From Candidatus Omnitrophota bacterium (lineage in GTDB: Bacteria > Omnitrophota > Gorgyraeia > Gygaellales > Profunditerraquicolaceae), in NCBI GenBank assembly GCA_028717885.1, contig JAQUMX010000002.1, positions 12,237 through 76,236 of the forward strand: a stretch of DNA of 64,000 nucleotides, in the 5' to 3' direction. Positions 1 to 64,000 of this stretch are shown here, piece by piece. Each line of letters begins with the position of its first letter. Positions within the stretch are counted from its first letter, which is position 1. Made by a program: the position numbers and the translations under genes. The notes below the pieces were generated by a model, which did no database searches, was not told the origin of the DNA, and saw only the letters and a program-made list of their open reading frames with translations.

Positions 1-1
1 C

Positions 2-1036
2 TGCATTTCGCTTTTTAATTCCGTTGACCTAAAAGACAGTTGGCGCGGCGGAGTATTAAGGTTGCTGCAATACGTTTTCGTATTTTTTGCGGTTGCGGCA
101 GAAGCGAAAGACAAAGCACTGATTAAAAAGGTTTGTTTTTCCGTTTTTTTCGGGGTAATGCTTGCTTCAATCGATGCGATTTGGCAAGTGATTACCGGGC
201 ACGATTTTATCCGCGGGTATGAGCCGATATTGAATATCGGGTTGCTGCGCGCAACAGCAGCATTCAAAGAATCGAATATGTTGGGGATTTATTTAAGCGC
301 CCTGGCGCCGTTACTATTCGGGATTACCTTTTATTTTTTTACCAGGGGCAAAAAAGCTTTTTTTGGAGTAATCAGCCTATTAGTTTTGATTGCAACGGCG
401 CTCACCTTTTCCCGCCCGACATTGCTGGCAGTTTATGTGGTTTTTCTGTTTTTTACCTGGGTAAAGAAACAAAAGATTATTTTTGCCTCGTTAATCTTAT
501 TAATCCTGATTTCTCCGTTTATCGCCCCCAAGCAGGTAAAGAACTGGGCAAAAGAAGTCAATTACAACCCTTTAAGGTTTATGTGCAATGACGACCGGAT
601 TGCCGTGTACCGGAATAGTTTTCATATGATCAAGGCGCATCCGATAATCGGGGTAGGGGCGAATGCTTTTATGAAAAGTTACAAAAAATACAAGGAATTT
701 CCGGAATACCGCAATGTAGTTACGCTTGATGAAATGAAGGCGCATAACCTTTACTTGCATTTAGCAGGAGAGGTCGGCCTCGTTGGATTAGGCATTTTTT
801 TCTGGTTATTATACAAGCTATTCGCTTTCGCAAGAAAGGCCTATAAAAAAACAACGGACCATTTTCTTAAAACCATCATTCTTTCGCTATTTGCCTGTTT
901 AATTGCTTTCTTGGTAAATGGCTTGACTGAAAGTAGTTTAAGTTATTCGCGGGTAGCTATACTTTTTTGGTATCTATCCGGATTATTATGCGCGGCAGCA
1001 AGCTTAAGCAATGCAGATAGATCAAAGCAAAGTTAA
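2..1036 (+). CDS. O-antigen ligase / polymerase family (Wzy_C-type) integral membrane protein, 5' end outside the window
   Basis: The frame of listed ORF 62..1036 has no stop back to nt 2, so the gene enters from the left edge. The protein is polytopic and hydrophobic. Loop motif KAHNLYLHLAGEVGLVGL resembles the H-N-x-Y-L...E-x-G signature of WaaL/Wzy_C proteins. Confidence 0.6.
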   Translation, partial: CISLFNSVDLKDSWRGGVLRLLQYVFVFFAVAAEAKDKALIKKVCFSVFFGVMLASIDAIWQVITGHDFIRGYEPILNIGLLRATAAFKESNMLGIYLSALAPLLFGITFYFFTRGKKAFFGVISLLVLIATALTFSRPTLLAVYVVFLFFTWVKKQKIIFASLILLILISPFIAPKQVKNWAKEVNYNPLRFMCNDDRIAVYRNSFHMIKAHPIIGVGANAFMKSYKKYKEFPEYRNVVTLDEMKAHNLYLHLAGEVGLVGLGIFFWLLYKLFAFARKAYKKTTDHFLKTIILSLFACLIAFLVNGLTESSLSYSRVAILFWYLSGLLCAAASLSNADRSKQS

Positions 1037-1982
1037 AAATATTCTGGTAGTGCGGAATGACCGGTTCGGGGAATTCCTGCTGAATATCCCGGCTTTTAGG
1101 GCATTAAGGGAAAGTTTTTCTTCTGCGCGCATAATTGCAGCTGTGGATCCTGCGGTAAAAGAATTAGCTCTCAGTGTGCCTTATCTTGATGAAACGTTTC
1201 CCTGGGAAGGCAAGAAGCATTCCTTGAGTGAAAAATTACGATTAGCCGGGCAGCTTAAGGCTAAGAAAATAGATATTGCTATTATGCTTAATCCCTCGCA
1301 GGAGTTTAATCTGGTTTGTTTTTTGGCCGGAATTCCTGTCAGGGCAGGTTATAACCGTAAATGGGGATTTTTGCTGAATAGAAAAATCCCTGATAAAAAA
1401 GCTTTAGGGTTAAAGCATGAAGTAGAGTATAATCTGGAGTTGGCGCAGGCTATCGGCGCAAAAACCGCGGATAAATCCATTAAGCTGAACATTGCGCAGA
1501 GCCTTGCGCAAGAACTGGTTTTGGCGGCGCGGCTGGATGAGCAAAAAGATTTTGTGGTTTTGCATCCTTGGAGCAGTGATCCGGTCAAGCTTTGGCCCAG
1601 GGAAAAATTTTCTGAATTAGCGGAACTTTTAGCCGAAGAGCTGAAGTTAAAAGTGGTGGTTGTCGGCGCGGTTAAAAATCCGGCATTTCCGGCAATATCG
1701 GGCAGCACTTTGATTGACCTAACCGGAAAAACCACTTTAACGCAATTGGCCTTAATTTTAAAGCGCGCAAAATTACTGGTTTCCGCTGATAGCGGCCCAG
1801 TGCATCTGGCTTGCGCAGTAGGTTGCCCGGTAATTGCGCTTTTCCGCAATGACCTGCCGGGAAAAACCGCCAAAAGATGGGGGCCCCGGGGAGAAAAAAC
1901 AAAAATTATCGAAAGTAATAATTTGGCACAGATTAGCGCTCAAGAGGTCTTTTTAACGGTAAAGGAGATTTTAAAAAGATGA
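1011..1982 (+). CDS. Glycosyltransferase family 9 (LPS heptosyltransferase-like)
   Basis: 323 aa. N-terminal ILVVRNDRFGEFLL and C-terminal SADSGPVHLACAVGCPVIALF match the GT9 pattern (iGD..., nDsGpmHlA). Confidence 0.75.
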   Translation: MQIDQSKVKNILVVRNDRFGEFLLNIPAFRALRESFSSARIIAAVDPAVKELALSVPYLDETFPWEGKKHSLSEKLRLAGQLKAKKIDIAIMLNPSQEFNLVCFLAGIPVRAGYNRKWGFLLNRKIPDKKALGLKHEVEYNLELAQAIGAKTADKSIKLNIAQSLAQELVLAARLDEQKDFVVLHPWSSDPVKLWPREKFSELAELLAEELKLKVVVVGAVKNPAFPAISGSTLIDLTGKTTLTQLALILKRAKLLVSADSGPVHLACAVGCPVIALFRNDLPGKTAKRWGPRGEKTKIIESNNLAQISAQEVFLTVKEILKR

Positions 1983-3034
1983 ATTACGCGATTATTTTAG
2001 CCGGAGGTAGCGGCAGCCGCTTTTGGCCGTTAAGCAGAAAGCAACAGCCAAAACAGTTTTTGAATCTCTTTTCTGATCAGCCGATGATTGACAAAACAAT
2101 CAGCAGGATCAGCCGCTTAATCGATAAAAAAAATATCTATATTGCTACAAACAAAATCTATGCCAGGAAAATCGGCGCTTGCCTGGCTAAAATGAAGATT
2201 CCGCGCAGTAATGCCTTTTTTGAGCCGCAGGCACGCAACACCTTTGCGCCTATTGCGGTCCTTACTAAAAAAATATATGATGCGGATAAAGACGCGGTAG
2301 TGCTGGTATTGCCTTCCGACCACTATATAAAAGATGAAGATAGGTGCATTCAGGCTTACAAAAAAGCGGTCTTTGCCGCGCAAAAAGGCTATATCGTGAC
2401 TATCGGTATAATTCCCGCCCATCCGGAAACCGGGTATGGCTATATTAAGGTTAGATCCAAAGGCCAAAGGGTTGCCGGCACACAAGCTTATATGGTGGAA
2501 AAATTCCTGGAGAAGCCTAAAATCGAATTGGCGAGGAAGTTTACCCGGCGTAAGAATTATTACTGGAATGCCGGGATGTTTATTTTTAAGGCGCAAACCT
2601 TGTTGGAAGAAATCAAAAGGTTATTGCCCGCCGATTATAAGCTTTTATTAAAAATTAAATCTGCGGAAAATATAAGCGGGGCCTGGAAAAAGTTTTTAGC
2701 TACTTCCATAGATTATGCAATTATGGAAAGGACAAAACGCAGCGCTTTGATCCCCGCGGGTTTTTCCTGGTCGGATTTGGGCAGTTGGCTGGCATTGGCA
2801 GACCTTTTGCCCGGGGACAAAGTAGGAAATATCTCGCGCGGAAATTGCATCGATATCGGAAGCAGTAATATCCTTGCCTGGTCAGATAAGAAGCTGCTAA
2901 CTACTTTAGGCTTAAAAGATTTGATTGTTGTTTCTACGAATGATGCAGTATTGGTTTGCGCCAAGGACCAGAGCCAGGATGTCAAAAAACTCGTGGAAAC
3001 TCTAAAAAAGAGGAAACTCTCTAAACTGCTTTGA
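1979..3034 (+). CDS. manC: Mannose-1-phosphate guanylyltransferase (nucleotidyltransferase domain only, no C-terminal PMI cupin)
   Basis: 351 aa. N-terminus AIILAGGSGSRFWPLSRKQQPKQFL is the classic ManC/CpsB signature. ATGA overlap with the upstream gene. Confidence 0.75.
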   Translation: MNYAIILAGGSGSRFWPLSRKQQPKQFLNLFSDQPMIDKTISRISRLIDKKNIYIATNKIYARKIGACLAKMKIPRSNAFFEPQARNTFAPIAVLTKKIYDADKDAVVLVLPSDHYIKDEDRCIQAYKKAVFAAQKGYIVTIGIIPAHPETGYGYIKVRSKGQRVAGTQAYMVEKFLEKPKIELARKFTRRKNYYWNAGMFIFKAQTLLEEIKRLLPADYKLLLKIKSAENISGAWKKFLATSIDYAIMERTKRSALIPAGFSWSDLGSWLALADLLPGDKVGNISRGNCIDIGSSNILAWSDKKLLTTLGLKDLIVVSTNDAVLVCAKDQSQDVKKLVETLKKRKLSKLL

Positions 3035-4104
3035 AAAAAATCCTTATTATTAACCCGTTTGGGATCGGAGATTGTTTATTTACCCTTCCGGTAATCAAGA
3101 ACCTGCAAAATCATTATCCGGGAAGTTTTATCGGCTTCTGGTGTAACGAAAGAGTAAAAGATATCTTGAAAAGTGCCCCGGGAATTGATAAAATCTTTGC
3201 TTTATCGCGAGGGGACATTAAAAAGGCGTATCGCCGGTCAAAAATAGAGGGAATAAAAAAATCTCTCGGTTTGTTTCTGGCGATAAAAAAAGAGCGGTTC
3301 GACCTGGCAGTTGATTTTTCCCTGGACCACCGTTACGGATTAGTAGGTTTACTTTGTGGTATCCGGGAACGTATCGGTTTCGATTATAAAGGCCGGGGCC
3401 GGTTCCTGACAAAAAAAATTCAAATTACCGGATACACCGGTAAGCATGCAATAGAATATTATCTTGATCTTTTGAAATTAATCGGCATAGAGCCAAAACA
3501 GGCAGATTTGGAGCTTAAGGTTGACCCGCAGGCAAGGGCAAAAATAAAAACAATCCTGGAGCAGAATGCGGTAAACGAAAGAACGCTCTTGATTGCTTTT
3601 GCTCCCGGAGCAGGTGCCAGCTGGGGTGAGCAGGCAAACTTAAAGCATTGGCCGGTACAAAATTATGCCCGCTTGGCAGATTCTTTGATTGAGCGCCTGA
3701 ATGCAAAAATCATGCTCTTGGGCGATGCTACAGAAGGGCAAATTGCCCAAGCTATTACCAGCGCAATGCGTCATAAAGCAGTTGACCTGGTTGGTATGAC
3801 TTCTCTATCGGAATTTGCCGCTGCCATTGATTGTGCACAAGCCTTGGTCACCAATGACGGCGGGCCGTTGCATATCGCGGTTGCATTAGGCAAAAAGACT
3901 TTATCCTTTTTTGGGCCGGTTGACCCTAAAGTTTACGGCCCGTTTTCCCGGGATAAGGCTAAACATATTGTTTTAAGAAGCAGCCTGGAATGTAGCCCTT
4001 GTTACAAAAATTTTAGCCTCACACCTTGCGAAAAAAAACGCGAGTGCCTGGTAAAAATCAATGTGCCGGAAGCATTGGAAGCGGCGATTAAATTATTATC
4101 TTAA
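3031..4104 (+). CDS. Glycosyltransferase family 9 (heptosyltransferase-like), second copy
   Basis: 357 aa with a TTG start overlapping the manC stop. Motifs ILIINPFGIGDCLF and TNDGGPLHIAVALGKKTLSFFGP. Confidence 0.7.
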   Translation: MKKILIINPFGIGDCLFTLPVIKNLQNHYPGSFIGFWCNERVKDILKSAPGIDKIFALSRGDIKKAYRRSKIEGIKKSLGLFLAIKKERFDLAVDFSLDHRYGLVGLLCGIRERIGFDYKGRGRFLTKKIQITGYTGKHAIEYYLDLLKLIGIEPKQADLELKVDPQARAKIKTILEQNAVNERTLLIAFAPGAGASWGEQANLKHWPVQNYARLADSLIERLNAKIMLLGDATEGQIAQAITSAMRHKAVDLVGMTSLSEFAAAIDCAQALVTNDGGPLHIAVALGKKTLSFFGPVDPKVYGPFSRDKAKHIVLRSSLECSPCYKNFSLTPCEKKRECLVKINVPEALEAAIKLLS

Positions 4105-4122
4105 AGAACGGAGTTTAGGCTT

Positions 4123-5235
4123 GTGGAAAGAATACCGATTTTGGATTTAAAAAGGCAGATTGCGCCCATACGCCAGGAATTAGACGCAGCAATAAAAAAG
4201 ATTATTGACCAGGCTAATTTTGTTCTTGGAAAAGAAATCGCAGATTTCGAAAACAGCGCCATCGATTATACAAAAGCGAAATTTGCCTGCGCAGTTTCTA
4301 ACGGTACCGACGCTATTCGTTTGTCTTTACTGGCTGTGGGGGTAGAGCCGGGGGATAAAGTATTGTGTCCGGCTTTTACTTATTATGCTACAGCCGCGGC
4401 AATTGCCTCTATCGGCGCAGTGCCGGTTTTAACAGAAATTGACCCTAATACCTATAATATCCTGCCCGAAGAAATCGCTAGAATAGCCAAGAAAAAAAAG
4501 ATTAAAGCAGCTGTGCCGGTGCACCTTTACGGGCAATGCGCAGATATGGATAATATTCTTCAGGCTGCCAAGAAATACAATATCAAGGTGGTCGAGGACA
4601 CGGCCCAGGCATTTGGCGCCAGTTACAAAGGCAGAAAAGCCGGCACAATCGGAGATTGCGGGGCAATAAGTTTCTTTCCCGGAAAAAACCTGGGAGGATT
4701 CGGCGATAGCGGGATGGTACTTAGCAATAGTAAAAAGTATGACGATACCTTGCGTTTGTTAAGAAACCAGGGGAATAAAGAAAAATATAACCATGTAATT
4801 ATAGGGTATAACCACCGTATGGATACGCTGCAAGCTGCTATATTGAACGTTAAATTGAAATACCTTGATTCCTGGAACCGCAGAAGGCAGGAAACCGCCG
4901 CATACTATAATCAAGCTTTGAAAGGCTTGAATCTGGCCTTACCTTTTGTCCCGGATTATAACGAGCATATCTACCATCAATATGTGTTCAGGGTGAAAAA
5001 CGGCAGGGACAAATTAATGCAGTACCTGATTGATAAAGGAATCGATGCCAGGGTTTATTATCCGCAACCCATATATTTACAAAAACCCTTCCGGTATTTA
5101 GGTTACCGTAAGGGCGATTTTGCGCAATCAGAAAAAGCCGCGAGGCAAGTTTTGGCAATCCCTGTTTACCCGGATTTAACCCGGGAAGAAAAAGAATATA
5201 TCGTAGCTGCAATCAAGGAGTTCTTTCGATGCTGA
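4123..5235 (+). CDS. DegT/DnrJ/EryC1/StrS-family PLP-dependent sugar aminotransferase
   Basis: 370 aa with a GTG start. Family-typical IPILDLKRQ N-terminus and AISFFPGKNLGGFGDSG, with the Schiff-base Lys retained. Confidence 0.8.
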   Translation: MERIPILDLKRQIAPIRQELDAAIKKIIDQANFVLGKEIADFENSAIDYTKAKFACAVSNGTDAIRLSLLAVGVEPGDKVLCPAFTYYATAAAIASIGAVPVLTEIDPNTYNILPEEIARIAKKKKIKAAVPVHLYGQCADMDNILQAAKKYNIKVVEDTAQAFGASYKGRKAGTIGDCGAISFFPGKNLGGFGDSGMVLSNSKKYDDTLRLLRNQGNKEKYNHVIIGYNHRMDTLQAAILNVKLKYLDSWNRRRQETAAYYNQALKGLNLALPFVPDYNEHIYHQYVFRVKNGRDKLMQYLIDKGIDARVYYPQPIYLQKPFRYLGYRKGDFAQSEKAARQVLAIPVYPDLTREEKEYIVAAIKEFFRC

Positions 5236-5996
5236 ATTTATCGGTAGTGGTTTTGACTAAAAACGAAGAGCGTAACATTAAGGATTGCCTGGAATCCGTA
5301 GCCGGATGGGCGAATGAGATTATCGTCGTAGATGACGAAAGCACAGACCGTACGGTTGATATTGCCAGCCAGTATACGCAAAGGATCATTAACCGTAAAA
5401 TGGAGAATGAAGGCAGGCAAAGGAATTTCGCTTATGCGCAGGCAAAAAATTTATGGGTTTTAAGCCTGGATGCCGATGAGCGGGTAAGCGATGAATTGCA
5501 GGATGAAATCAGGGAAGTTTTAAGCAAACATCATATAGATTGCAACGGTTTTACAATTCCGCGCCGTAATTTCATCGGAAATTACTGGGTTAAATACGGC
5601 GGCTGGTATCCTAGTCCGCAATTAAGGCTCTTTCGCAAGGATAAATTCCGCTACGAAGAAGTGAGCGTCCACCCGCGCGCTTTTATGGACGATCCCTGCG
5701 GCCATTTAAAATGCGATATTATCCACTATTCGTATAAAAATATCGAAGATTTCCTGAATAAACTGAATAACCAGACTACTCGAGAAGCGCAAAAGTGGTA
5801 CGGCCAAAATAAGCCGATGCGCTTGGGCAGGTTTTGGTACAGGGCAGTCGACCGTTTTGTCAGGTCCTACTTTGTACGTAAAGGCTATAAGGACGGCTTT
5901 TACGGGTTTCTCATTGCTTACTTTGCCGCACTTTATCAATTTTTAAGTTATCTAAAATACCGGGAGATCGTTCGACACAGAAAGGAGAATCAATGA
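5229..5996 (+). CDS. Glycosyltransferase family 2
   Basis: 255 aa. LSVVVLTKNEERNI ... IVVDDESTDRT and LDADE (DxD-like). Confidence 0.75.
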   Translation: MLNLSVVVLTKNEERNIKDCLESVAGWANEIIVVDDESTDRTVDIASQYTQRIINRKMENEGRQRNFAYAQAKNLWVLSLDADERVSDELQDEIREVLSKHHIDCNGFTIPRRNFIGNYWVKYGGWYPSPQLRLFRKDKFRYEEVSVHPRAFMDDPCGHLKCDIIHYSYKNIEDFLNKLNNQTTREAQKWYGQNKPMRLGRFWYRAVDRFVRSYFVRKGYKDGFYGFLIAYFAALYQFLSYLKYREIVRHRKENQ

Positions 5997-7036
5997 GAGT
6001 TTTGGTAACAGGCGGGGCAGGAATGGTAGGCAGCCACGCCGCAGAATTTTTTGCTTCAAGTAACCCTAAGAACAAGGTGATTGTTTTGGACAACCTGATG
6101 CGTTCTGAAATTTTTGGATATGAGAAGGCTTCGGTAGAATTTAATTGGAATTACCTGAAAAAATTTAAAAATATTGAACGCATAAAAGGCGATGTGCGTA
6201 ATGACAAAGATTTGTCAAAAGCAGTGGGCCGCGGGGTAGATGTTTTGATCCATACCGCTGGCCAGCCAGGGGTACCTTCCAGCGTACGTATGCCGAAAGA
6301 GGATTTCAGTATCAATGCCTTTGGTACGCTTAATGCCCTGGAAGCGGTGCGCAAAAAATCCAAAGATACGATAGTAGTCTATTGTTCTACCAATAAAGTT
6401 TACGGAGAAAATGTCGATAAGATCCCTTTGGATGAGCAGGAAAAAAGGTATACTTTTAAAGGGGTCAAGGGCGTTACCGAGTCAATGCTTACGGATTTGA
6501 CCGGCCACACGCCATACGGAGTTTCCAAGCTGGTCGGTGATTTGTATGTTCAGGAATACAGTTATATCTATAAAATGAAAACCGCGGTTTTTCGCATGTC
6601 CTGTACTTATGGAACCCGGCAGTTTGGTTTTGAGGACCAAGGCTGGGTAGCGTGGTTTATTATCGCGGCATTGTTTAACCGGCCGATTACGATTTATGGA
6701 AACGGCAAGCAAGTGCGCGATATGCTTTATGCGGATGATTTAGTCGATGCCTTTAACCGTTTTATCAATAGCGACCTTGAAAGGGGGCTTTTTAATATCG
6801 GTGGCGGGCCCGAAAACACTATTTCTCTTTTGGAGTTCCTGGAGGAATTAAAGGTCCTAACCGGTAAATGCCCAAAGGTGAAATTTTCGGATTGGCGTCC
6901 GTCTGATCAGAAGGTCTATATTACCGATACTACGAAACTTCAGAATACGCTTGGCTGGAAGATTAAAACACCGGTCAGGGAAGGGATGAAGAAATTAAGC
7001 ATCTGGATAAAGGAGAACGAGGGTTTTTTTGTATGA
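5993..7036 (+). CDS. Extended SDR NDP-sugar epimerase, CDP-paratose 2-epimerase (tyvelose epimerase)-like
   Basis: 347 aa. VLVTGGAGMVGSH, STNKVYG, YGVSKLVGD, DQGWVAWF, GNGKQVRD and SDQKVYITD resemble RfbE/tyvelose epimerase as I recall it. Confidence 0.65.
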   Translation: MRVLVTGGAGMVGSHAAEFFASSNPKNKVIVLDNLMRSEIFGYEKASVEFNWNYLKKFKNIERIKGDVRNDKDLSKAVGRGVDVLIHTAGQPGVPSSVRMPKEDFSINAFGTLNALEAVRKKSKDTIVVYCSTNKVYGENVDKIPLDEQEKRYTFKGVKGVTESMLTDLTGHTPYGVSKLVGDLYVQEYSYIYKMKTAVFRMSCTYGTRQFGFEDQGWVAWFIIAALFNRPITIYGNGKQVRDMLYADDLVDAFNRFINSDLERGLFNIGGGPENTISLLEFLEELKVLTGKCPKVKFSDWRPSDQKVYITDTTKLQNTLGWKIKTPVREGMKKLSIWIKENEGFFV

Positions 7037-7578
7037 AAGCGGTATTCCTGGACCGCGATGGCGTGATTAACCGCTATCCCGGAGACAAAAAATACGTTAC
7101 TAACGTAAACGCCTTTAAGTTCCTCCCAGGAGTAAAGAAGGCAATTGCCCAATTAACCAAGAGAGGATATGGGATTTTTGTCATTTCTAACCAGGCAGGC
7201 GTAGGGAGAAAGATTTATTCCCGTAGTACTCTGGCGGCAATTACCGAAAAAATGCTGCAAGGGATAAGAAACGCAGGAGGGGACCTTGCCGGCGTATATT
7301 ATTGCACGCACCGTAAAGAAGAAAATTGTTCCTGCCGTAAGCCAAAAACAGGCTTGATTCACCGGGTTATTTCGGAATTTCCGGTAGACCTAAAAGAAGC
7401 GTATTTTGTAGGCGACACTATTCGTGATGTCCTTACTGCCAAAGCAGCCGGATGCAAGTCTATCCTCGTATTTTCCGGGAAAGAAAAATTGAGCAATAAA
7501 AAGAGCTGGGAAGCTGCGCCGGATTTTTTTTGCCGTGACCTTTCTTTGGCCGCAAAACTGATCTTGAGAGGAAAATAG
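7033..7578 (+). CDS. gmhB: D-glycero-D-manno-heptose 1,7-bisphosphate 7-phosphatase (HAD-IIIA)
   Basis: 181 aa. FLDRDGVIN catalytic motif and the Zn-binding insert CTHRKEENCSCRKPKTGL. Confidence 0.8.
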   Translation: MKAVFLDRDGVINRYPGDKKYVTNVNAFKFLPGVKKAIAQLTKRGYGIFVISNQAGVGRKIYSRSTLAAITEKMLQGIRNAGGDLAGVYYCTHRKEENCSCRKPKTGLIHRVISEFPVDLKEAYFVGDTIRDVLTAKAAGCKSILVFSGKEKLSNKKSWEAAPDFFCRDLSLAAKLILRGK

Positions 7579-7585
7579 AATCCCT

Positions 7586-8701
7586 ATGAAGGTAATTATC
7601 GTGCATGCTTCCTGCGGTGCAGGGCATACCAAGGCTGCGCAGGCGATACAAAAGTTTCTCTCCAAGCACGATCAGGAAATAGATTGTCAACTGGTTGATG
7701 TGTTGGAATATTCCCGCGGGCTGTTCAGGTATTCCTATATTCGCGGCTACGCCTTCCTGGTTTTACATGCGCCTTTTTTGTGGTTTCTTTGTTTTTCCGT
7801 GACTCAAGCCTATTTTCTGCGCTGGTTTACCCGGCCGATAGCCATTTTCTTAAACCGGATGGAAACCAGGAAGTTTTGCGATTACCTGATCAAAGAAAAC
7901 CCGGATTTTATCATCTCAACGCATTTTTTACCCTCGGAGATCGCAGCCTCCCTAAAGAAATCAAAGAAAATCAAGTCGCAATTACTTACCGTAATTACTG
8001 ATTTTGGAGTGCATCCTTTTTGGATCTCGCATCCTACCGATTGCTATATTGTCAGCTCCGCTTTTACAAAAAGGCAGTTATTACAGCAAGGCATAATAGA
8101 GGCGCATATCCGGGATATCGGTATTCCCGTAGACGAAAAGTTCTATGCGGCTTATGAGCGCGAGGGCCTAGCCCGGAACCTTGGCCTTAATAGCGATAAG
8201 TTTACCGTATTGATCATGACCGGTTCATTCGGGACCGGGCCACTGGAGGAGATTGCCAGTGCATTATCGCCTTTGGCACAGGTGATCGTGGTTTGCGCCA
8301 GGAACGAAAAACTTTTCCGCAGGCTAAGAGAAAAGGCCTATAAGAACGTAAAGGTATTCGGGTTTGTCGATAATATCCATGAGTTAATGGCGGTTTCCGA
8401 CTGTATGATTACTAAGCCCGGGGGCCTAAGCATTTCCGAAGCTTTGGCAATGGAATTGATCCCGGTATTTATTTCTGCTATTCCCGGGCAGGAAGTGGAA
8501 AATATCGAAGCATTGCGGGAAAGCGGAATAGGTATGTATTTGAAAGAAACCCGGGAAATAAAGGAATTAATTTCAGATTTGAAGGATCACCCCGAGGTAT
8601 TTAGCCGTTTAAAAGAAGACTTAAAAGAAATCCGTAAACCGAATACATTAGAGGAAATTTATAATGTTATATGCAAAAGTCGTCCTGGGGCTGGCAGTTG
8701 A
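7586..8701 (+). CDS. GT28-type glycosyltransferase (MGDG synthase / diacylglycerol glycosyltransferase-like)
   Basis: 371 aa. N-terminus IIVHASCGAGHTKAAQAI is typical of the MGDG-synthase/UgtP-like family. C-terminal GT-B half contains ITKPGGLSISEA. Confidence 0.65.
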   Translation: MKVIIVHASCGAGHTKAAQAIQKFLSKHDQEIDCQLVDVLEYSRGLFRYSYIRGYAFLVLHAPFLWFLCFSVTQAYFLRWFTRPIAIFLNRMETRKFCDYLIKENPDFIISTHFLPSEIAASLKKSKKIKSQLLTVITDFGVHPFWISHPTDCYIVSSAFTKRQLLQQGIIEAHIRDIGIPVDEKFYAAYEREGLARNLGLNSDKFTVLIMTGSFGTGPLEEIASALSPLAQVIVVCARNEKLFRRLREKAYKNVKVFGFVDNIHELMAVSDCMITKPGGLSISEALAMELIPVFISAIPGQEVENIEALRESGIGMYLKETREIKELISDLKDHPEVFSRLKEDLKEIRKPNTLEEIYNVICKSRPGAGS

Positions 8702-10508
8702 AGGCCCATTCGATTATCTTGTACCGGAAGAATTTAAGGGTACGATTGCACCCGGAAAAAGAGTCCGCGTTAATTTCGCCCACCAAAGAAAAATTGGGTT
8801 TTGCGTTGCCGTAACTTCCAAAAGTAAAATCAAATACCATAAGCCAATATTGGAAGTGCTTGATGAGTTGCCGATTTTGGGTAGTAGCATGCTTTTGCTT
8901 ACCCAGCGGATGGCAGATTATTATTGCTGTTTTTGGGGCGAAGCAATTGAAACTGCCCTGCCGGAAGGGATTCGAAATGGAAGAAAACTAAAACTCTGTG
9001 ATTATAGCAGGCAAGGCCGCATTGAACAAAAAGCGCAAACGGTTTTGTTGCATGATTTGGACTCTACGCAAAGATGGGAGTTTTACTGTGGAAAGATCAA
9101 GAAAATCCTTGAAATTAAGCGCAAGGTAATCGTGATTGTGCCTGATGTACCCGCACTTTTACGTGCAAAGAAAAAAATCGAAGCGGTTTTAAAAGCCGAT
9201 ATTTGCCTTTTATACCGGCATGCCAGAGGAGAAAATGAACTTTGGGAGAAAATCTTTTCTGCAAAAGTAGATATTGTCATCGGCACCCGTTCGGCAATTT
9301 TTGCTCCTCTGCCCGATTTGGGCTTGATTATTATTGACGCAGAAGAAGACCATGTTTATAAGCAGGATCAGGTGCCGCATTATCATGCCAGGGAAATCGG
9401 CCTCATGCGTTCGGAAATTGAAAATGTTGACCTGGTTTTAGGCTCAGCCACGCCTTCTTTGGAAGCCTTTTTTCTGGCGAAAAATGGAGCAATCGGATAC
9501 CTGCCTTTGGCCAGGAAATCAAATTTTCCGGAAATCAGGTTTGTAGATACCGCTAACCTTTCTTTTGCCGAAAGAAAAAAAGGCGGCAATATCAGCCGTT
9601 TACTGGAAGATGCGGTTTTTTCGGTTTTAACGGAAAAAGGCAAATCCTTGCTTTTTATGAACCGTAAAGGATATTCTGGAGCGGCAGCTTGTATGCAATG
9701 TAACGCGCTGCTAAAATGCCCGCGCTGCAGCATAAACTTGGTATATCATTTTCACGAGAATACGCTAAAGTGCCATTACTGTAATTTTAAAATGGATGCC
9801 CCTAAAATCTGCCCGGTTTGTAATTCCGGTTATATCAAGTTTTCTGGAGCCGGAACAGAAAAAATCGAGAATGAGCTTTTGCGAATTTTCCCTCAGGCAA
9901 AAATTACGCTCCTGGAAAGCGACCGGCAAGCCAACTTAAAGGACTATGATATTTTTGTTGCTACCAGTGCCGTATTAAAACAGGAAGGCCTGCAATTTGA
10001 TCTCGTCGGCGCCTTGGCTGTGGACAATGCATTGAATTTTCCGCAGTTACGTTCGGCAGAAAATGCTTTCCGGCTGGTTTGGGGGCTGGCAAACCTGACG
10101 GAGGGCAAACTCATCATCCAGACCGCATTTGTTACGCATCCGGTTTTTCAGTCTCTTTGGAAGAAAGACCAGTTATTTTTTTATAATCATGAACTAGAGC
10201 AGAGGAAACAGTTAAAATTCCCTCCTTTTGGGCATTTTGTATTGATAAAATTACGTGGAAAGAATGAAGAAAAGGTAAAAGCATCTGCAGGGGCCTTAAG
10301 CGAACAATTGATAGCTGCCTTGCCAAAGAAAAATTACAAGTTTCTTTCTTCGAATCCTGCGGTTCCGAATAAATTACGGGGGAATTTCTACTGGGAAATC
10401 ATCGGGGTGAGTTGCGAACCGCAAAAATTATCCCCCGGCCTAAAAAAAGAACTAAAAAAATTCGCGCATTCGGGTATAATAATAACAGTAGACGTTGACC
10501 CAATCTAA
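8664..10508 (+). CDS. priA: Primosomal protein N' (PriA) with degenerate Walker A
   Basis: 614 aa. N-terminus YAKVVLGLAVEGPFDYLVP, DExH-like IIIDAEEDHVYKQ, GSATPS, and a Cys-rich region CMQCNALLKCPRCSINLVYH...CHYCNF...CPVCNS. The P-loop position reads HDLDSTQRW instead of GxxGxGKT. Confidence 0.85.
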   Translation: MLYAKVVLGLAVEGPFDYLVPEEFKGTIAPGKRVRVNFAHQRKIGFCVAVTSKSKIKYHKPILEVLDELPILGSSMLLLTQRMADYYCCFWGEAIETALPEGIRNGRKLKLCDYSRQGRIEQKAQTVLLHDLDSTQRWEFYCGKIKKILEIKRKVIVIVPDVPALLRAKKKIEAVLKADICLLYRHARGENELWEKIFSAKVDIVIGTRSAIFAPLPDLGLIIIDAEEDHVYKQDQVPHYHAREIGLMRSEIENVDLVLGSATPSLEAFFLAKNGAIGYLPLARKSNFPEIRFVDTANLSFAERKKGGNISRLLEDAVFSVLTEKGKSLLFMNRKGYSGAAACMQCNALLKCPRCSINLVYHFHENTLKCHYCNFKMDAPKICPVCNSGYIKFSGAGTEKIENELLRIFPQAKITLLESDRQANLKDYDIFVATSAVLKQEGLQFDLVGALAVDNALNFPQLRSAENAFRLVWGLANLTEGKLIIQTAFVTHPVFQSLWKKDQLFFYNHELEQRKQLKFPPFGHFVLIKLRGKNEEKVKASAGALSEQLIAALPKKNYKFLSSNPAVPNKLRGNFYWEIIGVSCEPQKLSPGLKKELKKFAHSGIIITVDVDPI

Positions 10509-10547
10509 ACCAGAATATAAAAAAAGGGGTAAAGTTATTCGTTTGTC

Positions 10548-10630
10548 GGTTACGTAGCTCGAAACGTTTATCGTCAACTGTTAACCGTGCCGTTTAACCT
10601 TAACCGAATTCCGTAACGAGCTACGTAACC
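10548..10630. repeat. Perfect 14-bp inverted repeat (GGTTACGTAGCTCG / CGAGCTACGTAACC) separated by 55 nt in the priA-fmt spacer
   Basis: Read directly: arms at 10548-10561 and 10617-10630. The loop contains reiterated GTTAACC/TTTAACC/TTAACC words. Confidence 0.7.
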
Positions 10631-10650
10631 ATTCAACGATTGACCATTAT

Positions 10651-11595
10651 ATGAATATTGTATTTTTTGGTAGTTCTCACTTTGCAGCCCCGTCGCTAGA
10701 AGCCTTAATCCGCGAGAAATACAATGTTACTTTGGTTGTGACCCAGCCGGACAAAAAGAGCGGAAGAGGGATGCATCCTTCCCATACCGTCATTAAGTCA
10801 GTGGCGCAGGGCTCATCAATCGGAATTTATCAGCCGGAAAACATCAACAGCAAAGAAGCGGCAAGCGTCCTAAAAAAACAAAATGCCGATCTTTTTGTGG
10901 TGATTGCCTATGGGCAAATCTTAACGCAGGCTGTATTGGATATCCCGAAGATTTTTGCCATTAACCTACACGCTTCACTGCTGCCGGAATACCGCGGAGC
11001 AGCCCCGATAAACCGGGCAATCATCAACGGAGTTAAGACTACGGGAATCACGGTAATTAAAATGAACAGGAAGATGGATGCCGGAGAGGTCTTTCTTAAA
11101 AAAGAAACCGAGATTTCGCAAACCGATACTGTTATAGATTTGGAAAGCAGGTTGTCTGAAATGGCTGCACAGGCATTAATTGAGGCTTTAAGATTAATCA
11201 AGGACAAGAATTACAAACTTGTCCCGCAAGACGATAAAGAAGCCAGCTTTGCCCCGAAATTGCATAAATCAGACGGAGAAATTCACTGGGAAGAGCCGGC
11301 AGAAACAATCTACAATTCGTTTCGCGGCACTTTGAATTGGCCGGGTTCCTTTACTTATTATCGCGGTAAACTGCTTAGGGTTTGCAAGCTCAGCGTCTAT
11401 CCTCAGGAGCTGGAAAAAGAAAAATTATCGGCTGGTACGGTCACACATATTTTCAAGGATAGTATCGTTGTGGCGTGCGGAAAAGGAGCTTTACTGATCG
11501 AGGAGCTGCAGCTGGAAGGAAAAAGAAAAATGCCGGTGCAGGAATTTCTTTCCGGGCATAAAATTTCACTAGGGGAAGTGCTAGGAAAAAAATAA
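10651..11595 (+). CDS. fmt: Methionyl-tRNA formyltransferase
   Basis: 314 aa. MNIVFFGSSHFAAPSLEAL and HASLLPEYRGAAPINRAI signatures. Confidence 0.9.
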   Translation: MNIVFFGSSHFAAPSLEALIREKYNVTLVVTQPDKKSGRGMHPSHTVIKSVAQGSSIGIYQPENINSKEAASVLKKQNADLFVVIAYGQILTQAVLDIPKIFAINLHASLLPEYRGAAPINRAIINGVKTTGITVIKMNRKMDAGEVFLKKETEISQTDTVIDLESRLSEMAAQALIEALRLIKDKNYKLVPQDDKEASFAPKLHKSDGEIHWEEPAETIYNSFRGTLNWPGSFTYYRGKLLRVCKLSVYPQELEKEKLSAGTVTHIFKDSIVVACGKGALLIEELQLEGKRKMPVQEFLSGHKISLGEVLGKK

Positions 11596-11623
11596 TTGCA
11601 TAAATTATTTAGTATGATATAAT
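11596..11623 (+). promoter_or_regulatory. Sigma70-like promoter with extended -10 (TTGCAT, 16-nt spacer, TGaTATAAT)
   Basis: TTGCAT at 11596-11601, TG at 11615-11616, TATAAT at 11618-11623, about 50 nt upstream of the 11676 start. Confidence 0.55.
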
Positions 11624-11675
11624 TAACAAGCTTTAAAAGAGATTAGAAAATATTGCCTTTCTAAATTAATTTAAA

Positions 11676-12701
11676 ATGCCAGAATTAAGAAAAGATCCAG
11701 TTATCGGAAGATGGGTGATTATTGCTACTGAAAGGGCTAACCGTCCAGATCAGTTCGCGACCGTTTCCGAAGCCGGCCCCGCAGAAAAGACTTGCCCGTT
11801 TTGCGAAGGCAGCGAACCGCAAACCCCTCCTGAAATTTATTCTATCCGCCCGAAAAACACGCCTCGAAACAGCCCGGGATGGGAATTACGCGTAGTGCCA
11901 AGCATAGCCCCGTTTTTGCGTATCGAAGGAGAGTTGGAACGCAGAGGCAAAGGCATGTATGATTTAATGAACGGCATTGGCGCGCACGAGATCGTGATCG
12001 AAACTAACCAGCATATTGCAAATATGGCGGATTTAAGCGAGGAACAGATTACCAATGTTTTTAATTGCTATATCGACAGGATGAATGACCTGGAAAAAGA
12101 CCTGCGTTTTAAATATGTGATGATTTTTAAGAACTATGGTTGGGTTGCCGGAGGCGGCAGGGTAAAACATTCGCGCAGCCAGTTGATTGCTACGCCAGTA
12201 AACCCTAAACGCGTAAAAGAGGAATTGGTGGGTGCCCGGCAATATTTTGATTATCATGAACGTTGTATTTTTTGTGATTTAATCAAGCAGGAGATTGCCT
12301 CGAAAGACCGTTTGATTTTGGATTCCGACGGGTTTATTGCAGTTGCGCCCTTTGCTGCGCGTTTTCCCTTTGAAACCTGGGTATTGCCTAAAAAACACTC
12401 CTGTGATTTTACCGCTCTTGATAATGACAGCAGAAAGAATCTGGCGCATTTAATGAAGGTTTTGCTATCGAAGTTAAAAAAGGGCTTAAACGACCCGCCG
12501 TATAATTACGTCTTGCATACTGCGCCTTTTAGAAGGCAAAAGCTCGGTTATTGGAAGTCTATTGATAGCGATTATCATTGGCATATCGAAATTATTCCGC
12601 GGTTAACCCGTGTAGCGGGTTTTGAGTGGGGCACGGGTTTTTATATTTGCCCGTTACCTCCGGAAAACGCGGCAAAATTCTTAAGAGAGGTCGAGGTTTA
12701 A
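11676..12701 (+). CDS. GalT-family (HIT superfamily) hexose-1-phosphate nucleotidyltransferase-like protein; predicted catalytically inactive paralogue
   Basis: 341 aa. Zn motif CPFCEGSE and the C-terminal YHWHIE metal site are retained. The active-site H-x-H-x-Q reads KHSRSQ, with Arg (codon 12174-12176) in place of the nucleophilic His. Confidence 0.75.
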   Translation: MPELRKDPVIGRWVIIATERANRPDQFATVSEAGPAEKTCPFCEGSEPQTPPEIYSIRPKNTPRNSPGWELRVVPSIAPFLRIEGELERRGKGMYDLMNGIGAHEIVIETNQHIANMADLSEEQITNVFNCYIDRMNDLEKDLRFKYVMIFKNYGWVAGGGRVKHSRSQLIATPVNPKRVKEELVGARQYFDYHERCIFCDLIKQEIASKDRLILDSDGFIAVAPFAARFPFETWVLPKKHSCDFTALDNDSRKNLAHLMKVLLSKLKKGLNDPPYNYVLHTAPFRRQKLGYWKSIDSDYHWHIEIIPRLTRVAGFEWGTGFYICPLPPENAAKFLREVEV

Positions 12702-13700
12702 ATGTCGGAATTACGCAGGGACCCGATAGTCGGCAGGTGGGTAATCGTAGATACGGATCATCCGAACAAACCGGAAGATTTCGAATACGAACAGTATATC
12801 CCGAAAGGAGGGACTTGCCCTTTTTGCTACGGCAACGAGGCAATGACCCCTCCGGAAATCGATTGTTTCCGCGATTCTAATACCACGCCTAATACCCCTG
12901 GTTGGCAGGTAAGAGTGGTGCCGAATAAATTTCCTGCTTTGCAGATCGAGGGTGAATTGGATAGAAGAGGTGTCGGTATTTATGATATGTCCAATGGTGT
13001 CGGCGCGCATGAAGTATTGGTCGAAACGCCATATCATCACAAAGACCTCTCTGATCTAATGAATACGGAAGTAGAAAATATCCTGCAAATGTGGTGCCGC
13101 AGGGCGAACGACCTGACTAAGGATAAGCGTTTTAAATATATTATGCTTTTCAGGAACTACGGAAAGGCAGCAGGCGCTTCTCTGGAACATCCGCATACGC
13201 AGATGGTTGCCCTTCCGATGATCCCGAAGAATGTAGCGGAAGAAATCCACGGCGCGGAAAACTATTTCGATTACCGCGAACGCTGCATTTTTTGCGATAT
13301 TATCCGGCAGGAAACACAGGAAAAGGAGAGGATTGTCTTCGAAAATAAATATTTTCTTTCTTTTTGCCCTTTTGTCTCGCGTTTTCCTTTTGAAATTTGG
13401 ATTATCCCAAAGAAACATGCCGGGTATTTTTGCCATATGCCGGCTGAAGAGATTCCCGCACTAGCTTCGATTTTGATCGAAACTATTGCCAGGGTTAAAA
13501 CTGTATTTGCGAATCTGTCTTACAATTTTATTTTGCACTCTTCTCCGGTTAACGGAGATAGCGGCCCGGAATATTATCATTGGCACATTGAATTCATGCC
13601 TAAGTTAATGCGCACCGCAGGATTTGAGTGGGGTAGTGGCTTTTATTTGGACCCCACCTCTCCGGAACTCGCTGCAAAATATTTAAAAAACCAAAAATAA
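12702..13700 (+). CDS. GalT-family hexose-1-phosphate nucleotidyltransferase (UDP/ADP-hexose type), intact active site
   Basis: 332 aa. The start abuts the previous stop (TAAATG). CPFCYGNE, canonical EHPHTQ (His codons 13188-13190 and 13194-13196) and YHWHIE. Confidence 0.8.
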   Translation: MSELRRDPIVGRWVIVDTDHPNKPEDFEYEQYIPKGGTCPFCYGNEAMTPPEIDCFRDSNTTPNTPGWQVRVVPNKFPALQIEGELDRRGVGIYDMSNGVGAHEVLVETPYHHKDLSDLMNTEVENILQMWCRRANDLTKDKRFKYIMLFRNYGKAAGASLEHPHTQMVALPMIPKNVAEEIHGAENYFDYRERCIFCDIIRQETQEKERIVFENKYFLSFCPFVSRFPFEIWIIPKKHAGYFCHMPAEEIPALASILIETIARVKTVFANLSYNFILHSSPVNGDSGPEYYHWHIEFMPKLMRTAGFEWGSGFYLDPTSPELAAKYLKNQK

Positions 13701-13746
13701 TAACCAAATAACACCCGGGCACTAATAGCGCCGCACCTTGGCATAA

Positions 13747-14826
<1,080 letters not shown>

Positions 14827-14848
14827 AAGGTTTTAAAGTTGTGGTTAG

Positions 14849-14885
14849 AAGAGGGGTGAAGCGTATTTTCACCCCTCTTTTTTGT
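14849..14885 (+). terminator. Rho-independent terminator after gap
   Basis: 12-bp stem AAGAGGGGTGAA (14849-14860) / TTCACCCCTCTT (14868-14879), a 7-nt loop, then a T-run. Confidence 0.8.
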
Positions 14886-14897
14886 TGCGCAATTCCC

Positions 14898-14925
14898 TTG
14901 ATTTTTGCCGGCAGTATGCTAAAAT
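14898..14925 (+). promoter_or_regulatory. Sigma70-like promoter with extended -10 (TTGATT, 16-nt spacer, TGcTAAAAT) for the rml genes
   Basis: TTGATT at 14898-14903, TG at 14917-14918, TAAAAT at 14920-14925. AAGGAG ribosome-binding site just before the 14978 ATG. Confidence 0.5.
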
Positions 14926-14977
14926 TTAAGTTCAAACCAATCAATTTTTCCCGTCTAAACACAAGGAGCTTTTAAAG

Positions 14978-15844
14978 ATGAAAGGGATAATTTTAGCTGG
15001 AGGCAAAGCAACCAGGCTTTATCCGCTTACCAAAGGCGTATGTAAACAGATGCTGCCGGTTTATGATAAGCCGATGATTTATTATCCGCTTTCAGCGCTG
15101 ATGTTCGGGGGTATACGCGATATCCTGATCATTTCAACTGCCCGCGACCTGCCGAGGTTTAAAGACCTGCTTGGCAATGGCGATAGCTTAGGGATTCGTT
15201 TAAGTTATGCCGCTCAGAAAGAGCCGAAAGGGATCGCCCAGAGCCTGATTATCGCAGAAAAATTCATTCATAACGATACGGTTTGCCTGATCCTGGGCGA
15301 TAATATTTTCTACGGCAATAACCTGACGGAATTATTTAAAGAAGCCGCTAATGTAGATGATGGGGCGATAATTTTCGGCTATTATGTCAAAGACCCGCAG
15401 CGCTATGGCGTGATCGAATTCAATGAATGCTGCCAGGCACTTTCTTTGGAAGAGAAGCCTAAGAAACCAAAATCGAATTACGCGGTTTGCGGCATCTATT
15501 TTTACGACCAGCAAGCAGTAAAAATCGCCAAATCCTTGAAACCTTCTGCCAGGGGCGAGCTGGAAATTACCGACGTAAACAAGAAATACCTGAAGATGGG
15601 CAAGTTAAAAGTAAAGCTGCTTGGCCGCGGTTATGCCTGGCTTGATACAGGCACGCATGATGCTTTAATTGATGCCTCGATTTTTATCAAAACCGTGGAA
15701 GACAGGCAGGGTTTAAAGATCGGCTGTATCGAAGAAATTGCCTACCGAATGGGTTATATTGATAAGAAGAAACTCTTGAAATTGGCAGCGGGAACCAGCA
15801 TCGATTATGCCAATTATTTGAAAAAGGTCGGAACCGATGAATGA
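14978..15844 (+). CDS. rfbA: Glucose-1-phosphate thymidylyltransferase
   Basis: 288 aa. IILAGGKATRLYPLT and YAWLDTGTHDAL. Confidence 0.9.
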   Translation: MKGIILAGGKATRLYPLTKGVCKQMLPVYDKPMIYYPLSALMFGGIRDILIISTARDLPRFKDLLGNGDSLGIRLSYAAQKEPKGIAQSLIIAEKFIHNDTVCLILGDNIFYGNNLTELFKEAANVDDGAIIFGYYVKDPQRYGVIEFNECCQALSLEEKPKKPKSNYAVCGIYFYDQQAVKIAKSLKPSARGELEITDVNKKYLKMGKLKVKLLGRGYAWLDTGTHDALIDASIFIKTVEDRQGLKIGCIEEIAYRMGYIDKKKLLKLAAGTSIDYANYLKKVGTDE

Positions 15845-16655
15845 GAAAATTTTAATTTTAGGAAAAGGCTTTTTAGCGAGCAGGCTGAAGGAAGAGCTTG
15901 ACAGTGAAGTTTCCGGCGCAAGAATTTATTCATTTGCCGATGCTGATGCGGAAATCTCCAAATTTAACCCTACGGTGCTAATAAACTGCATCGGCCACAT
16001 CGGCGGTAATGTCGACGCCTGTGAATTGGATAAGGACAAAGCCTTAATGGCAAACTCCTTTGTTCCGCTCATGCTGGCGGAAGTATGTATCAGGAGGAAA
16101 ATCAGGTTTGTGCATATTAGTAGCGGTTGCATTTATCATTATGACTATAAGAAAAATGTCCCGCTCAAGGAAGAAGAGGCCCCGGATTTTTTCGAGCTTT
16201 TTTATAGCCGCACCAAGATTTATTCCGAGCAGCCGATCGATAATTTATCCAGGCAGTACCCGATACTGATTTTAAGGCTGCGTGTCCCGCTGGATAACCG
16301 GCCGCACCCGCGTAACCTGCTGACTAAACTAATCAGCTACGGAAAGATTATTGACCTGCCAAATTCCGTTACCTATATCCCGGATTTCCTTAAAGCCACC
16401 CGCCATTTACTGGAAATCAATGCTACGGGGATTTATAATGTGGTGAATAAGGAACCGTTGCGGTATAGGGATTTAATGGAGGCCTATAAACGTAAAGTTA
16501 AGGGTTTTCAATATGAAGAGATCGAGTTTAATAAGCTTAACCTGGTACGTACCAACCTGGTAATGTCGACGGAAAAATTAGAAAAAACCGGGTTTAAGGT
16601 GCGTACTATTAATGAGGTTTTGGAAGAATGCGTAGAGGGGTACCTAAAGTCCTAG
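15837..16655 (+). CDS. NDP-4-keto-6-deoxyhexose reductase of the plant NRS/ER-like type (possible bifunctional 3,5-epimerase/4-reductase)
   Basis: 272 aa. SSGCIYHYD, FYSRTK, LRLRVPL, PRNLLTKL, IIDLPNSVT and TGIYN line up with Arabidopsis NRS/ER as I recall it (GCIFEYD, FYSKTK, LRVRMPI, PRNFITKI, VVDIPNSMT, TGIYN). Confidence 0.6.
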   Translation: MNEKILILGKGFLASRLKEELDSEVSGARIYSFADADAEISKFNPTVLINCIGHIGGNVDACELDKDKALMANSFVPLMLAEVCIRRKIRFVHISSGCIYHYDYKKNVPLKEEEAPDFFELFYSRTKIYSEQPIDNLSRQYPILILRLRVPLDNRPHPRNLLTKLISYGKIIDLPNSVTYIPDFLKATRHLLEINATGIYNVVNKEPLRYRDLMEAYKRKVKGFQYEEIEFNKLNLVRTNLVMSTEKLEKTGFKVRTINEVLEECVEGYLKS

Positions 16656-17674
16656 TTACCGGCGGAGCCGGTTTTATCGGCAGCGCTTTTATGCGCCAGG
16701 CAATAAAGAGCGGCATGCGCGTGGTATTGTGCGATAAGCTCACTTATGCCGGTGACCTGGCAAGGTTAAAACAGGTAAAAGGCAAATATGTGTTTTACAA
16801 AGTAGATATCTGCGACCCCCGCGCTGTGGAAAAGCTCTTTAAAAAAGAAAAACCCGAATTTGTGGTAAATTTTGCTGCAGAAACCCATGTTGACCGCAGT
16901 ATCGTCGACCCCAGCGCATTTTTGCGTACTAATTTTATCGGTACCCAGGTCTTGCTTGATGCCGCGCGTAAAACCGCAGTTAAAAAATTCATCCAAATTT
17001 CTACGGATGAGGTTTATGGCGATATCGAAAGAGGGAGTTTCAAAGAAAGTTCGCCTTTAAAGCCAAACAGCCCATATGCTGCTTCAAAAGCAGCGGCTGA
17101 TTTGTTGATCCGTTCCTATATCAGGACCTATAAATTCCCTGCCGTGATTATCCGGCCATCTAACAATTACGGCCCTTGGCAATACCCGGAGAAGCTGGTT
17201 CCTTTGTCGATATTGAAGTTATTCCGTAACGAAAAAATCCCGGTTTATGCTACGGGAAAAAATGTCCGGGAATGGCTTTTCGTAGAGGATTGCGCTGCAG
17301 GTGTACTTAAGATACTCAAAAAAGGCTCTCCGGGAAAAATCTATAATCTTGGCGGAAGCTGTGAAAAGAAGAACATCGAAGTGGTGAAATCGCTTTTATC
17401 AGGCTTGCGTAAAGGCAATAATTCAATCGAATTTGTCAAAGACCGGCCAGGGCACGATATCCGCTATAGCCTGGATTCCTCATCTACGAGAACGGAAATC
17501 GGCTGGTCGCCCAATACCAGTTTTCAGAAGGGGATAAAGCTGACCACAAAGTGGTATTTTGAACACCAAAATTGGCTTTTTAGCAAATGGCAGGAGATCC
17601 GTAACCATAGGCAAAAACTAGAGCAAATTATGGCCTCGCAAAGCCTGTCTGTTCCATCCTCCAAACATTCGTAA
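16628..17674 (+). CDS. rfbB: dTDP-glucose 4,6-dehydratase
   Basis: 348 aa. VLVTGGAGFIGS, STDEVYG, YAASKAAAD and RPSNNYGP. About 30 aa of non-conserved C-terminal tail. Confidence 0.88.
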   Translation: MRRGVPKVLVTGGAGFIGSAFMRQAIKSGMRVVLCDKLTYAGDLARLKQVKGKYVFYKVDICDPRAVEKLFKKEKPEFVVNFAAETHVDRSIVDPSAFLRTNFIGTQVLLDAARKTAVKKFIQISTDEVYGDIERGSFKESSPLKPNSPYAASKAAADLLIRSYIRTYKFPAVIIRPSNNYGPWQYPEKLVPLSILKLFRNEKIPVYATGKNVREWLFVEDCAAGVLKILKKGSPGKIYNLGGSCEKKNIEVVKSLLSGLRKGNNSIEFVKDRPGHDIRYSLDSSSTRTEIGWSPNTSFQKGIKLTTKWYFEHQNWLFSKWQEIRNHRQKLEQIMASQSLSVPSSKHS

Positions 17675-17700
17675 CTACCTGGAAAAACAATGATTTTCGC

Positions 17701-17728
17701 TTGACTTGTAAAGGTATTCTGTTATCAT
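17701..17728 (+). promoter_or_regulatory. Sigma70-like promoter (TTGACT, 16-nt spacer, TGtTATCAT) heading the long glycan gene string
   Basis: TTGACT at 17701-17706 and TATCAT at 17723-17728 preceded by TGt. It lies in the only non-coding gap of 73 nt between rfbB and the MarR gene. Confidence 0.55.
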
Positions 17729-17730
17729 AT

Positions 17731-17745
17731 GTTCAAGGTTTGAAC
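17731..17745. promoter_or_regulatory. Palindrome GTTCAA-ggt-TTGAAC between the -10 box and the start codon; candidate MarR operator
   Basis: Read directly. The 6-bp arms sit at 17731-17736 and 17740-17745, 2 nt downstream of the -10 and 2 nt upstream of the ATG at 17748. Confidence 0.4.
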
Positions 17746-17747
17746 AA

Positions 17748-18095
17748 ATGAATAATTACAAAGAAGACATCCTGGATTCCGAGGAAACCCTTCAAATAAT
17801 CCGCAAAATTGAGTGTAACCCAAAAGTCACTCAGCGCGGCCTTTCTAAAGAGCTGGAAATCAGCCTCGGTAAGATCAACTTCCTAGTTAACTCTCTCATA
17901 GACAAAGGTATAATCGAAGCAAAAAATTTCAAAAATTCCAAGAATAAATTAGGCTATTTGTATTTAGTTACCCCTGAAGGGATTAGAACAAAAATCCGGC
18001 TAATGCAGAAATTTATCATTTGGAAGACTCAGGAGTACGAAAAACTAAAAACAGAAATTGAGAAGCTGAGGTCGGAGATTACCGTTGGGGATTAA
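17748..18095 (+). CDS. EPS-locus-associated MarR-family winged-helix transcriptional regulator
   Basis: 115 aa. VTQRGLSKELEISLGKINFLVNSLIDKGIIEAKNFKNSKNKLGYLYLVTPEGI matches my memory of the small MarR_EPS family found at the head of exopolysaccharide loci. Confidence 0.7.
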   Translation: MNNYKEDILDSEETLQIIRKIECNPKVTQRGLSKELEISLGKINFLVNSLIDKGIIEAKNFKNSKNKLGYLYLVTPEGIRTKIRLMQKFIIWKTQEYEKLKTEIEKLRSEITVGD

Positions 18096-19917
18096 AAGCA
18101 TGCTGAAGAAGCTCGCTAAGACACTTGTATGGACTGAGAAGAAGAGCCTGGTTATTTTAACCGCAGGCACTATCCTGCTTTCCTTGCTTGAAGTTTTTAG
18201 TATTGGAATTATCCTGCCTATCATGGGCCTGATTATTGCTCCGGAAAAAATTCATAGTAACAAGCTACTGATTCTTGTTAACAGGTGGATGGGGTCGCTG
18301 GATGACAGGTTTTTTCTTATATTGCTTATTCTCTCCGCGATTATTTTGTTTATTCTGAAATCAGCCTACTCTGTTTTTATCCTTAATCGGCAGCAAGCGA
18401 TTGTTGGGAAAATTTATACCCGCCTGACTAACCAGGCATTGGTTGCTTACCTGAAGAAGCCATATGCTTTTCATCTGCTGAATAATTCCAGCGTTCTCTT
18501 TAAGAATGTGATTGTCGAAATTAGTGATTTTGTTTTAGGTTTTCTTTCTTCGCTGGTAGTTATCGGCTCGGAAATGATTGTTTTTCTGGGGATTGCCTTG
18601 TTGCTGTTTTTTACTTATCCAGCCGCTACCTTCGCGTTAGTAGGCTTGTTTGGCCTGGTCACTTTATTTACCAACCAGGTTTTTAAAAATAGGATTAAGG
18701 CATATGCTTCCAGGCGCCAGAGTTCAAGTGAGCAGATCTATAAATCAGCCTTGGAGGCATTGAATGGGATTAAGGAAATTCAGGTTTATGATACCTGGAA
18801 TTTTTTTAGCCGGCGTTTTCAGAATTCCACAGAGCAATATGCTTCTAACTCGGTCAAATTTTATACCGTATCTGCTTTATCCCGTACAGCATTAGAAGTA
18901 TTCCTTTTTGTTTCCGTTTTTACTTTTTTATTGATAAACATTATTTTAAAAGCAGATTACTCGCAGATGATTCCTGCAATGACGTTAATTGCCGTGGCCT
19001 CGATCCGCCTGATACCTTCGTTCAATAAAATCAGCATTAACATGAATACTTTGCATTATTATGCCAATAGCCTCGATATGGTTTATAGGATTGTGTTGGA
19101 GAGTAATGCTGTGGACGGCCATCAGAAACTTAAAGAACAGGCTCCTTTCGTGCCTCAGGGAGAAGACGATACCATAAGGTTAAGCAATATTAAATTTTGC
19201 TATGATAGCGCCAATACCCCGATCTTTGAAAAACTCGATTTTTCTGTTGCCATCGGCCGCACAACTGCGTTATTCGGCGCTACCGGTGCGGGCAAGTCCA
19301 CACTTATAGATATTATTACGGGATTATTGATTCCGCAAGACGGGGTATTCTATTATAAGGGCAAGCTGATTAATGAAAATAATTTTAAAGAATATATAGC
19401 CAAGGTCGGTTATGTTCCGCAGCAGGTCTTCCTTTATGACGATACGCTTGAGGCGAATATTATCTTTGGTTCACAGGGAGGAAAACCCGACCGCCGTAAG
19501 CTGGAGAAAGTATTAAAAATCTCTCAGCTTGATTCTTTGGTAGAGGAGCTGCCGCTTGGATTAGAAACTTTGATTGGAGATAAAGGGGCCCGGCTATCCG
19601 GAGGGCAGCGGCAGAGGATCGGGATAGCGCGTGCTTTTTACAGAGATCCTGAAATAATTATTTTAGATGAAGCTACCGGTGCTTTAGATAGGCTTACAGA
19701 GAGCAAAATATTTAAGGCTATCTCTGAGATGCCTGATAAAAAGACGTTGATTATGATCACCCATCGGTTAAGTACTATCGAATACGCTGATTTAATCTTT
19801 GTGATGGAACGCGGGAAAATAATTGATCAGGGGGAATTTTTGGAACTATCAAGCCGTTCTCAGGCTTTTAAACGGATTATTGAAAAAAAACCGCTTGAGA
19901 CGGCAAAGGAAATATAA
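18085..19917 (+). CDS. Fused TMD-NBD ABC exporter (MsbA/PglK-like)
   Basis: About 605-610 aa. Six predicted TM helices, then Walker A GATGAGKST, signature LSGGQRQR and Walker B IIILDEAT. The start is either TTG 18085 (GGAG 7 nt upstream) or ATG 18100. Confidence 0.85.
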   Translation: MGIKSMLKKLAKTLVWTEKKSLVILTAGTILLSLLEVFSIGIILPIMGLIIAPEKIHSNKLLILVNRWMGSLDDRFFLILLILSAIILFILKSAYSVFILNRQQAIVGKIYTRLTNQALVAYLKKPYAFHLLNNSSVLFKNVIVEISDFVLGFLSSLVVIGSEMIVFLGIALLLFFTYPAATFALVGLFGLVTLFTNQVFKNRIKAYASRRQSSSEQIYKSALEALNGIKEIQVYDTWNFFSRRFQNSTEQYASNSVKFYTVSALSRTALEVFLFVSVFTFLLINIILKADYSQMIPAMTLIAVASIRLIPSFNKISINMNTLHYYANSLDMVYRIVLESNAVDGHQKLKEQAPFVPQGEDDTIRLSNIKFCYDSANTPIFEKLDFSVAIGRTTALFGATGAGKSTLIDIITGLLIPQDGVFYYKGKLINENNFKEYIAKVGYVPQQVFLYDDTLEANIIFGSQGGKPDRRKLEKVLKISQLDSLVEELPLGLETLIGDKGARLSGGQRQRIGIARAFYRDPEIIILDEATGALDRLTESKIFKAISEMPDKKTLIMITHRLSTIEYADLIFVMERGKIIDQGEFLELSSRSQAFKRIIEKKPLETAKEI

Positions 19918-19942
19918 AAAACCTAAAAACACAGGAGAAAAA

Positions 19943-20779
19943 ATGCCAGTATTCATTATTGCAGAACTCGGGATTAATCATAATGGTGATATCAATATTG
20001 CCAAGAAGCTTATTGATGGGGCAGTTTTTTCCGGGGCCGACGCCGTAAAGTTTCAGAAGCGGACCATAGATAAAGTTTATTCTAAAGCAGAACTGGATAA
20101 AACCAGGGAAAGCCCTTGGGGTAATACTACGCGTGAACAAAAATTCGGGCTTGAATTTTCTGAAGATGAGTATGATGAGATTGACCAGTATTGCCGTGAA
20201 AAAAAAATTCAGTGGTTTGCTTCCGCTTGGGATATAGACAGCCAGGTTTTTCTTAGAAAATATAATTTAAAATATAACAAAGTTTCCTCGGCCATGCTTA
20301 CGCACAGAGACCTTTTGGAAAAGGTCTCGGAAGAAAAAAAATATACTTTTATCTCTACGGGCATGAGCAACATGGAAGAAATAGAAAAGGCAATAAAAAT
20401 ATTTAAACAGAATAAATGCCCATTTGAATTGATGCATTGTAACAGTACTTATCCTATGCCTGACATTGAAGCAAACCTTAAACTCATCCCGTTTTTTAAA
20501 GAAAAATTTGGTTGTCAGGTTGGTTACAGCAGCCATGATGTCGGCTTAATTACGCCTTGTGCTGCGGTAGCTTTAGGAGCTACTTCAGTAGAAAAACATA
20601 TTACCCTTGACCGGGCAATGTATGGTTCTGACCAGGCAGCTTCAGTAGAGATTATGGGTTTTTATCGATTGGTAAATTATATCAGGACAATTGAAAAAGC
20701 CCTCGGAGACGGATTAAAGAGGGTTACTGCACAGGAAGAAATCATAAAACAGAAGTTAAGAAAGGTAAATACGCTCTAA
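19943..20779 (+). CDS. NeuB-family nonulosonic/ulosonic acid synthase lacking the C-terminal SAF domain
   Basis: 278 aa from the ATG at 19943 (AGGAGA ribosome-binding site). The listed 19823 start overlaps the ABC gene. FIIAELGINHNGD signature. It ends about 60-70 aa short of canonical NeuB. Confidence 0.75.
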   Translation: MPVFIIAELGINHNGDINIAKKLIDGAVFSGADAVKFQKRTIDKVYSKAELDKTRESPWGNTTREQKFGLEFSEDEYDEIDQYCREKKIQWFASAWDIDSQVFLRKYNLKYNKVSSAMLTHRDLLEKVSEEKKYTFISTGMSNMEEIEKAIKIFKQNKCPFELMHCNSTYPMPDIEANLKLIPFFKEKFGCQVGYSSHDVGLITPCAAVALGATSVEKHITLDRAMYGSDQAASVEIMGFYRLVNYIRTIEKALGDGLKRVTAQEEIIKQKLRKVNTL

Positions 20780-20781
20780 CA

Positions 20782-21540
20782 ATGAAGCCATTAGTATATT
20801 CATTGATTCCGGCGCGCGGAGGCTCAAAGGGGGTACCAGGAAAAAACTTGCGTTTGCTTGGGGGTTACCCTTTGATTGCTTATTCTATCGCAGCATCAAA
20901 ACTTACCACAGGCATCCAGCGGACTATTGTTTCTACCGATTCACAGGAGATCGCTTTGATTGCCAAGGAGTATGGTGCAGAAGTGCCATTTTTGCGCCCG
21001 GCTGAATATGCCCGGGATACTTCGCCTGACTTGGAGTTTGTACTACATGCCTTAAACTGGATGAAAAAAGAAGAACGCCGGGTGCCGGATTACTTCGTGC
21101 ACCTGCGCCCTACGACACCTTTCAGAGACCCGCAGGTGATCGTAAATGCAATCAATATGATCGTGCAGCATCCTGAGGCAACATCACTACGCTCAGCTCA
21201 TCCGGCCGCAGAGTCCCCTTACAAATGGTTTATCCGGGAAGGCGGTTATTTTAAAAGTATTCTTTCGCAATCATCGAACGATGAAGCGAATAAGCCCAGG
21301 CAGTGTTTTCCGGAAGTTTACATCCCGGACGGATATGCGGATGTGCTTAAGGTCGCTTTTATCGACAAGCAGCAGGAACTTCTGGGGGAAAGGATGCTTG
21401 GTTTTATTTCTCCGGTTTGCCATGAGGTTGATCAACCGGAAGACTTGGATATCCTGGAATGGCAGTTAAAACAGAAAACAATGCCGGTATATGAATTTTT
21501 GAAGCAAAGTTTTCCTCAGAAAGGAAAAAATGTCGGGTAA
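20782..21540 (+). CDS. Acylneuraminate cytidylyltransferase family (CMP-nonulosonate synthetase)
   Basis: 252 aa. LIPARGGSKGVPGKNL signature. Confidence 0.8.
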   Translation: MKPLVYSLIPARGGSKGVPGKNLRLLGGYPLIAYSIAASKLTTGIQRTIVSTDSQEIALIAKEYGAEVPFLRPAEYARDTSPDLEFVLHALNWMKKEERRVPDYFVHLRPTTPFRDPQVIVNAINMIVQHPEATSLRSAHPAAESPYKWFIREGGYFKSILSQSSNDEANKPRQCFPEVYIPDGYADVLKVAFIDKQQELLGERMLGFISPVCHEVDQPEDLDILEWQLKQKTMPVYEFLKQSFPQKGKNVG

Positions 21541-22915
21541 AAGTTTTAATGTATCACCCTCAAGGGTTGTTTCGCAGAGAACTAAATTTAGAAGGATTAT
21601 TACGAGTATTCCCGTCCCGCAAAGCTTAAGCACCTTGCGGCGCTTGGGCCGTTATGAAGCTAGGTCTATGCATGGGCAACTTCCGGTTCTTTGGCACAAA
21701 GCAAAAGATTTTCAGGTTTATGATAAATTCGGAAACTGCTGGATCGATTTTACTTCTACTATATTTGTCGCTAACACCGGCCATGCTAATCCGCGCGTGG
21801 TTTCTGCTTTAAAAAAACAGTTAGCGCAGGGATTGCTCCATACTTATACCTTTGCTAGTGAGATTCGGGCTAAATTCCTGGAAAAGTTAATTAAAAGCCT
21901 ACCGTCGTTCTGCCAAAAGGCATTTTTGCTTTCTTCAGGTACCGAGGCAACAGAATGTGCGATAAAACTAATGCGCATGTACGGAATCGGAGTCAATCCG
22001 GAAAAAAAGGTAATTATTTCTTTCAAAGGCAATATGCACGGCCGGACTATGGGCGCTGAAATGTTAAGAGGCGATCCGGTTTTGTCGGATTGGATCGGTT
22101 ATAAAGATCCTAATATGCAGGCGCTTAATTTTCCTTACCCTTGGCTGGCTGATAGCAGCCGGTATGATTGGGGTTTGAAATTCAAGAAGGATATGGACCT
22201 TCTGTTAAAGCATGGCTTAAAGCCTCAGAATATCTGCGGTTTTATCATAGAATCCTACCAGGGGTGGGGGGCGGTTTTTTATCCCAAAGATTATATTAAA
22301 GCCCTTTGTTCTTTTGCGAAAAAGAACCGTGCACTGGTTACTTTTGATGAAATACAGGGAGGATTCGGCAGGACGGGAAAACTTTTTGTTTTTCAACATT
22401 ACGGAGTAACGCCGGATCTTATTTGTTTGGGAAAAGGTATTAGCGGGTCATTGCCTCTTTCGGCAGTAGTAGGCAGAAAAAAGATCATGGATTTGCCTCA
22501 AATTGGCTCCATGAGCAGTACGCATTCTGCCAATCCTTTGTGTTGTGCGGCGGGGCTGGCTAATCTAGAAGCACTGTCAGAAAATGATTTAGTCCGGCAG
22601 TCACAAAGAAAAGGCAAGCTGCTTTCTGAAAGATTGCTGCAGCTTAAAGATAAATACCCGGAGAGAGTATTCTGGGTTTCTGTTAGGGGTTTGTTGGCTG
22701 CGCTTATACTTAAAGACCCGAAAACCGGAAAGCCTGATGCGGATTTTGCCAACAAGGTATGCGAGAAGGCGATGCAGAAGGGTTTATTGTTAGTGCATAC
22801 CGGCAGAGAATCGATTAAGATCGGCCCGCCTTTGACGATTCCCGATGCGGCTTTGCAGGAAGGCTTGGATGTATTAGAAGAATGTTTCGAAGAGGTTGAA
22901 AGGCAGGCAAGATAA
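21530..22915 (+). CDS. Class III (omega-type) PLP aminotransferase
   Basis: 461 aa. SGTEATECAIKLMR and FDEIQGGFGRTGKLF. Confidence 0.8.
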   Translation: MSGKSFNVSPSRVVSQRTKFRRIITSIPVPQSLSTLRRLGRYEARSMHGQLPVLWHKAKDFQVYDKFGNCWIDFTSTIFVANTGHANPRVVSALKKQLAQGLLHTYTFASEIRAKFLEKLIKSLPSFCQKAFLLSSGTEATECAIKLMRMYGIGVNPEKKVIISFKGNMHGRTMGAEMLRGDPVLSDWIGYKDPNMQALNFPYPWLADSSRYDWGLKFKKDMDLLLKHGLKPQNICGFIIESYQGWGAVFYPKDYIKALCSFAKKNRALVTFDEIQGGFGRTGKLFVFQHYGVTPDLICLGKGISGSLPLSAVVGRKKIMDLPQIGSMSSTHSANPLCCAAGLANLEALSENDLVRQSQRKGKLLSERLLQLKDKYPERVFWVSVRGLLAALILKDPKTGKPDADFANKVCEKAMQKGLLLVHTGRESIKIGPPLTIPDAALQEGLDVLEECFEEVERQAR

Positions 22916-23346
22916 TGCAGGGTATCAGGCATACCGGAATCGTCGTTAGGGACTTAAAACGAGAAGTTTATTTTTATCAGCGATTGTTGGGTTTGAAAAT
23001 TGCGCGGTCCAACGATGAGCAGCCGGATTATGTGAAGAAGATTTTGAATATACGCAATGGCAGACTAAAAACAATTAAACTGCAGGCTAAAGACGGTAAC
23101 CTTATTGAACTTTTGTATTTTTCAGGATACCGTAGAAGCGGCCGTAGGCATGCACTTTATTTGCCAGGTTACACACATGTTTCTTTTACGGTAAAAGATA
23201 TTGATAAGCAGTATGAAAGATTAAAAAAGGCAGGTATAAAATTTTTATCAAAACCACAGCTTGCTCCGCACGGGTATGCAAAATTAGCCTTCTGCTTTGA
23301 TTACGAAGGTAACGCCATAGAATTAGTCGAGGAATTATCGAAATGA
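22915..23346 (+). CDS. VOC/glyoxalase-family protein
   Basis: 143 aa. IRHTGIVVRDLKREVYFYQRLLGL, a typical VOC beta-alpha-beta-beta-beta start. TAATG coupling. Confidence 0.65.
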   Translation: MQGIRHTGIVVRDLKREVYFYQRLLGLKIARSNDEQPDYVKKILNIRNGRLKTIKLQAKDGNLIELLYFSGYRRSGRRHALYLPGYTHVSFTVKDIDKQYERLKKAGIKFLSKPQLAPHGYAKLAFCFDYEGNAIELVEELSK

Positions 23347-24038
23347 AAAACCGTGATTATCTTTCCGTGGTTTACGACAAAAAACGAACGCCTGTTTCGG
23401 ATTATCCGCAGCAATTAGCAGGGTATTTATCGAAGAGGTTTAACTTGAAGAAAGGGATGCAGTTTTTAGAAATCGGCTCTGGCAGAGGAGATTTCGTAAA
23501 AGAGTTCCAGCACTATGGAATGGTTTGCTCTGCGGTAGACCGCCAGGCCGGATTAAATTACCCCGGAGTAAAATTTTTTCCTTGTGATATCTTGAAAGAC
23601 AGGCTGCCGTTCGGCGATTCTACATTTGATGTGGTTTTTCATAAGTCTTTGGTTGAGCATTTATATGAACCGGATAACCTAATGAAAGAAACTTACCGTG
23701 TGTTGAAGAACTCAGGTAAGTTGATTATTTTGACTCCGGACTGGGAGAGTCAGATGAAGGTATTTTACGAAGATTTTACCCACTCTAGGCCTTACACGGT
23801 TTTGGCAATGAGCGACCTTCTGAAGGTATACAATTTTCGTGCGGTTACTGCGGAAAAATTCTATCAGCTTCCGCCATTCTGGAGGCACCGTTTTTTATTA
23901 ATCTTTGCTAAAGTCCTCCAACTGTTTTTTCCGGTTAAGGCTGCCAGATGGCTTACGGAAAAAACGGGATGGAAATTTTTCCGTTTTTCAGTAGAGTTAA
24001 TGATTCTTGGTTATGGAGAAAAAAATAGTGCAGACTAA
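23343..24038 (+). CDS. Class I SAM-dependent methyltransferase
   Basis: 231 aa. Motif I FLEIGSGRGDF and post-I/II FDVVFHKSLVEH. Confidence 0.75.
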   Translation: MKNRDYLSVVYDKKRTPVSDYPQQLAGYLSKRFNLKKGMQFLEIGSGRGDFVKEFQHYGMVCSAVDRQAGLNYPGVKFFPCDILKDRLPFGDSTFDVVFHKSLVEHLYEPDNLMKETYRVLKNSGKLIILTPDWESQMKVFYEDFTHSRPYTVLAMSDLLKVYNFRAVTAEKFYQLPPFWRHRFLLIFAKVLQLFFPVKAARWLTEKTGWKFFRFSVELMILGYGEKNSAD

Positions 24039-24834
24039 AACCTTTGCCGGATTGGCTAATGTGAATGTCGAACTTACCTCGCGTTGTAATAAAGACTGCT
24101 GGATGTGCGGCCGCAGGGAGAGAGACAAGCTCTATAAGGACATGGCTTATGGCGACATGGATTTCGCGCTGGTGGAGAAAATTGCTTCGGAGCTTCCACC
24201 GGGAATTGTAATCCAGTTACACAATAACGGTGAGCCGTTATTATACCCAAAATTTAAAGAGGTGGTTACATTATTTAAAAAAAGAAACTTTATTACCAAT
24301 ATCGTGACTAACGGAGAGTTGTTGGTAGAGAAATCACAGGAAATTATCGGCATTCTTGATACACTGTCAATTTCTGTTTTTGAAAATGACCGGCGTGCGG
24401 ATATGCAGTTGAAAATAATCAAGGAGTTTATTAAATTAAAAGGCGAAAACAGCCCTTTTACTACTTTAAGATTTGTTGGCAGGGTAGATGAAGCAAAATA
24501 CGCCGATATCAGAATATTAAAAATTAAGAGGCTGTTACATTCTCCTAAGGGGAGCTTCGATTATAAAAGGAAAGATCCGACTATTCCTGAGATCGGGATT
24601 TGCCTGGATTTTTTGAACCACCTGGCCATTGACAGGAACGGCGATGTATCGGTCTGTGTGCGTTTTGATCCAAATCGGGAATTGGTGCTAGGCAACGTAA
24701 GGAATGAAAGTTTACTTGATCTTTGGAATTGCCGCAAAAGGCAAAACATGCTTGCTTTGCATGTTGCAGGGCAAAGAAATAAAATTCCTTTTTGTAGTAA
24801 GTGCCATTTTTGGGGGGTACCTACCGGCGAATAG
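24013..24834 (+). CDS. Radical SAM protein with a Cys-rich SPASM/twitch-like C-terminus
   Basis: CNKDCWMC (codons 24085-24108). C-terminal GDVSVCV ... CSKCHFWG. ATG at 24013; the listed ORF starts at TTG 24007. Confidence 0.75.
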   Translation: MEKKIVQTKTFAGLANVNVELTSRCNKDCWMCGRRERDKLYKDMAYGDMDFALVEKIASELPPGIVIQLHNNGEPLLYPKFKEVVTLFKKRNFITNIVTNGELLVEKSQEIIGILDTLSISVFENDRRADMQLKIIKEFIKLKGENSPFTTLRFVGRVDEAKYADIRILKIKRLLHSPKGSFDYKRKDPTIPEIGICLDFLNHLAIDRNGDVSVCVRFDPNRELVLGNVRNESLLDLWNCRKRQNMLALHVAGQRNKIPFCSKCHFWGVPTGE

Positions 24835-24836
24835 AG

Positions 24837-26225
24837 ATGAGAATATTGCTGATTGTTTATGATAATGATTCGCACCTGTCGAACTTTCCTTTTGGTATAG
24901 CCTATATTGCCGCGGCCTGCCGTAAAGCCGGGCATAAGGTGGAGATTTATAACCAGGATCTGTATCATTGGCCGGAAACCCATCTGCGGGATCTTCTAGA
25001 CCGGGAAGATTTTGACCTGGTAGGGATTGGTGTAGTTGGCGGATATTACCAGTATAGAAAATTACTTAAAATCTCAGAAGCGATAAATCAGTCAAAGAAA
25101 AGGCCTTTTTATTTGATTGGCGGGCACGGCCCATCCCCGGAACCGGAATATTTCCTAAAAAAAACAAAGGCAGACGCGGTGGTTATCGGAGAAGGTGAGG
25201 AAACGGTAGTAGAGCTGTTGCGCGCCTTGGAAGAAAAGCAGAGTTTTGTTGATGTCGCAGGGATTGCTTTTTTGAATCATGGTAAGCTCATCCAGACCCC
25301 TCGGCGTAAATTGATCAGCGATATTGATAAAATCCCTTTTCCCGCGTGGGACCTTTTACCGATGGATTATTACGCGCTTTTTCGCGCGGTAAATATCCGC
25401 AATAACCAGCGTTATATGGCAGTTTTGTCCGGCAGGGGTTGCGTTTTTCAGTGTGCTTTTTGCTATCGTATGGATCCGGGGTTTAGGCCGCGTTCGGCAG
25501 AAAGTATTATTGAGGAAATAAACATCCTTAAAAGCAAATACCAGGTTTCTTATATTGAATTTCTTGATGAATTATTCATGAATTCGGTAGAACGGACAGT
25601 GGGGCTTTGCGAAAGTTTTATTAAGGCTAAACTGGACATTAATTGGGCCTGCAATGGGAGGCTGAATTTTGCCAGGAAGGATGTCTTAAAGCTGATGAAG
25701 GAATCTGGCTGTGTTTTTATTAATTACGGCATCGAATCATTGGATGAGCAAGCATTGCGCCTGATGAATAAAGCGCTGACCGTTAAACAGATTACCGAGG
25801 GGATAGAGAATACTTTGGATTGCGGTATTAGCCCGGGATTTAATATTATTTTCGGAAATCGAGGCGAAACCAAGGAGTCTCTTAAAAAGGGAGTTGATTT
25901 TTTACTTAAATACGATAATCACGCTCAGTTAAGGACAATTAGGCCGGTGACGCCTTATCCCGGTTCACCTCTTTATTATTACGCGATCGAAAAAGGGTTG
26001 CTTAAGGATTGCGCCGATTTCTATGAAAAAAAGCATCTGAACTCTGACCTGCTTTCGGTAAATTTTACCGATTTAAGCGACAAAGAATTCCATCGTGCGT
26101 TATTAGAGGCTAATGTGAAGTTGATCAATAAATATTTTGAGTCTAAAAAGAAATCCGTGGTCAGGCAAAGCGAAAATTTATATTTGAATAAGGACGCCGG
26201 CTTCCGGGGTTACCGGCAAACTTAG
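24837..26225 (+). CDS. Cobalamin-binding (class B) radical SAM enzyme, paralogue A
   Basis: 462 aa from the ATG at 24837, 2 nt after the upstream stop. N-terminal B12-type domain with VIGEGEETVVELL. SGRGCVFQCAFCY at 25440-25463. Confidence 0.8.
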   Translation: MRILLIVYDNDSHLSNFPFGIAYIAAACRKAGHKVEIYNQDLYHWPETHLRDLLDREDFDLVGIGVVGGYYQYRKLLKISEAINQSKKRPFYLIGGHGPSPEPEYFLKKTKADAVVIGEGEETVVELLRALEEKQSFVDVAGIAFLNHGKLIQTPRRKLISDIDKIPFPAWDLLPMDYYALFRAVNIRNNQRYMAVLSGRGCVFQCAFCYRMDPGFRPRSAESIIEEINILKSKYQVSYIEFLDELFMNSVERTVGLCESFIKAKLDINWACNGRLNFARKDVLKLMKESGCVFINYGIESLDEQALRLMNKALTVKQITEGIENTLDCGISPGFNIIFGNRGETKESLKKGVDFLLKYDNHAQLRTIRPVTPYPGSPLYYYAIEKGLLKDCADFYEKKHLNSDLLSVNFTDLSDKEFHRALLEANVKLINKYFESKKKSVVRQSENLYLNKDAGFRGYRQT

Positions 26226-26233
26226 GGGTTGCA

Positions 26234-27421
26234 ATGGCTAAAAGTATAAACTACGCGATAAATTTTGATTTTGAAGAGGTGAATTCTGCGGCTTTTCGTA
26301 ACGCGCAACTGCATTTTCGCAAAAGGCACAGCGGAAAAACAGGTAAAATCATGGTGATCGTGCCTTATTATTTCAAGGACATGTTCTCTAACGCCGATTT
26401 GCTGGCAGTGATTTCGCCAGAAGTCCTTAAGCGTTACGGCCTTTCGCAATACCGTAGGATTTCCGAAGATATCGGTGACTGGAACAGGCGTTGGCCGGAA
26501 AGGATGAGAAACAGGTTATTAGAAATAACATTGGGGATGATTCCGGAAAGGCTGTCGCCGCTAAGAAGCGCGCTTTATTCAAGTATCTACTATAGTTACC
26601 GCGCGAGAAAATATTATGTTAACAGCGGGCTTGAGGCGTATTGCCTGAATTATCTTAAGCGCCAGCAATTCGATTTTAAGTATTTGAGGATTTCCGATTA
26701 TTTTGACGCTTCGACATTTAGAGTCGGTGATTTCAAATTGATCTCGCAATGGGACAGGTATCATCTTTTGATTGATATCATGATCCGTGATGCTAATCTG
26801 TACTATTATCATAGCGCTGATTTACTACAGGATTTATCTCAATGCGCCGAAATTAATCAAGAGCAGGTTGGAAGGCTTAAGGAGTTTCTGGATTTTAAAG
26901 GAAAAAAAGTTATTTTACGTACCAGGAATTTTTTGAAGAAAGCACCGGTACATAACAGCAAGCCGGAAATTTTTTATAGTCTTGCTAAAGGCCTGGTAGA
27001 GAATGGTGTTTTTGTTTTAAACCTAGGGTGCCCGTTGCTTAAATTTCCGATTGATAGCCCTAATTATTTTGAGATCGACCATAATATGCCATTTGGGCTG
27101 GAGCTTGCTTTATGCCAGAATGCAGACGCTTGTTTAATGACGGCTGAGGCCGGGATATTCCATGCTTTTGCGGCAAGCGCGATTACCTTGATCCAATTTG
27201 AAGAAGAGGCGCCAAAAATCGTCTATGCAAAAGAACCGGTATGTTCGTGGTTTGATTCTCGCAAGAAAATCGGCTTGCGTGATATCGACATCAGGGGAAA
27301 GATCGAATCAAAGGAATACGCCTCAGCTGTTAGGTTAATCATTGGGCATCTGGGGAATTCCACCCATCCTGAATTTTTTAAGCCCGGTTTTGATAAACCA
27401 CAGGTTATCCAGATCAAATAG
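26234..27421 (+). CDS. Hypothetical protein (no family recognised; C-terminal half possibly GT-B-like)
   Basis: A 395-aa ORF in the operon frame with tight spacing. No motif I can name. Confidence 0.55.
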   Translation: MAKSINYAINFDFEEVNSAAFRNAQLHFRKRHSGKTGKIMVIVPYYFKDMFSNADLLAVISPEVLKRYGLSQYRRISEDIGDWNRRWPERMRNRLLEITLGMIPERLSPLRSALYSSIYYSYRARKYYVNSGLEAYCLNYLKRQQFDFKYLRISDYFDASTFRVGDFKLISQWDRYHLLIDIMIRDANLYYYHSADLLQDLSQCAEINQEQVGRLKEFLDFKGKKVILRTRNFLKKAPVHNSKPEIFYSLAKGLVENGVFVLNLGCPLLKFPIDSPNYFEIDHNMPFGLELALCQNADACLMTAEAGIFHAFAASAITLIQFEEEAPKIVYAKEPVCSWFDSRKKIGLRDIDIRGKIESKEYASAVRLIIGHLGNSTHPEFFKPGFDKPQVIQIK

Positions 27422-27428
27422 GAATATA

Positions 27429-28319
27429 ATGAAGATTTCTTCTTATGAATGGTTCTTGAACCGGGAAAAAGGCAGGGCTTGTTTAGTAGCGGGAGTAGCC
27501 CCAAGTATTACAGATTTTCCCTTTCAGAAATTTAAAGGAGTTTATCTTACTTGCGGCGACGGAGCGCTGCGTTTAAGGGACCTTTTTGATGCTAATTACT
27601 GGGTAGTGGCAAATGATGTTTTTCCTGTCCCCGGGGAGCATTCAGAGATTATCAACAAGTTTAAAAAGACGGTCTTTATTTTTTCTGATTCAGTGGCCTG
27701 TTCGCGAAAGAATGTCGATACCGAAATTTTTGACAAGGAACTGGAAGTGGATTGGTTTGCATTTGACCAGAGGCATTTTAACGGATCAGCCTGTAGGCAA
27801 GGAGGCGCAAGCTGCTGTAAACTGACTAAGCTTTATCCGCAAAGGTTAACCTTGCAAGAATATATGAAGAAACAGTTTAACCGTCAAGGGTGCTATTCCA
27901 GTGGCTCAACGGTAGCTGTGCATGCTCTGGCTTTCGCAATTTTACTTGGTTGTAATCCGATCTATCTGCAGGGGATTGAAATTCCTGTTTACGCCGATGA
28001 GTATAAGTATAAGCCGGATGCTTATGCGGATAGCTTATTGCCGTTTTCACCGGCCAGAAGGCCAGATTTAAGGAAGTTATTTAATTTTATTTCGGTAGTA
28101 AATTTAGGCAAGAGAAAAATAAAAGGCGCCTTGATTAGAAGCGGCTTCGTCAGGGAAAAATCCCCTTTTTTTAGGGATATCCCCCAGATCCTCGAAGATT
28201 TTAATTATCTTTTAAGCCTGGCCGGAGAAAACGGAATCAGCATCTTCAATTTGAGTAAAACTTCTACCTTGAACAAAGTCAAGAATTTAAAGTACTTGGA
28301 GCCTGCACAAATATGCTAA
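27429..28319 (+). CDS. DUF115 / MptE-like (Maf-type) protein, putative nonulosonic acid transferase
   Basis: 296 aa from the ATG at 27429; the listed 27342 start overlaps the previous gene. YSSGSTVAVHALAFAILLGCNPIYLQGIE resembles the DUF115 core of motility-accessory-factor proteins. Confidence 0.55.
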   Translation: MKISSYEWFLNREKGRACLVAGVAPSITDFPFQKFKGVYLTCGDGALRLRDLFDANYWVVANDVFPVPGEHSEIINKFKKTVFIFSDSVACSRKNVDTEIFDKELEVDWFAFDQRHFNGSACRQGGASCCKLTKLYPQRLTLQEYMKKQFNRQGCYSSGSTVAVHALAFAILLGCNPIYLQGIEIPVYADEYKYKPDAYADSLLPFSPARRPDLRKLFNFISVVNLGKRKIKGALIRSGFVREKSPFFRDIPQILEDFNYLLSLAGENGISIFNLSKTSTLNKVKNLKYLEPAQIC

Positions 28320-29314
28320 ATGTCAGGGTTTCTTATCCTTTTTCATCTTGGCCCATAGGCTATCAGACGCCTGGCTCGAAAGGGGAGTGGGGGAACTGCC
28401 GTTTTTTTATAAACCAGGAAATCCCGGAATGTGATTATTGGATTGTCTATTATTCTTTGTTGAAGCCCGAAAGCCAGGTTTGCCCAAAGCAAAATACGAT
28501 TCTTTTTGCCACGGAAACCCATACTGTCTTGAAGTATGACCCCGTATTTTTAAAACAATTCGCTACAGTCATCGCTTCTCAAAGAGGGCTTCCACATTCT
28601 CGGGTAATATTCGGGCAGCCTGCTTTTCCATGGCACGTAGGAAGAAAGGAAAAAAACAACCGCAATTTAAATTTTACCATGGGTTACGATTGTTTGAAGG
28701 CAATTAAAGAATATAAAAAGGATAAGCTGATATCCGTGGTATCTTCGAGCAAGGCTTTCACTAAGGGGCACTGCCTCAGGCTTGATTTCGTGAGAAAATT
28801 AAAAGAATACTTTGGCGAGAGAATCGATGTTTTTGGCCGGGGAATCAGGGATTTTGAGGATAAATGGGATGTGGTTGCTCCCTATAAATACCACATCGTG
28901 TTGGAAAATAATAGTGCGCCTGATTATTGGACGGAAAAACTCTCCGACGCTTTTTTAGGATGCAGTTATCCGTTATATTACGGGTGTACAAACATCAAAG
29001 ACTATTTTCCTGAAGGCTCATTTACTTGTATTGATATGAATGACGCAGATTGGGCTATTAAAAAAATCGAATCCTGCATTAACGGCCAGGTTTATGAGCG
29101 GTCTATCGGCAAGCTCTTGGAAGCAAAAAGCCTGATATTGGATAAATATAACTTTTTTCCTTATGCGGCCGCTTTGGTCAATGGACTAGGCAATCAGAAC
29201 GATTATTTGAACGAAAAAATTACTTTATTTCCACAGGAAGAAAAGATGAACTTTTATCAACGTTGCGTGGGCAAGGCAAGGTACCTTACTGATAGCCTGC
29301 GGGGAAAGTTTTAG
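28313..29314 (+). CDS. Glycosyltransferase family 10 (alpha-1,3/4-fucosyltransferase-like)
   Basis: 333 aa. YKYHIVLENNSAPDYWTEKLSDAF matches the GT10 FENS...Y-x-TEK motif. Confidence 0.75.
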   Translation: MLNVRVSYPFSSWPIGYQTPGSKGEWGNCRFFINQEIPECDYWIVYYSLLKPESQVCPKQNTILFATETHTVLKYDPVFLKQFATVIASQRGLPHSRVIFGQPAFPWHVGRKEKNNRNLNFTMGYDCLKAIKEYKKDKLISVVSSSKAFTKGHCLRLDFVRKLKEYFGERIDVFGRGIRDFEDKWDVVAPYKYHIVLENNSAPDYWTEKLSDAFLGCSYPLYYGCTNIKDYFPEGSFTCIDMNDADWAIKKIESCINGQVYERSIGKLLEAKSLILDKYNFFPYAAALVNGLGNQNDYLNEKITLFPQEEKMNFYQRCVGKARYLTDSLRGKF

Positions 29315-29321
29315 GAATTCA

Positions 29322-30821
29322 ATGAAAAAGAAAATACTGCTGATTAGCAGTAGTTTTGAAGAAGTTTCTTTGATCTCCTCCGGGATTGACCCGAAATTAG
29401 AGATTAAGTATTCGGAGGACGCAAATTATCCTCTTGGCCTGTCGTACCTGGAGTCTTATCTTGTTTCCCGCGGGCATCAAGCATTGACTTTGATGTCCAA
29501 TACTTGCAGTTTTGAGGAATGTTTTAAGAAAACCGTAAAATTGATAGAAGATTTTGCCCCGGATCTAATCGGGTTGCAAATGCTTACTCAGAACCGCGTA
29601 AGTACTTACAGGCTGATTGAACACATTCACCAACAACATCCAGGGATTAAAATTATTATAGGAGGGATTCATGCCACGATAATGCACCGCCAGATTATCG
29701 AAAAATACCCTTTTTTGATTGTAGTTTTGGGAGAAGGGGAGTTAACGCTTGCGGAATTGGCCGAGAAATTACCCCTTGATAATAAGGAATTAGAGGGGGT
29801 CCCCGGAATAGCTTTTAGCCGCGCCGGCGCAGTTTTAGAAACAGCGCCAAGAGGGTTAATAAATGATTTAGATGCGCTTCCTTTTCCGAATCATGAAATC
29901 TTTTTTAGTGAGCAAAGGACTTGCGCTTCTATTATTACTTCGCGAGGTTGCCCATTTGCCTGTAGTTTTTGTTGTTTAAATTCAATATCCCAGCGAAAAG
30001 TAAGAAGCAGGTCAATTCCTAATGTTATTGCGGAAATCGAATGGCTTCTAAGAAAAAATCCTCAAATAACCACGATATGGATTCAGGATGATGGTTTCTT
30101 GATTAATAACCAGCGCGCGGTCGAATTCTGCAATGAAGTCATCCGCAGAAAATTGAAAGTGAATTTTGTTTGTAGCGGCAGGGTAAAGCCCATTAGCAGC
30201 GAGGTGGTAAAAAAATTGGAAGAGGCTAATTTTCAGAAGGTACTCTTTGGTATGGAGAGCGGCGATAATAGTATTTTGAAAAGATGCCATAAGGAAATCA
30301 CTCAAGAAGACGTGCTAAGGGCGTTTCAGCTTTTTAAAAGGTCAAAAATAGAATTACAGGCTTTTGTGATTCTGGGGTTGCCGGGAGAAGATGAGCAAAC
30401 CGTCGCGGAAACCATAAGGTTTGTAAAAAAACTGCAAAAAATCAAATATATGTATTATCCCAACGTATCAATTTTAACGATTTATCCGGGGACAGAAGTA
30501 TATCAAATCGCTAAGAATGCCGGCATAATCGATGACCAGTATTGGTTAACCGATCAGACGACACCGATTTTTACTTTGGAGAACAGCCGGGAACATCTTT
30601 TTGCATTTAAAGAGAAGGTTCTGAATAATATTTCTTCTGATAGAGTGTTTACTCCTGCAGGATTACGGGCACAATTTTTCATGATCCCTGCAATTATTTC
30701 CTATATTTTTCAATATAGGAATTTTAATATTATCAAAGGCGCTGTTTCTAAGTTTTTCAGGGCATTTTTATCGCCAAGGGCTTACGATTCCTTGAAAATG
30801 GCCTATACTAGGCTTAAGTAA
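29322..30821 (+). CDS. Cobalamin-binding (class B) radical SAM enzyme, paralogue B
   Basis: 499 aa. VLGEGELTLAEL, and TSRGCPFACSFCC at 29949-29972. Confidence 0.8.
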   Translation: MKKKILLISSSFEEVSLISSGIDPKLEIKYSEDANYPLGLSYLESYLVSRGHQALTLMSNTCSFEECFKKTVKLIEDFAPDLIGLQMLTQNRVSTYRLIEHIHQQHPGIKIIIGGIHATIMHRQIIEKYPFLIVVLGEGELTLAELAEKLPLDNKELEGVPGIAFSRAGAVLETAPRGLINDLDALPFPNHEIFFSEQRTCASIITSRGCPFACSFCCLNSISQRKVRSRSIPNVIAEIEWLLRKNPQITTIWIQDDGFLINNQRAVEFCNEVIRRKLKVNFVCSGRVKPISSEVVKKLEEANFQKVLFGMESGDNSILKRCHKEITQEDVLRAFQLFKRSKIELQAFVILGLPGEDEQTVAETIRFVKKLQKIKYMYYPNVSILTIYPGTEVYQIAKNAGIIDDQYWLTDQTTPIFTLENSREHLFAFKEKVLNNISSDRVFTPAGLRAQFFMIPAIISYIFQYRNFNIIKGAVSKFFRAFLSPRAYDSLKMAYTRLK

Positions 30822-30832
30822 AGAGGGTAATC

Positions 30833-31786
30833 ATGGATAAAGATAGAAGGATTTTTGTTGCTGGGCATAAGGGAATGGTAGGTTCTGCCATCTTGAGGGC
30901 GTTAAAAAAAGATGGCTATGAAAATGTCATCTTAGCTAATAGGCAAGAACTTGACTTGCGTGATGAAACCGCAGTCCGGGAATTCTTTAAAGAGAAAAAA
31001 CCGGAATATGTATTTTTGGCTGCTGCCAGGGTAGGCGGTATAAAAGCGAACATGTCTTTTCCTGCAGAATTCCTGCGCGATAACCTGATGATTCAAAATA
31101 ATGTTATTCATTATTCGTATATATCAGGGGTAAAGAAGTTGATTTTTCTTGGTTCTTCCTGCATATATCCAAGGGATTGCCAGCAGCCGATAAAGGAAGA
31201 ATATTTGTTTACCGGGCCGCTTGAGCCTACTAATGAAGGTTATGCTTTGGCAAAAATAGCGGGTTTGAGAATGGTACAGTATTACTTCAGAGAGCATGGT
31301 TTAAAGAGCATCTGCCTGATGCCATGCAATTTATACGGCCCAAATGATAATTTTGACCCGGAGAGTTCTCATTTTTTCCCGGCCTTGGTAAAGAAATTTG
31401 TTGATGCCTGTGATAACAATAGTGCTTCGGTAACGCTTTGGGGGACTGGCAATGCCAGGCGCGACCTGATGCATGTTGATGATTTGGTGAGGGCGCTATT
31501 CTTTCTTTTGGGCAAACTGGATTCTCCCGAAATCATCAATATTTCCAGCGGCCAGGATGTTTCAATCAGGGAGTTGGCAGAGCTTATTGCCAGAAAAGTC
31601 GATTTTAAAGGCAATATCATTTGGGACACTAAGATGCCTGACGGGATGCCCAGAAAATACCTGGATATTACAAAATTAAGGAATTTAGGTTTTCAATCGC
31701 AAATTAGCCTGGAAGATGGCGTTAGCGCCGTGATTGCGGAATATCGCAAGCTTAAAAATAATAAGGGAGAGCCTGCGCATGAATAG
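30833..31786 (+). CDS. fcl: GDP-L-fucose synthase (GDP-4-keto-6-deoxy-D-mannose 3,5-epimerase/4-reductase)
   Basis: 317 aa. RIFVAGHKGMVGSAI, GSSCIYP, YALAKIAG and CNLYGPNDNF. Confidence 0.85.
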   Translation: MDKDRRIFVAGHKGMVGSAILRALKKDGYENVILANRQELDLRDETAVREFFKEKKPEYVFLAAARVGGIKANMSFPAEFLRDNLMIQNNVIHYSYISGVKKLIFLGSSCIYPRDCQQPIKEEYLFTGPLEPTNEGYALAKIAGLRMVQYYFREHGLKSICLMPCNLYGPNDNFDPESSHFFPALVKKFVDACDNNSASVTLWGTGNARRDLMHVDDLVRALFFLLGKLDSPEIINISSGQDVSIRELAELIARKVDFKGNIIWDTKMPDGMPRKYLDITKLRNLGFQSQISLEDGVSAVIAEYRKLKNNKGEPAHE

Positions 31787-32720
31787 GGATCCTAATGTCA
31801 GCGTAATCGTTCCGGCTTTTAATCGTGAATTGCTGATTACTGAAACCTTGAATAGTGTTTTTGCGCAAACATACGGCGATTTTGAAGTTATCGTAGTTGA
31901 TGATGGTTCTACAGATAATACGAAAGATGCGGTTTTAAAATATTCGGCATTTAACTTGCGCTATCTTAGGCAGGATAACCGGGGCGCAGCAGCTGCGCGT
32001 AACCTTGGAATTAAGTCTGCTAAGGGCAGATTTTTGGCTTTTCTTGATTCAGATGATTTATGGCTGCCCAAAAAGCTGGAAAAACAGGTTGCTTTATTAG
32101 AGGCAGACCATGAACTGGGCATGGTTTATTGTGATTGCATGGTTTTTAATCATGAAACCGGCAGAAACCTGCATTTGTATAGCAAGGAATATCCGGTTGC
32201 GCCAAGCCTGTTATTAAGATGTTTTATTCCTTCTCCTTCGCCATTGGTACGCAGGGAAGTTTTTGATAACCTGGGTGCCTTCTGCGAAGATATCGCTCCT
32301 TGCGAAGACTGGGAGATGTGGATGAGAATCGCCGCAAAATATAAAGTAGGCTTCGTAAATGAGCCGTTAGCCCGGTATCGCCTGCACAGGGATAATTTGG
32401 AACGCAGGATGGATGTGCTGGCCGCGTATGGCAGTATCTTTCGCGCAATAGAAAAGGCGGTTGATTTTGCACCGCAATTTTATAATCCTTTTAAGCAGCG
32501 CTCAATAGCGGAATTTTCTTTTTGCGCCGGCCGGGTTTTATTGCTGCATGGGAGGCAACAAGAAGCCAGGGGTTATTTTAAGAAAGCGGCGAAGTGCCGG
32601 TTTACTGCATTACGAGGATTGCCCTTTCTTGCATTGTCTTATTTGAACAAAACCTGTTTAGATAATATCGTGAATTATTACCGGCTTATGAAGAAATCGG
32701 CAGTGATTAAGGAATCTTAA
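31779..32720 (+). CDS. Glycosyltransferase family 2
   Basis: VSVIVPAFNRE ... VIVVDDGSTDNT ... LDSDD. The ATG at 31779 overlaps the fcl stop by 8 nt; the listed 31734 start is an extension. Confidence 0.8.
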   Translation: MNRDPNVSVIVPAFNRELLITETLNSVFAQTYGDFEVIVVDDGSTDNTKDAVLKYSAFNLRYLRQDNRGAAAARNLGIKSAKGRFLAFLDSDDLWLPKKLEKQVALLEADHELGMVYCDCMVFNHETGRNLHLYSKEYPVAPSLLLRCFIPSPSPLVRREVFDNLGAFCEDIAPCEDWEMWMRIAAKYKVGFVNEPLARYRLHRDNLERRMDVLAAYGSIFRAIEKAVDFAPQFYNPFKQRSIAEFSFCAGRVLLLHGRQQEARGYFKKAAKCRFTALRGLPFLALSYLNKTCLDNIVNYYRLMKKSAVIKES

Positions 32721-32721
32721 G

Positions 32722-33585
32722 ATGGTTATCGTCAAGCTAACCGGAGGGCTGGGAAATCAACTTTTTCAGTATGCGCTTGGGCGAAAGATCGCGCATTTGA
32801 AAGCAGTAGAATTGAAGTTGGATATTTCCGGGTTTAAGACCTATAAGTTGCACAAATATAGCCTCAGCCATTTTAATATTATAGAGGAGTTTGCTTCTGT
32901 GCATGAGCTGGCGCGTTTTAACAGAAAAGGCCTTATTCCGTATTTAACAGAAAGATTGAAGCCGTATTACAAGCGCTGCGTTGTCTACGATCGCCACCAT
33001 TATTTTGATAAAAATATTTTTAAAACAAATAATGATGTTTATATAGACGGTTATTTTCAGAGCGAAAAATACTTTAGCGATATTGAACCTATTTTGCGAA
33101 ATGAGATATCTTTTAAGGTTCCGCCAGAAGGAGAGAATATGCGCTTAGCGGAACTTGTCGGTAAAAATACATCCGTAAGCTTGCATGTGCGCAGGGGTGA
33201 TTATATCCGCGACCCATTAACGTTTAAGATTCACGGGGTTTGTTCCATGGATTACTACGGGGAGGCTGTGCGGCTAATTGCGCAAAGAACTACTAAGCCT
33301 CATTTTTTTATTTTTTCCGACGATCCTTGCTGGGCGGAAAAAAACTTAAATTTTGATTATCCGGTTACCTTTGTTACGCATAATAATGCGGACCACAATT
33401 TTGAAGACCTGCGTTTAATGAGCCTCTGTAAGCACCATATTATTGCCAATAGCACTTTTAGTTGGTGGGGCGCGTGGCTAAACGCAAATCCGGAGAAAAT
33501 CGTCGTCGCCCCTAAAAAATGGCTGAATTCGCCTGAATTTTACGATAAACGCGATCTTCTGCCGGAACCTTGGATAAAAGTGTAA
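32722..33585 (+). CDS. Glycosyltransferase family 11 (alpha-1,2-fucosyltransferase)
   Basis: 287 aa. GGLGNQLFQYALGR, HVRRGDY and IIANSTFSWWGAWL. Confidence 0.85.
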   Translation: MVIVKLTGGLGNQLFQYALGRKIAHLKAVELKLDISGFKTYKLHKYSLSHFNIIEEFASVHELARFNRKGLIPYLTERLKPYYKRCVVYDRHHYFDKNIFKTNNDVYIDGYFQSEKYFSDIEPILRNEISFKVPPEGENMRLAELVGKNTSVSLHVRRGDYIRDPLTFKIHGVCSMDYYGEAVRLIAQRTTKPHFFIFSDDPCWAEKNLNFDYPVTFVTHNNADHNFEDLRLMSLCKHHIIANSTFSWWGAWLNANPEKIVVAPKKWLNSPEFYDKRDLLPEPWIKV

Positions 33586-33586
33586 A

Positions 33587-34534
33587 ATGAATACTGAATT
33601 AATCAAGAAATTCTATGCCTTGCTTTTTTTGATCCGCAGGACTGAAGAGGAAATTATCCGGCTTTACCCGACGGACATAATCAAGAGCCCGGTACATTTA
33701 TCTATTGGCCAGGAAGCGGTTTCCGTGGCTGTTTGCCAGGCGCTTAAGCCTTTAGACCTGGTATTCGGGACATACCGCGGCCATGCGATGTACTTGGCAA
33801 AAGGCGGTAATTTGCGCTCCATGATTGCTGAGTTGTATGGAAAGATTTCCGGGTGCGCAAAAGGAAAGGGCGGATCAATGCACCTTATTGATTTGCGCAA
33901 AGGGGTAATGGGGACTTCAGCAGTAGTAGGGACTACTATTCCTCTTGCCGTTGGTTATGCTTATGCTTTAAAATATAAAAACCGCAATGATATCGTTGCC
34001 TGTTTTTTTGGCGATGGAGCTGTAGATGAAGGGGATTTCCATGAAGCGCTTAATTTCGCGGCATTAAAAAAATTACCTGTGCTGTTTGTTTGCGAAAATA
34101 ATTTTTATGCTATTCATTCCCACCATCTTAGCCGACATCATTCCGATAATATTTGCGAGCGTGCGAAGAGTTATGGCATGCCTGCAATGAGGATAAAAGA
34201 TGGGGATATTTTCAAAATATACAAGGCTGCAAGTAGGTATATGGAAAAGATTAGAAAGGGTAGTGGCCCGGCTTTTATCGAGTGTATTACCTGCCGCTGG
34301 AAAGAGCATGTCGGCCCCGGGGATGATTTCCACTTAGGCTATAGAAAAAAGGAAGAAGTTGCTTGCTGGAAGCATAACGACCCTTTAGATAAAATGAGGG
34401 TTTTATTGGATGATAAGGCCAGGGGCTTGATTGAATCGAAAATAGAAAAAGAAATCGAAGCAGCTTTTCTTTTTGCGCAAAAAGATAGTTTTCCGGGAAA
34501 AAATGAACTTTTGAAGGATCTTTTTGATGATTAA
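33587..34534 (+). CDS. ThDP-dependent 2-oxoacid dehydrogenase E1 component, alpha subunit-like
   Basis: 315 aa. ThDP motif GDGAVDEGDFHEALNFAALKKLPVLFVCENN (GDG-x-NN). Confidence 0.8.
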   Translation: MNTELIKKFYALLFLIRRTEEEIIRLYPTDIIKSPVHLSIGQEAVSVAVCQALKPLDLVFGTYRGHAMYLAKGGNLRSMIAELYGKISGCAKGKGGSMHLIDLRKGVMGTSAVVGTTIPLAVGYAYALKYKNRNDIVACFFGDGAVDEGDFHEALNFAALKKLPVLFVCENNFYAIHSHHLSRHHSDNICERAKSYGMPAMRIKDGDIFKIYKAASRYMEKIRKGSGPAFIECITCRWKEHVGPGDDFHLGYRKKEEVACWKHNDPLDKMRVLLDDKARGLIESKIEKEIEAAFLFAQKDSFPGKNELLKDLFDD

Positions 34535-35585
34535 AGGCGCGATGCGTATTTTAAGCTATCCTCAGGCTATTAAAGAAGCAATTGACCAGGAGATGTCCAG
34601 GGATCATTCGGTAATCCTGCTTGGCCAGGGAGTTGATGATCCTAAGGGGACTCTGGGGACGACTAAAGGATTAGCAGAGAAATTCGGCAGAGAAAGGGTT
34701 TTTGATACGCCTTTATCCGAAGACGGAATGACCGGCGTAGCCATTGGCGCTGCTTTAGCAAGATTGCGGCCGATCCATGTGCATATTAGGATGGATTTTC
34801 TGCTTTTAGCAATGAATCAAATTGTAAATATGGCCGCAAAAATGCGTTATATGTTTGGCGCAACTCTCTCTGTGCCTCTAGTGATTCGTGCGATAATCGG
34901 CAAGAGTTGGGGGCAGGGGCCGCAACATTCGCAAAGCCTCTACCCTTTATTGATGAATATCCCGGGATTAAAAATCGTTGCTCCGGTAACTCCTTATGAC
35001 GCCAAGGGCTGCATGATTCAGAGTATCCGTGATAATAATCCGGTAATTTTCATGGAACACCGCCTACTTTATTATCAGAAGGGGTATGTTGCGCAAAAAC
35101 CGTATCTTGTGCCGTTGGGAAAGGCAAGAATCCTGGCACGGGGGCCTGATATCACTTTGGTAGGCGTTTCTTCGATGGTGATAGAATGTTTAAGGGCGCG
35201 GGAATATCTGAGAGAAACCGGGGTACGCGCAGAAGTAATCGATCTTTTATCTTTGAGCCCTTTGGATGCTGATACAGTAATCAAATCTGCTTTAAAAACA
35301 GGAAACCTCCTGGTTATTGATAATGCCTGGTTGCCTTGTGCGGCTGGCGCTGAAATTATCGCCAGGCTCTGTGAAAAAAACCTTTCCCGGAAAATAAAAT
35401 TTGCGCGGATGGGGTTTGCCTTTGTCCCTTGCCCGACTACGCCGTCATTGGAAAAAGAGTTTTATCCTAACGCAGAAAGGATAGCTATACGTGCCTTTCA
35501 GATGTTATTCCCGCGTAAAAAACCATGGGAACCAAAAAATAAAAAAAACAGGCCGGAAGAGGTGTTATTTAAAGGGCCTTTTTAG
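34524..35585 (+). CDS. ThDP-dependent E1 component, beta subunit-like (transketolase-type pyrimidine-binding and C-terminal domains)
   Basis: 353 aa. VFDTPLSEDGMTGVAIGAAL and FMEHRLLY. The start overlaps the alpha stop; an alternative ATG lies at 34542. Confidence 0.8.
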   Translation: MMIKGAMRILSYPQAIKEAIDQEMSRDHSVILLGQGVDDPKGTLGTTKGLAEKFGRERVFDTPLSEDGMTGVAIGAALARLRPIHVHIRMDFLLLAMNQIVNMAAKMRYMFGATLSVPLVIRAIIGKSWGQGPQHSQSLYPLLMNIPGLKIVAPVTPYDAKGCMIQSIRDNNPVIFMEHRLLYYQKGYVAQKPYLVPLGKARILARGPDITLVGVSSMVIECLRAREYLRETGVRAEVIDLLSLSPLDADTVIKSALKTGNLLVIDNAWLPCAAGAEIIARLCEKNLSRKIKFARMGFAFVPCPTTPSLEKEFYPNAERIAIRAFQMLFPRKKPWEPKNKKNRPEEVLFKGPF

Positions 35586-35599
35586 AAAGGGAAACCAAG

Positions 35600-36592
35600 A
35601 TGAATATTTTAATTACCGGTATTACCGGATTTGTGGGCAGCCATCTGGCGGAATATATCTTGAGCTTGAAGGAAAAGCACGAGATTTATGGGGTTTGCCG
35701 TTGGAGGAGCCAGAGGGAAAACCTGGCAAATATTTATAATCAGGTTAATTTGCTTGAAGCCGACCTGGTTGATTTAGGTTCTTTAATCCGTACTTTGCAG
35801 AAGGTAAAACCGCAGGTTATCTTTCATCTTGCAGCGCAAAGCTATGTCTTAAGCAGTTTTAATTCTCCAATGCAGAGTCTTTTTGTAAATGCCATAGGGA
35901 CGCAGAACCTGCTTGAAGCGATAAGGATTAGCGAGATGGATCCGGTAGTCCACATTTGTTCATCATCGGAAGTTTATGGCCAGGTAACGAAGGATGAATT
36001 ACCTATTAAAGAAAATTGCCCTTTTAGGCCGGCTTCGCCTTATGCAGTAAGCAAGGTCGCGGAGGATATGATTGCTTATCAGTACTGGGTTTCCCATAAG
36101 GTCCGCACGATCCGCACCAGGATGTTTACGCATACCGGCCCTCGAAGAGGGGACGTATTTGCGCTTTCTTTTTTTTCTAAACAGGTTGCAGCTGCAGAAT
36201 TAGGCTTAAAAAAGGCCGTGATTCAGGTTGGCAATCTTAATTCTGTAAGGACGTTTTGCGATGTCAGGGATACTGTTAGGGCATATTGGATACTGGTAAA
36301 CAAGTGCCAGCCGGGAGAAGTCTATAATATCGGGGGAAACCGGACTGCTACAATTAAAGAAGCGTTGGATATTTTACTTACTTTTTCGAAGCTAAAATTT
36401 GAAATCAAGGTGGATCAGGCATTATTAAGGCCTTCTGATGTGACTCTGCAGGTCCCCTGTATAGAGAAATTTCAAAAAGAAACCGGTTGGAAACCTGAGA
36501 TTCCTTTAGAAGTTACCTTAAAGGACATGCTTGAATATTGGAGAAAAGAACTTAAAACTTGCCCTTGGAAGGCAAATACGGTAGTGAAATAA
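35600..36592 (+). CDS. GDP-mannose 4,6-dehydratase-family SDR (Gmd/Rmd-like)
   Basis: 330 aa. ILITGITGFVGSHLAEY, SSSEVYG, YAVSKVAED and FTHTGPRRG (compare FNHESPRRG of Gmd). Confidence 0.65.
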   Translation: MNILITGITGFVGSHLAEYILSLKEKHEIYGVCRWRSQRENLANIYNQVNLLEADLVDLGSLIRTLQKVKPQVIFHLAAQSYVLSSFNSPMQSLFVNAIGTQNLLEAIRISEMDPVVHICSSSEVYGQVTKDELPIKENCPFRPASPYAVSKVAEDMIAYQYWVSHKVRTIRTRMFTHTGPRRGDVFALSFFSKQVAAAELGLKKAVIQVGNLNSVRTFCDVRDTVRAYWILVNKCQPGEVYNIGGNRTATIKEALDILLTFSKLKFEIKVDQALLRPSDVTLQVPCIEKFQKETGWKPEIPLEVTLKDMLEYWRKELKTCPWKANTVVK

Positions 36593-36601
36593 AGGTAAAT
36601 T

Positions 36602-38077
36602 ATGAAAAGAGGGGCGGACATAGTTTTAATTAATCCGGGCCATCGCAAAGCCGTTTTTCAGGATTTAGCGGCTGATTATTCAGCGATTGAGCCGCCATTC
36701 TGGATAGCCGCTATTGCTGCTTATCTATTAAACAAAGGGTTTCAGGTCGCGGTAATTGATGCTAACGCCGAAACAATAAGTCCAGAAGAGATTACTAAAG
36801 AAGTAAAAGAAATACAGCCATTGATTTGTGCGGTAATTGTATACGGTTCTCAGCCTTCTGCTTCAACGCAAAATATGACTGTTGCCGGCTTGATCTGCCG
36901 GGAACTTAAGAATCATACAACTTCTAAGATTGCTCTTGGTGGGCTGCATCCTTCTGCTTTACCTGGGAGGACAATGGAGGAAGAGGCGGTAGATTTTGTT
37001 ATTGATGGAGAGGGGCCGTATACCTTGGCAAGCCTGTTAGAACTTCTTAAAGCCAATAGAAGCGATTATTCTAAGGTACCCGGATTATGGTATCGCCAGA
37101 AGAAGGCGGTAATAAGCAATCCGCGCGCGGCGCTAATAAAAAACCTTGATGAGATTTCGCCTCTTGCTGCGTGGGAGCTATTGGCGATGCATAAATACAG
37201 GGCGCATAATTGGCACTGTTTCGATGGCCTTGATAATCGCATGCCTTATGCGGCAATTTATACCAGCCTGGGGTGCCCTTATGCATGTACTTTCTGTTGT
37301 ATTAATGCGCCTTTTGGCGAGCATATTATCAGGTACCGTAGCCCGGCTTTAGTAGTAAACGAAATTGAATTTTTGGTAAAGAAATACGGTATTAGCAACC
37401 TGAAAATAGTTGATGAATTATTCATATTTAATGAAGAACATTATATGGCAATTGTCGATCTAATATTAGAGAAAGGCCTTGATTTAAATATCTGGGCTTA
37501 TGCCAGGATAGATACGGTAAATTTCTCTAATTTAGAGAAAATGAAGCGCGCGGGGATTAATTGGCTGGCAGTGGGGATAGAATCGGCAAGTGAATTTGTC
37601 AGGGATGGAGCGGATAAACGTATACGGCGGCGGGATATTATCGAAACAGTCAGAAAGATCCAGTCTGCCGGCATTAATGTGGTAGGGAATTATATTTTTG
37701 GCTTACCCGACGATAACCATGATACCATGCAACAGACCTTGGATTTGGCTTTGGAGATAAACGCAGAATGGGCGAATTTTTATTGCGCGATGGCGTATCC
37801 GGGTTCAAAGCTTTATGAGATCGCCCTGGCAGAGAAGTGGGCGTTACCGCAAAGTTGGATAGGATTTTCCCAGCATGCGTACGAGACGCTTCCTTTGCCG
37901 ACGAAATATCTCAATGCCAAAGAGGTTTTGAATTTTAGGGACGAAGCCTTTCTTAAATATTTCCAGAGCGATAGATACCTGGCTTTAATAAGAAAAAAAT
38001 TCGGGGAAAAACCAGAAAGGCATATTCGTGAAGTAACCGGGGTAAAATTAACAAGGAAAATACTTCAGGGGGAATAA
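36602..38077 (+). CDS. Cobalamin-binding (class B) radical SAM enzyme, paralogue C
   Basis: 491 aa. IDGEGPYTLASL, and TSLGCPYACTFCC at 37274-37297. Confidence 0.8.
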   Translation: MKRGADIVLINPGHRKAVFQDLAADYSAIEPPFWIAAIAAYLLNKGFQVAVIDANAETISPEEITKEVKEIQPLICAVIVYGSQPSASTQNMTVAGLICRELKNHTTSKIALGGLHPSALPGRTMEEEAVDFVIDGEGPYTLASLLELLKANRSDYSKVPGLWYRQKKAVISNPRAALIKNLDEISPLAAWELLAMHKYRAHNWHCFDGLDNRMPYAAIYTSLGCPYACTFCCINAPFGEHIIRYRSPALVVNEIEFLVKKYGISNLKIVDELFIFNEEHYMAIVDLILEKGLDLNIWAYARIDTVNFSNLEKMKRAGINWLAVGIESASEFVRDGADKRIRRRDIIETVRKIQSAGINVVGNYIFGLPDDNHDTMQQTLDLALEINAEWANFYCAMAYPGSKLYEIALAEKWALPQSWIGFSQHAYETLPLPTKYLNAKEVLNFRDEAFLKYFQSDRYLALIRKKFGEKPERHIREVTGVKLTRKILQGE

Positions 38078-38082
38078 GAGGG

Positions 38083-40068
38083 ATGGCTGCTGACAGGCGC
38101 AGGGTTTATTTTAACGAATTTAATGTTTTGATGGACAGGACGGCTTATCTGCCGCTAGTGTCCGGATTATTGGCTGCTTATGCCTCTAAATTCGAAGAGA
38201 TAAAATCCAATTATGAATTTATGCCCTTTTTATTTGTACGCAATTCAGTAGAAAATCTATTATTGAATTACCGGCAACCTTGCGTGGCTGCTTTTTCCGT
38301 ATCGGTATGGAATGAACAGCTTAACCTGCAAGTAGCCAGGAGGCTCAAAGAACTATTTCCTGCCTGCCTGGTTGTTTTTGGCGGGCCCCAGGTTCCGCGT
38401 GATTCAAAAGAATACTTCAAGAAACACCCTTTTATCGACTTGGTAGTGCATGGTGACGGAGAAGAAACCCTGGCTGCAATACTACTCAGGTATTTGGTTT
38501 CTTCTGATTTTAGCAATATCCCGAACATTTCCTGGAGGGACCCTATTAAAGGAGGGTATCGGCAAAGTGGAGTTTCAGCTGCCCGGGCAAAAGAACTTGA
38601 TGACTATCCTTCTCCATATGTAAGCGGAATTTTTGATTATCTTTTTACAGATAGCCAGGCACTGAATTTTCAGGCAATCATTGAAACTAACCGGGGTTGC
38701 CCATATCAATGTGCTTATTGTGTTTGGGGTGGAATGAATAAAAAAATGCGTTTTCATAGTTTAGAATATGTTTATGCTGAAATTGAATGGTGCGCAAACC
38801 ATGGTATTAGATACGTTTTTAATGCCGATTCAAATTTCGGAATTAATGAGCGCGATAAACAAATAGCCGAGAAGCTTGCGGAAGCTAAGCATAGATTTGG
38901 GTTTCCGGAGAAATTCAGAAGTTGTTTTGCTAAGAACTGCGAAGAAAGGATTTACGATATAGCTAAGATCCTGGTTCAGGAAAAACTGGAAAAGGGTATT
39001 ACTTTAAGTTTTCAAAGTATGGACAGTAATGTCCTGGATAATATTAAGAGGCAGAATATCGACCTGGGCATATATAAGAAGTTGGTAGGGAGGTTTAATC
39101 AAGAAGGAATCCCGGTTTATTCAGAATTGATTCTGGGGTTACCGGGAGAAAATTTTAAAACCTGGAGCAAGGGGGTGGAGGAGATATTGGAAGCCGGCCT
39201 TAAAGATCAGCTTTTTATTTATCCGTGCGAGGTCTACCCCAATACTGCGCTATCAGAAGAAGGATACCGCAAAGAATTCGGTATTATTACCAAGCGTATC
39301 CGTTTAAGCGAGATTCACGGCCTCATTCGGCAGGAAGAAGAAATCACGGAATACCAGGATATTGTCATTTCTACAACAACCATGGGTTTAGAAGAATGGA
39401 AAAAAATGATGATCTTTTCTTGGTTGATGATGTTCTTTTTTAGTATGAAAGTGGGATTCTTTATTTTATCCTACATTTTTTTACGTTATAAAATTCAATT
39501 TGTTAAACTTATTGAATTTATCTATCAGGATCAATCTGCTATCCCCGCGTTCTTGCGCGAGGAATTAGCCAGCTATAAGCAGATTTTGGAGCAAATACTC
39601 CAGGGAGGCAGAAAAGCTGTGATAATGCCGTTATTCGGCAATATCTATTGGGATGTAGAAGAAGCAAGTTTCTTAAGGCTATCCGAAAGGAGCGGTGAAT
39701 TTTATGAACAGATGCTGCCGTTCCTGGAAAATTTCCTTAACCAGCAAGGGGTATCTTTTGAGCAGAAAGAACTAATGGAGTCCGTTAAATATCAAAGGAT
39801 GCGTTTTCCTTCTTTTATGCCCTCGGCAATAACCGAGTATGAATTCCAATACAATTTCCCGGAATTTTTTGAAAACTATCTTAGGAATAAGGCCATTCCC
39901 CTAGAACAAAAAAGTCAAATATTAAGGATTTTTCCAAAGGATTTTAAGTCTGATAGGTTTGCCTACGCCCGCCAGATAGTTTTAGAAGGCAGAAAGAGCA
40001 ATCGTATATTGACGGAATCAAGTTGGTCTAATAAAAAAACGGAAGCGCCATTGGCAAGGAAAGGTTGA
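38083..40068 (+). CDS. Cobalamin-binding (class B) radical SAM enzyme, paralogue D, with a long C-terminal extension containing one hydrophobic helix
   Basis: 661 aa. VHGDGEETLAAI, and TNRGCPYQCAYCV at 38698-38721. Hydrophobic segment MMIFSWLMMFFFSMKVGFFILSYIFL at 39406-39483. Confidence 0.75.
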   Translation: MAADRRRVYFNEFNVLMDRTAYLPLVSGLLAAYASKFEEIKSNYEFMPFLFVRNSVENLLLNYRQPCVAAFSVSVWNEQLNLQVARRLKELFPACLVVFGGPQVPRDSKEYFKKHPFIDLVVHGDGEETLAAILLRYLVSSDFSNIPNISWRDPIKGGYRQSGVSAARAKELDDYPSPYVSGIFDYLFTDSQALNFQAIIETNRGCPYQCAYCVWGGMNKKMRFHSLEYVYAEIEWCANHGIRYVFNADSNFGINERDKQIAEKLAEAKHRFGFPEKFRSCFAKNCEERIYDIAKILVQEKLEKGITLSFQSMDSNVLDNIKRQNIDLGIYKKLVGRFNQEGIPVYSELILGLPGENFKTWSKGVEEILEAGLKDQLFIYPCEVYPNTALSEEGYRKEFGIITKRIRLSEIHGLIRQEEEITEYQDIVISTTTMGLEEWKKMMIFSWLMMFFFSMKVGFFILSYIFLRYKIQFVKLIEFIYQDQSAIPAFLREELASYKQILEQILQGGRKAVIMPLFGNIYWDVEEASFLRLSERSGEFYEQMLPFLENFLNQQGVSFEQKELMESVKYQRMRFPSFMPSAITEYEFQYNFPEFFENYLRNKAIPLEQKSQILRIFPKDFKSDRFAYARQIVLEGRKSNRILTESSWSNKKTEAPLARKG

Positions 40069-40069
40069 G

Positions 40070-41053
40070 ATGATTATCAGCAGAACTCCTTTACGTATTT
40101 CTTTTTTTGGCGGCGGAACCGATTATCCGCTTTGGTACAACGAAAATGGCGGGGCTGTTTTAGCCACAACTATTAATAAGTACTGCTTTATTACCTGCAG
40201 GCACCTGCCGCCGTTTTTTGAGCACAAATCGCGTATTGTTTATTCGCATATAGAGAACGTCAAAGAAATCTCTGAGATCAGGCATCCTTCCGTAAAGTCA
40301 TGCCTTGAATTTATGAAGATTAAGCAGGGGATTGAAATCCATCATGACGGTGACCTGCCGGCAAGGTCAGGCCTGGGCTCAAGCTCCGCTTTTACAGTCG
40401 GGTTGCTGCATAGTTTGTATGCATTAGCAGGAAAAATGCCGACAAAGCGGCAGCTGGCGCTGGATGCCATTCAGGTGGAACAGAAAATGATTAAGGAAAA
40501 TGTCGGTTCACAGGACCAGGTCCTGGCTGCTTTTGGGGGCTTTAACCGCGTTGAATTCGGCGGTAATCAGCATATTCAGGTGCGCAAGATTACTGTCAGC
40601 CAGGAAAAACTTGAATCTTTGCAATCTCATATGATGCTTTTTTTTACGGGGTTCTCCAGGATTGCTTCGGAAATTGCCAGCGAACAGCTAAAGAATATCC
40701 CTCAAAAAAAGAAAGAACTAAAAACTATGCATCAAATGGTTGACCAGGCTACCGAAATCATGAATAGTGGCAGGATTGATGAATTCGGCAGGTTATTGCA
40801 TGAATCCTGGAAGCTTAAGAAATCACTTTCGCACAAAATCAGCAATCCCGATATTGACGAAATTTACGCTTGTGCAAGAAAGTCCGGAGCAACCGGTGGA
40901 AAGCTGCTGGGGGCCGGCGGCGGCGGTTTTATCCTGTTTTTTGTCCAACCGGAAAAACAAAAACAACTAAAAGAAAAATTAAAAAAACTTTTATGGGTGC
41001 CTTTCAGGTTCGAGGACCTAGGCAGCCAGATAATTTTTTATCAGCAAACATAA
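40070..41053 (+). CDS. hddA: GHMP kinase, D-glycero-alpha-D-manno-heptose 7-phosphate kinase-like
   Basis: 327 aa. ISRTPLRISFFGGGTDYPLWY and the GHMP motif PARSGLGSSSAFTVGL. Confidence 0.7.
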   Translation: MIISRTPLRISFFGGGTDYPLWYNENGGAVLATTINKYCFITCRHLPPFFEHKSRIVYSHIENVKEISEIRHPSVKSCLEFMKIKQGIEIHHDGDLPARSGLGSSSAFTVGLLHSLYALAGKMPTKRQLALDAIQVEQKMIKENVGSQDQVLAAFGGFNRVEFGGNQHIQVRKITVSQEKLESLQSHMMLFFTGFSRIASEIASEQLKNIPQKKKELKTMHQMVDQATEIMNSGRIDEFGRLLHESWKLKKSLSHKISNPDIDEIYACARKSGATGGKLLGAGGGGFILFFVQPEKQKQLKEKLKKLLWVPFRFEDLGSQIIFYQQT

Positions 41054-41793
41054 TGCTAAAAACTAAAGATATCGATGTAGTTATTCTTTCCGGAGGATTG
41101 GGGAAGAGGTTGCGGAAAGTGATAAATGACCGCCCAAAGCCTATGGCAGAAATTAACGGACAACCGTTCCTGGAGATAATTGTAACTTACCTAAGGAAGA
41201 TCGGATTCAAAAGTTTTATCTTCAGCACCGGTTATAAAGCGGGAAAAATCAAACAATATTTTATCAAAAAGGGTAGCCAGCGGTATTATTTCTCGCACGA
41301 AAAAATACCATTGGGTACCGGAGGGGCGGTAAAGAATGCGAAGAAATTTATTAAGAGTAGGCTTTTTCTTGTTTTGAACGGGGATTCATTCTGTAAGGTT
41401 GATTTTTCCGGCTTTTTGAAATTTCACTCCAGAAAAAAAGCTGTTTTTTCGATGGTTTTAGTAAAAAACATGAATAACTGTGATTTTGGTTCGGTTAAGC
41501 TGGAGAAAACAGGCAGGGTCAGTAATTTCAAGGAAAAGGGGATCCCTCTTGCCGGCAGTAATTTGTTAAATGCGGGCATTTATCTTTTTTCTTCGCGCAT
41601 ATTCTCGTTAATGCCTCGGAAAAAAAGATTTTCCCTGGAATACGACCTCCTGCCTCTATTGGTGAAAAAAAGGTTATTTGGGTTCCGAACGCAGGGGCCG
41701 TTAATTGATATAGGGACAAAGCAAGGATTGGCTGCTGCTGGGGTATATTTTAAAAAATACGGTGGATTCTTGTCTAAGGGGGTTGGGAGTTAA
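41053..41793 (+). CDS. hddC: Sugar-1-phosphate nucleotidyltransferase, heptose-1-phosphate guanylyltransferase-like
   Basis: 246 aa from the ATG at 41053 (TAATG overlap); the listed 40870 start is an out-of-frame overlap with hddA. VVILSGGLGKRLR ... PKPMAEINGQPFLE. Confidence 0.7.
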   Translation: MLKTKDIDVVILSGGLGKRLRKVINDRPKPMAEINGQPFLEIIVTYLRKIGFKSFIFSTGYKAGKIKQYFIKKGSQRYYFSHEKIPLGTGGAVKNAKKFIKSRLFLVLNGDSFCKVDFSGFLKFHSRKKAVFSMVLVKNMNNCDFGSVKLEKTGRVSNFKEKGIPLAGSNLLNAGIYLFSSRIFSLMPRKKRFSLEYDLLPLLVKKRLFGFRTQGPLIDIGTKQGLAAAGVYFKKYGGFLSKGVGS

Positions 41794-42993
41794 ATGAGAA
41801 TTGATTTCGGTACGGTAGAAATAACGGAATATTCAAAAAAGTTAATTGCACAGATACTTGATTCTGGCAGAGTTTCCAGCGGGAAATATGTCCGTGAATT
41901 TGAAAAAAAATTTGCCGAATTAGTCGGCGTTAAAGAAGCTGTGGCAGTTTCAACCGGCACTGACGCCGATGCTTTGGCGTTGGCTGTGCTTTATGATTTC
42001 GGTGCCAACAGGGAAGATGAAATAATTATTCCTGCCTTGTCTTTTGTAGCGACGGGTAATGCTGTATTACAGGCTGGTTTTAAGCCGGTTTTTGTGGATG
42101 TAAAAAGAGAAACTTTTAATATCGATCCGCAATTGATTGAAAAAGCGATTACTCCCAGGACCCGGGCAATCATGCCGGTGCATCTTATGGGTAAACCGGC
42201 ACAGATGCAGGAAATAAGCAGTTTAGCAAAGAAGCATAAACTCTACGTAATTGAGGACGCGGCAGAAGCTCACGGAGCGGTTTATCATGGGAATAATGTA
42301 GGCTGTTTATGCGATATGGGGGCTTTTAGCCTCTATGTTGCGCATATTATCACTACTGTCGAAGGCGGGATTATTACTACTAATAACCCGGAATTTGCCG
42401 AGATCCTAAGGTCATTGAGAAGCCATGGCCGTGCCTGTAAATGTGAGTCATGCGTAATTAATACAAGTTCTGCACATTGTCCGAAACGTTTTAAATCCAA
42501 TGGTAGCGCAGATATCAGGTTTATCTTCGAGAGGATTGGTTTTTCTGCTAAAATGAACGAGTTGGAAGCAGCAGTCGGGCTTGGTAATTTACAATTTTAC
42601 AGGGATATTCTTGATAAAAGAAGGGATAATCTCTACTATCTAATGGATAAATTCCGGAAATTTTCTTCTTATATGCAGACAATTGAAAAAGAAAATGATG
42701 AAGAGATCGGGCCACACGCCTTTCCGATCGTAATCAACGAAGGAGCAGGTTTTAGCCGGAATTCATTCGTCGAATTTCTTGCCAGCAAAGGCATTGATTC
42801 ACGTAATTTATTTACTTCTATGCCTACGCAATGCCGTGGGTTTGCATTCCTCGGGTACAAGCCGGGTGATTTTCCGAATGCCGAATATATCGGCAACAAT
42901 GGGCTGCATATCGGGGTACATCAAAATTTGGGAAAAACGGAATGTGATTATTTTATCGATATGGTTAATGAATTTTTAGAAAAGTATCTTTAG
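41794..42993 (+). CDS. DegT-family PMP/PLP enzyme with His replacing the Schiff-base Lys: NDP-4-keto-6-deoxyhexose 3-dehydratase (ColD/E1-like)
   Basis: 399 aa. FSLYVAHIITTVEGG places His184 (codon 42343-42345) at the -6 position from EGG, where aminotransferases carry Lys. Downstream Cys cluster CKCESCVINTSSAHC (42436-42480). Confidence 0.65.
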   Translation: MRIDFGTVEITEYSKKLIAQILDSGRVSSGKYVREFEKKFAELVGVKEAVAVSTGTDADALALAVLYDFGANREDEIIIPALSFVATGNAVLQAGFKPVFVDVKRETFNIDPQLIEKAITPRTRAIMPVHLMGKPAQMQEISSLAKKHKLYVIEDAAEAHGAVYHGNNVGCLCDMGAFSLYVAHIITTVEGGIITTNNPEFAEILRSLRSHGRACKCESCVINTSSAHCPKRFKSNGSADIRFIFERIGFSAKMNELEAAVGLGNLQFYRDILDKRRDNLYYLMDKFRKFSSYMQTIEKENDEEIGPHAFPIVINEGAGFSRNSFVEFLASKGIDSRNLFTSMPTQCRGFAFLGYKPGDFPNAEYIGNNGLHIGVHQNLGKTECDYFIDMVNEFLEKYL

Positions 42994-43012
42994 TGTTTTG
43001 GAGGGAGTTGAA

Positions 43013-43972
43013 ATGAAGAAGGAAAGGGTTTTGGTAACAGGCGCTGGCGGGTTCATCGGCCATCATCTCATAAAATACCTCAAGAAGAAAGGTTATTGGG
43101 TAAGAGGGGTGGATATTAAGGCGCCGGAATACGAAAAGACACCGGCCGATGAATTTATGATCCTTGATTTGCGCAGTTGGCCGAATTGCCTGCGTGCCCT
43201 CATTGGGATCAACCATGTTTATAATCTGGCGGCAAATATGGGAGGGATTGGTTTTATTCATTCTCATAAAGCAGAAATTGTGCATGATAATACTTTGGTG
43301 AGCATAAATATGTTGGAGGCTGCCAGGTTAAACGGGGTTTCGAAATTTCTTTTTACTTCCTCTGCCTGTGTTTATCCTTCTTACCGGCAGGATATACCGG
43401 AGGTTACAGGGCTTAAAGAGGAAGATGCGTATCCTGCTGACCCGGAAGACGGCTATGGCTGGGAAAAGCTTTATACTGAAAGGGCTTGCCGGCATTATTA
43501 TGAGGACTTCGGATTAAATACTTATATTGTACGTTTCCATAATATTTATGGCCCGCTGGGGACTTACGATGGAGGAAGAGAGAAATCGCCTGCGGCGATT
43601 TGCCGTAAAATTGCCCTTGCCAAGAAAAATGGCACAATTGAAGTCTGGGGAGACGGAAAGCAAACGCGTTCTTATTGCTATATTGGTGATTGCGTCGAAG
43701 GTATTTATCGCCTTATGCAATCCGATTATCATCAGCCGCTTAATCTCGGTACGGATCGGATGGTTACAATAGACGAATTAGTAGGGATAGTGGCTAAGAT
43801 CGCCGGAAAAAAGATATTGAAACGCTACGATTTAAGCAAGCCCCAGGGGGTACGGGGAAGAAACAGCGACAATAGCCGGTTACGTAAAGTTTTAGGATGG
43901 GAACCGAAAACCCCGCTGGAAAAAGGCTTAACCATAACCTATAAATGGATTCGCAGGCAACTTAAAACGTAA
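43013..43972 (+). CDS. GDP-mannose 3,5-epimerase (GME)-like SDR
   Basis: 319 aa from the ATG at 43013 (GGAGGGA ribosome-binding site). LAANMGGIGFI, SSACVYP, YGWEKL and RFHNIYGPLGTYDGGREKSPAAICRK closely parallel plant GME (LAADMGGMGFI, SSACIYP, YGLEKL, RFHNIYGPFGTWKGGREKAPAAFCRK) as I recall it. Confidence 0.75.
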   Translation: MKKERVLVTGAGGFIGHHLIKYLKKKGYWVRGVDIKAPEYEKTPADEFMILDLRSWPNCLRALIGINHVYNLAANMGGIGFIHSHKAEIVHDNTLVSINMLEAARLNGVSKFLFTSSACVYPSYRQDIPEVTGLKEEDAYPADPEDGYGWEKLYTERACRHYYEDFGLNTYIVRFHNIYGPLGTYDGGREKSPAAICRKIALAKKNGTIEVWGDGKQTRSYCYIGDCVEGIYRLMQSDYHQPLNLGTDRMVTIDELVGIVAKIAGKKILKRYDLSKPQGVRGRNSDNSRLRKVLGWEPKTPLEKGLTITYKWIRRQLKT

Positions 43973-45121
43973 ATGCGGGAAAAAATAAAGATTCTTTATC
44001 TTTGTGAAAGCCTAAAGGTCGGCGGCGCCGAACAGCTCGTGCTGACGACCATAAAAAACCTGGATCGCTCCCTTTTTTCTCCGGCGGTGTATTGCTTACA
44101 TGAAAAAGGAATGATCGGCCAAGAGATAGAGAAACAGGGGGTTAAGGTATTTACGTTGGAAGAAAGCCTAAATCTGTTTAATTTTAAGATTATTTATGAA
44201 TTATTCAAGGTATTTAAGAAAGAGAAACCCGGGATCCTGCATACTCATCTTTTTTACGCCAATTACTACGGCAGGATCGCAGCTCTGTTTAGTGCAATAC
44301 CGGTTCGAATAATCACAGAGCACGGCACTCATTCTAATTTCAAAAAGTTTTATCATCATATGATAGATTTTGTGCTTTCTTTCTTTACCAGCAGGATCAT
44401 TGCGGTGTCCCTTGCGGTGAAGCGATATCTCTGCAGGTTTTCTTTTATACCGCAAAGCAAGATCAGTGTGATTTATAATGCAATTGATACAGACCGGTTT
44501 GACCTCGCCGCCGGCCTGGATAAGAATTCACTGCGTCAAAAGTTTGGGCTTTCGGATTCGGAACTCGTATTCGGATGTATCTCCACGCTTGTACCCTGGA
44601 AAGGGCAGGATTTTTTATTAAAGGGGTTTGCCAGCGTAGCTAAACGTTTTCCTTCTGCCAAGCTTTGTTTGATCGGCAGGGATGATGCTGGGTTTAAAAG
44701 CGATTTGCAGGCTTATGTAAGAAGGAATGATTTAGAAAAAAACGTGCTTTTTTTAGGAGAGCGCAGGGATATTCCGGAAGTCCTAAGGCTATTGGATATT
44801 TTTGTCATGCCTTCGCTTACCGAAGGCTTAGGAATAGCTTTGCTGGAAGCGATGTATATGGGGCTTCCTTCGATAGCCACAAATACCGAAGGTATCGCTG
44901 AGATCGTAGAGCATCAAAAGGACGGTTTACTTTTTAAGCGAGGAGACCTTGAAGGGATGACTAATGCCATGTTGACTCTGGCTTCTGATAAAGAGAAGGC
45001 GAGGCAAATAGGCTCAAACGCACGCTTAAAAGTAGACCAGTTATTCTTGCCTCGGCATTATATGGATGGGTTACAGTCATTGTATAGGCAATTGGCAGAA
45101 GGGAAAAAAGTTAACCAATGA
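43973..45121 (+). CDS. Glycosyltransferase family 4
   Basis: 382 aa. GGAEQLV, and the E-x7-E region PSLTEGLGIALLEAMYMGLPSIAT. Confidence 0.85.
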   Translation: MREKIKILYLCESLKVGGAEQLVLTTIKNLDRSLFSPAVYCLHEKGMIGQEIEKQGVKVFTLEESLNLFNFKIIYELFKVFKKEKPGILHTHLFYANYYGRIAALFSAIPVRIITEHGTHSNFKKFYHHMIDFVLSFFTSRIIAVSLAVKRYLCRFSFIPQSKISVIYNAIDTDRFDLAAGLDKNSLRQKFGLSDSELVFGCISTLVPWKGQDFLLKGFASVAKRFPSAKLCLIGRDDAGFKSDLQAYVRRNDLEKNVLFLGERRDIPEVLRLLDIFVMPSLTEGLGIALLEAMYMGLPSIATNTEGIAEIVEHQKDGLLFKRGDLEGMTNAMLTLASDKEKARQIGSNARLKVDQLFLPRHYMDGLQSLYRQLAEGKKVNQ

Positions 45122-46779
45122 CAAAAAAAATGAATTTTTTATTTGTTAACCCCAGATATGCCAATCCCGGCCAGCTTTATAATTTCCCCCTTGGTATGGC
45201 TTATGTTTCAGCCAGTATGAAAGCAAAGGGATTTAATGTTTGCTGCCTGAACCTTTGCCATTATAGCGAGCCGGTGGATAACATTATTGCGGAATGGATA
45301 AAGAACAACAGTATTGATGTTTTGTGTACAGGCGCCATGTCGATTTACTGGGCAGAATTAAGCCATGTTCTGGAAGCGGCAAAGAAAGCAAAACCGGATA
45401 TTATTAATGTTGTAGGAGGTGCGATTATTACTTCCGACCCGGAAATGGCAATGCAGAACCTAAAGATAGATTATGGGGTGATCGGTGAGGGTGAGATTAC
45501 GATGGTGGAGGCTGCCGAGGCTTTAAGCTGCGGAAAAGAAATAGGTTCTGTTAAGGGGGTAGTTTATTTTGATAAGAGCCATAATTTAGTCAAGACCGGG
45601 TCCAGGGAAGCAATTTCAGAGCTTGATATACTGCCTCTTCCGGATTACGAAGGCTTTGAATTTGGAAAATTTCTTTCTTGGATGAAAGATAGCGATGATC
45701 TACTATTTACGCGTTTAGATGGAGAACCGAGGCTGGTTGAGATCATAGCTTCCAGGGGATGCCCGTTCAGCTGTACTTTTTGTTACCATCCGCTTGGTAA
45801 AAAATACCGCAAACGCTCTCTGGATAATGTCTTTAAAGAGATCGAATACCTGGTAAAGACTTATAAGGTCAATCTTTTAAGCTTGCTTGACGAGCTTTTT
45901 TCGGAAAATAAAGAAAGAATTATTGAATTCGCTCGGCGCATAGAAAAATACCATCTTCGCTGGTTTGCCCAGTGGAGAGTAGGCAATATCGACGAGGAAA
46001 CGGTAAAATCACTCAAGAAATCGGGTATATTGCTTGTTGGTTTCGGTGTGGAAGCTATGAGCAATACAATCCTAAAGAGCATGAAAAAACATACTACAAC
46101 TTCCGAAATTGAAAATGATTTTAAGCTTTTATTGGAAAACAATATCTGCCCTTGCGGGAATATTATTTTGGGAGACCCGCAGGAAACAGAAGAAACGGCC
46201 AATGAATCTATCGGCTGGTACATTAAACATCCGGAATATAATATCAATCTTGGCTTTATCCAGGCGGTTCCTGATTCGCAAGATTATCGTTATGCATTGG
46301 CAAACTCCATAATCAAAGATAAGCTGTGCCACGTCAAAGAAAAATTCCCTTTAATTAACATGTCCAGGCTTTCCGATGGAGAGTTTAAAAAATTAAAAAC
46401 TAAAGTTTATCGCTACGAATACGGAAGAAAGAATTATTTGCCGGCACGGCTCCTCTCGTCAAAATGCAATATATCCAACGAAAATGGAAAAAGATCGTAT
46501 AACCTTGAGGTTGCCTGTCCGCTTTGTGGTTGCGTATCCGTATACAAAAATTTTAAAAAAAGCACCAAGCATCCTTTCGCGTCAATCTTATGCAAGAATT
46601 GCGGCAAGCGCCTTAAGATTAAGACCAGGCAGGCCTTTCCGGAAGAGTACAGTTTTTTTTCCGATTACCTGCCATATTTAAAAAGAATGCTGGTTTATGG
46701 TTATTTACTGGAGTTTGATATTTTTCATAAGGCGTTTAAGCAATTTTTTCAATACCGGGAACGTTTACTTAAAAAATGA
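45118..46779 (+). CDS. Cobalamin-binding (class B) radical SAM enzyme, paralogue E, with a C-terminal CxxC...CxxC zinc-ribbon-like tail
   Basis: 553 aa. VIGEGEITMVEA, and ASRGCPFSCTFCY at 45760-45783. CPLCGC ... CKNCGKRL at 46516-46602. Confidence 0.8.
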   Translation: MTKKMNFLFVNPRYANPGQLYNFPLGMAYVSASMKAKGFNVCCLNLCHYSEPVDNIIAEWIKNNSIDVLCTGAMSIYWAELSHVLEAAKKAKPDIINVVGGAIITSDPEMAMQNLKIDYGVIGEGEITMVEAAEALSCGKEIGSVKGVVYFDKSHNLVKTGSREAISELDILPLPDYEGFEFGKFLSWMKDSDDLLFTRLDGEPRLVEIIASRGCPFSCTFCYHPLGKKYRKRSLDNVFKEIEYLVKTYKVNLLSLLDELFSENKERIIEFARRIEKYHLRWFAQWRVGNIDEETVKSLKKSGILLVGFGVEAMSNTILKSMKKHTTTSEIENDFKLLLENNICPCGNIILGDPQETEETANESIGWYIKHPEYNINLGFIQAVPDSQDYRYALANSIIKDKLCHVKEKFPLINMSRLSDGEFKKLKTKVYRYEYGRKNYLPARLLSSKCNISNENGKRSYNLEVACPLCGCVSVYKNFKKSTKHPFASILCKNCGKRLKIKTRQAFPEEYSFFSDYLPYLKRMLVYGYLLEFDIFHKAFKQFFQYRERLLKK

Positions 46780-47567
46780 AGATTACTGCGCAAGAGGTCA
46801 GAAGGATAATCCTGGAGCAGGCAAAAAGGGCCAATGTCGGGCATATCGGCTCAGCATTATCAATTGCCGATATTGTCGCAACATTGTATGATAAGGTGCT
46901 TAATATTCCCGATCCTGATTCAGTGGAACGGGATAAATTTATCCTTTCTAAGGGGCACGCTGCCTTGGCTGTTTATGCGGCATTATACCTTAAGGGCTGG
47001 ATTAGCGCCGAGGAATTAAATACCTATTGTGCCGATGGCAGTTTATTGGGGGTACATCCGGAGCATGCCCTTACAGGAATAGATTTTTCCACCGGGTCTC
47101 TTGGCCATGGCCTAAGTATTGCTTCTGGAGCAGCGCTTGCAGCAAGGTTAAGAAATAAGCATCAGCGCGTATTTGCCTTAATCAGCGACGCCGAGTGCAA
47201 TGAAGGATCGGTCTGGGAGGCAGTGATGTTTGCCGCGCATCACCGGCTTTCCAATTTAATTGCAATTATTGACCTGAATGGCCAACAGGCATTCGGTTAT
47301 ACCAAAGAGGTGATTGCTATGCCTGATATGGAAGGGCGCTGGAAATCTTTTAATTGGGATACTCACGAACTAGACGGGCATAATCAGGAACAGATCCGTA
47401 AGGTAATTGAAGGATTGAATACTGGCTCCGGACAGCCGCATGTTTTGATTGCACATACAACATTTGGCAAGGGTGTATCTTTTATGGAGAATAAAATTAA
47501 ATGGCATTACTGGCCGATGTCCGAGGAAGAATATAAAACCGCATTAAACGAGGTTAAAGGTTATTAA
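46776..47567 (+). CDS. Transketolase, N-terminal (ThDP-binding) subunit
   Basis: 263 aa. GHIGSALSIADIVATLY, SKGHAALAVYA and SDAECNEGSVWEA...DLNG. Confidence 0.85.
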   Translation: MKITAQEVRRIILEQAKRANVGHIGSALSIADIVATLYDKVLNIPDPDSVERDKFILSKGHAALAVYAALYLKGWISAEELNTYCADGSLLGVHPEHALTGIDFSTGSLGHGLSIASGAALAARLRNKHQRVFALISDAECNEGSVWEAVMFAAHHRLSNLIAIIDLNGQQAFGYTKEVIAMPDMEGRWKSFNWDTHELDGHNQEQIRKVIEGLNTGSGQPHVLIAHTTFGKGVSFMENKIKWHYWPMSEEEYKTALNEVKGY

Positions 47568-48502
47568 TGAGAAAGGCATTTGTCAATACGCTTGTAGAAT
47601 TGGCTGCTAAGGATGAGCGGGTGCTCTTGCTTACCGGAGACTTAGGATATACGGTCCTAGAGCCGTTCATAGAAAAATTTCCCGATAGATTCTTCAATGT
47701 GGGCGTCGCTGAGCAGAATATGATTGGGATCGCAACTGGATTAGCTGAGTCAGGATTCATTCCTTTTGTTTATTCTATCGCTACCTTCGCTTTGTTAAGG
47801 CCGTATGAATTTATCCGCAACGGGCCCGTATTGCATAAGCTTGCAGTGCGAATCATCGGGTTAGGCGGCGGTTTTGAGTATGGCCCTGCAGGAATAACTC
47901 ATCATGCGTTGGAAGACTTGGGAGTGACGAGGCTACAACCGGGGATGGCCGTAATAGCCCCTTCTGATTTTCAGCAGGCTCGCTCTGCGCTTTTGGCTTC
48001 CTGGAATTTACCAGGGCCGGTTTATTATCGTTTGGGCAAAGATGAAAAAACAGTTATACCTGGATTACAGGGAAAATTTGAATTGGGTAAGCCTCAAGTT
48101 ATCCGGGAAGGCACTGACTTGGTAATTCTTACTTGCGGGGGAATAGCTTGCGAAGCATACGCTGCAACTGAAATACTTGCCTCTAAAGGCATATCTACAG
48201 AGGTTGTTTTAGTTTCTACATTAAGCCCCGCGCCTATTAAGGATCTTGCAGGAATCCTGGAAAATTTTCCGTTAGCCCTTACAGTAGAGGCACATTATAC
48301 CACCGGAGGAATCGGTTCGTTGGTTTCCGAAATCATTGCAGAAAAAAATATTCCGTGCCGCCTGGTGCGTTGCGGCGTTGACAGTACCAAGAATGTAGCA
48401 ACGGGAAGCCAGGCCTATTTACACAAAAAATATAATCTTTCTGCAGATGCCCTGGCCAAGCAAGTTATACAAAATCTGCGGATGCGGAGGGTAAACAGGT
48501 GA
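47567..48502 (+). CDS. Transketolase, C-terminal (pyrimidine-binding) subunit
   Basis: 311 aa. FFNVGVAEQNMIGIATGLA. TAATG coupling to the N-terminal subunit. Confidence 0.85.
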   Translation: MRKAFVNTLVELAAKDERVLLLTGDLGYTVLEPFIEKFPDRFFNVGVAEQNMIGIATGLAESGFIPFVYSIATFALLRPYEFIRNGPVLHKLAVRIIGLGGGFEYGPAGITHHALEDLGVTRLQPGMAVIAPSDFQQARSALLASWNLPGPVYYRLGKDEKTVIPGLQGKFELGKPQVIREGTDLVILTCGGIACEAYAATEILASKGISTEVVLVSTLSPAPIKDLAGILENFPLALTVEAHYTTGGIGSLVSEIIAEKNIPCRLVRCGVDSTKNVATGSQAYLHKKYNLSADALAKQVIQNLRMRRVNR

Positions 48503-49212
48503 CGAGTAATTTGATTTCATTAGTATTGCCGGTTTATTTTCAGGCAGACCATATTGACAAGGTAGTTAAGGAATACGATCAGATATTGCAACGCCTGCGC
48601 CTTCAATATGAGATGATCCTAGTGGTTAATGGGGCAGGAGACGAGTCTTTAAAGAAATGCGATAATCTGGCAAAAGAATATGCTAATGTACAGGTAGTTT
48701 ATATTAGGCAGAGTGGATGGGGCAGGGCTGTGAGAGCCGGGTTAAAAGAATGCAAAGGCGATTTGGTCTGTTATGCTAATTCCGCGCGGACTAGCGCCAA
48801 AGACCTGTTGTTGATATTAACATATGCTATTGCTTATCCTGATGTAGTGATTAAAGCGAACCGTGAAAGCAGGGATTCCTGGCAGCGCAGGATAGGCTCC
48901 TGGTTATATAACATTGAATGCAGGACATTATTTAACCTGCCTTATTGGGATATAAACGGAACACCGAAAATATTCCCGCGTTCTTTTAATAAGCTGCTTT
49001 CGCTCACTGCAAATGATGATTTGATTGATCTTGAGTTTAATCTTATCTGCCGCAGCGAGAATTATCCGGTGATTGAGGTGCCTATTTTTTACAGCAAGCG
49101 CCAGGGCGGCAGAAGCACAACAAATTATTATTCCGCATTTAAGCTGTATCTTGGCGCTTATAAGATTTGGCAAGAAAAAAGAAGGCAAGATGAAAGAAAG
49201 AAGAAAACGTAA
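48499..49212 (+). CDS. Glycosyltransferase family 2 (short, polyprenol-phosphate glycosyltransferase-like)
   Basis: 237 aa with a GTG start. ISLVLPVYFQADHI ... LVVNGAGDES, a variant of the DDGSxD motif. Confidence 0.6.
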   Translation: MTSNLISLVLPVYFQADHIDKVVKEYDQILQRLRLQYEMILVVNGAGDESLKKCDNLAKEYANVQVVYIRQSGWGRAVRAGLKECKGDLVCYANSARTSAKDLLLILTYAIAYPDVVIKANRESRDSWQRRIGSWLYNIECRTLFNLPYWDINGTPKIFPRSFNKLLSLTANDDLIDLEFNLICRSENYPVIEVPIFYSKRQGGRSTTNYYSAFKLYLGAYKIWQEKRRQDERKKKT

Positions 49213-50353
49213 CCTGGGGCGGATTTGGTACGGCCACAACATGGAATGGCGTGATCCTGCTCAGGTTGTCGGGCAATGGAAGGAAGCTTCCCATGTTGCT
49301 CCGGGGTTAATTGCATATTCAATACGGGGTAAATGGTGGGATATCCTGGCAGAAAATAAAATTACACTTTTGGTGACGCGTGAATATGAACATCTGGCAA
49401 TGGCAATGCGGGCGGATAGCAAAGGGGGTTCAATTTCCTATATCAGGCTGGCGCATCCTTCCGGTTTAGCAGTTGACCGGGATAAAAATATTATTTATTT
49501 GGCTTCTACGCGTAATCCTAATCAAATTTATGACTTTTTGCCGGCAAAATCAGGTATCCCAGTGTTGCTTCCGCACAGGTCACGGTTTTTTCCTGGTAAT
49601 CTCTATATCCATGATTTAGCCCTGATAAAGAATACGCTTTTTGCAAATGCTGTCGGGCATAATTCAGTAATTCGAATCCTTGATCATGGGAATTTTCTCC
49701 CTGTTTGGTGGCCTAAATGCATGGAGCAAGCCGGTAAGGCAGCATTTTCGCGTAATTACATACAATTAAATTCTATTGCTTGCGGAAATAGTTTACGCAA
49801 TTCATTCTTTTCTGCATCTGCAGACACAATTTCGCGGATTAGGCCTGGGCAGAAGAATTTTCCAGTAGATAAACGTGGCGTGATTTTTTCAGGAGCTACT
49901 CGGGAACCAGTAGTCAGGCAATTGACGCGCCCACATTCTGCTCGTTTATATCATAAAGAGCTATGGGTCAATAATAGCGGTTACGGTGAATTTGGGATAG
50001 CCGATACAAAAAAAGGGACATTTTCGCCGCTAAGGCGTTTTTCAGGCTGGACGCGCGGCCTGTGTTTTTACAAGAATATTGCTTTTGTGGGGACTTCCAG
50101 GGTAATTCCGCGTTTCCGTCAATACGCTCCAGGCGTAGACATGAATAAAAGCGAGTGCGCAGTCCACGCTATTGAAATAAAATCAGGAAAAATTTTGGCA
50201 AGCTTGGTTTGGCCTCAGGGGAATCAAATATTTGCCCTGGATTGGATAAAAAGCGGGATAACCACTGGTTTCCCTTTTTTCGCTTTTGACAGTAAGACAG
50301 CAAAAAAACAAAAAGAACTTTTTTATAATTTCAAAATTGGAGGGAATGCATGA
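49190..50353 (+). CDS. Hypothetical protein, possibly TIGR03032/DUF4915-like beta-propeller
   Basis: About 387 aa from the ATG at 49190 (alternative ATG at 49241). The listed 49073 start overlaps the GT2. The family assignment is only a memory-based resemblance (LLVTREYEHLAMAM..., repeated beta-strand-like pattern). Confidence 0.45.
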   Translation: MKERRKRNLGRIWYGHNMEWRDPAQVVGQWKEASHVAPGLIAYSIRGKWWDILAENKITLLVTREYEHLAMAMRADSKGGSISYIRLAHPSGLAVDRDKNIIYLASTRNPNQIYDFLPAKSGIPVLLPHRSRFFPGNLYIHDLALIKNTLFANAVGHNSVIRILDHGNFLPVWWPKCMEQAGKAAFSRNYIQLNSIACGNSLRNSFFSASADTISRIRPGQKNFPVDKRGVIFSGATREPVVRQLTRPHSARLYHKELWVNNSGYGEFGIADTKKGTFSPLRRFSGWTRGLCFYKNIAFVGTSRVIPRFRQYAPGVDMNKSECAVHAIEIKSGKILASLVWPQGNQIFALDWIKSGITTGFPFFAFDSKTAKKQKELFYNFKIGGNA

Positions 50354-51279
50354 AGGATGGATTTCGGTTCCTGATGATCAGCGCAATGTATGAAAATGGC
50401 GGCAACACTACTCAAAGGTTTTTGGACGGGCATCCTCAGATGCTGGTATACCCCTTTGAATCACAGCTGGGCACGCGCCTGGTAAATGACAGCCTAACTT
50501 CGTTTTTTCCGGTAAAATACCGCTGGCCAGTATTTGACCTCGCAGCTTGCGCCCTGGATGATTACCGCATGATTATTGATGAAGAAGCAAAGGTAAGAGC
50601 CAGGACGCCTAATGTAAGTAAATTCCGCCATATGCCTTTTGATTTTTCCGACGATGAGCGTTGCCAGATCTACCAGCATTACATCAATAGGGAGGGCCGG
50701 TCAAGGCCAAAAAACATAAGCGCATTCTTTCGCTCTACTTTTGATGCCTGGAAAGATTATAACAGATCAGGCAAGGAAACTGTTTTTGTCGGGTATAGCC
50801 CGGTTATTGTTGTAGATGCAGAAAAAATCTTAAGCGAGTTGCCGCAAGCACATTTGTTGCATGTCGTGCGTAATCCCTGGTCTGCTTATGCCGATACTAA
50901 GAAAAGGCCCGTACCTTTATCGTTGGCAAATTACTTATTGGCCTGGAATTTAAACCAGTATTTTGCTTTGACTTTTAAGCTAAAATTTCCCGGCAGGCTG
51001 CACATCTTGCGTTTTGAAGATATTATTGAGAACCCCTTGAAAGTATTAGGGGGTTTATGCAGGAAGATTGGGCTTAATGCCTCATCTACGCTAAAAATTC
51101 CTACCTGGAATGGCAGAGAACTGAAAGAAGTTTATCCGTGGGGTACGATACGTAAGCCTGAACCAAAAGCAAATCTTGCCACAGCAAAAGAATTAACTGT
51201 TCAGGAGAGAAACGAAATTCGTGTGCTGGCACGGCAATATATCGAGATTTTTAATTACAGAAACTTTATACATTCATGA
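50350..51279 (+). CDS. Sulfotransferase-family protein
   Basis: 309 aa. N-terminal P-loop-like SAMYENGGNTTQRFL (5'-PSB position) and HVVRNPWSAYAD (3'-PB-like RNP...S). Confidence 0.6.
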   Translation: MKDGFRFLMISAMYENGGNTTQRFLDGHPQMLVYPFESQLGTRLVNDSLTSFFPVKYRWPVFDLAACALDDYRMIIDEEAKVRARTPNVSKFRHMPFDFSDDERCQIYQHYINREGRSRPKNISAFFRSTFDAWKDYNRSGKETVFVGYSPVIVVDAEKILSELPQAHLLHVVRNPWSAYADTKKRPVPLSLANYLLAWNLNQYFALTFKLKFPGRLHILRFEDIIENPLKVLGGLCRKIGLNASSTLKIPTWNGRELKEVYPWGTIRKPEPKANLATAKELTVQERNEIRVLARQYIEIFNYRNFIHS

Positions 51280-52259
51280 AACGAGTATTAATTACCGGCG
51301 CAACCGGGTTTGTTGGAGCTAATCTTGCCAGAAGGATGTTAACAGAAGGCCATTCTGTGGTTCTATTGGTTCGCCCTGGCTCAAATCGTTGGCGGCTTCA
51401 TAACATAGAAAAAGAGGCACAGATTCTGGAATTGGACCTTTGTAACACAGAAGCTATTTTTCAGGCAGTAGGCAGGGCCCGCCCTGAATGGGTGTTTCAC
51501 CTGGCAGCGCACGGAGCTTATTCCTGGCAGAGCGATTTCACACAAATGATCCAAACTAATATTATTGGTACGATTAATTTGGTTAACGCGTGCTTGAAGG
51601 CCGGCTTTGAAAGTTTTATCAATACAGGCTCTTCTTCAGAGTATGGTTTTAAGGATCATGCGGTTACGGAAGATGAATTGCTTGAGCCTAACAGTGATTA
51701 TGCAGTAACCAAGGCATCAGCTACGCATTTTTGTTTGAGCCTCGCCAAAAGCTACAATGCGCATATCACTACATTGAGGCTGTATTCAGTTTATGGAATT
51801 TATGAAGACCCTGCAAGATTAATCCCTGCGCTAATCTTGAATGGCTTAAGAGGCAAATTTCCTTTATTAGTGAGCCCGGATATTGCGCGGGATTTTGTTT
51901 TTATTGAAGATGTAGAAGCTGCATACCTGCTTGCTGCTCAACAGAAAAAATACCAGCCGGGTGCAATTTATAATGTAGGAACCGGCATTCAAACGACTTT
52001 ACAACAGGCGGTAGCAACGGCGGCAAAGTTGATGCAGATAAAAGAACAGCCACGCTGGTCCTCAATGCCATCACGAAAATGGGATACCGGTACCTGGGTA
52101 GCAAATAACCGTAAAATCAAAGAGGAGCTAGCTTGGGTTCCGGCTTATTCCTTTGAAAAGGGGTTCCAGAAGACCCTGGGCTTATTCCGCAATAACCAGG
52201 GGATATTGGATTTTTACGAACATGCTTCGCTAGTTTCATCAGGAAAGAACCGTGATTAA
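51276..52259 (+). CDS. NAD-dependent NDP-sugar epimerase/dehydratase (extended SDR)
   Basis: 327 aa. VLITGATGFVGANL, GSSSEYG and YAVTKASA. Confidence 0.8.
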   Translation: MKRVLITGATGFVGANLARRMLTEGHSVVLLVRPGSNRWRLHNIEKEAQILELDLCNTEAIFQAVGRARPEWVFHLAAHGAYSWQSDFTQMIQTNIIGTINLVNACLKAGFESFINTGSSSEYGFKDHAVTEDELLEPNSDYAVTKASATHFCLSLAKSYNAHITTLRLYSVYGIYEDPARLIPALILNGLRGKFPLLVSPDIARDFVFIEDVEAAYLLAAQQKKYQPGAIYNVGTGIQTTLQQAVATAAKLMQIKEQPRWSSMPSRKWDTGTWVANNRKIKEELAWVPAYSFEKGFQKTLGLFRNNQGILDFYEHASLVSSGKNRD

Positions 52260-52260
52260 T

Positions 52261-53766
52261 ATGGATAATAAGAAAAATATGCTTTTGATTAATCCGGCTG
52301 TAAGAAAAGAAACCCAACACCCGATTTTTAATTCTGTGGTTTTTTCATCGCCTCCGTTGGGGTTGGGGTATATCGCTGCCTATCTTAGGGCAAACAATAA
52401 GATGGAAGTACGGATTATTGATGAAGTAGTTAGCCCTCTGTCTGAGTTAGAGATAGAAAAACAGTTAAACTGGTTGGGAAGCCGGCCGACAATCGGTATT
52501 TCTTGTCTTACTGCTACCTATTCCAGGGCAAAAGAGCTGGCACGTACAATAAAGCAGATTAAACCTGATTCCTTTGTAATTTTTGGCGGAGCGCATCCCA
52601 CTGCCTTGCCTGAAGAATCACTAACAGATAAAACGGTTGATTTAGTCGTGCGCAATGAAGGGGAGGTTACCCTGGCAGAAGTTTGTGAAGCGAAATACTT
52701 TGGGCGCGATTGGAGCAATATAAAGGGGATTTCTTTTATAAAGAACGGCATGATTCAGCATAATCCGGGAAGAGGATATGCAGAACTGGATTCTTTTCCT
52801 GATTTTCCCTATGATCTATTTGAGCATAACCTTGAACATTATTCCGATTTTGGGATGATTTTAAGTTCACGCGGCTGTCCATTCGACTGTATTTTTTGTT
52901 CCAATCGTATTATCACGGGAAAAAAATACCGTACCTTTAAGGTTGATGCGGTAGTCGGCCAAGTAGAAAAACTGGTTTTACGCTACAATCAGAAGAGTAT
53001 CTATTTTGTTGACGATAATATCGTAGTCGATAAAAAAAGGTTTTTTCACCTGACTAACATGATTATGGAGAGAGGGCTGCATAAGAAGGCTTTCTTTACC
53101 GCTCAGTTCAGGGGCGAAGATATGACAGAAGAAATCCTTGTTCAGATGAAAAAAAGCAATTTTAAAATGCTTTCCTGCGGCATGGAAACCGGTTCCAACC
53201 GTTTAATGGCATTATTAAATAAAGGAGAGACTGTTGAAGAAATCAAGCAGGGGATTGAATTAGCCAGCTCCAGTGGTTTTTTGACTACTACCACTTTTAT
53301 TTTTGGTATTCCTACAGAAACAAGAAAAGAACGCTTGGATTCCTCAAGGCTGGCCAGGCGCTTAAAACTTGATAGCGCCAGGTTCAATATCGCCATTCCT
53401 TATCCCGGGACAAGGCTGTTTGAAATTGCCAAATCTGAAAACCGATTGCATGTTTCGCAGGAATGGAAGAATTTTAATGTCCAATATTATCTATTTGGCG
53501 ACGACATACCTTATATTCCTGCATCCTCCGGCCGTTATGCTTTGATTTTTGATACTATGATGGCAAACCTTAAGTTTTACCTTAGGCCTAAGATCATCTG
53601 GACTATAATCTTCAAGACAGATATTACCGGAGGAGGTGTTTTGTCCTTACAGAAAAGAAGAAACATTTTACGGACATATTTAAACCTGGTTTATATTTGG
53701 TTTTTTATTATGAAAAGATTCTGTTATGTGGGTATTAAGGCGGCATTTGAAAAAAATGGCAATTAA
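52261..53766 (+). CDS. Cobalamin-binding (class B) radical SAM enzyme, paralogue F
   Basis: About 501 aa (ATG 52261; the listed GTG 52252 is also possible). VRNEGEVTLAEV, and SSRGCPFDCIFCS at 52876-52899. Confidence 0.8.
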   Translation: MDNKKNMLLINPAVRKETQHPIFNSVVFSSPPLGLGYIAAYLRANNKMEVRIIDEVVSPLSELEIEKQLNWLGSRPTIGISCLTATYSRAKELARTIKQIKPDSFVIFGGAHPTALPEESLTDKTVDLVVRNEGEVTLAEVCEAKYFGRDWSNIKGISFIKNGMIQHNPGRGYAELDSFPDFPYDLFEHNLEHYSDFGMILSSRGCPFDCIFCSNRIITGKKYRTFKVDAVVGQVEKLVLRYNQKSIYFVDDNIVVDKKRFFHLTNMIMERGLHKKAFFTAQFRGEDMTEEILVQMKKSNFKMLSCGMETGSNRLMALLNKGETVEEIKQGIELASSSGFLTTTTFIFGIPTETRKERLDSSRLARRLKLDSARFNIAIPYPGTRLFEIAKSENRLHVSQEWKNFNVQYYLFGDDIPYIPASSGRYALIFDTMMANLKFYLRPKIIWTIIFKTDITGGGVLSLQKRRNILRTYLNLVYIWFFIMKRFCYVGIKAAFEKNGN

Positions 53767-56029
53767 AAGAAAAAATCTTGCATATCGCTTTACCTTAAGT
53801 GCATTTTTTTGTATTTTTTTAATCTTTAGTTTTCTTTTTTTCTCCAAGGCGCTGAATCGAAACTGGATTTATGTGGGGGATAGCTTGAATTCCTTAATGG
53901 GCTATTCTTTTCATTATTCCGGAATTGCCAGAGGAGAATATGCAATCTGGAACCCTTTAGTCAGGGCAGGAGATAATGAGGTTGTCTTTCAGATGTTCGG
54001 TTTAGCAAATCCGCTTTCAAATTTTGTAATTCTCGGGTCTGTTTTATTAAAACTGAAAGACATTGTCTTTTCTTATTCATTTTACATTTATCTTATGGTT
54101 ATTATATACGTGAGCGGAATGTTTTTTCTGCTTAGGGTATTGACTAAAAACCGCTATGCCGCGGTTTTAGCTGCCGCTTTAGCATTAAGTTCTTCCAGCG
54201 TATGCTTTTACACTTACCATGTTTTCTTTATTACTATATTATACGCGGTCCCTTGGATGTTGTATTCCTTAGTATCATATTTTCAGGAATTACGTTTGCG
54301 TTACATCGTCATTTTTACGTTGTCGTTTTGCCTGTTTCTGTATTCTTATGAAGCAGTAATGGGGATAATTTATTTAGGGTCGCTTTTCTTTTCATATTGC
54401 CTGTTTTATTATAAAGGCGCGAAGGAAAAATTAAAGCAGCTAGGTAAAATTAATCCTGGGCATGTCTTTCTTTTTTTTCTTCTTATGGTAATTTTCTCCT
54501 TGCCGATGGTTATAATGTTTTTTGAGTATAGGTCCGGGCTATTGCCAATCTCGCGCGTGGCCAATATTGCTGTAACGGAAAAATTCGGGCTGGTATTTGA
54601 CAAATTATTCTCCAAAAGCCACTGGTTTGCTTTTTCTTCGCCTAAATTTTTTGTGAATTTTTTTACCGGGTTCATTTTTCAGGATTTTAACGAAATCAGG
54701 CATTATATCGGCCCGGTAGCAGCAATACTGTTTATTAGCGCCCTTTTTTCCTTTCGCAGGCGTATTTATTGTCTGGCTTTTGCAGGAGCCCTGGTTGGGT
54801 TTTTTTCCGGCGATATTTTTCCGGTGAATCTTCTTTTAAAACTGCCGCTTTTAGAATCGATCAGGAACTTACACTTTTTAATGCAATTTTTCGTAATGAA
54901 TTCGATTATTCTGGCGGTTTTTGGATTTGATCTTCTTTTAAGAAAGCGTACCTTATGGCTAAAAAAGGGGTTTAATTTTGCGGTCATTATAATTTTTTTG
55001 GCGTCTTTATCTTGTTTTGTATCCGTTCCTTTCGGCTATCGGCTTTACGATTCTTTAACATTAGCCTTGGTGTTAGCAGCCTGTGCTGCGCTTTTTTATT
55101 GCGTGAACTTTGTTACACTGGCAAAACAGCCTGTTTTTATCGTAATAATTGGCTTATTCAGTTGTATTAGCTCATTCGCTATGATTAGCAGTATTCCGGT
55201 TTTATCCGGCGGCATTACGGAAAACAGCGAATTGCTCACATTACGCAACCGCAGGGCGCACGGCCTTGTGTTTCTGCGGCAGAGGCCATCCGAGATTAAG
55301 ACTATTGACCTTGGCCAGGCCTGGGATAAATGGGAGACCGATTTCGGGAAAGATGAATATTATTCTTTATTGGCCCTTACTGATAATTCCTACAAGAGCG
55401 AGAAAAAAAGCTTTGGGCTTTCTTCTTTTCCGGTTTTAAACGAATACTATCTTTTTTTATCAATTCCGGGGCATGAAAAATTCCTTAATGAGAAGTTCTT
55501 TTTCTTCCGTAATTATTATACTTCGAATGACCCCGCTGACATGTATTCTTTTGTAAAAAATCCTGGTTTATTGGAAGAGATGCTTTCTATGAACCAAGCA
55601 GTTATATTTGGTTATAAAGGCGGCTCTTATGGAATGCCATTGGGAGAATTTAAGCAATTTGCCTTAACGCGCGGCAGTTCGCAGGTTAGTGCTGTGGATG
55701 ATTTTTCCGTGAAGGTCAGAGACTATAAAGCCAACCGAATTAAACTGGATTTATTCCTAAAACATCCAGGGTTGTTTACTTTTACGGATTTTTGGGCAAA
55801 GGGATGGGCGGTTAAGGTTGATGGAAAAAATGCCTGTTTGCAGCGGGTTTTTTACGCATTTAAAGGCGTTTTTTTACCGGCAGGTAACCACAAGGTGGAG
55901 TTTTTCTACAGGGACAGCGCCTATTATTACCTGGTTTTAATGCATCTTGTTTTTCTTTTGTGCCTTGTTATTTTAGCAATCAGTTTATTGAAACCGCTAA
56001 TCAGGAGGAGGCTATGGCAGAACGCATAA
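53756..56029 (+). CDS. Large polytopic membrane protein, YfhO/GT-C-like (putative periplasmic glycosyltransferase)
   Basis: About 757 aa. More than 12 hydrophobic helices, a soluble domain of about 200 aa, and a terminal TM helix. This architecture resembles YfhO-family proteins. Confidence 0.55.
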   Translation: MAIKRKNLAYRFTLSAFFCIFLIFSFLFFSKALNRNWIYVGDSLNSLMGYSFHYSGIARGEYAIWNPLVRAGDNEVVFQMFGLANPLSNFVILGSVLLKLKDIVFSYSFYIYLMVIIYVSGMFFLLRVLTKNRYAAVLAAALALSSSSVCFYTYHVFFITILYAVPWMLYSLVSYFQELRLRYIVIFTLSFCLFLYSYEAVMGIIYLGSLFFSYCLFYYKGAKEKLKQLGKINPGHVFLFFLLMVIFSLPMVIMFFEYRSGLLPISRVANIAVTEKFGLVFDKLFSKSHWFAFSSPKFFVNFFTGFIFQDFNEIRHYIGPVAAILFISALFSFRRRIYCLAFAGALVGFFSGDIFPVNLLLKLPLLESIRNLHFLMQFFVMNSIILAVFGFDLLLRKRTLWLKKGFNFAVIIIFLASLSCFVSVPFGYRLYDSLTLALVLAACAALFYCVNFVTLAKQPVFIVIIGLFSCISSFAMISSIPVLSGGITENSELLTLRNRRAHGLVFLRQRPSEIKTIDLGQAWDKWETDFGKDEYYSLLALTDNSYKSEKKSFGLSSFPVLNEYYLFLSIPGHEKFLNEKFFFFRNYYTSNDPADMYSFVKNPGLLEEMLSMNQAVIFGYKGGSYGMPLGEFKQFALTRGSSQVSAVDDFSVKVRDYKANRIKLDLFLKHPGLFTFTDFWAKGWAVKVDGKNACLQRVFYAFKGVFLPAGNHKVEFFYRDSAYYYLVLMHLVFLLCLVILAISLLKPLIRRRLWQNA

Positions 56030-56529
56030 ATTCGGATTATAGAATTATAGTCTATAAAAAGAAGGCGTCTTTTTATATGGTTATACCGGAATTAAATCTT
56101 ATTACCAGAGGGGATGATATACTTTGCGCTTACCAAAACCTGGAAAAGGCTAAAAAAGAATTATTTGACAAGTTTAACGAGTTAGGCCAGGAGGAATTGA
56201 TACCGCAGCCACTAAAAGAAAACCGGCTGGTTTTTTGGGGCAATCTGAAGGATTTCTTAGCTAAGGAGCTTATTGTCTGCTTGACTGTTATTTTAATTAT
56301 TTTTGCTACTGGAGCGGTCTTTGCCGTATCATTAAGGCAATATCTTGTACGGGCACAAGCAGCAGTTACCATTGAATCCGTAGAGCGCTTTGCACAACGA
56401 CTGAGAGCTATTTCACCGGAAAGGAAAAAGAGGCTAAAAGACAGCCTTCATTCAGCCGTTAAGGAGCTGGAGCCCTATAGCGAAGAATTAAGCCCGCTTT
56501 TTAAACAGAAAAGTGATTTAAATAGATGA
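56014..56529 (+). CDS. Hypothetical single-pass membrane protein
   Basis: 171 aa from the ATG at 56014 (AGGAGGAGG ribosome-binding site). One TM helix (LIVCLTVILIIFATGAVFAV) sits between two charged, probably helical domains. Confidence 0.55.
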   Translation: MAERINSDYRIIVYKKKASFYMVIPELNLITRGDDILCAYQNLEKAKKELFDKFNELGQEELIPQPLKENRLVFWGNLKDFLAKELIVCLTVILIIFATGAVFAVSLRQYLVRAQAAVTIESVERFAQRLRAISPERKKRLKDSLHSAVKELEPYSEELSPLFKQKSDLNR

Positions 56530-57635
56530 AGTCGAAAAAACGCAGGAAATTTATTAGTATAGTTGGGGCTCGCCCAAATTTCATCAAAATAGCCCCCGTT
56601 CTAAAAAACCTTAAGGCGTATAAAGGGATAGATTCACTTTTGCTGCATACCGGCCAGCACTACGATAAAGAAATGTCAAAGATTTTTTTTGATGACCTAA
56701 AACTACCGAAACCTGATATTTACCTGGATGCTGGCGGGCGAGGCGGCAAAAACAAAGAAATAACAAAAATGATGAGTAGCCTGGAATGTGTACTGTCTCA
56801 GGAAAAACCTGACTTAGTAATTGTGGTTGGCGATGTGAATTCTACCGTTGCCGGGGCTATCGTTGCCAGTAGGCTTTCAATCCCTATCGCGCATATTGAG
56901 TCGGGATTAAGGAGCTTCGATCTTTCTATGCCGGAAGAGATTAACCGCATCGTTACGGATTCTCTTTCGAACCTGCTTTTTACGCCTTCAAGAGAAGCAA
57001 ACGAAAATTTATACCGCGAAGGTATCCGGCGCAACAAAGTTCATTATGTGGGCAACGTTATGATCGACACACTAACCAGCTTCAGGCGGCAGATTAATTC
57101 AAATACGCGCGCCCTTAGAGTGCTGGGTATTAACGAACGGCAATATGCAATGTTGACGTTACACCGGCCTTCAAACGTAGACAAACCCGAAGACTTAAGA
57201 AAGATCATAGAGGCGATTTCATTTATCCAAGATAAGGTAAAAATTATTTTTCCTGTCCATCCCAGGACTATGTCTTCTCTGGAAAAATTTAATTTTTCAA
57301 AGAGCCTTGCCAGGAAAAAAAATATCCGTTTGGTTCCTCCTATGGGATACCTTGATTTTTTAACGTTAATAAATAAGTCTTTATTCGTAATCACCGATTC
57401 CGGGGGAATCCAGGAAGAAACTACGATTTTAGGGGTTCCTTGCCTTACCGTGAGGAAAAATACAGAGCGCCCGGTTACGGTGGCTGAGGGGACAAATACT
57501 ATTGTGGGTACGGATCCCAAGGAAATTATTAAGGAGAGCCAGAAAATTCTCGAAGGTAAAGGAAAAGCCGGGCGGATCCCGGAATTATGGGATGGCAATG
57601 CGGCAAAGCGCATTGTTGAAATTTTAGTAAATTAA
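56526..57635 (+). CDS. wecB: UDP-N-acetylglucosamine 2-epimerase (non-hydrolysing type)
   Basis: 369 aa. VGARPNFIKIAPV, HTGQHYD and TDSGGIQEE. Confidence 0.85.
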   Translation: MKSKKRRKFISIVGARPNFIKIAPVLKNLKAYKGIDSLLLHTGQHYDKEMSKIFFDDLKLPKPDIYLDAGGRGGKNKEITKMMSSLECVLSQEKPDLVIVVGDVNSTVAGAIVASRLSIPIAHIESGLRSFDLSMPEEINRIVTDSLSNLLFTPSREANENLYREGIRRNKVHYVGNVMIDTLTSFRRQINSNTRALRVLGINERQYAMLTLHRPSNVDKPEDLRKIIEAISFIQDKVKIIFPVHPRTMSSLEKFNFSKSLARKKNIRLVPPMGYLDFLTLINKSLFVITDSGGIQEETTILGVPCLTVRKNTERPVTVAEGTNTIVGTDPKEIIKESQKILEGKGKAGRIPELWDGNAAKRIVEILVN

Positions 57636-57651
57636 TTAAAGGACACGGACG

Positions 57652-58608
57652 ATGAAAAATAAAAATATTTTAGTTACAGGCGGAGCTGGGGCTATCGGCG
57701 CCAACCTGGTGAATATTCTTTCTGCATCAAATAAAAATATTATCGTTATTGACGACCTCTCATCGGGGACGCCGGAGAATATTTTAAAAAACAAAAATGT
57801 CGTTTTGTATAAAGATTCAATACTAAATGACTTGCTGCTTAAGAGAATTTTTTTAAAAAGCAGGAATAAGATCGATATTGTTTTTCATCTTGCGGCGCTT
57901 TTTGCGAATCAAAATTCAGTAGAGCATCCCGAAAAAGACCTTTTAACCAACGCGCTAGGCACTTTAAAACTTTTGGACTTATCCACAAAATCGCGAGTTG
58001 AAAGGTTCGTTTATATTTCTTCTTCTTGTGTTTACGGCAGTGCCGGCGTGGATTTAAAGGAAGACCTTTCTTTCAGTCTCGAGACTCCTTATGCGATCTC
58101 TAAATTTTGCGGCGAGCAATATGCGCATTTTTATCACCATCTTTACGGCCTGAGAGCCGTGATTTTACGTTATTTTAATGCCTTCGGCCCAGGGGATCCT
58201 CCTGGCCGGTACAGGAATGTTATTCCAAACTTTATGCTTACCGCTTTGCAAGGCAAGCCGCTTAAGATTACCGGGACCGGAGACGAAACGCGTGATTTTA
58301 CATATATTGACGATATAATCAGGGGGACGATCCTGGCGGCAGAGGTAAAAAATGCTACAGGCCACATCTTTAATATCGGTTCCGGAAGAGAAATAAAAAT
58401 CAGGCACGTTGCGGAACTAATAAATTGCTTAAGCGGCAATAAAGCCGGAATTAAGTTTATTCCAAGGAGAAAATGGGACAAAATTACCAGGCGGGTGGCT
58501 AATATAGAAAAGTCCAGAAAAATCTTGGGCTATCGCCCTCAAATTAGCTTTGATGACGGGCTTAAGAAAACATACCGTTGGTTTAAAGAGAGGTATTGTA
58601 AAAAATGA
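57652..58608 (+). CDS. NAD-dependent NDP-sugar epimerase/dehydratase (extended SDR)
   Basis: 318 aa. ILVTGGAGAIGANL, SSSCVYG and YAISKFCGE. Confidence 0.8.
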   Translation: MKNKNILVTGGAGAIGANLVNILSASNKNIIVIDDLSSGTPENILKNKNVVLYKDSILNDLLLKRIFLKSRNKIDIVFHLAALFANQNSVEHPEKDLLTNALGTLKLLDLSTKSRVERFVYISSSCVYGSAGVDLKEDLSFSLETPYAISKFCGEQYAHFYHHLYGLRAVILRYFNAFGPGDPPGRYRNVIPNFMLTALQGKPLKITGTGDETRDFTYIDDIIRGTILAAEVKNATGHIFNIGSGREIKIRHVAELINCLSGNKAGIKFIPRRKWDKITRRVANIEKSRKILGYRPQISFDDGLKKTYRWFKERYCKK

Positions 58609-59399
58609 AGCATAATACCGAACTTAAACAGGACTGGGATGATGTCTGGAGCGATAAAACAGTGCCTTCCTGGGATTATTTATCACAGGTAATCCTAGGG
58701 CTTTTAAAAACCGAAATTGACGGCTTTGCGGCTAAAAGCTTTATCGAAGTAGGCAGCGGTTCAGGCAGGATTTCATTTAGGCTTGAGCGCTCCGGAGCCA
58801 CGGCGTATCTTTTGGACAAATCACGGCAAGCCTTAAGTTTCAGCAAGGAACATTTTTCCAGGACAAAAACACCCCATAAAGCAGTCTGTGCTTCGATATT
58901 CAACATGCCCTATCCCGATAATGCTTTCGATGTGGTTTGGAACGCCGGAGTCATCGAGCATTTTATCGGAAGAGAACAGGAAGATGCTTTAAAAGAAATG
59001 GTAAGAATTTGTAAGCGCGGGGGAATTATAATTACCTTAAATCCTTACGCAGGTTCCTTCTTGCATACTTTCGGAAAATGCATCATTGAAAAACTGACTC
59101 AATACCCTTTTGGCAGGGAGATCCCTATCGTTAGCCTAAAAGACTGCTGCCATGTTTTGAATTGCAAGCTAAAAAAAGATGAATACTCGGCCGGTTTTTT
59201 CGTTCTTGGTGTTGGTATGTTCAAAAGGTTGTCGTTGCTACCAATGGGGGGTGTTTTTAAACCACTGCTTTCAGTTTTAAACCGGGCATCTTGTAACCTG
59301 GATAATTCTTTTCTGGGAAACAAGATCAAGAAAACTGATTTGATGTTTTCCAAAGTTTTTGGCGGATATTTGCTGGTTTCGATACTTCAAAAGAATTAA
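58605..59399 (+). CDS. Class I SAM-dependent methyltransferase
   Basis: 264 aa. Motif I FIEVGSGSGRIS, and FDVVWNAGVIEHF. Confidence 0.75.
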   Translation: MKHNTELKQDWDDVWSDKTVPSWDYLSQVILGLLKTEIDGFAAKSFIEVGSGSGRISFRLERSGATAYLLDKSRQALSFSKEHFSRTKTPHKAVCASIFNMPYPDNAFDVVWNAGVIEHFIGREQEDALKEMVRICKRGGIIITLNPYAGSFLHTFGKCIIEKLTQYPFGREIPIVSLKDCCHVLNCKLKKDEYSAGFFVLGVGMFKRLSLLPMGGVFKPLLSVLNRASCNLDNSFLGNKIKKTDLMFSKVFGGYLLVSILQKN

Positions 59400-59419
59400 T
59401 TCATAAGAAGGGGAGGCAT

Positions 59420-60157
59420 ATGTTATTTATCTTATTGCCCGCTTTTAACGAAGAGGAAGGATTGGAAAAACTGCTTGATCGGATCGACAGGATAATCAAA
59501 GGGTTTTCGATACAATGTAAAATTATCATTGTAAACGACGGGAGCATGGACCGTACTCTTTATGTAATTGATTCTTATGCTAAGACATTGCCGATAGAGA
59601 TTATTAATTTTAAGAATAATCACGGGATTACCGAAGTTTTTCGTGTCGGCTTTAAAAGAGTCTGCGAAATAGGAAAAGATAATGATATCTGTATAACGAT
59701 GGATTCCGATAATACGCAGAACCCCTATGTCATCCTTGATATCATCGATAAAATCAATAATTCATCCGACGTAGTAATCGCCTCCCGTTTTCAAAAAGGT
59801 GGGAAGATGGTAGGTGCGCCTCTTTTACGAAAACTAATGAGCGTAGGAGTGGCAAAAATCCTGAAGCAGGTGGTTCCGATAAAAGGAGTCAGTGATTATT
59901 CCACTTTCTACCGGGGATACCGGGTGAAGGTTCTAAAACAGGCATTTAGTCATTACGGGGACAACTTAATAGAGGGCCAGGGTTTCTCCAGTATGGCGAA
60001 CTTATTGATCAAATTACGTAAAATTACGCAAAGGTTTGCTGAAGTACCGTTTATCTTGCGTTATGACCTCAAAGAAGGCGGTTCCGGCATAAGGGTTATT
60101 AAAACTATAAAAGGATACCTTAAGATAATCTCGGAAGTGCAAAAGGGTAAGCTATGA
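59420..60157 (+). CDS. GT2 polyprenol-phosphate glycosyltransferase (Dpm1/Ppm1/ArnC/GtrB-like)
   Basis: 245 aa. ILLPAFNEEEGL ... IIIVNDGSMDRT ... MDSDNTQNP. Confidence 0.7.
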   Translation: MLFILLPAFNEEEGLEKLLDRIDRIIKGFSIQCKIIIVNDGSMDRTLYVIDSYAKTLPIEIINFKNNHGITEVFRVGFKRVCEIGKDNDICITMDSDNTQNPYVILDIIDKINNSSDVVIASRFQKGGKMVGAPLLRKLMSVGVAKILKQVVPIKGVSDYSTFYRGYRVKVLKQAFSHYGDNLIEGQGFSSMANLLIKLRKITQRFAEVPFILRYDLKEGGSGIRVIKTIKGYLKIISEVQKGKL

Positions 60158-61713
60158 ACAGGAATTTTTTAAAAAAACAAGGCATTTTTCTGCTTTTTTT
60201 GTTTGCTTTGATTTGCCGTTTACCCGGTATAACCCGGCCGCTGATCATGGATGAAACCACGGCAGTAGCGGTTATCAAGCTGCCACTAGAGGGAATTATC
60301 AATGCCATGATTTACAATTCTCAGCCTCCGCTGTACTTCTATTTACTGAAACTATGGTCTCAAATCAGCAGCAGTGCCTGGTTTTTAAGGTTATTCGGCG
60401 TGTTGCTGGGAGCGGGAACTTGTATGCTAGTTTTACGTACGGCAAAAATAGCCTTTAATGAAAGGATTTCCCGAATAACGTTTCTGTTGGCAGCTTTATC
60501 TCCACAGCTTGTTTTTAATTCACAATACCTTCGGCCTTATTGCTTGGCTACATTTTTTACTGCCTGTTTAGTATTAATATTGCTGAAATTTATTAAAGAA
60601 GAAAAGGGGCAGGCGGCGTATTTTCTTTTGCTTACTTTAACTACTGCCGCTTGCTTTTATTCGTTTTACTTTTCTTTCCTGATTTTTGCGGCCCTCAACG
60701 CCTTTTGTGTAGTTTTTCTTGCCAGAAAAACAAGAAAATTACTTATCTGGCTGTTTTCACAGGCTACCGCGCTAACTTTATTTTCTTTCTGGTTCCCGGT
60801 TTTTTTGACACAGAAATACCTCATTGAAAATAATGTTACTTGTTATATTAAAAGCCTGAGCGATGCAAAGATGGGTTTTTACATGGGGAATTTCCATGTA
60901 GGCAATATCTTCAGGATTGTTTTGGCATATTTTAGCTTAGATGATATCCTTGGCAGCGCTTTAAGGTTTTCAAGCCATATACAGTATAAAGCGCTTTTTG
61001 TAACTTTGTCCTGCATTGCCCTTTTATTGCTTGCTGTGTACGTTTACAGGGCGATAAAGGCGATGTTTAAAGAGGAAAAAATCAAAAACATCTCATTTCT
61101 GCCGCTCTGCCTGATATTTTTTCCGGCAGGGCTCATGCTTATCTTTTCCATAGGTGCTGATTTGAAGCTCTGGCCGCAGAATGTGGTGAATATGCGTTAT
61201 TTTGGCCAAAGTTCCCTCTATTTCCTCATTATCGCGGCATTTTTCGTAACCGGATTTAAAAGAAAAACATTCAGAATTACGACCCTGGCAATGATAATAT
61301 TCTTGTTCTTTTTGGCTGACTTGCATATTTACCAGCATCCTTTTTATATCAATAATTCCGTAGTAAGCTATTTCCTGAAACACCAGAATAATGGCTGCAA
61401 GGTTATCATTGCTAGCCCAAGCACGGCGATGGGGTTTCTTCATCCGTTATCGGATAAACGGTTAGCGGACTATGAAATCCGTATTTATAGTGAAGACGAT
61501 AAACAGAACACTGCGGTCAAGGAAAGAATGAAGCACTTAGACAGGTTCTATTATTATTTCTTTAATTCTGCTGAAAATATCGTGCTTTATCCTGATTTAC
61601 AGGATAAATTCAATATTTTTGCCGGAAAACTTGGTTTTCAGCGGCAAGAGAATAGGCTTTTTTGCGATATTATTTCGGTTTCATATTACATAAAAAAACG
61701 GGGCATTGATTAA
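60154..61713 (+). CDS. GT-C membrane glycosyltransferase, GT39/GT83 (PMT/ArnT)-like
   Basis: 519 aa and polytopic. The first loop carries the D-E motif (PLIMDETTAV) typical of ArnT/PMT-type enzymes. ATGA coupling to the Dpm1-like gene. Confidence 0.6.
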   Translation: MNRNFLKKQGIFLLFLFALICRLPGITRPLIMDETTAVAVIKLPLEGIINAMIYNSQPPLYFYLLKLWSQISSSAWFLRLFGVLLGAGTCMLVLRTAKIAFNERISRITFLLAALSPQLVFNSQYLRPYCLATFFTACLVLILLKFIKEEKGQAAYFLLLTLTTAACFYSFYFSFLIFAALNAFCVVFLARKTRKLLIWLFSQATALTLFSFWFPVFLTQKYLIENNVTCYIKSLSDAKMGFYMGNFHVGNIFRIVLAYFSLDDILGSALRFSSHIQYKALFVTLSCIALLLLAVYVYRAIKAMFKEEKIKNISFLPLCLIFFPAGLMLIFSIGADLKLWPQNVVNMRYFGQSSLYFLIIAAFFVTGFKRKTFRITTLAMIIFLFFLADLHIYQHPFYINNSVVSYFLKHQNNGCKVIIASPSTAMGFLHPLSDKRLADYEIRIYSEDDKQNTAVKERMKHLDRFYYYFFNSAENIVLYPDLQDKFNIFAGKLGFQRQENRLFCDIISVSYYIKKRGID

Positions 61714-63152
61714 TGAAGGTATTTTTATTTTTATTAGCCGGGGCGCTTGCTGGTTTCTCGATAGCTATTTTACCGGCGGTTTCTTTAGTTCTCGGAGGTT
61801 GTATTGTCATTCTTCTCCTGATCCGTAATTATTTTCCTGCCGGTGGGAGAAAATTTATTCTTATTTTATTTTTATTCGGTTTCTCTTTGAGGGCATTATT
61901 TGCTACTTTTTATTATTTTGCCGCTCTGCATACAGCAAAAACCCAGACAACCTACGGCGTGGATTTTCAGCCTGATGCCGGTATTTATAATAATCACGCT
62001 TTATATCTAGCACATATTATCAACGGTATAGAGGTAAAGGATGAGATTCTGCGGGATAAACGGCTGGATCAGGATATGGAAGTAAGCTTTGCAGAATTTA
62101 AAGGGACTAACCCTCCTATGAGATGGTATCAATACGATGATTTCGTAAGGCTTATGGCAGCGTTTTATTCGTGGATAGGGTACTCGCCCATATCGGTCAA
62201 GTTACTAAATTGCCTTTTTGGTTGCTTAGCTGCGGTAGCGATTTATTTCTTTGCACTAAAGATCACTGAATCGGAATTCGTAGCCAAGGCGTCGGCTTTC
62301 TTAGTGATGTTTTTTCCAACTATGTTTCTTTGGTCGATTACGGGTTTAAAAGATGCCCCAACAACTTTATTATTCATTATTTTAATGTATGTGATTGTTT
62401 GGCTCGTCAGCTCAGAAGGCTCCCTAAAGAAACTTTGGCTGCTCCTGCTGGCCATGGCCCTTGCATATTTAATAGATATGATCCGCGAGAAATTTGCACC
62501 GGCTTTATTTTTTGGCATAGCCATAGCATTCATTTTCGGCATAATTAAATTCTGCAAAGAGCATAAGTTTTTTACCCGGCCAGTATTCGCCCTCACTTCT
62601 ATCTTATTGGCAACGGTTATAATATTATTCCTCTTAAGTAATCAGCATTTCCGCCACTTGATTAATTACAGTTTTTATAAGTTTTCTTCCAGGCAGATAG
62701 CTTCGGTAACAGATCTCTGCTCTGCTTCCGTTTATAAGATTTTTGACAATTGGGTTTATACAAAAGCATTCTTAAGGCCAAATGAATTAAGCGCACTATC
62801 TCTTCTGATAGCTTCGATTAAGGGATGGGTATATTTATTTTTAGTGCCTCTCCCTTGGCAGATAGACAGGGCCAGTTTTTTTGTTTTGCTCCCTCAACAG
62901 CTATTTTTTTATTTAAGCATCCCGTTTATCATCAGTGGAATTTGGCAGGCGTTAGTTAAGAATTTCTTTCCGGTTTTGACTATACTGGCAGTATTAGTGG
63001 TAATTATTACCCCTATAACCCTAACTGAAGGCGTAATCGGAATAGCGGTACGCCACAGGGATATGTTTACGCCTTTTTGGCTGGTCTTTGCCGCCTACGG
63101 ATTTTATTTTCATGCGATAAAGAATAGGATTAACGATAATGCAAAGCCTTAA
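61713..63152 (+). CDS. Polytopic membrane protein (GT-C-like or polymerase-like; family not recognised)
   Basis: 479 aa with 10 or more hydrophobic helices. TAATG coupling. Confidence 0.5.
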   Translation: MKVFLFLLAGALAGFSIAILPAVSLVLGGCIVILLLIRNYFPAGGRKFILILFLFGFSLRALFATFYYFAALHTAKTQTTYGVDFQPDAGIYNNHALYLAHIINGIEVKDEILRDKRLDQDMEVSFAEFKGTNPPMRWYQYDDFVRLMAAFYSWIGYSPISVKLLNCLFGCLAAVAIYFFALKITESEFVAKASAFLVMFFPTMFLWSITGLKDAPTTLLFIILMYVIVWLVSSEGSLKKLWLLLLAMALAYLIDMIREKFAPALFFGIAIAFIFGIIKFCKEHKFFTRPVFALTSILLATVIILFLLSNQHFRHLINYSFYKFSSRQIASVTDLCSASVYKIFDNWVYTKAFLRPNELSALSLLIASIKGWVYLFLVPLPWQIDRASFFVLLPQQLFFYLSIPFIISGIWQALVKNFFPVLTILAVLVVIITPITLTEGVIGIAVRHRDMFTPFWLVFAAYGFYFHAIKNRINDNAKP

Positions 63153-64000
63153 GCAGATTAATTTTTTAAGACAAAGAAAAACCCTAAAGATTTGTAAACA
63201 TATTATTGACGACCGAATCAGCGCTTTTAGAGTCAACAGAAAAAAAGTCGTCTTTAATCTTGGTTCAACCCACCAGGAACTATCTTTAGCGCAAAGCTGT
63301 TCCTATATCGAGACTGTCTTTGATGATTATTTGAAGTATGGCGGCATAAATCAAAATGACCTGGTTGGAATGAAGGTGTTGGAAATTGGGCCTGGAGATA
63401 ACCTGGGGGTAGCGCTTAACTTTCTGGCTGCAGGAGTTAAAAAGGTAGTCTGTTTGGATAGGATATATTCGAAGAGGAATACTGAACAGGAAAGATCAAC
63501 CTACCTTTATTTACGCGCTAAAATGGAACCTGTAAGCCGGCAACGATTTGATTCCGCAATAAAAATAGAAAATAATTCATTTTCTTGTAACCAAGAAAAG
63601 CTTAATTATTTTTATGGTATTGACGTAGCTCGGGCGGCGCAAGTCCTGGGGGAGGAAAAATTCGACCTGGTCGTTTCGCGTGCTGTGCTTGAACACATCT
63701 TTGAAATTGATAAAGCATTTGAAGTTATGGATAAATACCTGAAAGAGGGCGGTTTGCTTTTGCATAAAATTGATTTTAGGGACCATGAAATGTTTTCCCG
63801 CGATAAATTCCATCCTCTTGAATTCCTGACTATCCCAGAGTTTTTCTGGCGGCATATGACGCAGCACTCTGGGAAACCGAACAGAAGGCTGAAAAACTAT
63901 TATGAAGAGCGATTAAAGGCGCTGGGTTATGATTTTAAGATACTCATTACCCATTTAACAGGAAGACAGGAAGAATTTCTTCCTCCTAAAGAAAATATAG
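63139..64000 (+). CDS. Class I SAM-dependent methyltransferase, 3' end outside the window (absent from the ORF track)
   Basis: I translated from the ATG at 63139 and found no stop to nt 64000: MQSLKQINFL...MKVLEIGPGDNLGVALNFLAAGVKKVVCLD...FDLVVSRAVLEHI...GGLLLHKIDF. It carries methyltransferase motifs I and II/III and overlaps the upstream stop by 14 nt. Confidence 0.75.
   Translation, partial: MQSLKQINFLRQRKTLKICKHIIDDRISAFRVNRKKVVFNLGSTHQELSLAQSCSYIETVFDDYLKYGGINQNDLVGMKVLEIGPGDNLGVALNFLAAGVKKVVCLDRIYSKRNTEQERSTYLYLRAKMEPVSRQRFDSAIKIENNSFSCNQEKLNYFYGIDVARAAQVLGEEKFDLVVSRAVLEHIFEIDKAFEVMDKYLKEGGLLLHKIDFRDHEMFSRDKFHPLEFLTIPEFFWRHMTQHSGKPNRRLKNYYEERLKALGYDFKILITHLTGRQEEFLPPKENI

Follow-up and report, generated by a model that had tools for sequence, protein, structure and literature searches.

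Introduction

Among solved structures, the closest relative in sequence of the protein analysed here is E1 (AscC/DdhC/RfbH; PDB 3bcx and 3bb8), the CDP-6-deoxy-L-threo-D-glycero-4-hexulose 3-dehydrase of Yersinia and Salmonella. Two further enzymes serve for comparison: ColD (WbdK; PDB 2gms and 3b8x), a GDP-4-keto-6-deoxy-D-mannose 3-dehydratase, and SpnQ, the TDP-4-keto-2,6-dideoxy-D-glucose 3-dehydrase of the spinosyn pathway. As described in PMC8987622, a histidine is the catalytic base in this enzyme class, and four cysteines ligate a [2Fe-2S] cluster in E1 and SpnQ, whereas ColD has no cluster and regenerates its pyridoxamine phosphate (PMP) from L-glutamate; for SpnQ, the same source reports that general ferredoxin/flavodoxin systems take the place of the reductase E3. 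Deoxygenation of GDP-heptose at C3 is established in Campylobacter jejuni, where, according to PMC10440746, the GDP-heptose is made via HddA and HddC, and C3-dehydratases of serotypes HS:5 and HS:11 act on GDP-6-deoxy-4-keto-D-lyxo-heptose. These C3-dehydratases are given as 62-67% identical to the GDP-sugar 3-dehydratases of E. coli O55:H7 and Y. pseudotuberculosis; PLP and L-glutamate were supplied in their assays, and the main text of that paper does not contain the term 'iron-sulfur' (PMC10440746).

Here, we analysed a gene of this kind in a 64,000-nucleotide stretch of DNA from a Candidatus Omnitrophota bacterium, referred to as the window. The kind of enzyme is well known, and the encoded protein belongs to a large, unstudied, widespread and cassette-borne subfamily of it. 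In the comparison with C. jejuni, the E. coli O55:H7 and Y. pseudotuberculosis enzymes are treated as ColD and its orthologue.

A DegT-fold protein with histidine at the Schiff-base lysine position

The gene and its diagnostic codon are located as follows.

41794..42993, + strand: gene for a predicted sugar 3-dehydratase of E1 type (His/Cys-loop, DegT fold), 399 aa, ATG to stop
42343..42345, + strand: CAT codon of His184 in FSLYVAHIITTVEGG, a residue that replaces the aminotransferase Schiff-base Lys and corresponds to E1 His220

The ATG at 41794 follows immediately on the stop codon of the upstream gene, with GGGAG a few bases 5′ of it. The protein matched Pfam PF01041 (DegT/DnrJ/EryC1/StrS) over residues 10-391 with 326.5 bits (cut-off 19.8), while its score with NCBIfam NF011936, the E1/RfbH/DdhC equivalog, was 265.2 bits and lay below the cut-off of 423. 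Enzymes of the DegT fold are homodimers. An AlphaFold2 (AF2) model with a pLDDT of 95.9 was assigned the DegT fold by Foldseek, with a TMq of 0.89-0.90 to E1, and in the ranking by E-value aminotransferases were the closest folds to this predicted structure. At the sequence level, the best solved relative was E1 (3bcx, E 2.2e-58), and ColD was matched with an E-value of 8e-51. The protein and E1 share only about 29% identity, and the protein has 399 residues against 437 in E1, whose N-terminal extension of about 35 residues is absent here.

The initial annotation had proposed that a histidine replaces the catalytic lysine in this protein, and the codon given for it indeed reads CAT. In the alignment with 3bcx, His184 falls exactly in the column of E1 His220, a position occupied by Lys in the H220K mutant entry (3bb8). 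A histidine at this position is thus common to the protein and E1, and it also makes the protein a His-type DegT enzyme like ColD as described in PMC8987622. His184 was invariant in all 120 close homologues (database sequences of at least 69% identity), as well as in a 99-sequence alignment and in an alignment of 26 diverse relatives carrying the Cys loop described below (30-76% identity). The second DegT gene of the window, at 4123-5232, had been annotated as a lysine-bearing aminotransferase, and the lysine is present there (FFPGKNLG).

A cysteine loop homologous to that of E1 but differently spaced

Two further features bear on a possible Fe-S site.

42436..42480, + strand: Cys loop C215-x-C217-xx-C220-x8-C229, putative Fe-S ligands, encoding CKCESCVINTSSAHC
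42259..42264, + strand: codons of Ala156-Ala157, in the columns of E1 Cys192-Cys193 (EDAAEAHG aligned to E1 EDCCDALG)

The four-cysteine motif was found at the positions first reported for it, and none of the 120 close homologues lacked any of the four cysteines. Among the 26 diverse relatives, C215, C220 and C229 were invariant and C217 was at least 90% conserved. The protein has four other cysteines, of which C171 and C173 were not conserved in the close set, while C347 was present in 120/120 and C384 in 112/120 sequences. The loop is the least confident part of the AF2 model, with block means of 66-87. When 151 sequences (the query and 150 cluster representatives) were compared, the loop cysteines were nearly all-or-none: the strict motif occurred in 26 His-type sequences and one truncated sequence, and partial loops were restricted to one sequence with four cysteines at another spacing, four with three cysteines and five with a single one.

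The earlier description of this motif as E1-like was borne out by profile alignment, which indicates homology with the E1 loop GRDCYCAPGC..C-KKRF; the shared pattern is G-R-x-C-x-C...C...C-[PK]-[KR]-R-F. C215, C217 and C229 align with E1 C251, C253 and C261, respectively, and C220 is one residue off C257. The spacing is C-x-C-x2-C-x8-C here versus C-x-C-x3-C-x3-C in E1, so that the loop is four residues longer in the present protein. With a profile of the Cys-loop relatives, E1 scored 425.9 bits, perosamine synthase 337 bits and ColD 331.9 bits, placing ColD about 94 bits under E1.

The cluster of E1 was reportedly assigned by Agnihotri et al. in 2004 to a motif C-X57-C-X1-C-X7-C with C193 as a ligand, and we take the ligands of E1 to be C193, C251, C253 and C261. 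At the columns of E1 C192 and C193 the present protein has Ala-Ala, and alanine was found at position 156 in 119/120 and at position 157 in 120/120 close homologues. If C193 is indeed a ligand in E1, the presence of Ala157 means that an Fe-S site here cannot match that of E1 exactly. A cysteine in the C193 column is not specific to loop-bearing proteins, since it occurred in 93 of 102 His-type representatives without the loop motif, in only 7 of the 26 that carry the motif, and in 5 of 19 Lys-type proteins. Because the subfamily has no cysteine in this column, it is a natural case for testing which cysteines an E1-type Fe-S site needs.

Gene neighbourhood and the predicted sugar

The genes surrounding 41794..42993 lie on the same strand.

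33587..35585, + strand: two ORFs (33587-34534 and 34524-35585) for the alpha and beta subunits of a pyruvate-dehydrogenase-E1-like ThDP enzyme, a candidate for C-branching
35600..36592, + strand: GMD-like NDP-sugar 4,6-dehydratase (PF16363, 246 bits), candidate supplier of the 4-keto-6-deoxy substrate
36602..38077, + strand: B12-binding radical SAM enzyme (Pfam B12-binding and Radical_SAM), conserved cassette partner
38083..40068, + strand: radical SAM enzyme of the KedN5-like C-methyltransferase type (Pfam Radical_SAM only; B12 type from NCBIfam)
40070..41053, + strand: GHMP sugar kinase, HddA-like (Pfam GHMP_kinases_N/C; NCBIfam HddA 167.5 bits, cut-off 600)
41053..41793, + strand: sugar-1-phosphate nucleotidyltransferase, HddC/ManC-like (Pfam NTP_transferase; NCBIfam HddC 144.5 bits, cut-off 300)
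42998..43972, + strand: SDR, GDP-fucose-synthase/ColC-like (Pfam Epimerase), candidate 4-ketoreductase, possibly epimerase, acting after the 3-dehydratase

We surveyed 80 loci from several phyla, with flanks limited to 8 kb around the E1-like gene. A homologue of the nucleotidyltransferase, whose start codon in the window shares one base with the stop codon of the kinase gene, lay within this distance in 70/80 loci, mostly directly upstream of the E1-like gene. Kinase homologues were found in 63 loci, 62 of them at 56-68% identity and one at 28%. The B12-binding radical SAM enzyme at 36602-38077 had homologues in 59/80 loci, mostly at 40-55% identity and just upstream of the kinase, with a few at 25-34%; its best NCBIfam match was HpnJ (159.6 bits, cut-off 577.6), and it reached the cut-off of no curated family. 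The KedN5-like enzyme at 38083 is specific to this locus, a homologue being present in only one of the 80. Homologues of the GMD-like dehydratase occurred within 8 kb in 21/80 loci, and those of the ThDP subunits near the E1-like gene in 11-12/80, as well as in the annotated loci L020, L024 and L025. For an SDR type that 55/80 related loci carry (L044:3771-4700), this genome yielded no close orthologue, and the best matches in it were 23-32% identical. A paralogue of the E1-like gene in the same genome adjoins a plain GMD, with neither kinase nor transferase beside it.

The neighbours look like genes for a GDP-sugar, unlike the CDP-glucose genes of the E1 pathway: NCBIfam models identified neither glucose-1-phosphate cytidylyltransferase nor CDP-glucose 4,6-dehydratase adjacent to the gene. 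The transferase at 41053 was best matched by HddC and mannose-1-phosphate guanylyltransferase, and the cytidylyltransferase model covers only its residues 8-72. For the dehydratase at 35600-36592, the NCBIfam scores were 163 bits for gmd (cut-off 415), 147.8 for dTDP-glucose dehydratase and 101 for CDP-glucose dehydratase, and the SDR at 42998-43972 scored 134.9 bits with Fcl (cut-off 500). The substrate is probably GDP-linked, as that of ColD is, and the Fcl/ColC-like SDR downstream recalls the colitose pathway. The initial annotation suggested a 3,6-dideoxy sugar or a 3-deoxy-heptose as the product, and either would fit the HddA-like, HddC-like, GMD-like and Fcl/ColC-like neighbours, the substrate being a heptose or a hexose. 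If it is a heptose, C3 deoxygenation of a GDP-heptose as in C. jejuni is by analogy the most likely reaction, which would be catalysed here by an E1-like protein with a Cys loop in contrast to the C. jejuni enzymes.

The HddA, HddC and GMD matches are all far under their cut-offs, which makes the identity of the sugar weak. Neither the SIS_2 profile nor tblastn, run with two SIS proteins from locus L020, revealed a GmhA-type SIS_2 gene in the 88%-complete genome. This miss need not mean that the gene is absent, given that an SIS_2 gene above the cut-off is present in 27 of 30 relatives. A SIS gene was near the E1-like gene in only 1/80 loci.

Search for an electron donor

The initial annotation had noted that the window contains no E3-like reductase, and a domain scan of its 58 + strand ORFs agreed, with no Fer2, FAD_binding_6 or NAD_binding_1 domain found. 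The search was extended to the genome (88% complete) using Fer2, NAD_binding_1 and Flavodoxin_1 profiles followed by domain scans of the matches, and again no E3 was found. The sole Fer2 match was a RACo-like protein, and three of the four NAD_binding_1 matches were PyrK-type FAD/[2Fe-2S] subunits, the fourth being cut at a contig end. The genome has one flavodoxin and three PyrK-type subunits; we discount the latter as dedicated partners, as no PyrK-type gene is close to the E1-like gene. No E3 gene and no ferredoxin gene was seen in the window or in six annotated related loci. The locus differs in this from E1 and its E3 partner, and we propose the situation described for SpnQ, a His-type Fe-S 3-dehydratase without a dedicated E3 (PMC8987622). 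SpnQ is compared here by its published description, and it acts on TDP-sugars in actinomycete secondary metabolism.

Predicted reaction and competing explanations

Based on homology and gene context, the gene probably encodes a PMP-dependent E1-type nucleotide-sugar 3-dehydratase, assisted by an Fe-S cluster, that acts on a 4-keto-6-deoxy heptose or hexose destined for a surface glycan. The expected chemistry, C3 deoxygenation through PMP and an Fe-S cluster, would be that of E1. The neighbouring GHMP kinase and guanylyltransferase-like enzyme may assemble the substrate, which the GMD-like enzyme would then oxidise and dehydrate. By analogy with E1, the C4 keto group of the NDP-4-keto-6-deoxy sugar would condense with PMP to a Schiff base, His184 would take the C4′ proton, and the 3-hydroxyl would then leave. 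The resulting 3,4-ene intermediate would be reduced by two single electrons via a cluster on C215, C217, C220 and C229, and hydrolysis would yield the 3,6-dideoxy-4-keto sugar and regenerate PMP, all as modelled on E1. Electrons could come from a general cellular donor, the flavodoxin of the genome or a ferredoxin, rather than from a dedicated E3, as reported for SpnQ (PMC8987622). The product would probably be reduced by the next gene product, the SDR at 42998-43972, and the ThDP and B12 radical SAM enzymes might give it a C-branch or a methyl group before its transfer to the surface glycan.

A broader proposal, which we put forward tentatively, concerns the cassette as a whole. The B12 radical SAM enzyme, GHMP kinase, guanylyltransferase-like enzyme and Cys-loop 3-dehydratase, often with the PDH-E1-like ThDP pair and SDRs, could possibly produce a heptose not described before, 3,6-dideoxy and C-branched and/or C-methylated, that goes into the envelope of Omnitrophota and of further uncultured phyla. 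In that case the dehydratase would bind its Fe-S cluster wholly through a single contiguous C-x-C-x2-C-x8-C loop, with ligands unlike those reported for E1, and would be served by a donor other than E3.

If the enzyme instead worked as ColD does, the enamine would be hydrolysed, PMP would be regenerated from L-glutamate without electron transfer, and the Cys loop would bind zinc or be structural. C-x-C-xx-C motifs can bind zinc too. The GDP-looking context, the ColC/Fcl-like SDR downstream, the Ala-Ala at the E1 C192/C193 columns and the failure to find E3 in an 88%-complete genome all suit such an enzyme, and the characterised GDP-sugar 3-dehydratases, namely ColD and the C. jejuni heptose C3-dehydratases, are described as glutamate-dependent (PMC8987622, PMC10440746). 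However, the conserved four-cysteine loop is homologous to that of a [2Fe-2S] enzyme, whereas ColD as described has neither cluster nor such a loop, and the Fe-S route of SpnQ is compatible with the lack of E3 (PMC8987622). The profile scores given above also place the loop-bearing relatives much nearer to E1 than to ColD. Moreover, in a rough FastTree tree of 119 sequences, read qualitatively and not including E1 and ColD, loop-less His-type lineages sit among loop-bearing ones. If the loop can be lost in this way, its strict retention in 120/120 close homologues points to a function. On this balance we regard the ColD-like route as unlikely.

Still less probable is that the protein acts with the conserved B12 radical SAM neighbour in another transformation, such as radical-linked deamination, rearrangement or methylation, with the Fe-S loop serving the coupling. 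The recurrence of this neighbour in 59/80 loci, mostly just upstream of the kinase, its position above no curated cut-off and the presence of an unambiguous 4,6-dehydratase within 8 kb in just 21/80 loci would be in line with such a role. Nevertheless, each testable residue pattern of the protein fits the E1/ColD class, about a quarter of the loci have no radical SAM gene within 8 kb, and the same-genome paralogue sits beside a plain GMD without kinase or transferase; the 8-kb limit on the flanks also means that dehydratases may sit farther off.

Annotation and distribution of the subfamily

In public records, the protein and its homologues are named DegT-family or dTDP-4-amino-4,6-dideoxygalactose aminotransferase. 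That it is in practice a sugar aminotransferase, using PLP and glutamate to place an amino group on C4 as SpnQ does in vitro when its reductase is absent (PMC8987622), would agree with these names and with the closest Foldseek folds by E-value, but this is very improbable: the Schiff-base lysine is missing from 120/120 close homologues, E1 and ColD are described as giving no observed transamination under such conditions (PMC8987622), the database names are automatic family labels, and the window has a separate Lys-type DegT gene at 4123. Judged by the residues, a lysine Schiff base is impossible and the E1-type reading, sugar deoxygenation, would be the most likely function. Correcting the label would change the surface glycan predicted for many uncultured bacteria.

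Members of the subfamily, about 55-76% identical, were found across Omnitrophota, Planctomycetota, Elusimicrobia, Deltaproteobacteria, Dehalococcoidales and one Woesearchaeota bin. Among close relatives of this genome the occurrence was patchy (3/30) despite the strong conservation, which points to the gene being part of a mobile glycan module.

The E1-like gene encodes a predicted His-type sugar 3-dehydratase

We found that the ORF at 41794-42993 (+), hereafter the E1-like gene, is real and encodes a product of 399 residues; its ATG comes immediately after the stop codon of the preceding gene, and a GGGAG lies a few bases 5'. Pfam assigned the product to the DegT/DnrJ/EryC1/StrS family (326.5 bits), while the score with the top NCBIfam model, RfbH (NF011936), fell short of the cut-off of 423 (265.2 bits); the protein is not an RfbH equivalog. 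The best HMMER match among solved structures was Yersinia E1, the CDP-4-keto-6-deoxyglucose 3-dehydrase (3bcx, E 2.2e-58), which outranked the sugar aminotransferases and ColD (E 8e-51). An AlphaFold2 model, built from an input alignment of 99 sequences, had a mean pLDDT of 95.9, and its sole less confident stretch was at about residues 211-240, which includes the Cys loop (block means 66-87). A Foldseek search with this model recovered the DegT fold, with the top query-normalised TM-score for E1 (0.89-0.90).

The initial annotation had proposed a His in place of the catalytic Lys, and codon 42343-42345 is indeed CAT, encoding His184 within FSLYVAHIITTVEGG. The HMMER alignment placed His184 opposite the His in wild-type E1 and opposite the Lys in 3bb8, the entry for the H220K mutant, indicating that it occupies the position of E1 His220. 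It was kept in all 120 homologues of at least 69% identity and was also invariant in both multiple alignments (99 and 26 sequences). In E1, ColD and SpnQ, this His stands in for the aminotransferase Lys and is described as the catalytic base (PMC8987622). The other DegT gene of the window, at 4123, retains Lys (FFPGKNLG), as had been noted. Taken together, homology and gene context support the proposed C-3 deoxygenase, and the protein is predicted to fall within the His-class sugar 3-dehydratases as an E1-type enzyme.

The Cys loop and its comparison with E1

Bases 42436-42480 encode CKCESCVINTSSAHC, which carries C215, C217, C220 and C229 in the C-x-C-xx-C-x8-C arrangement first proposed. All four were invariant in the 120 close homologues, where C171 and C173 were not conserved; C347 and C384 were kept in this close set, but in the broader alignment of 26 sequences they were absent from the consensus. 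Across that diverse set of 26 relatives with the loop (30-76% identity), C215, C220 and C229 were invariant and C217 was at least 90% conserved. With a profile from these 26 sequences, E1 scored 425.9 bits, compared with 337 for perosamine synthase and 331.9 for ColD. In the profile alignment, the subfamily loop GRaCkCevC....C[pk]kRF lay opposite E1 GRDCYCAPGC-DNTCKKRF; three loop Cys columns coincided with E1 C251, C253 and C261, whereas the third loop Cys was one residue off E1 C257. E1 and SpnQ are described as holding a [2Fe-2S] cluster via four cysteines, and ColD as having none (PMC8987622). The C192/C193 columns of E1 differ, reading EDCCDALG in E1 and EDAAEAHG in our protein, and position 157 was Ala in 120/120 close homologues. 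Mutagenesis by Agnihotri et al. in 2004 reportedly assigned the cluster ligands of E1 to C193, C251, C253 and C261. Any four-Cys site in the present subfamily must sit entirely inside the loop.

We then surveyed 151 sequences, comprising the query and 150 representatives of 50%-identity clusters. The catalytic column held His in 128, Lys in 19 and another residue or a gap in 4. The strict loop motif occurred in 26 His-type sequences, and one further His-type sequence had four Cys at a different spacing, indicating that the loop Cys are nearly all-or-none, as would be expected of a joint metal site. Cys at the E1 C193 column does not track the loop, being present in 93/102 His-type sequences without the motif, 7/26 with it and 5/19 Lys-type sequences. 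In a rough tree of 119 sequences, read qualitatively and without regard to branch supports, His-type sequences stood apart from Lys-type ones, and loop-bearing and loop-less lineages were interleaved. Two loop-bearing relatives of 49-50% identity, P0122 (615 aa) and P0123 (624 aa), carry about 220 additional C-terminal residues, showing that fused forms exist.

Electron donors in the source genome

The E1-like protein is part of a highly conserved and so far uncharacterised subfamily that has no Cys at the E1 C193 column and no E3, the reductase partner of E1. As initially annotated, E3 domains were absent from all 58 + strand ORFs of the window in a domain scan. Across the source genome assembly (1.47 Mb, 66 contigs, 88% complete), the lone Fer2 domain belonged to a RACo-like corrinoid activator, the three of four NAD_binding_1 matches readable in full (the fourth being truncated by the end of its contig) were PyrK-type FAD/[2Fe-2S] subunits, and one flavodoxin was found. 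For SpnQ, the reported electron sources are general ferredoxin or flavodoxin systems (PMC8987622), and the missing E3 is therefore no argument against an Fe-S route. The RACo-like protein (G000:C23:13202-15175, minus; locus L001), predicted to activate corrinoid proteins reductively, has its Fer2 domain, of the plant-type ferredoxin kind, at the N terminus and might support the numerous B12 radical-SAM enzymes.

Gene neighbourhood and candidate sugar

Genes around the E1-like gene (model, bits / curated cut-off)
33587-35585, +, PDH-E1-like ThDP alpha and beta subunits (PDH E1 alpha 300.1 / 393.85; beta subfamily 277.3 / 321)
35600, +, GMD-like 4,6-dehydratase (gmd 163 / 415)
36602, +, B12 radical-SAM enzyme (HpnJ 159.6 / 577.6)
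38083, +, KedN5-like B12 radical-SAM enzyme (KedN5 family 269.8 / 700)
40070, +, HddA-like GHMP kinase (HddA 167.5 / 600)
41053, +, HddC/ManC-like nucleotidyltransferase (HddC 144.5 / 300)
41794, +, E1-like gene (RfbH 265.2 / 423)
42998, +, Fcl/ColC-like SDR (Fcl 134.9 / 500)
43973, +, GT4 glycosyltransferase (TIGR03088 PEP-CTERM GT 203 / 409.05)

All neighbour matches fall under the curated cut-offs, so we can only infer the nucleotide and sugar. A heptose substrate is plausible, with about an even chance, given that HddA and HddC are the best matches and that the window also encodes a GmhB-type phosphatase (7033) and GT9 heptosyltransferases (1011 and 3031). GDP-heptose 3-deoxygenation is known in C. 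jejuni, by enzymes described as ColD-type and glutamate-dependent (PMC10440746). A GmhA-type gene was not found in the source genome (88% complete); one was above cut-off in 27/30 relatives, suggesting that this gap is probably assembly-related. YerE is described as acting on the product of E1 in yersiniose synthesis (PMC9306805), and this analogy suggests that the ThDP pair might branch the 3,6-dideoxy-4-keto product at C4.

All 58 scanned window ORFs run in the + direction, and almost all of them are glycan genes; the window makes up more than 4% of the 1.47 Mb genome. Pfam B12-binding and Radical_SAM domains were both matched in five ORFs (24801, 29322, 36602, 45118, 52252); the 38083 enzyme matched Pfam Radical_SAM only, and NCBIfam places it in the KedN5 type. 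A single SPASM radical-SAM enzyme lies at 24007. The window also has two ThDP enzyme pairs, NeuB and a CMP-transferase, as well as tandem paralogues of galactose-1-phosphate uridylyltransferase/HIT type (11676-12701 and 12702-13700) with a formyltransferase on one side and GAPDH on the other. Glycan-cluster ORFs 26234-27418, 27342-28316, 55960-56526 and 61713-63149 had no Pfam match at E <=1e-5. A DUF4915 protein followed by a sulfotransferase-family protein (49073-51276) hints at a sulfated glycan.

Related loci, a paralogue and spread of the module

The comparison covered 80 related loci in public MAGs (55-71% identity), which belong to Omnitrophota, Planctomycetota, Elusimicrobia, Deltaproteobacteria, Dehalococcoidales and one Woesearchaeota bin; with flanks of 8 kb, all counts are lower bounds.

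Homologues within 8 kb of the E1-like gene in 80 loci
Transferase: at least 70
Kinase: at least 63
36602-type radical-SAM enzyme: at least 59
One conserved SDR type: at least 55
GMD-like dehydratase: at least 21
GmhB-like phosphatase: at least 20
PDH-E1-like subunits: at least 11-12
SIS (GmhA-like): at least 1

The commonest order was radical-SAM, kinase, transferase, E1-like gene. Pfam annotation of six related loci confirmed the same gene types, with no ferredoxin or E3 gene next to the cassette in these six. The conserved SDR (L044:3771-4700, in an Omnitrophota MAG, and homologues) was 57-93% identical in all but one of 55 loci; the source genome lacks a close orthologue, its best matches being 23-32% identical.

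The source genome also encodes, on another contig, a paralogue of 35% identity (G000:C26:2683-3882, minus; locus L096), which is a His-type DegT protein with C-x-C-xx-C-x6-C. Directly upstream is a GMD gene that scores 396.6 bits (cut-off 415), and GT2 genes lie downstream; this locus is a putative colitose-like module containing a loop-bearing enzyme.

Orthologues of the E1-like gene were present in only 3/30 relatives and homologues of 69-76% identity in other phyla, which suggests lateral spread of the module. In L020 (DUFZ01000020.1), a contig binned as a Woesearchaeota archaeon, an orthologue with 68% identity lies beside a GHMP kinase, a PDH-E1-like pair, a GMD-like gene, two SIS genes and NeuB, reflecting either cross-domain transfer or a binning error. 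Gene order supports the view that the window originates from Omnitrophota: L044:11130-17066 and window 3031-10505 share the arrangement GT9, Lys-type DegT, HAD phosphatase, MGDG-synthase-like GT and PriA, with two additional genes (GT2, SDR) separating DegT from HAD in the window; in L044 the cassette with the E1-like gene is immediately upstream of this block.
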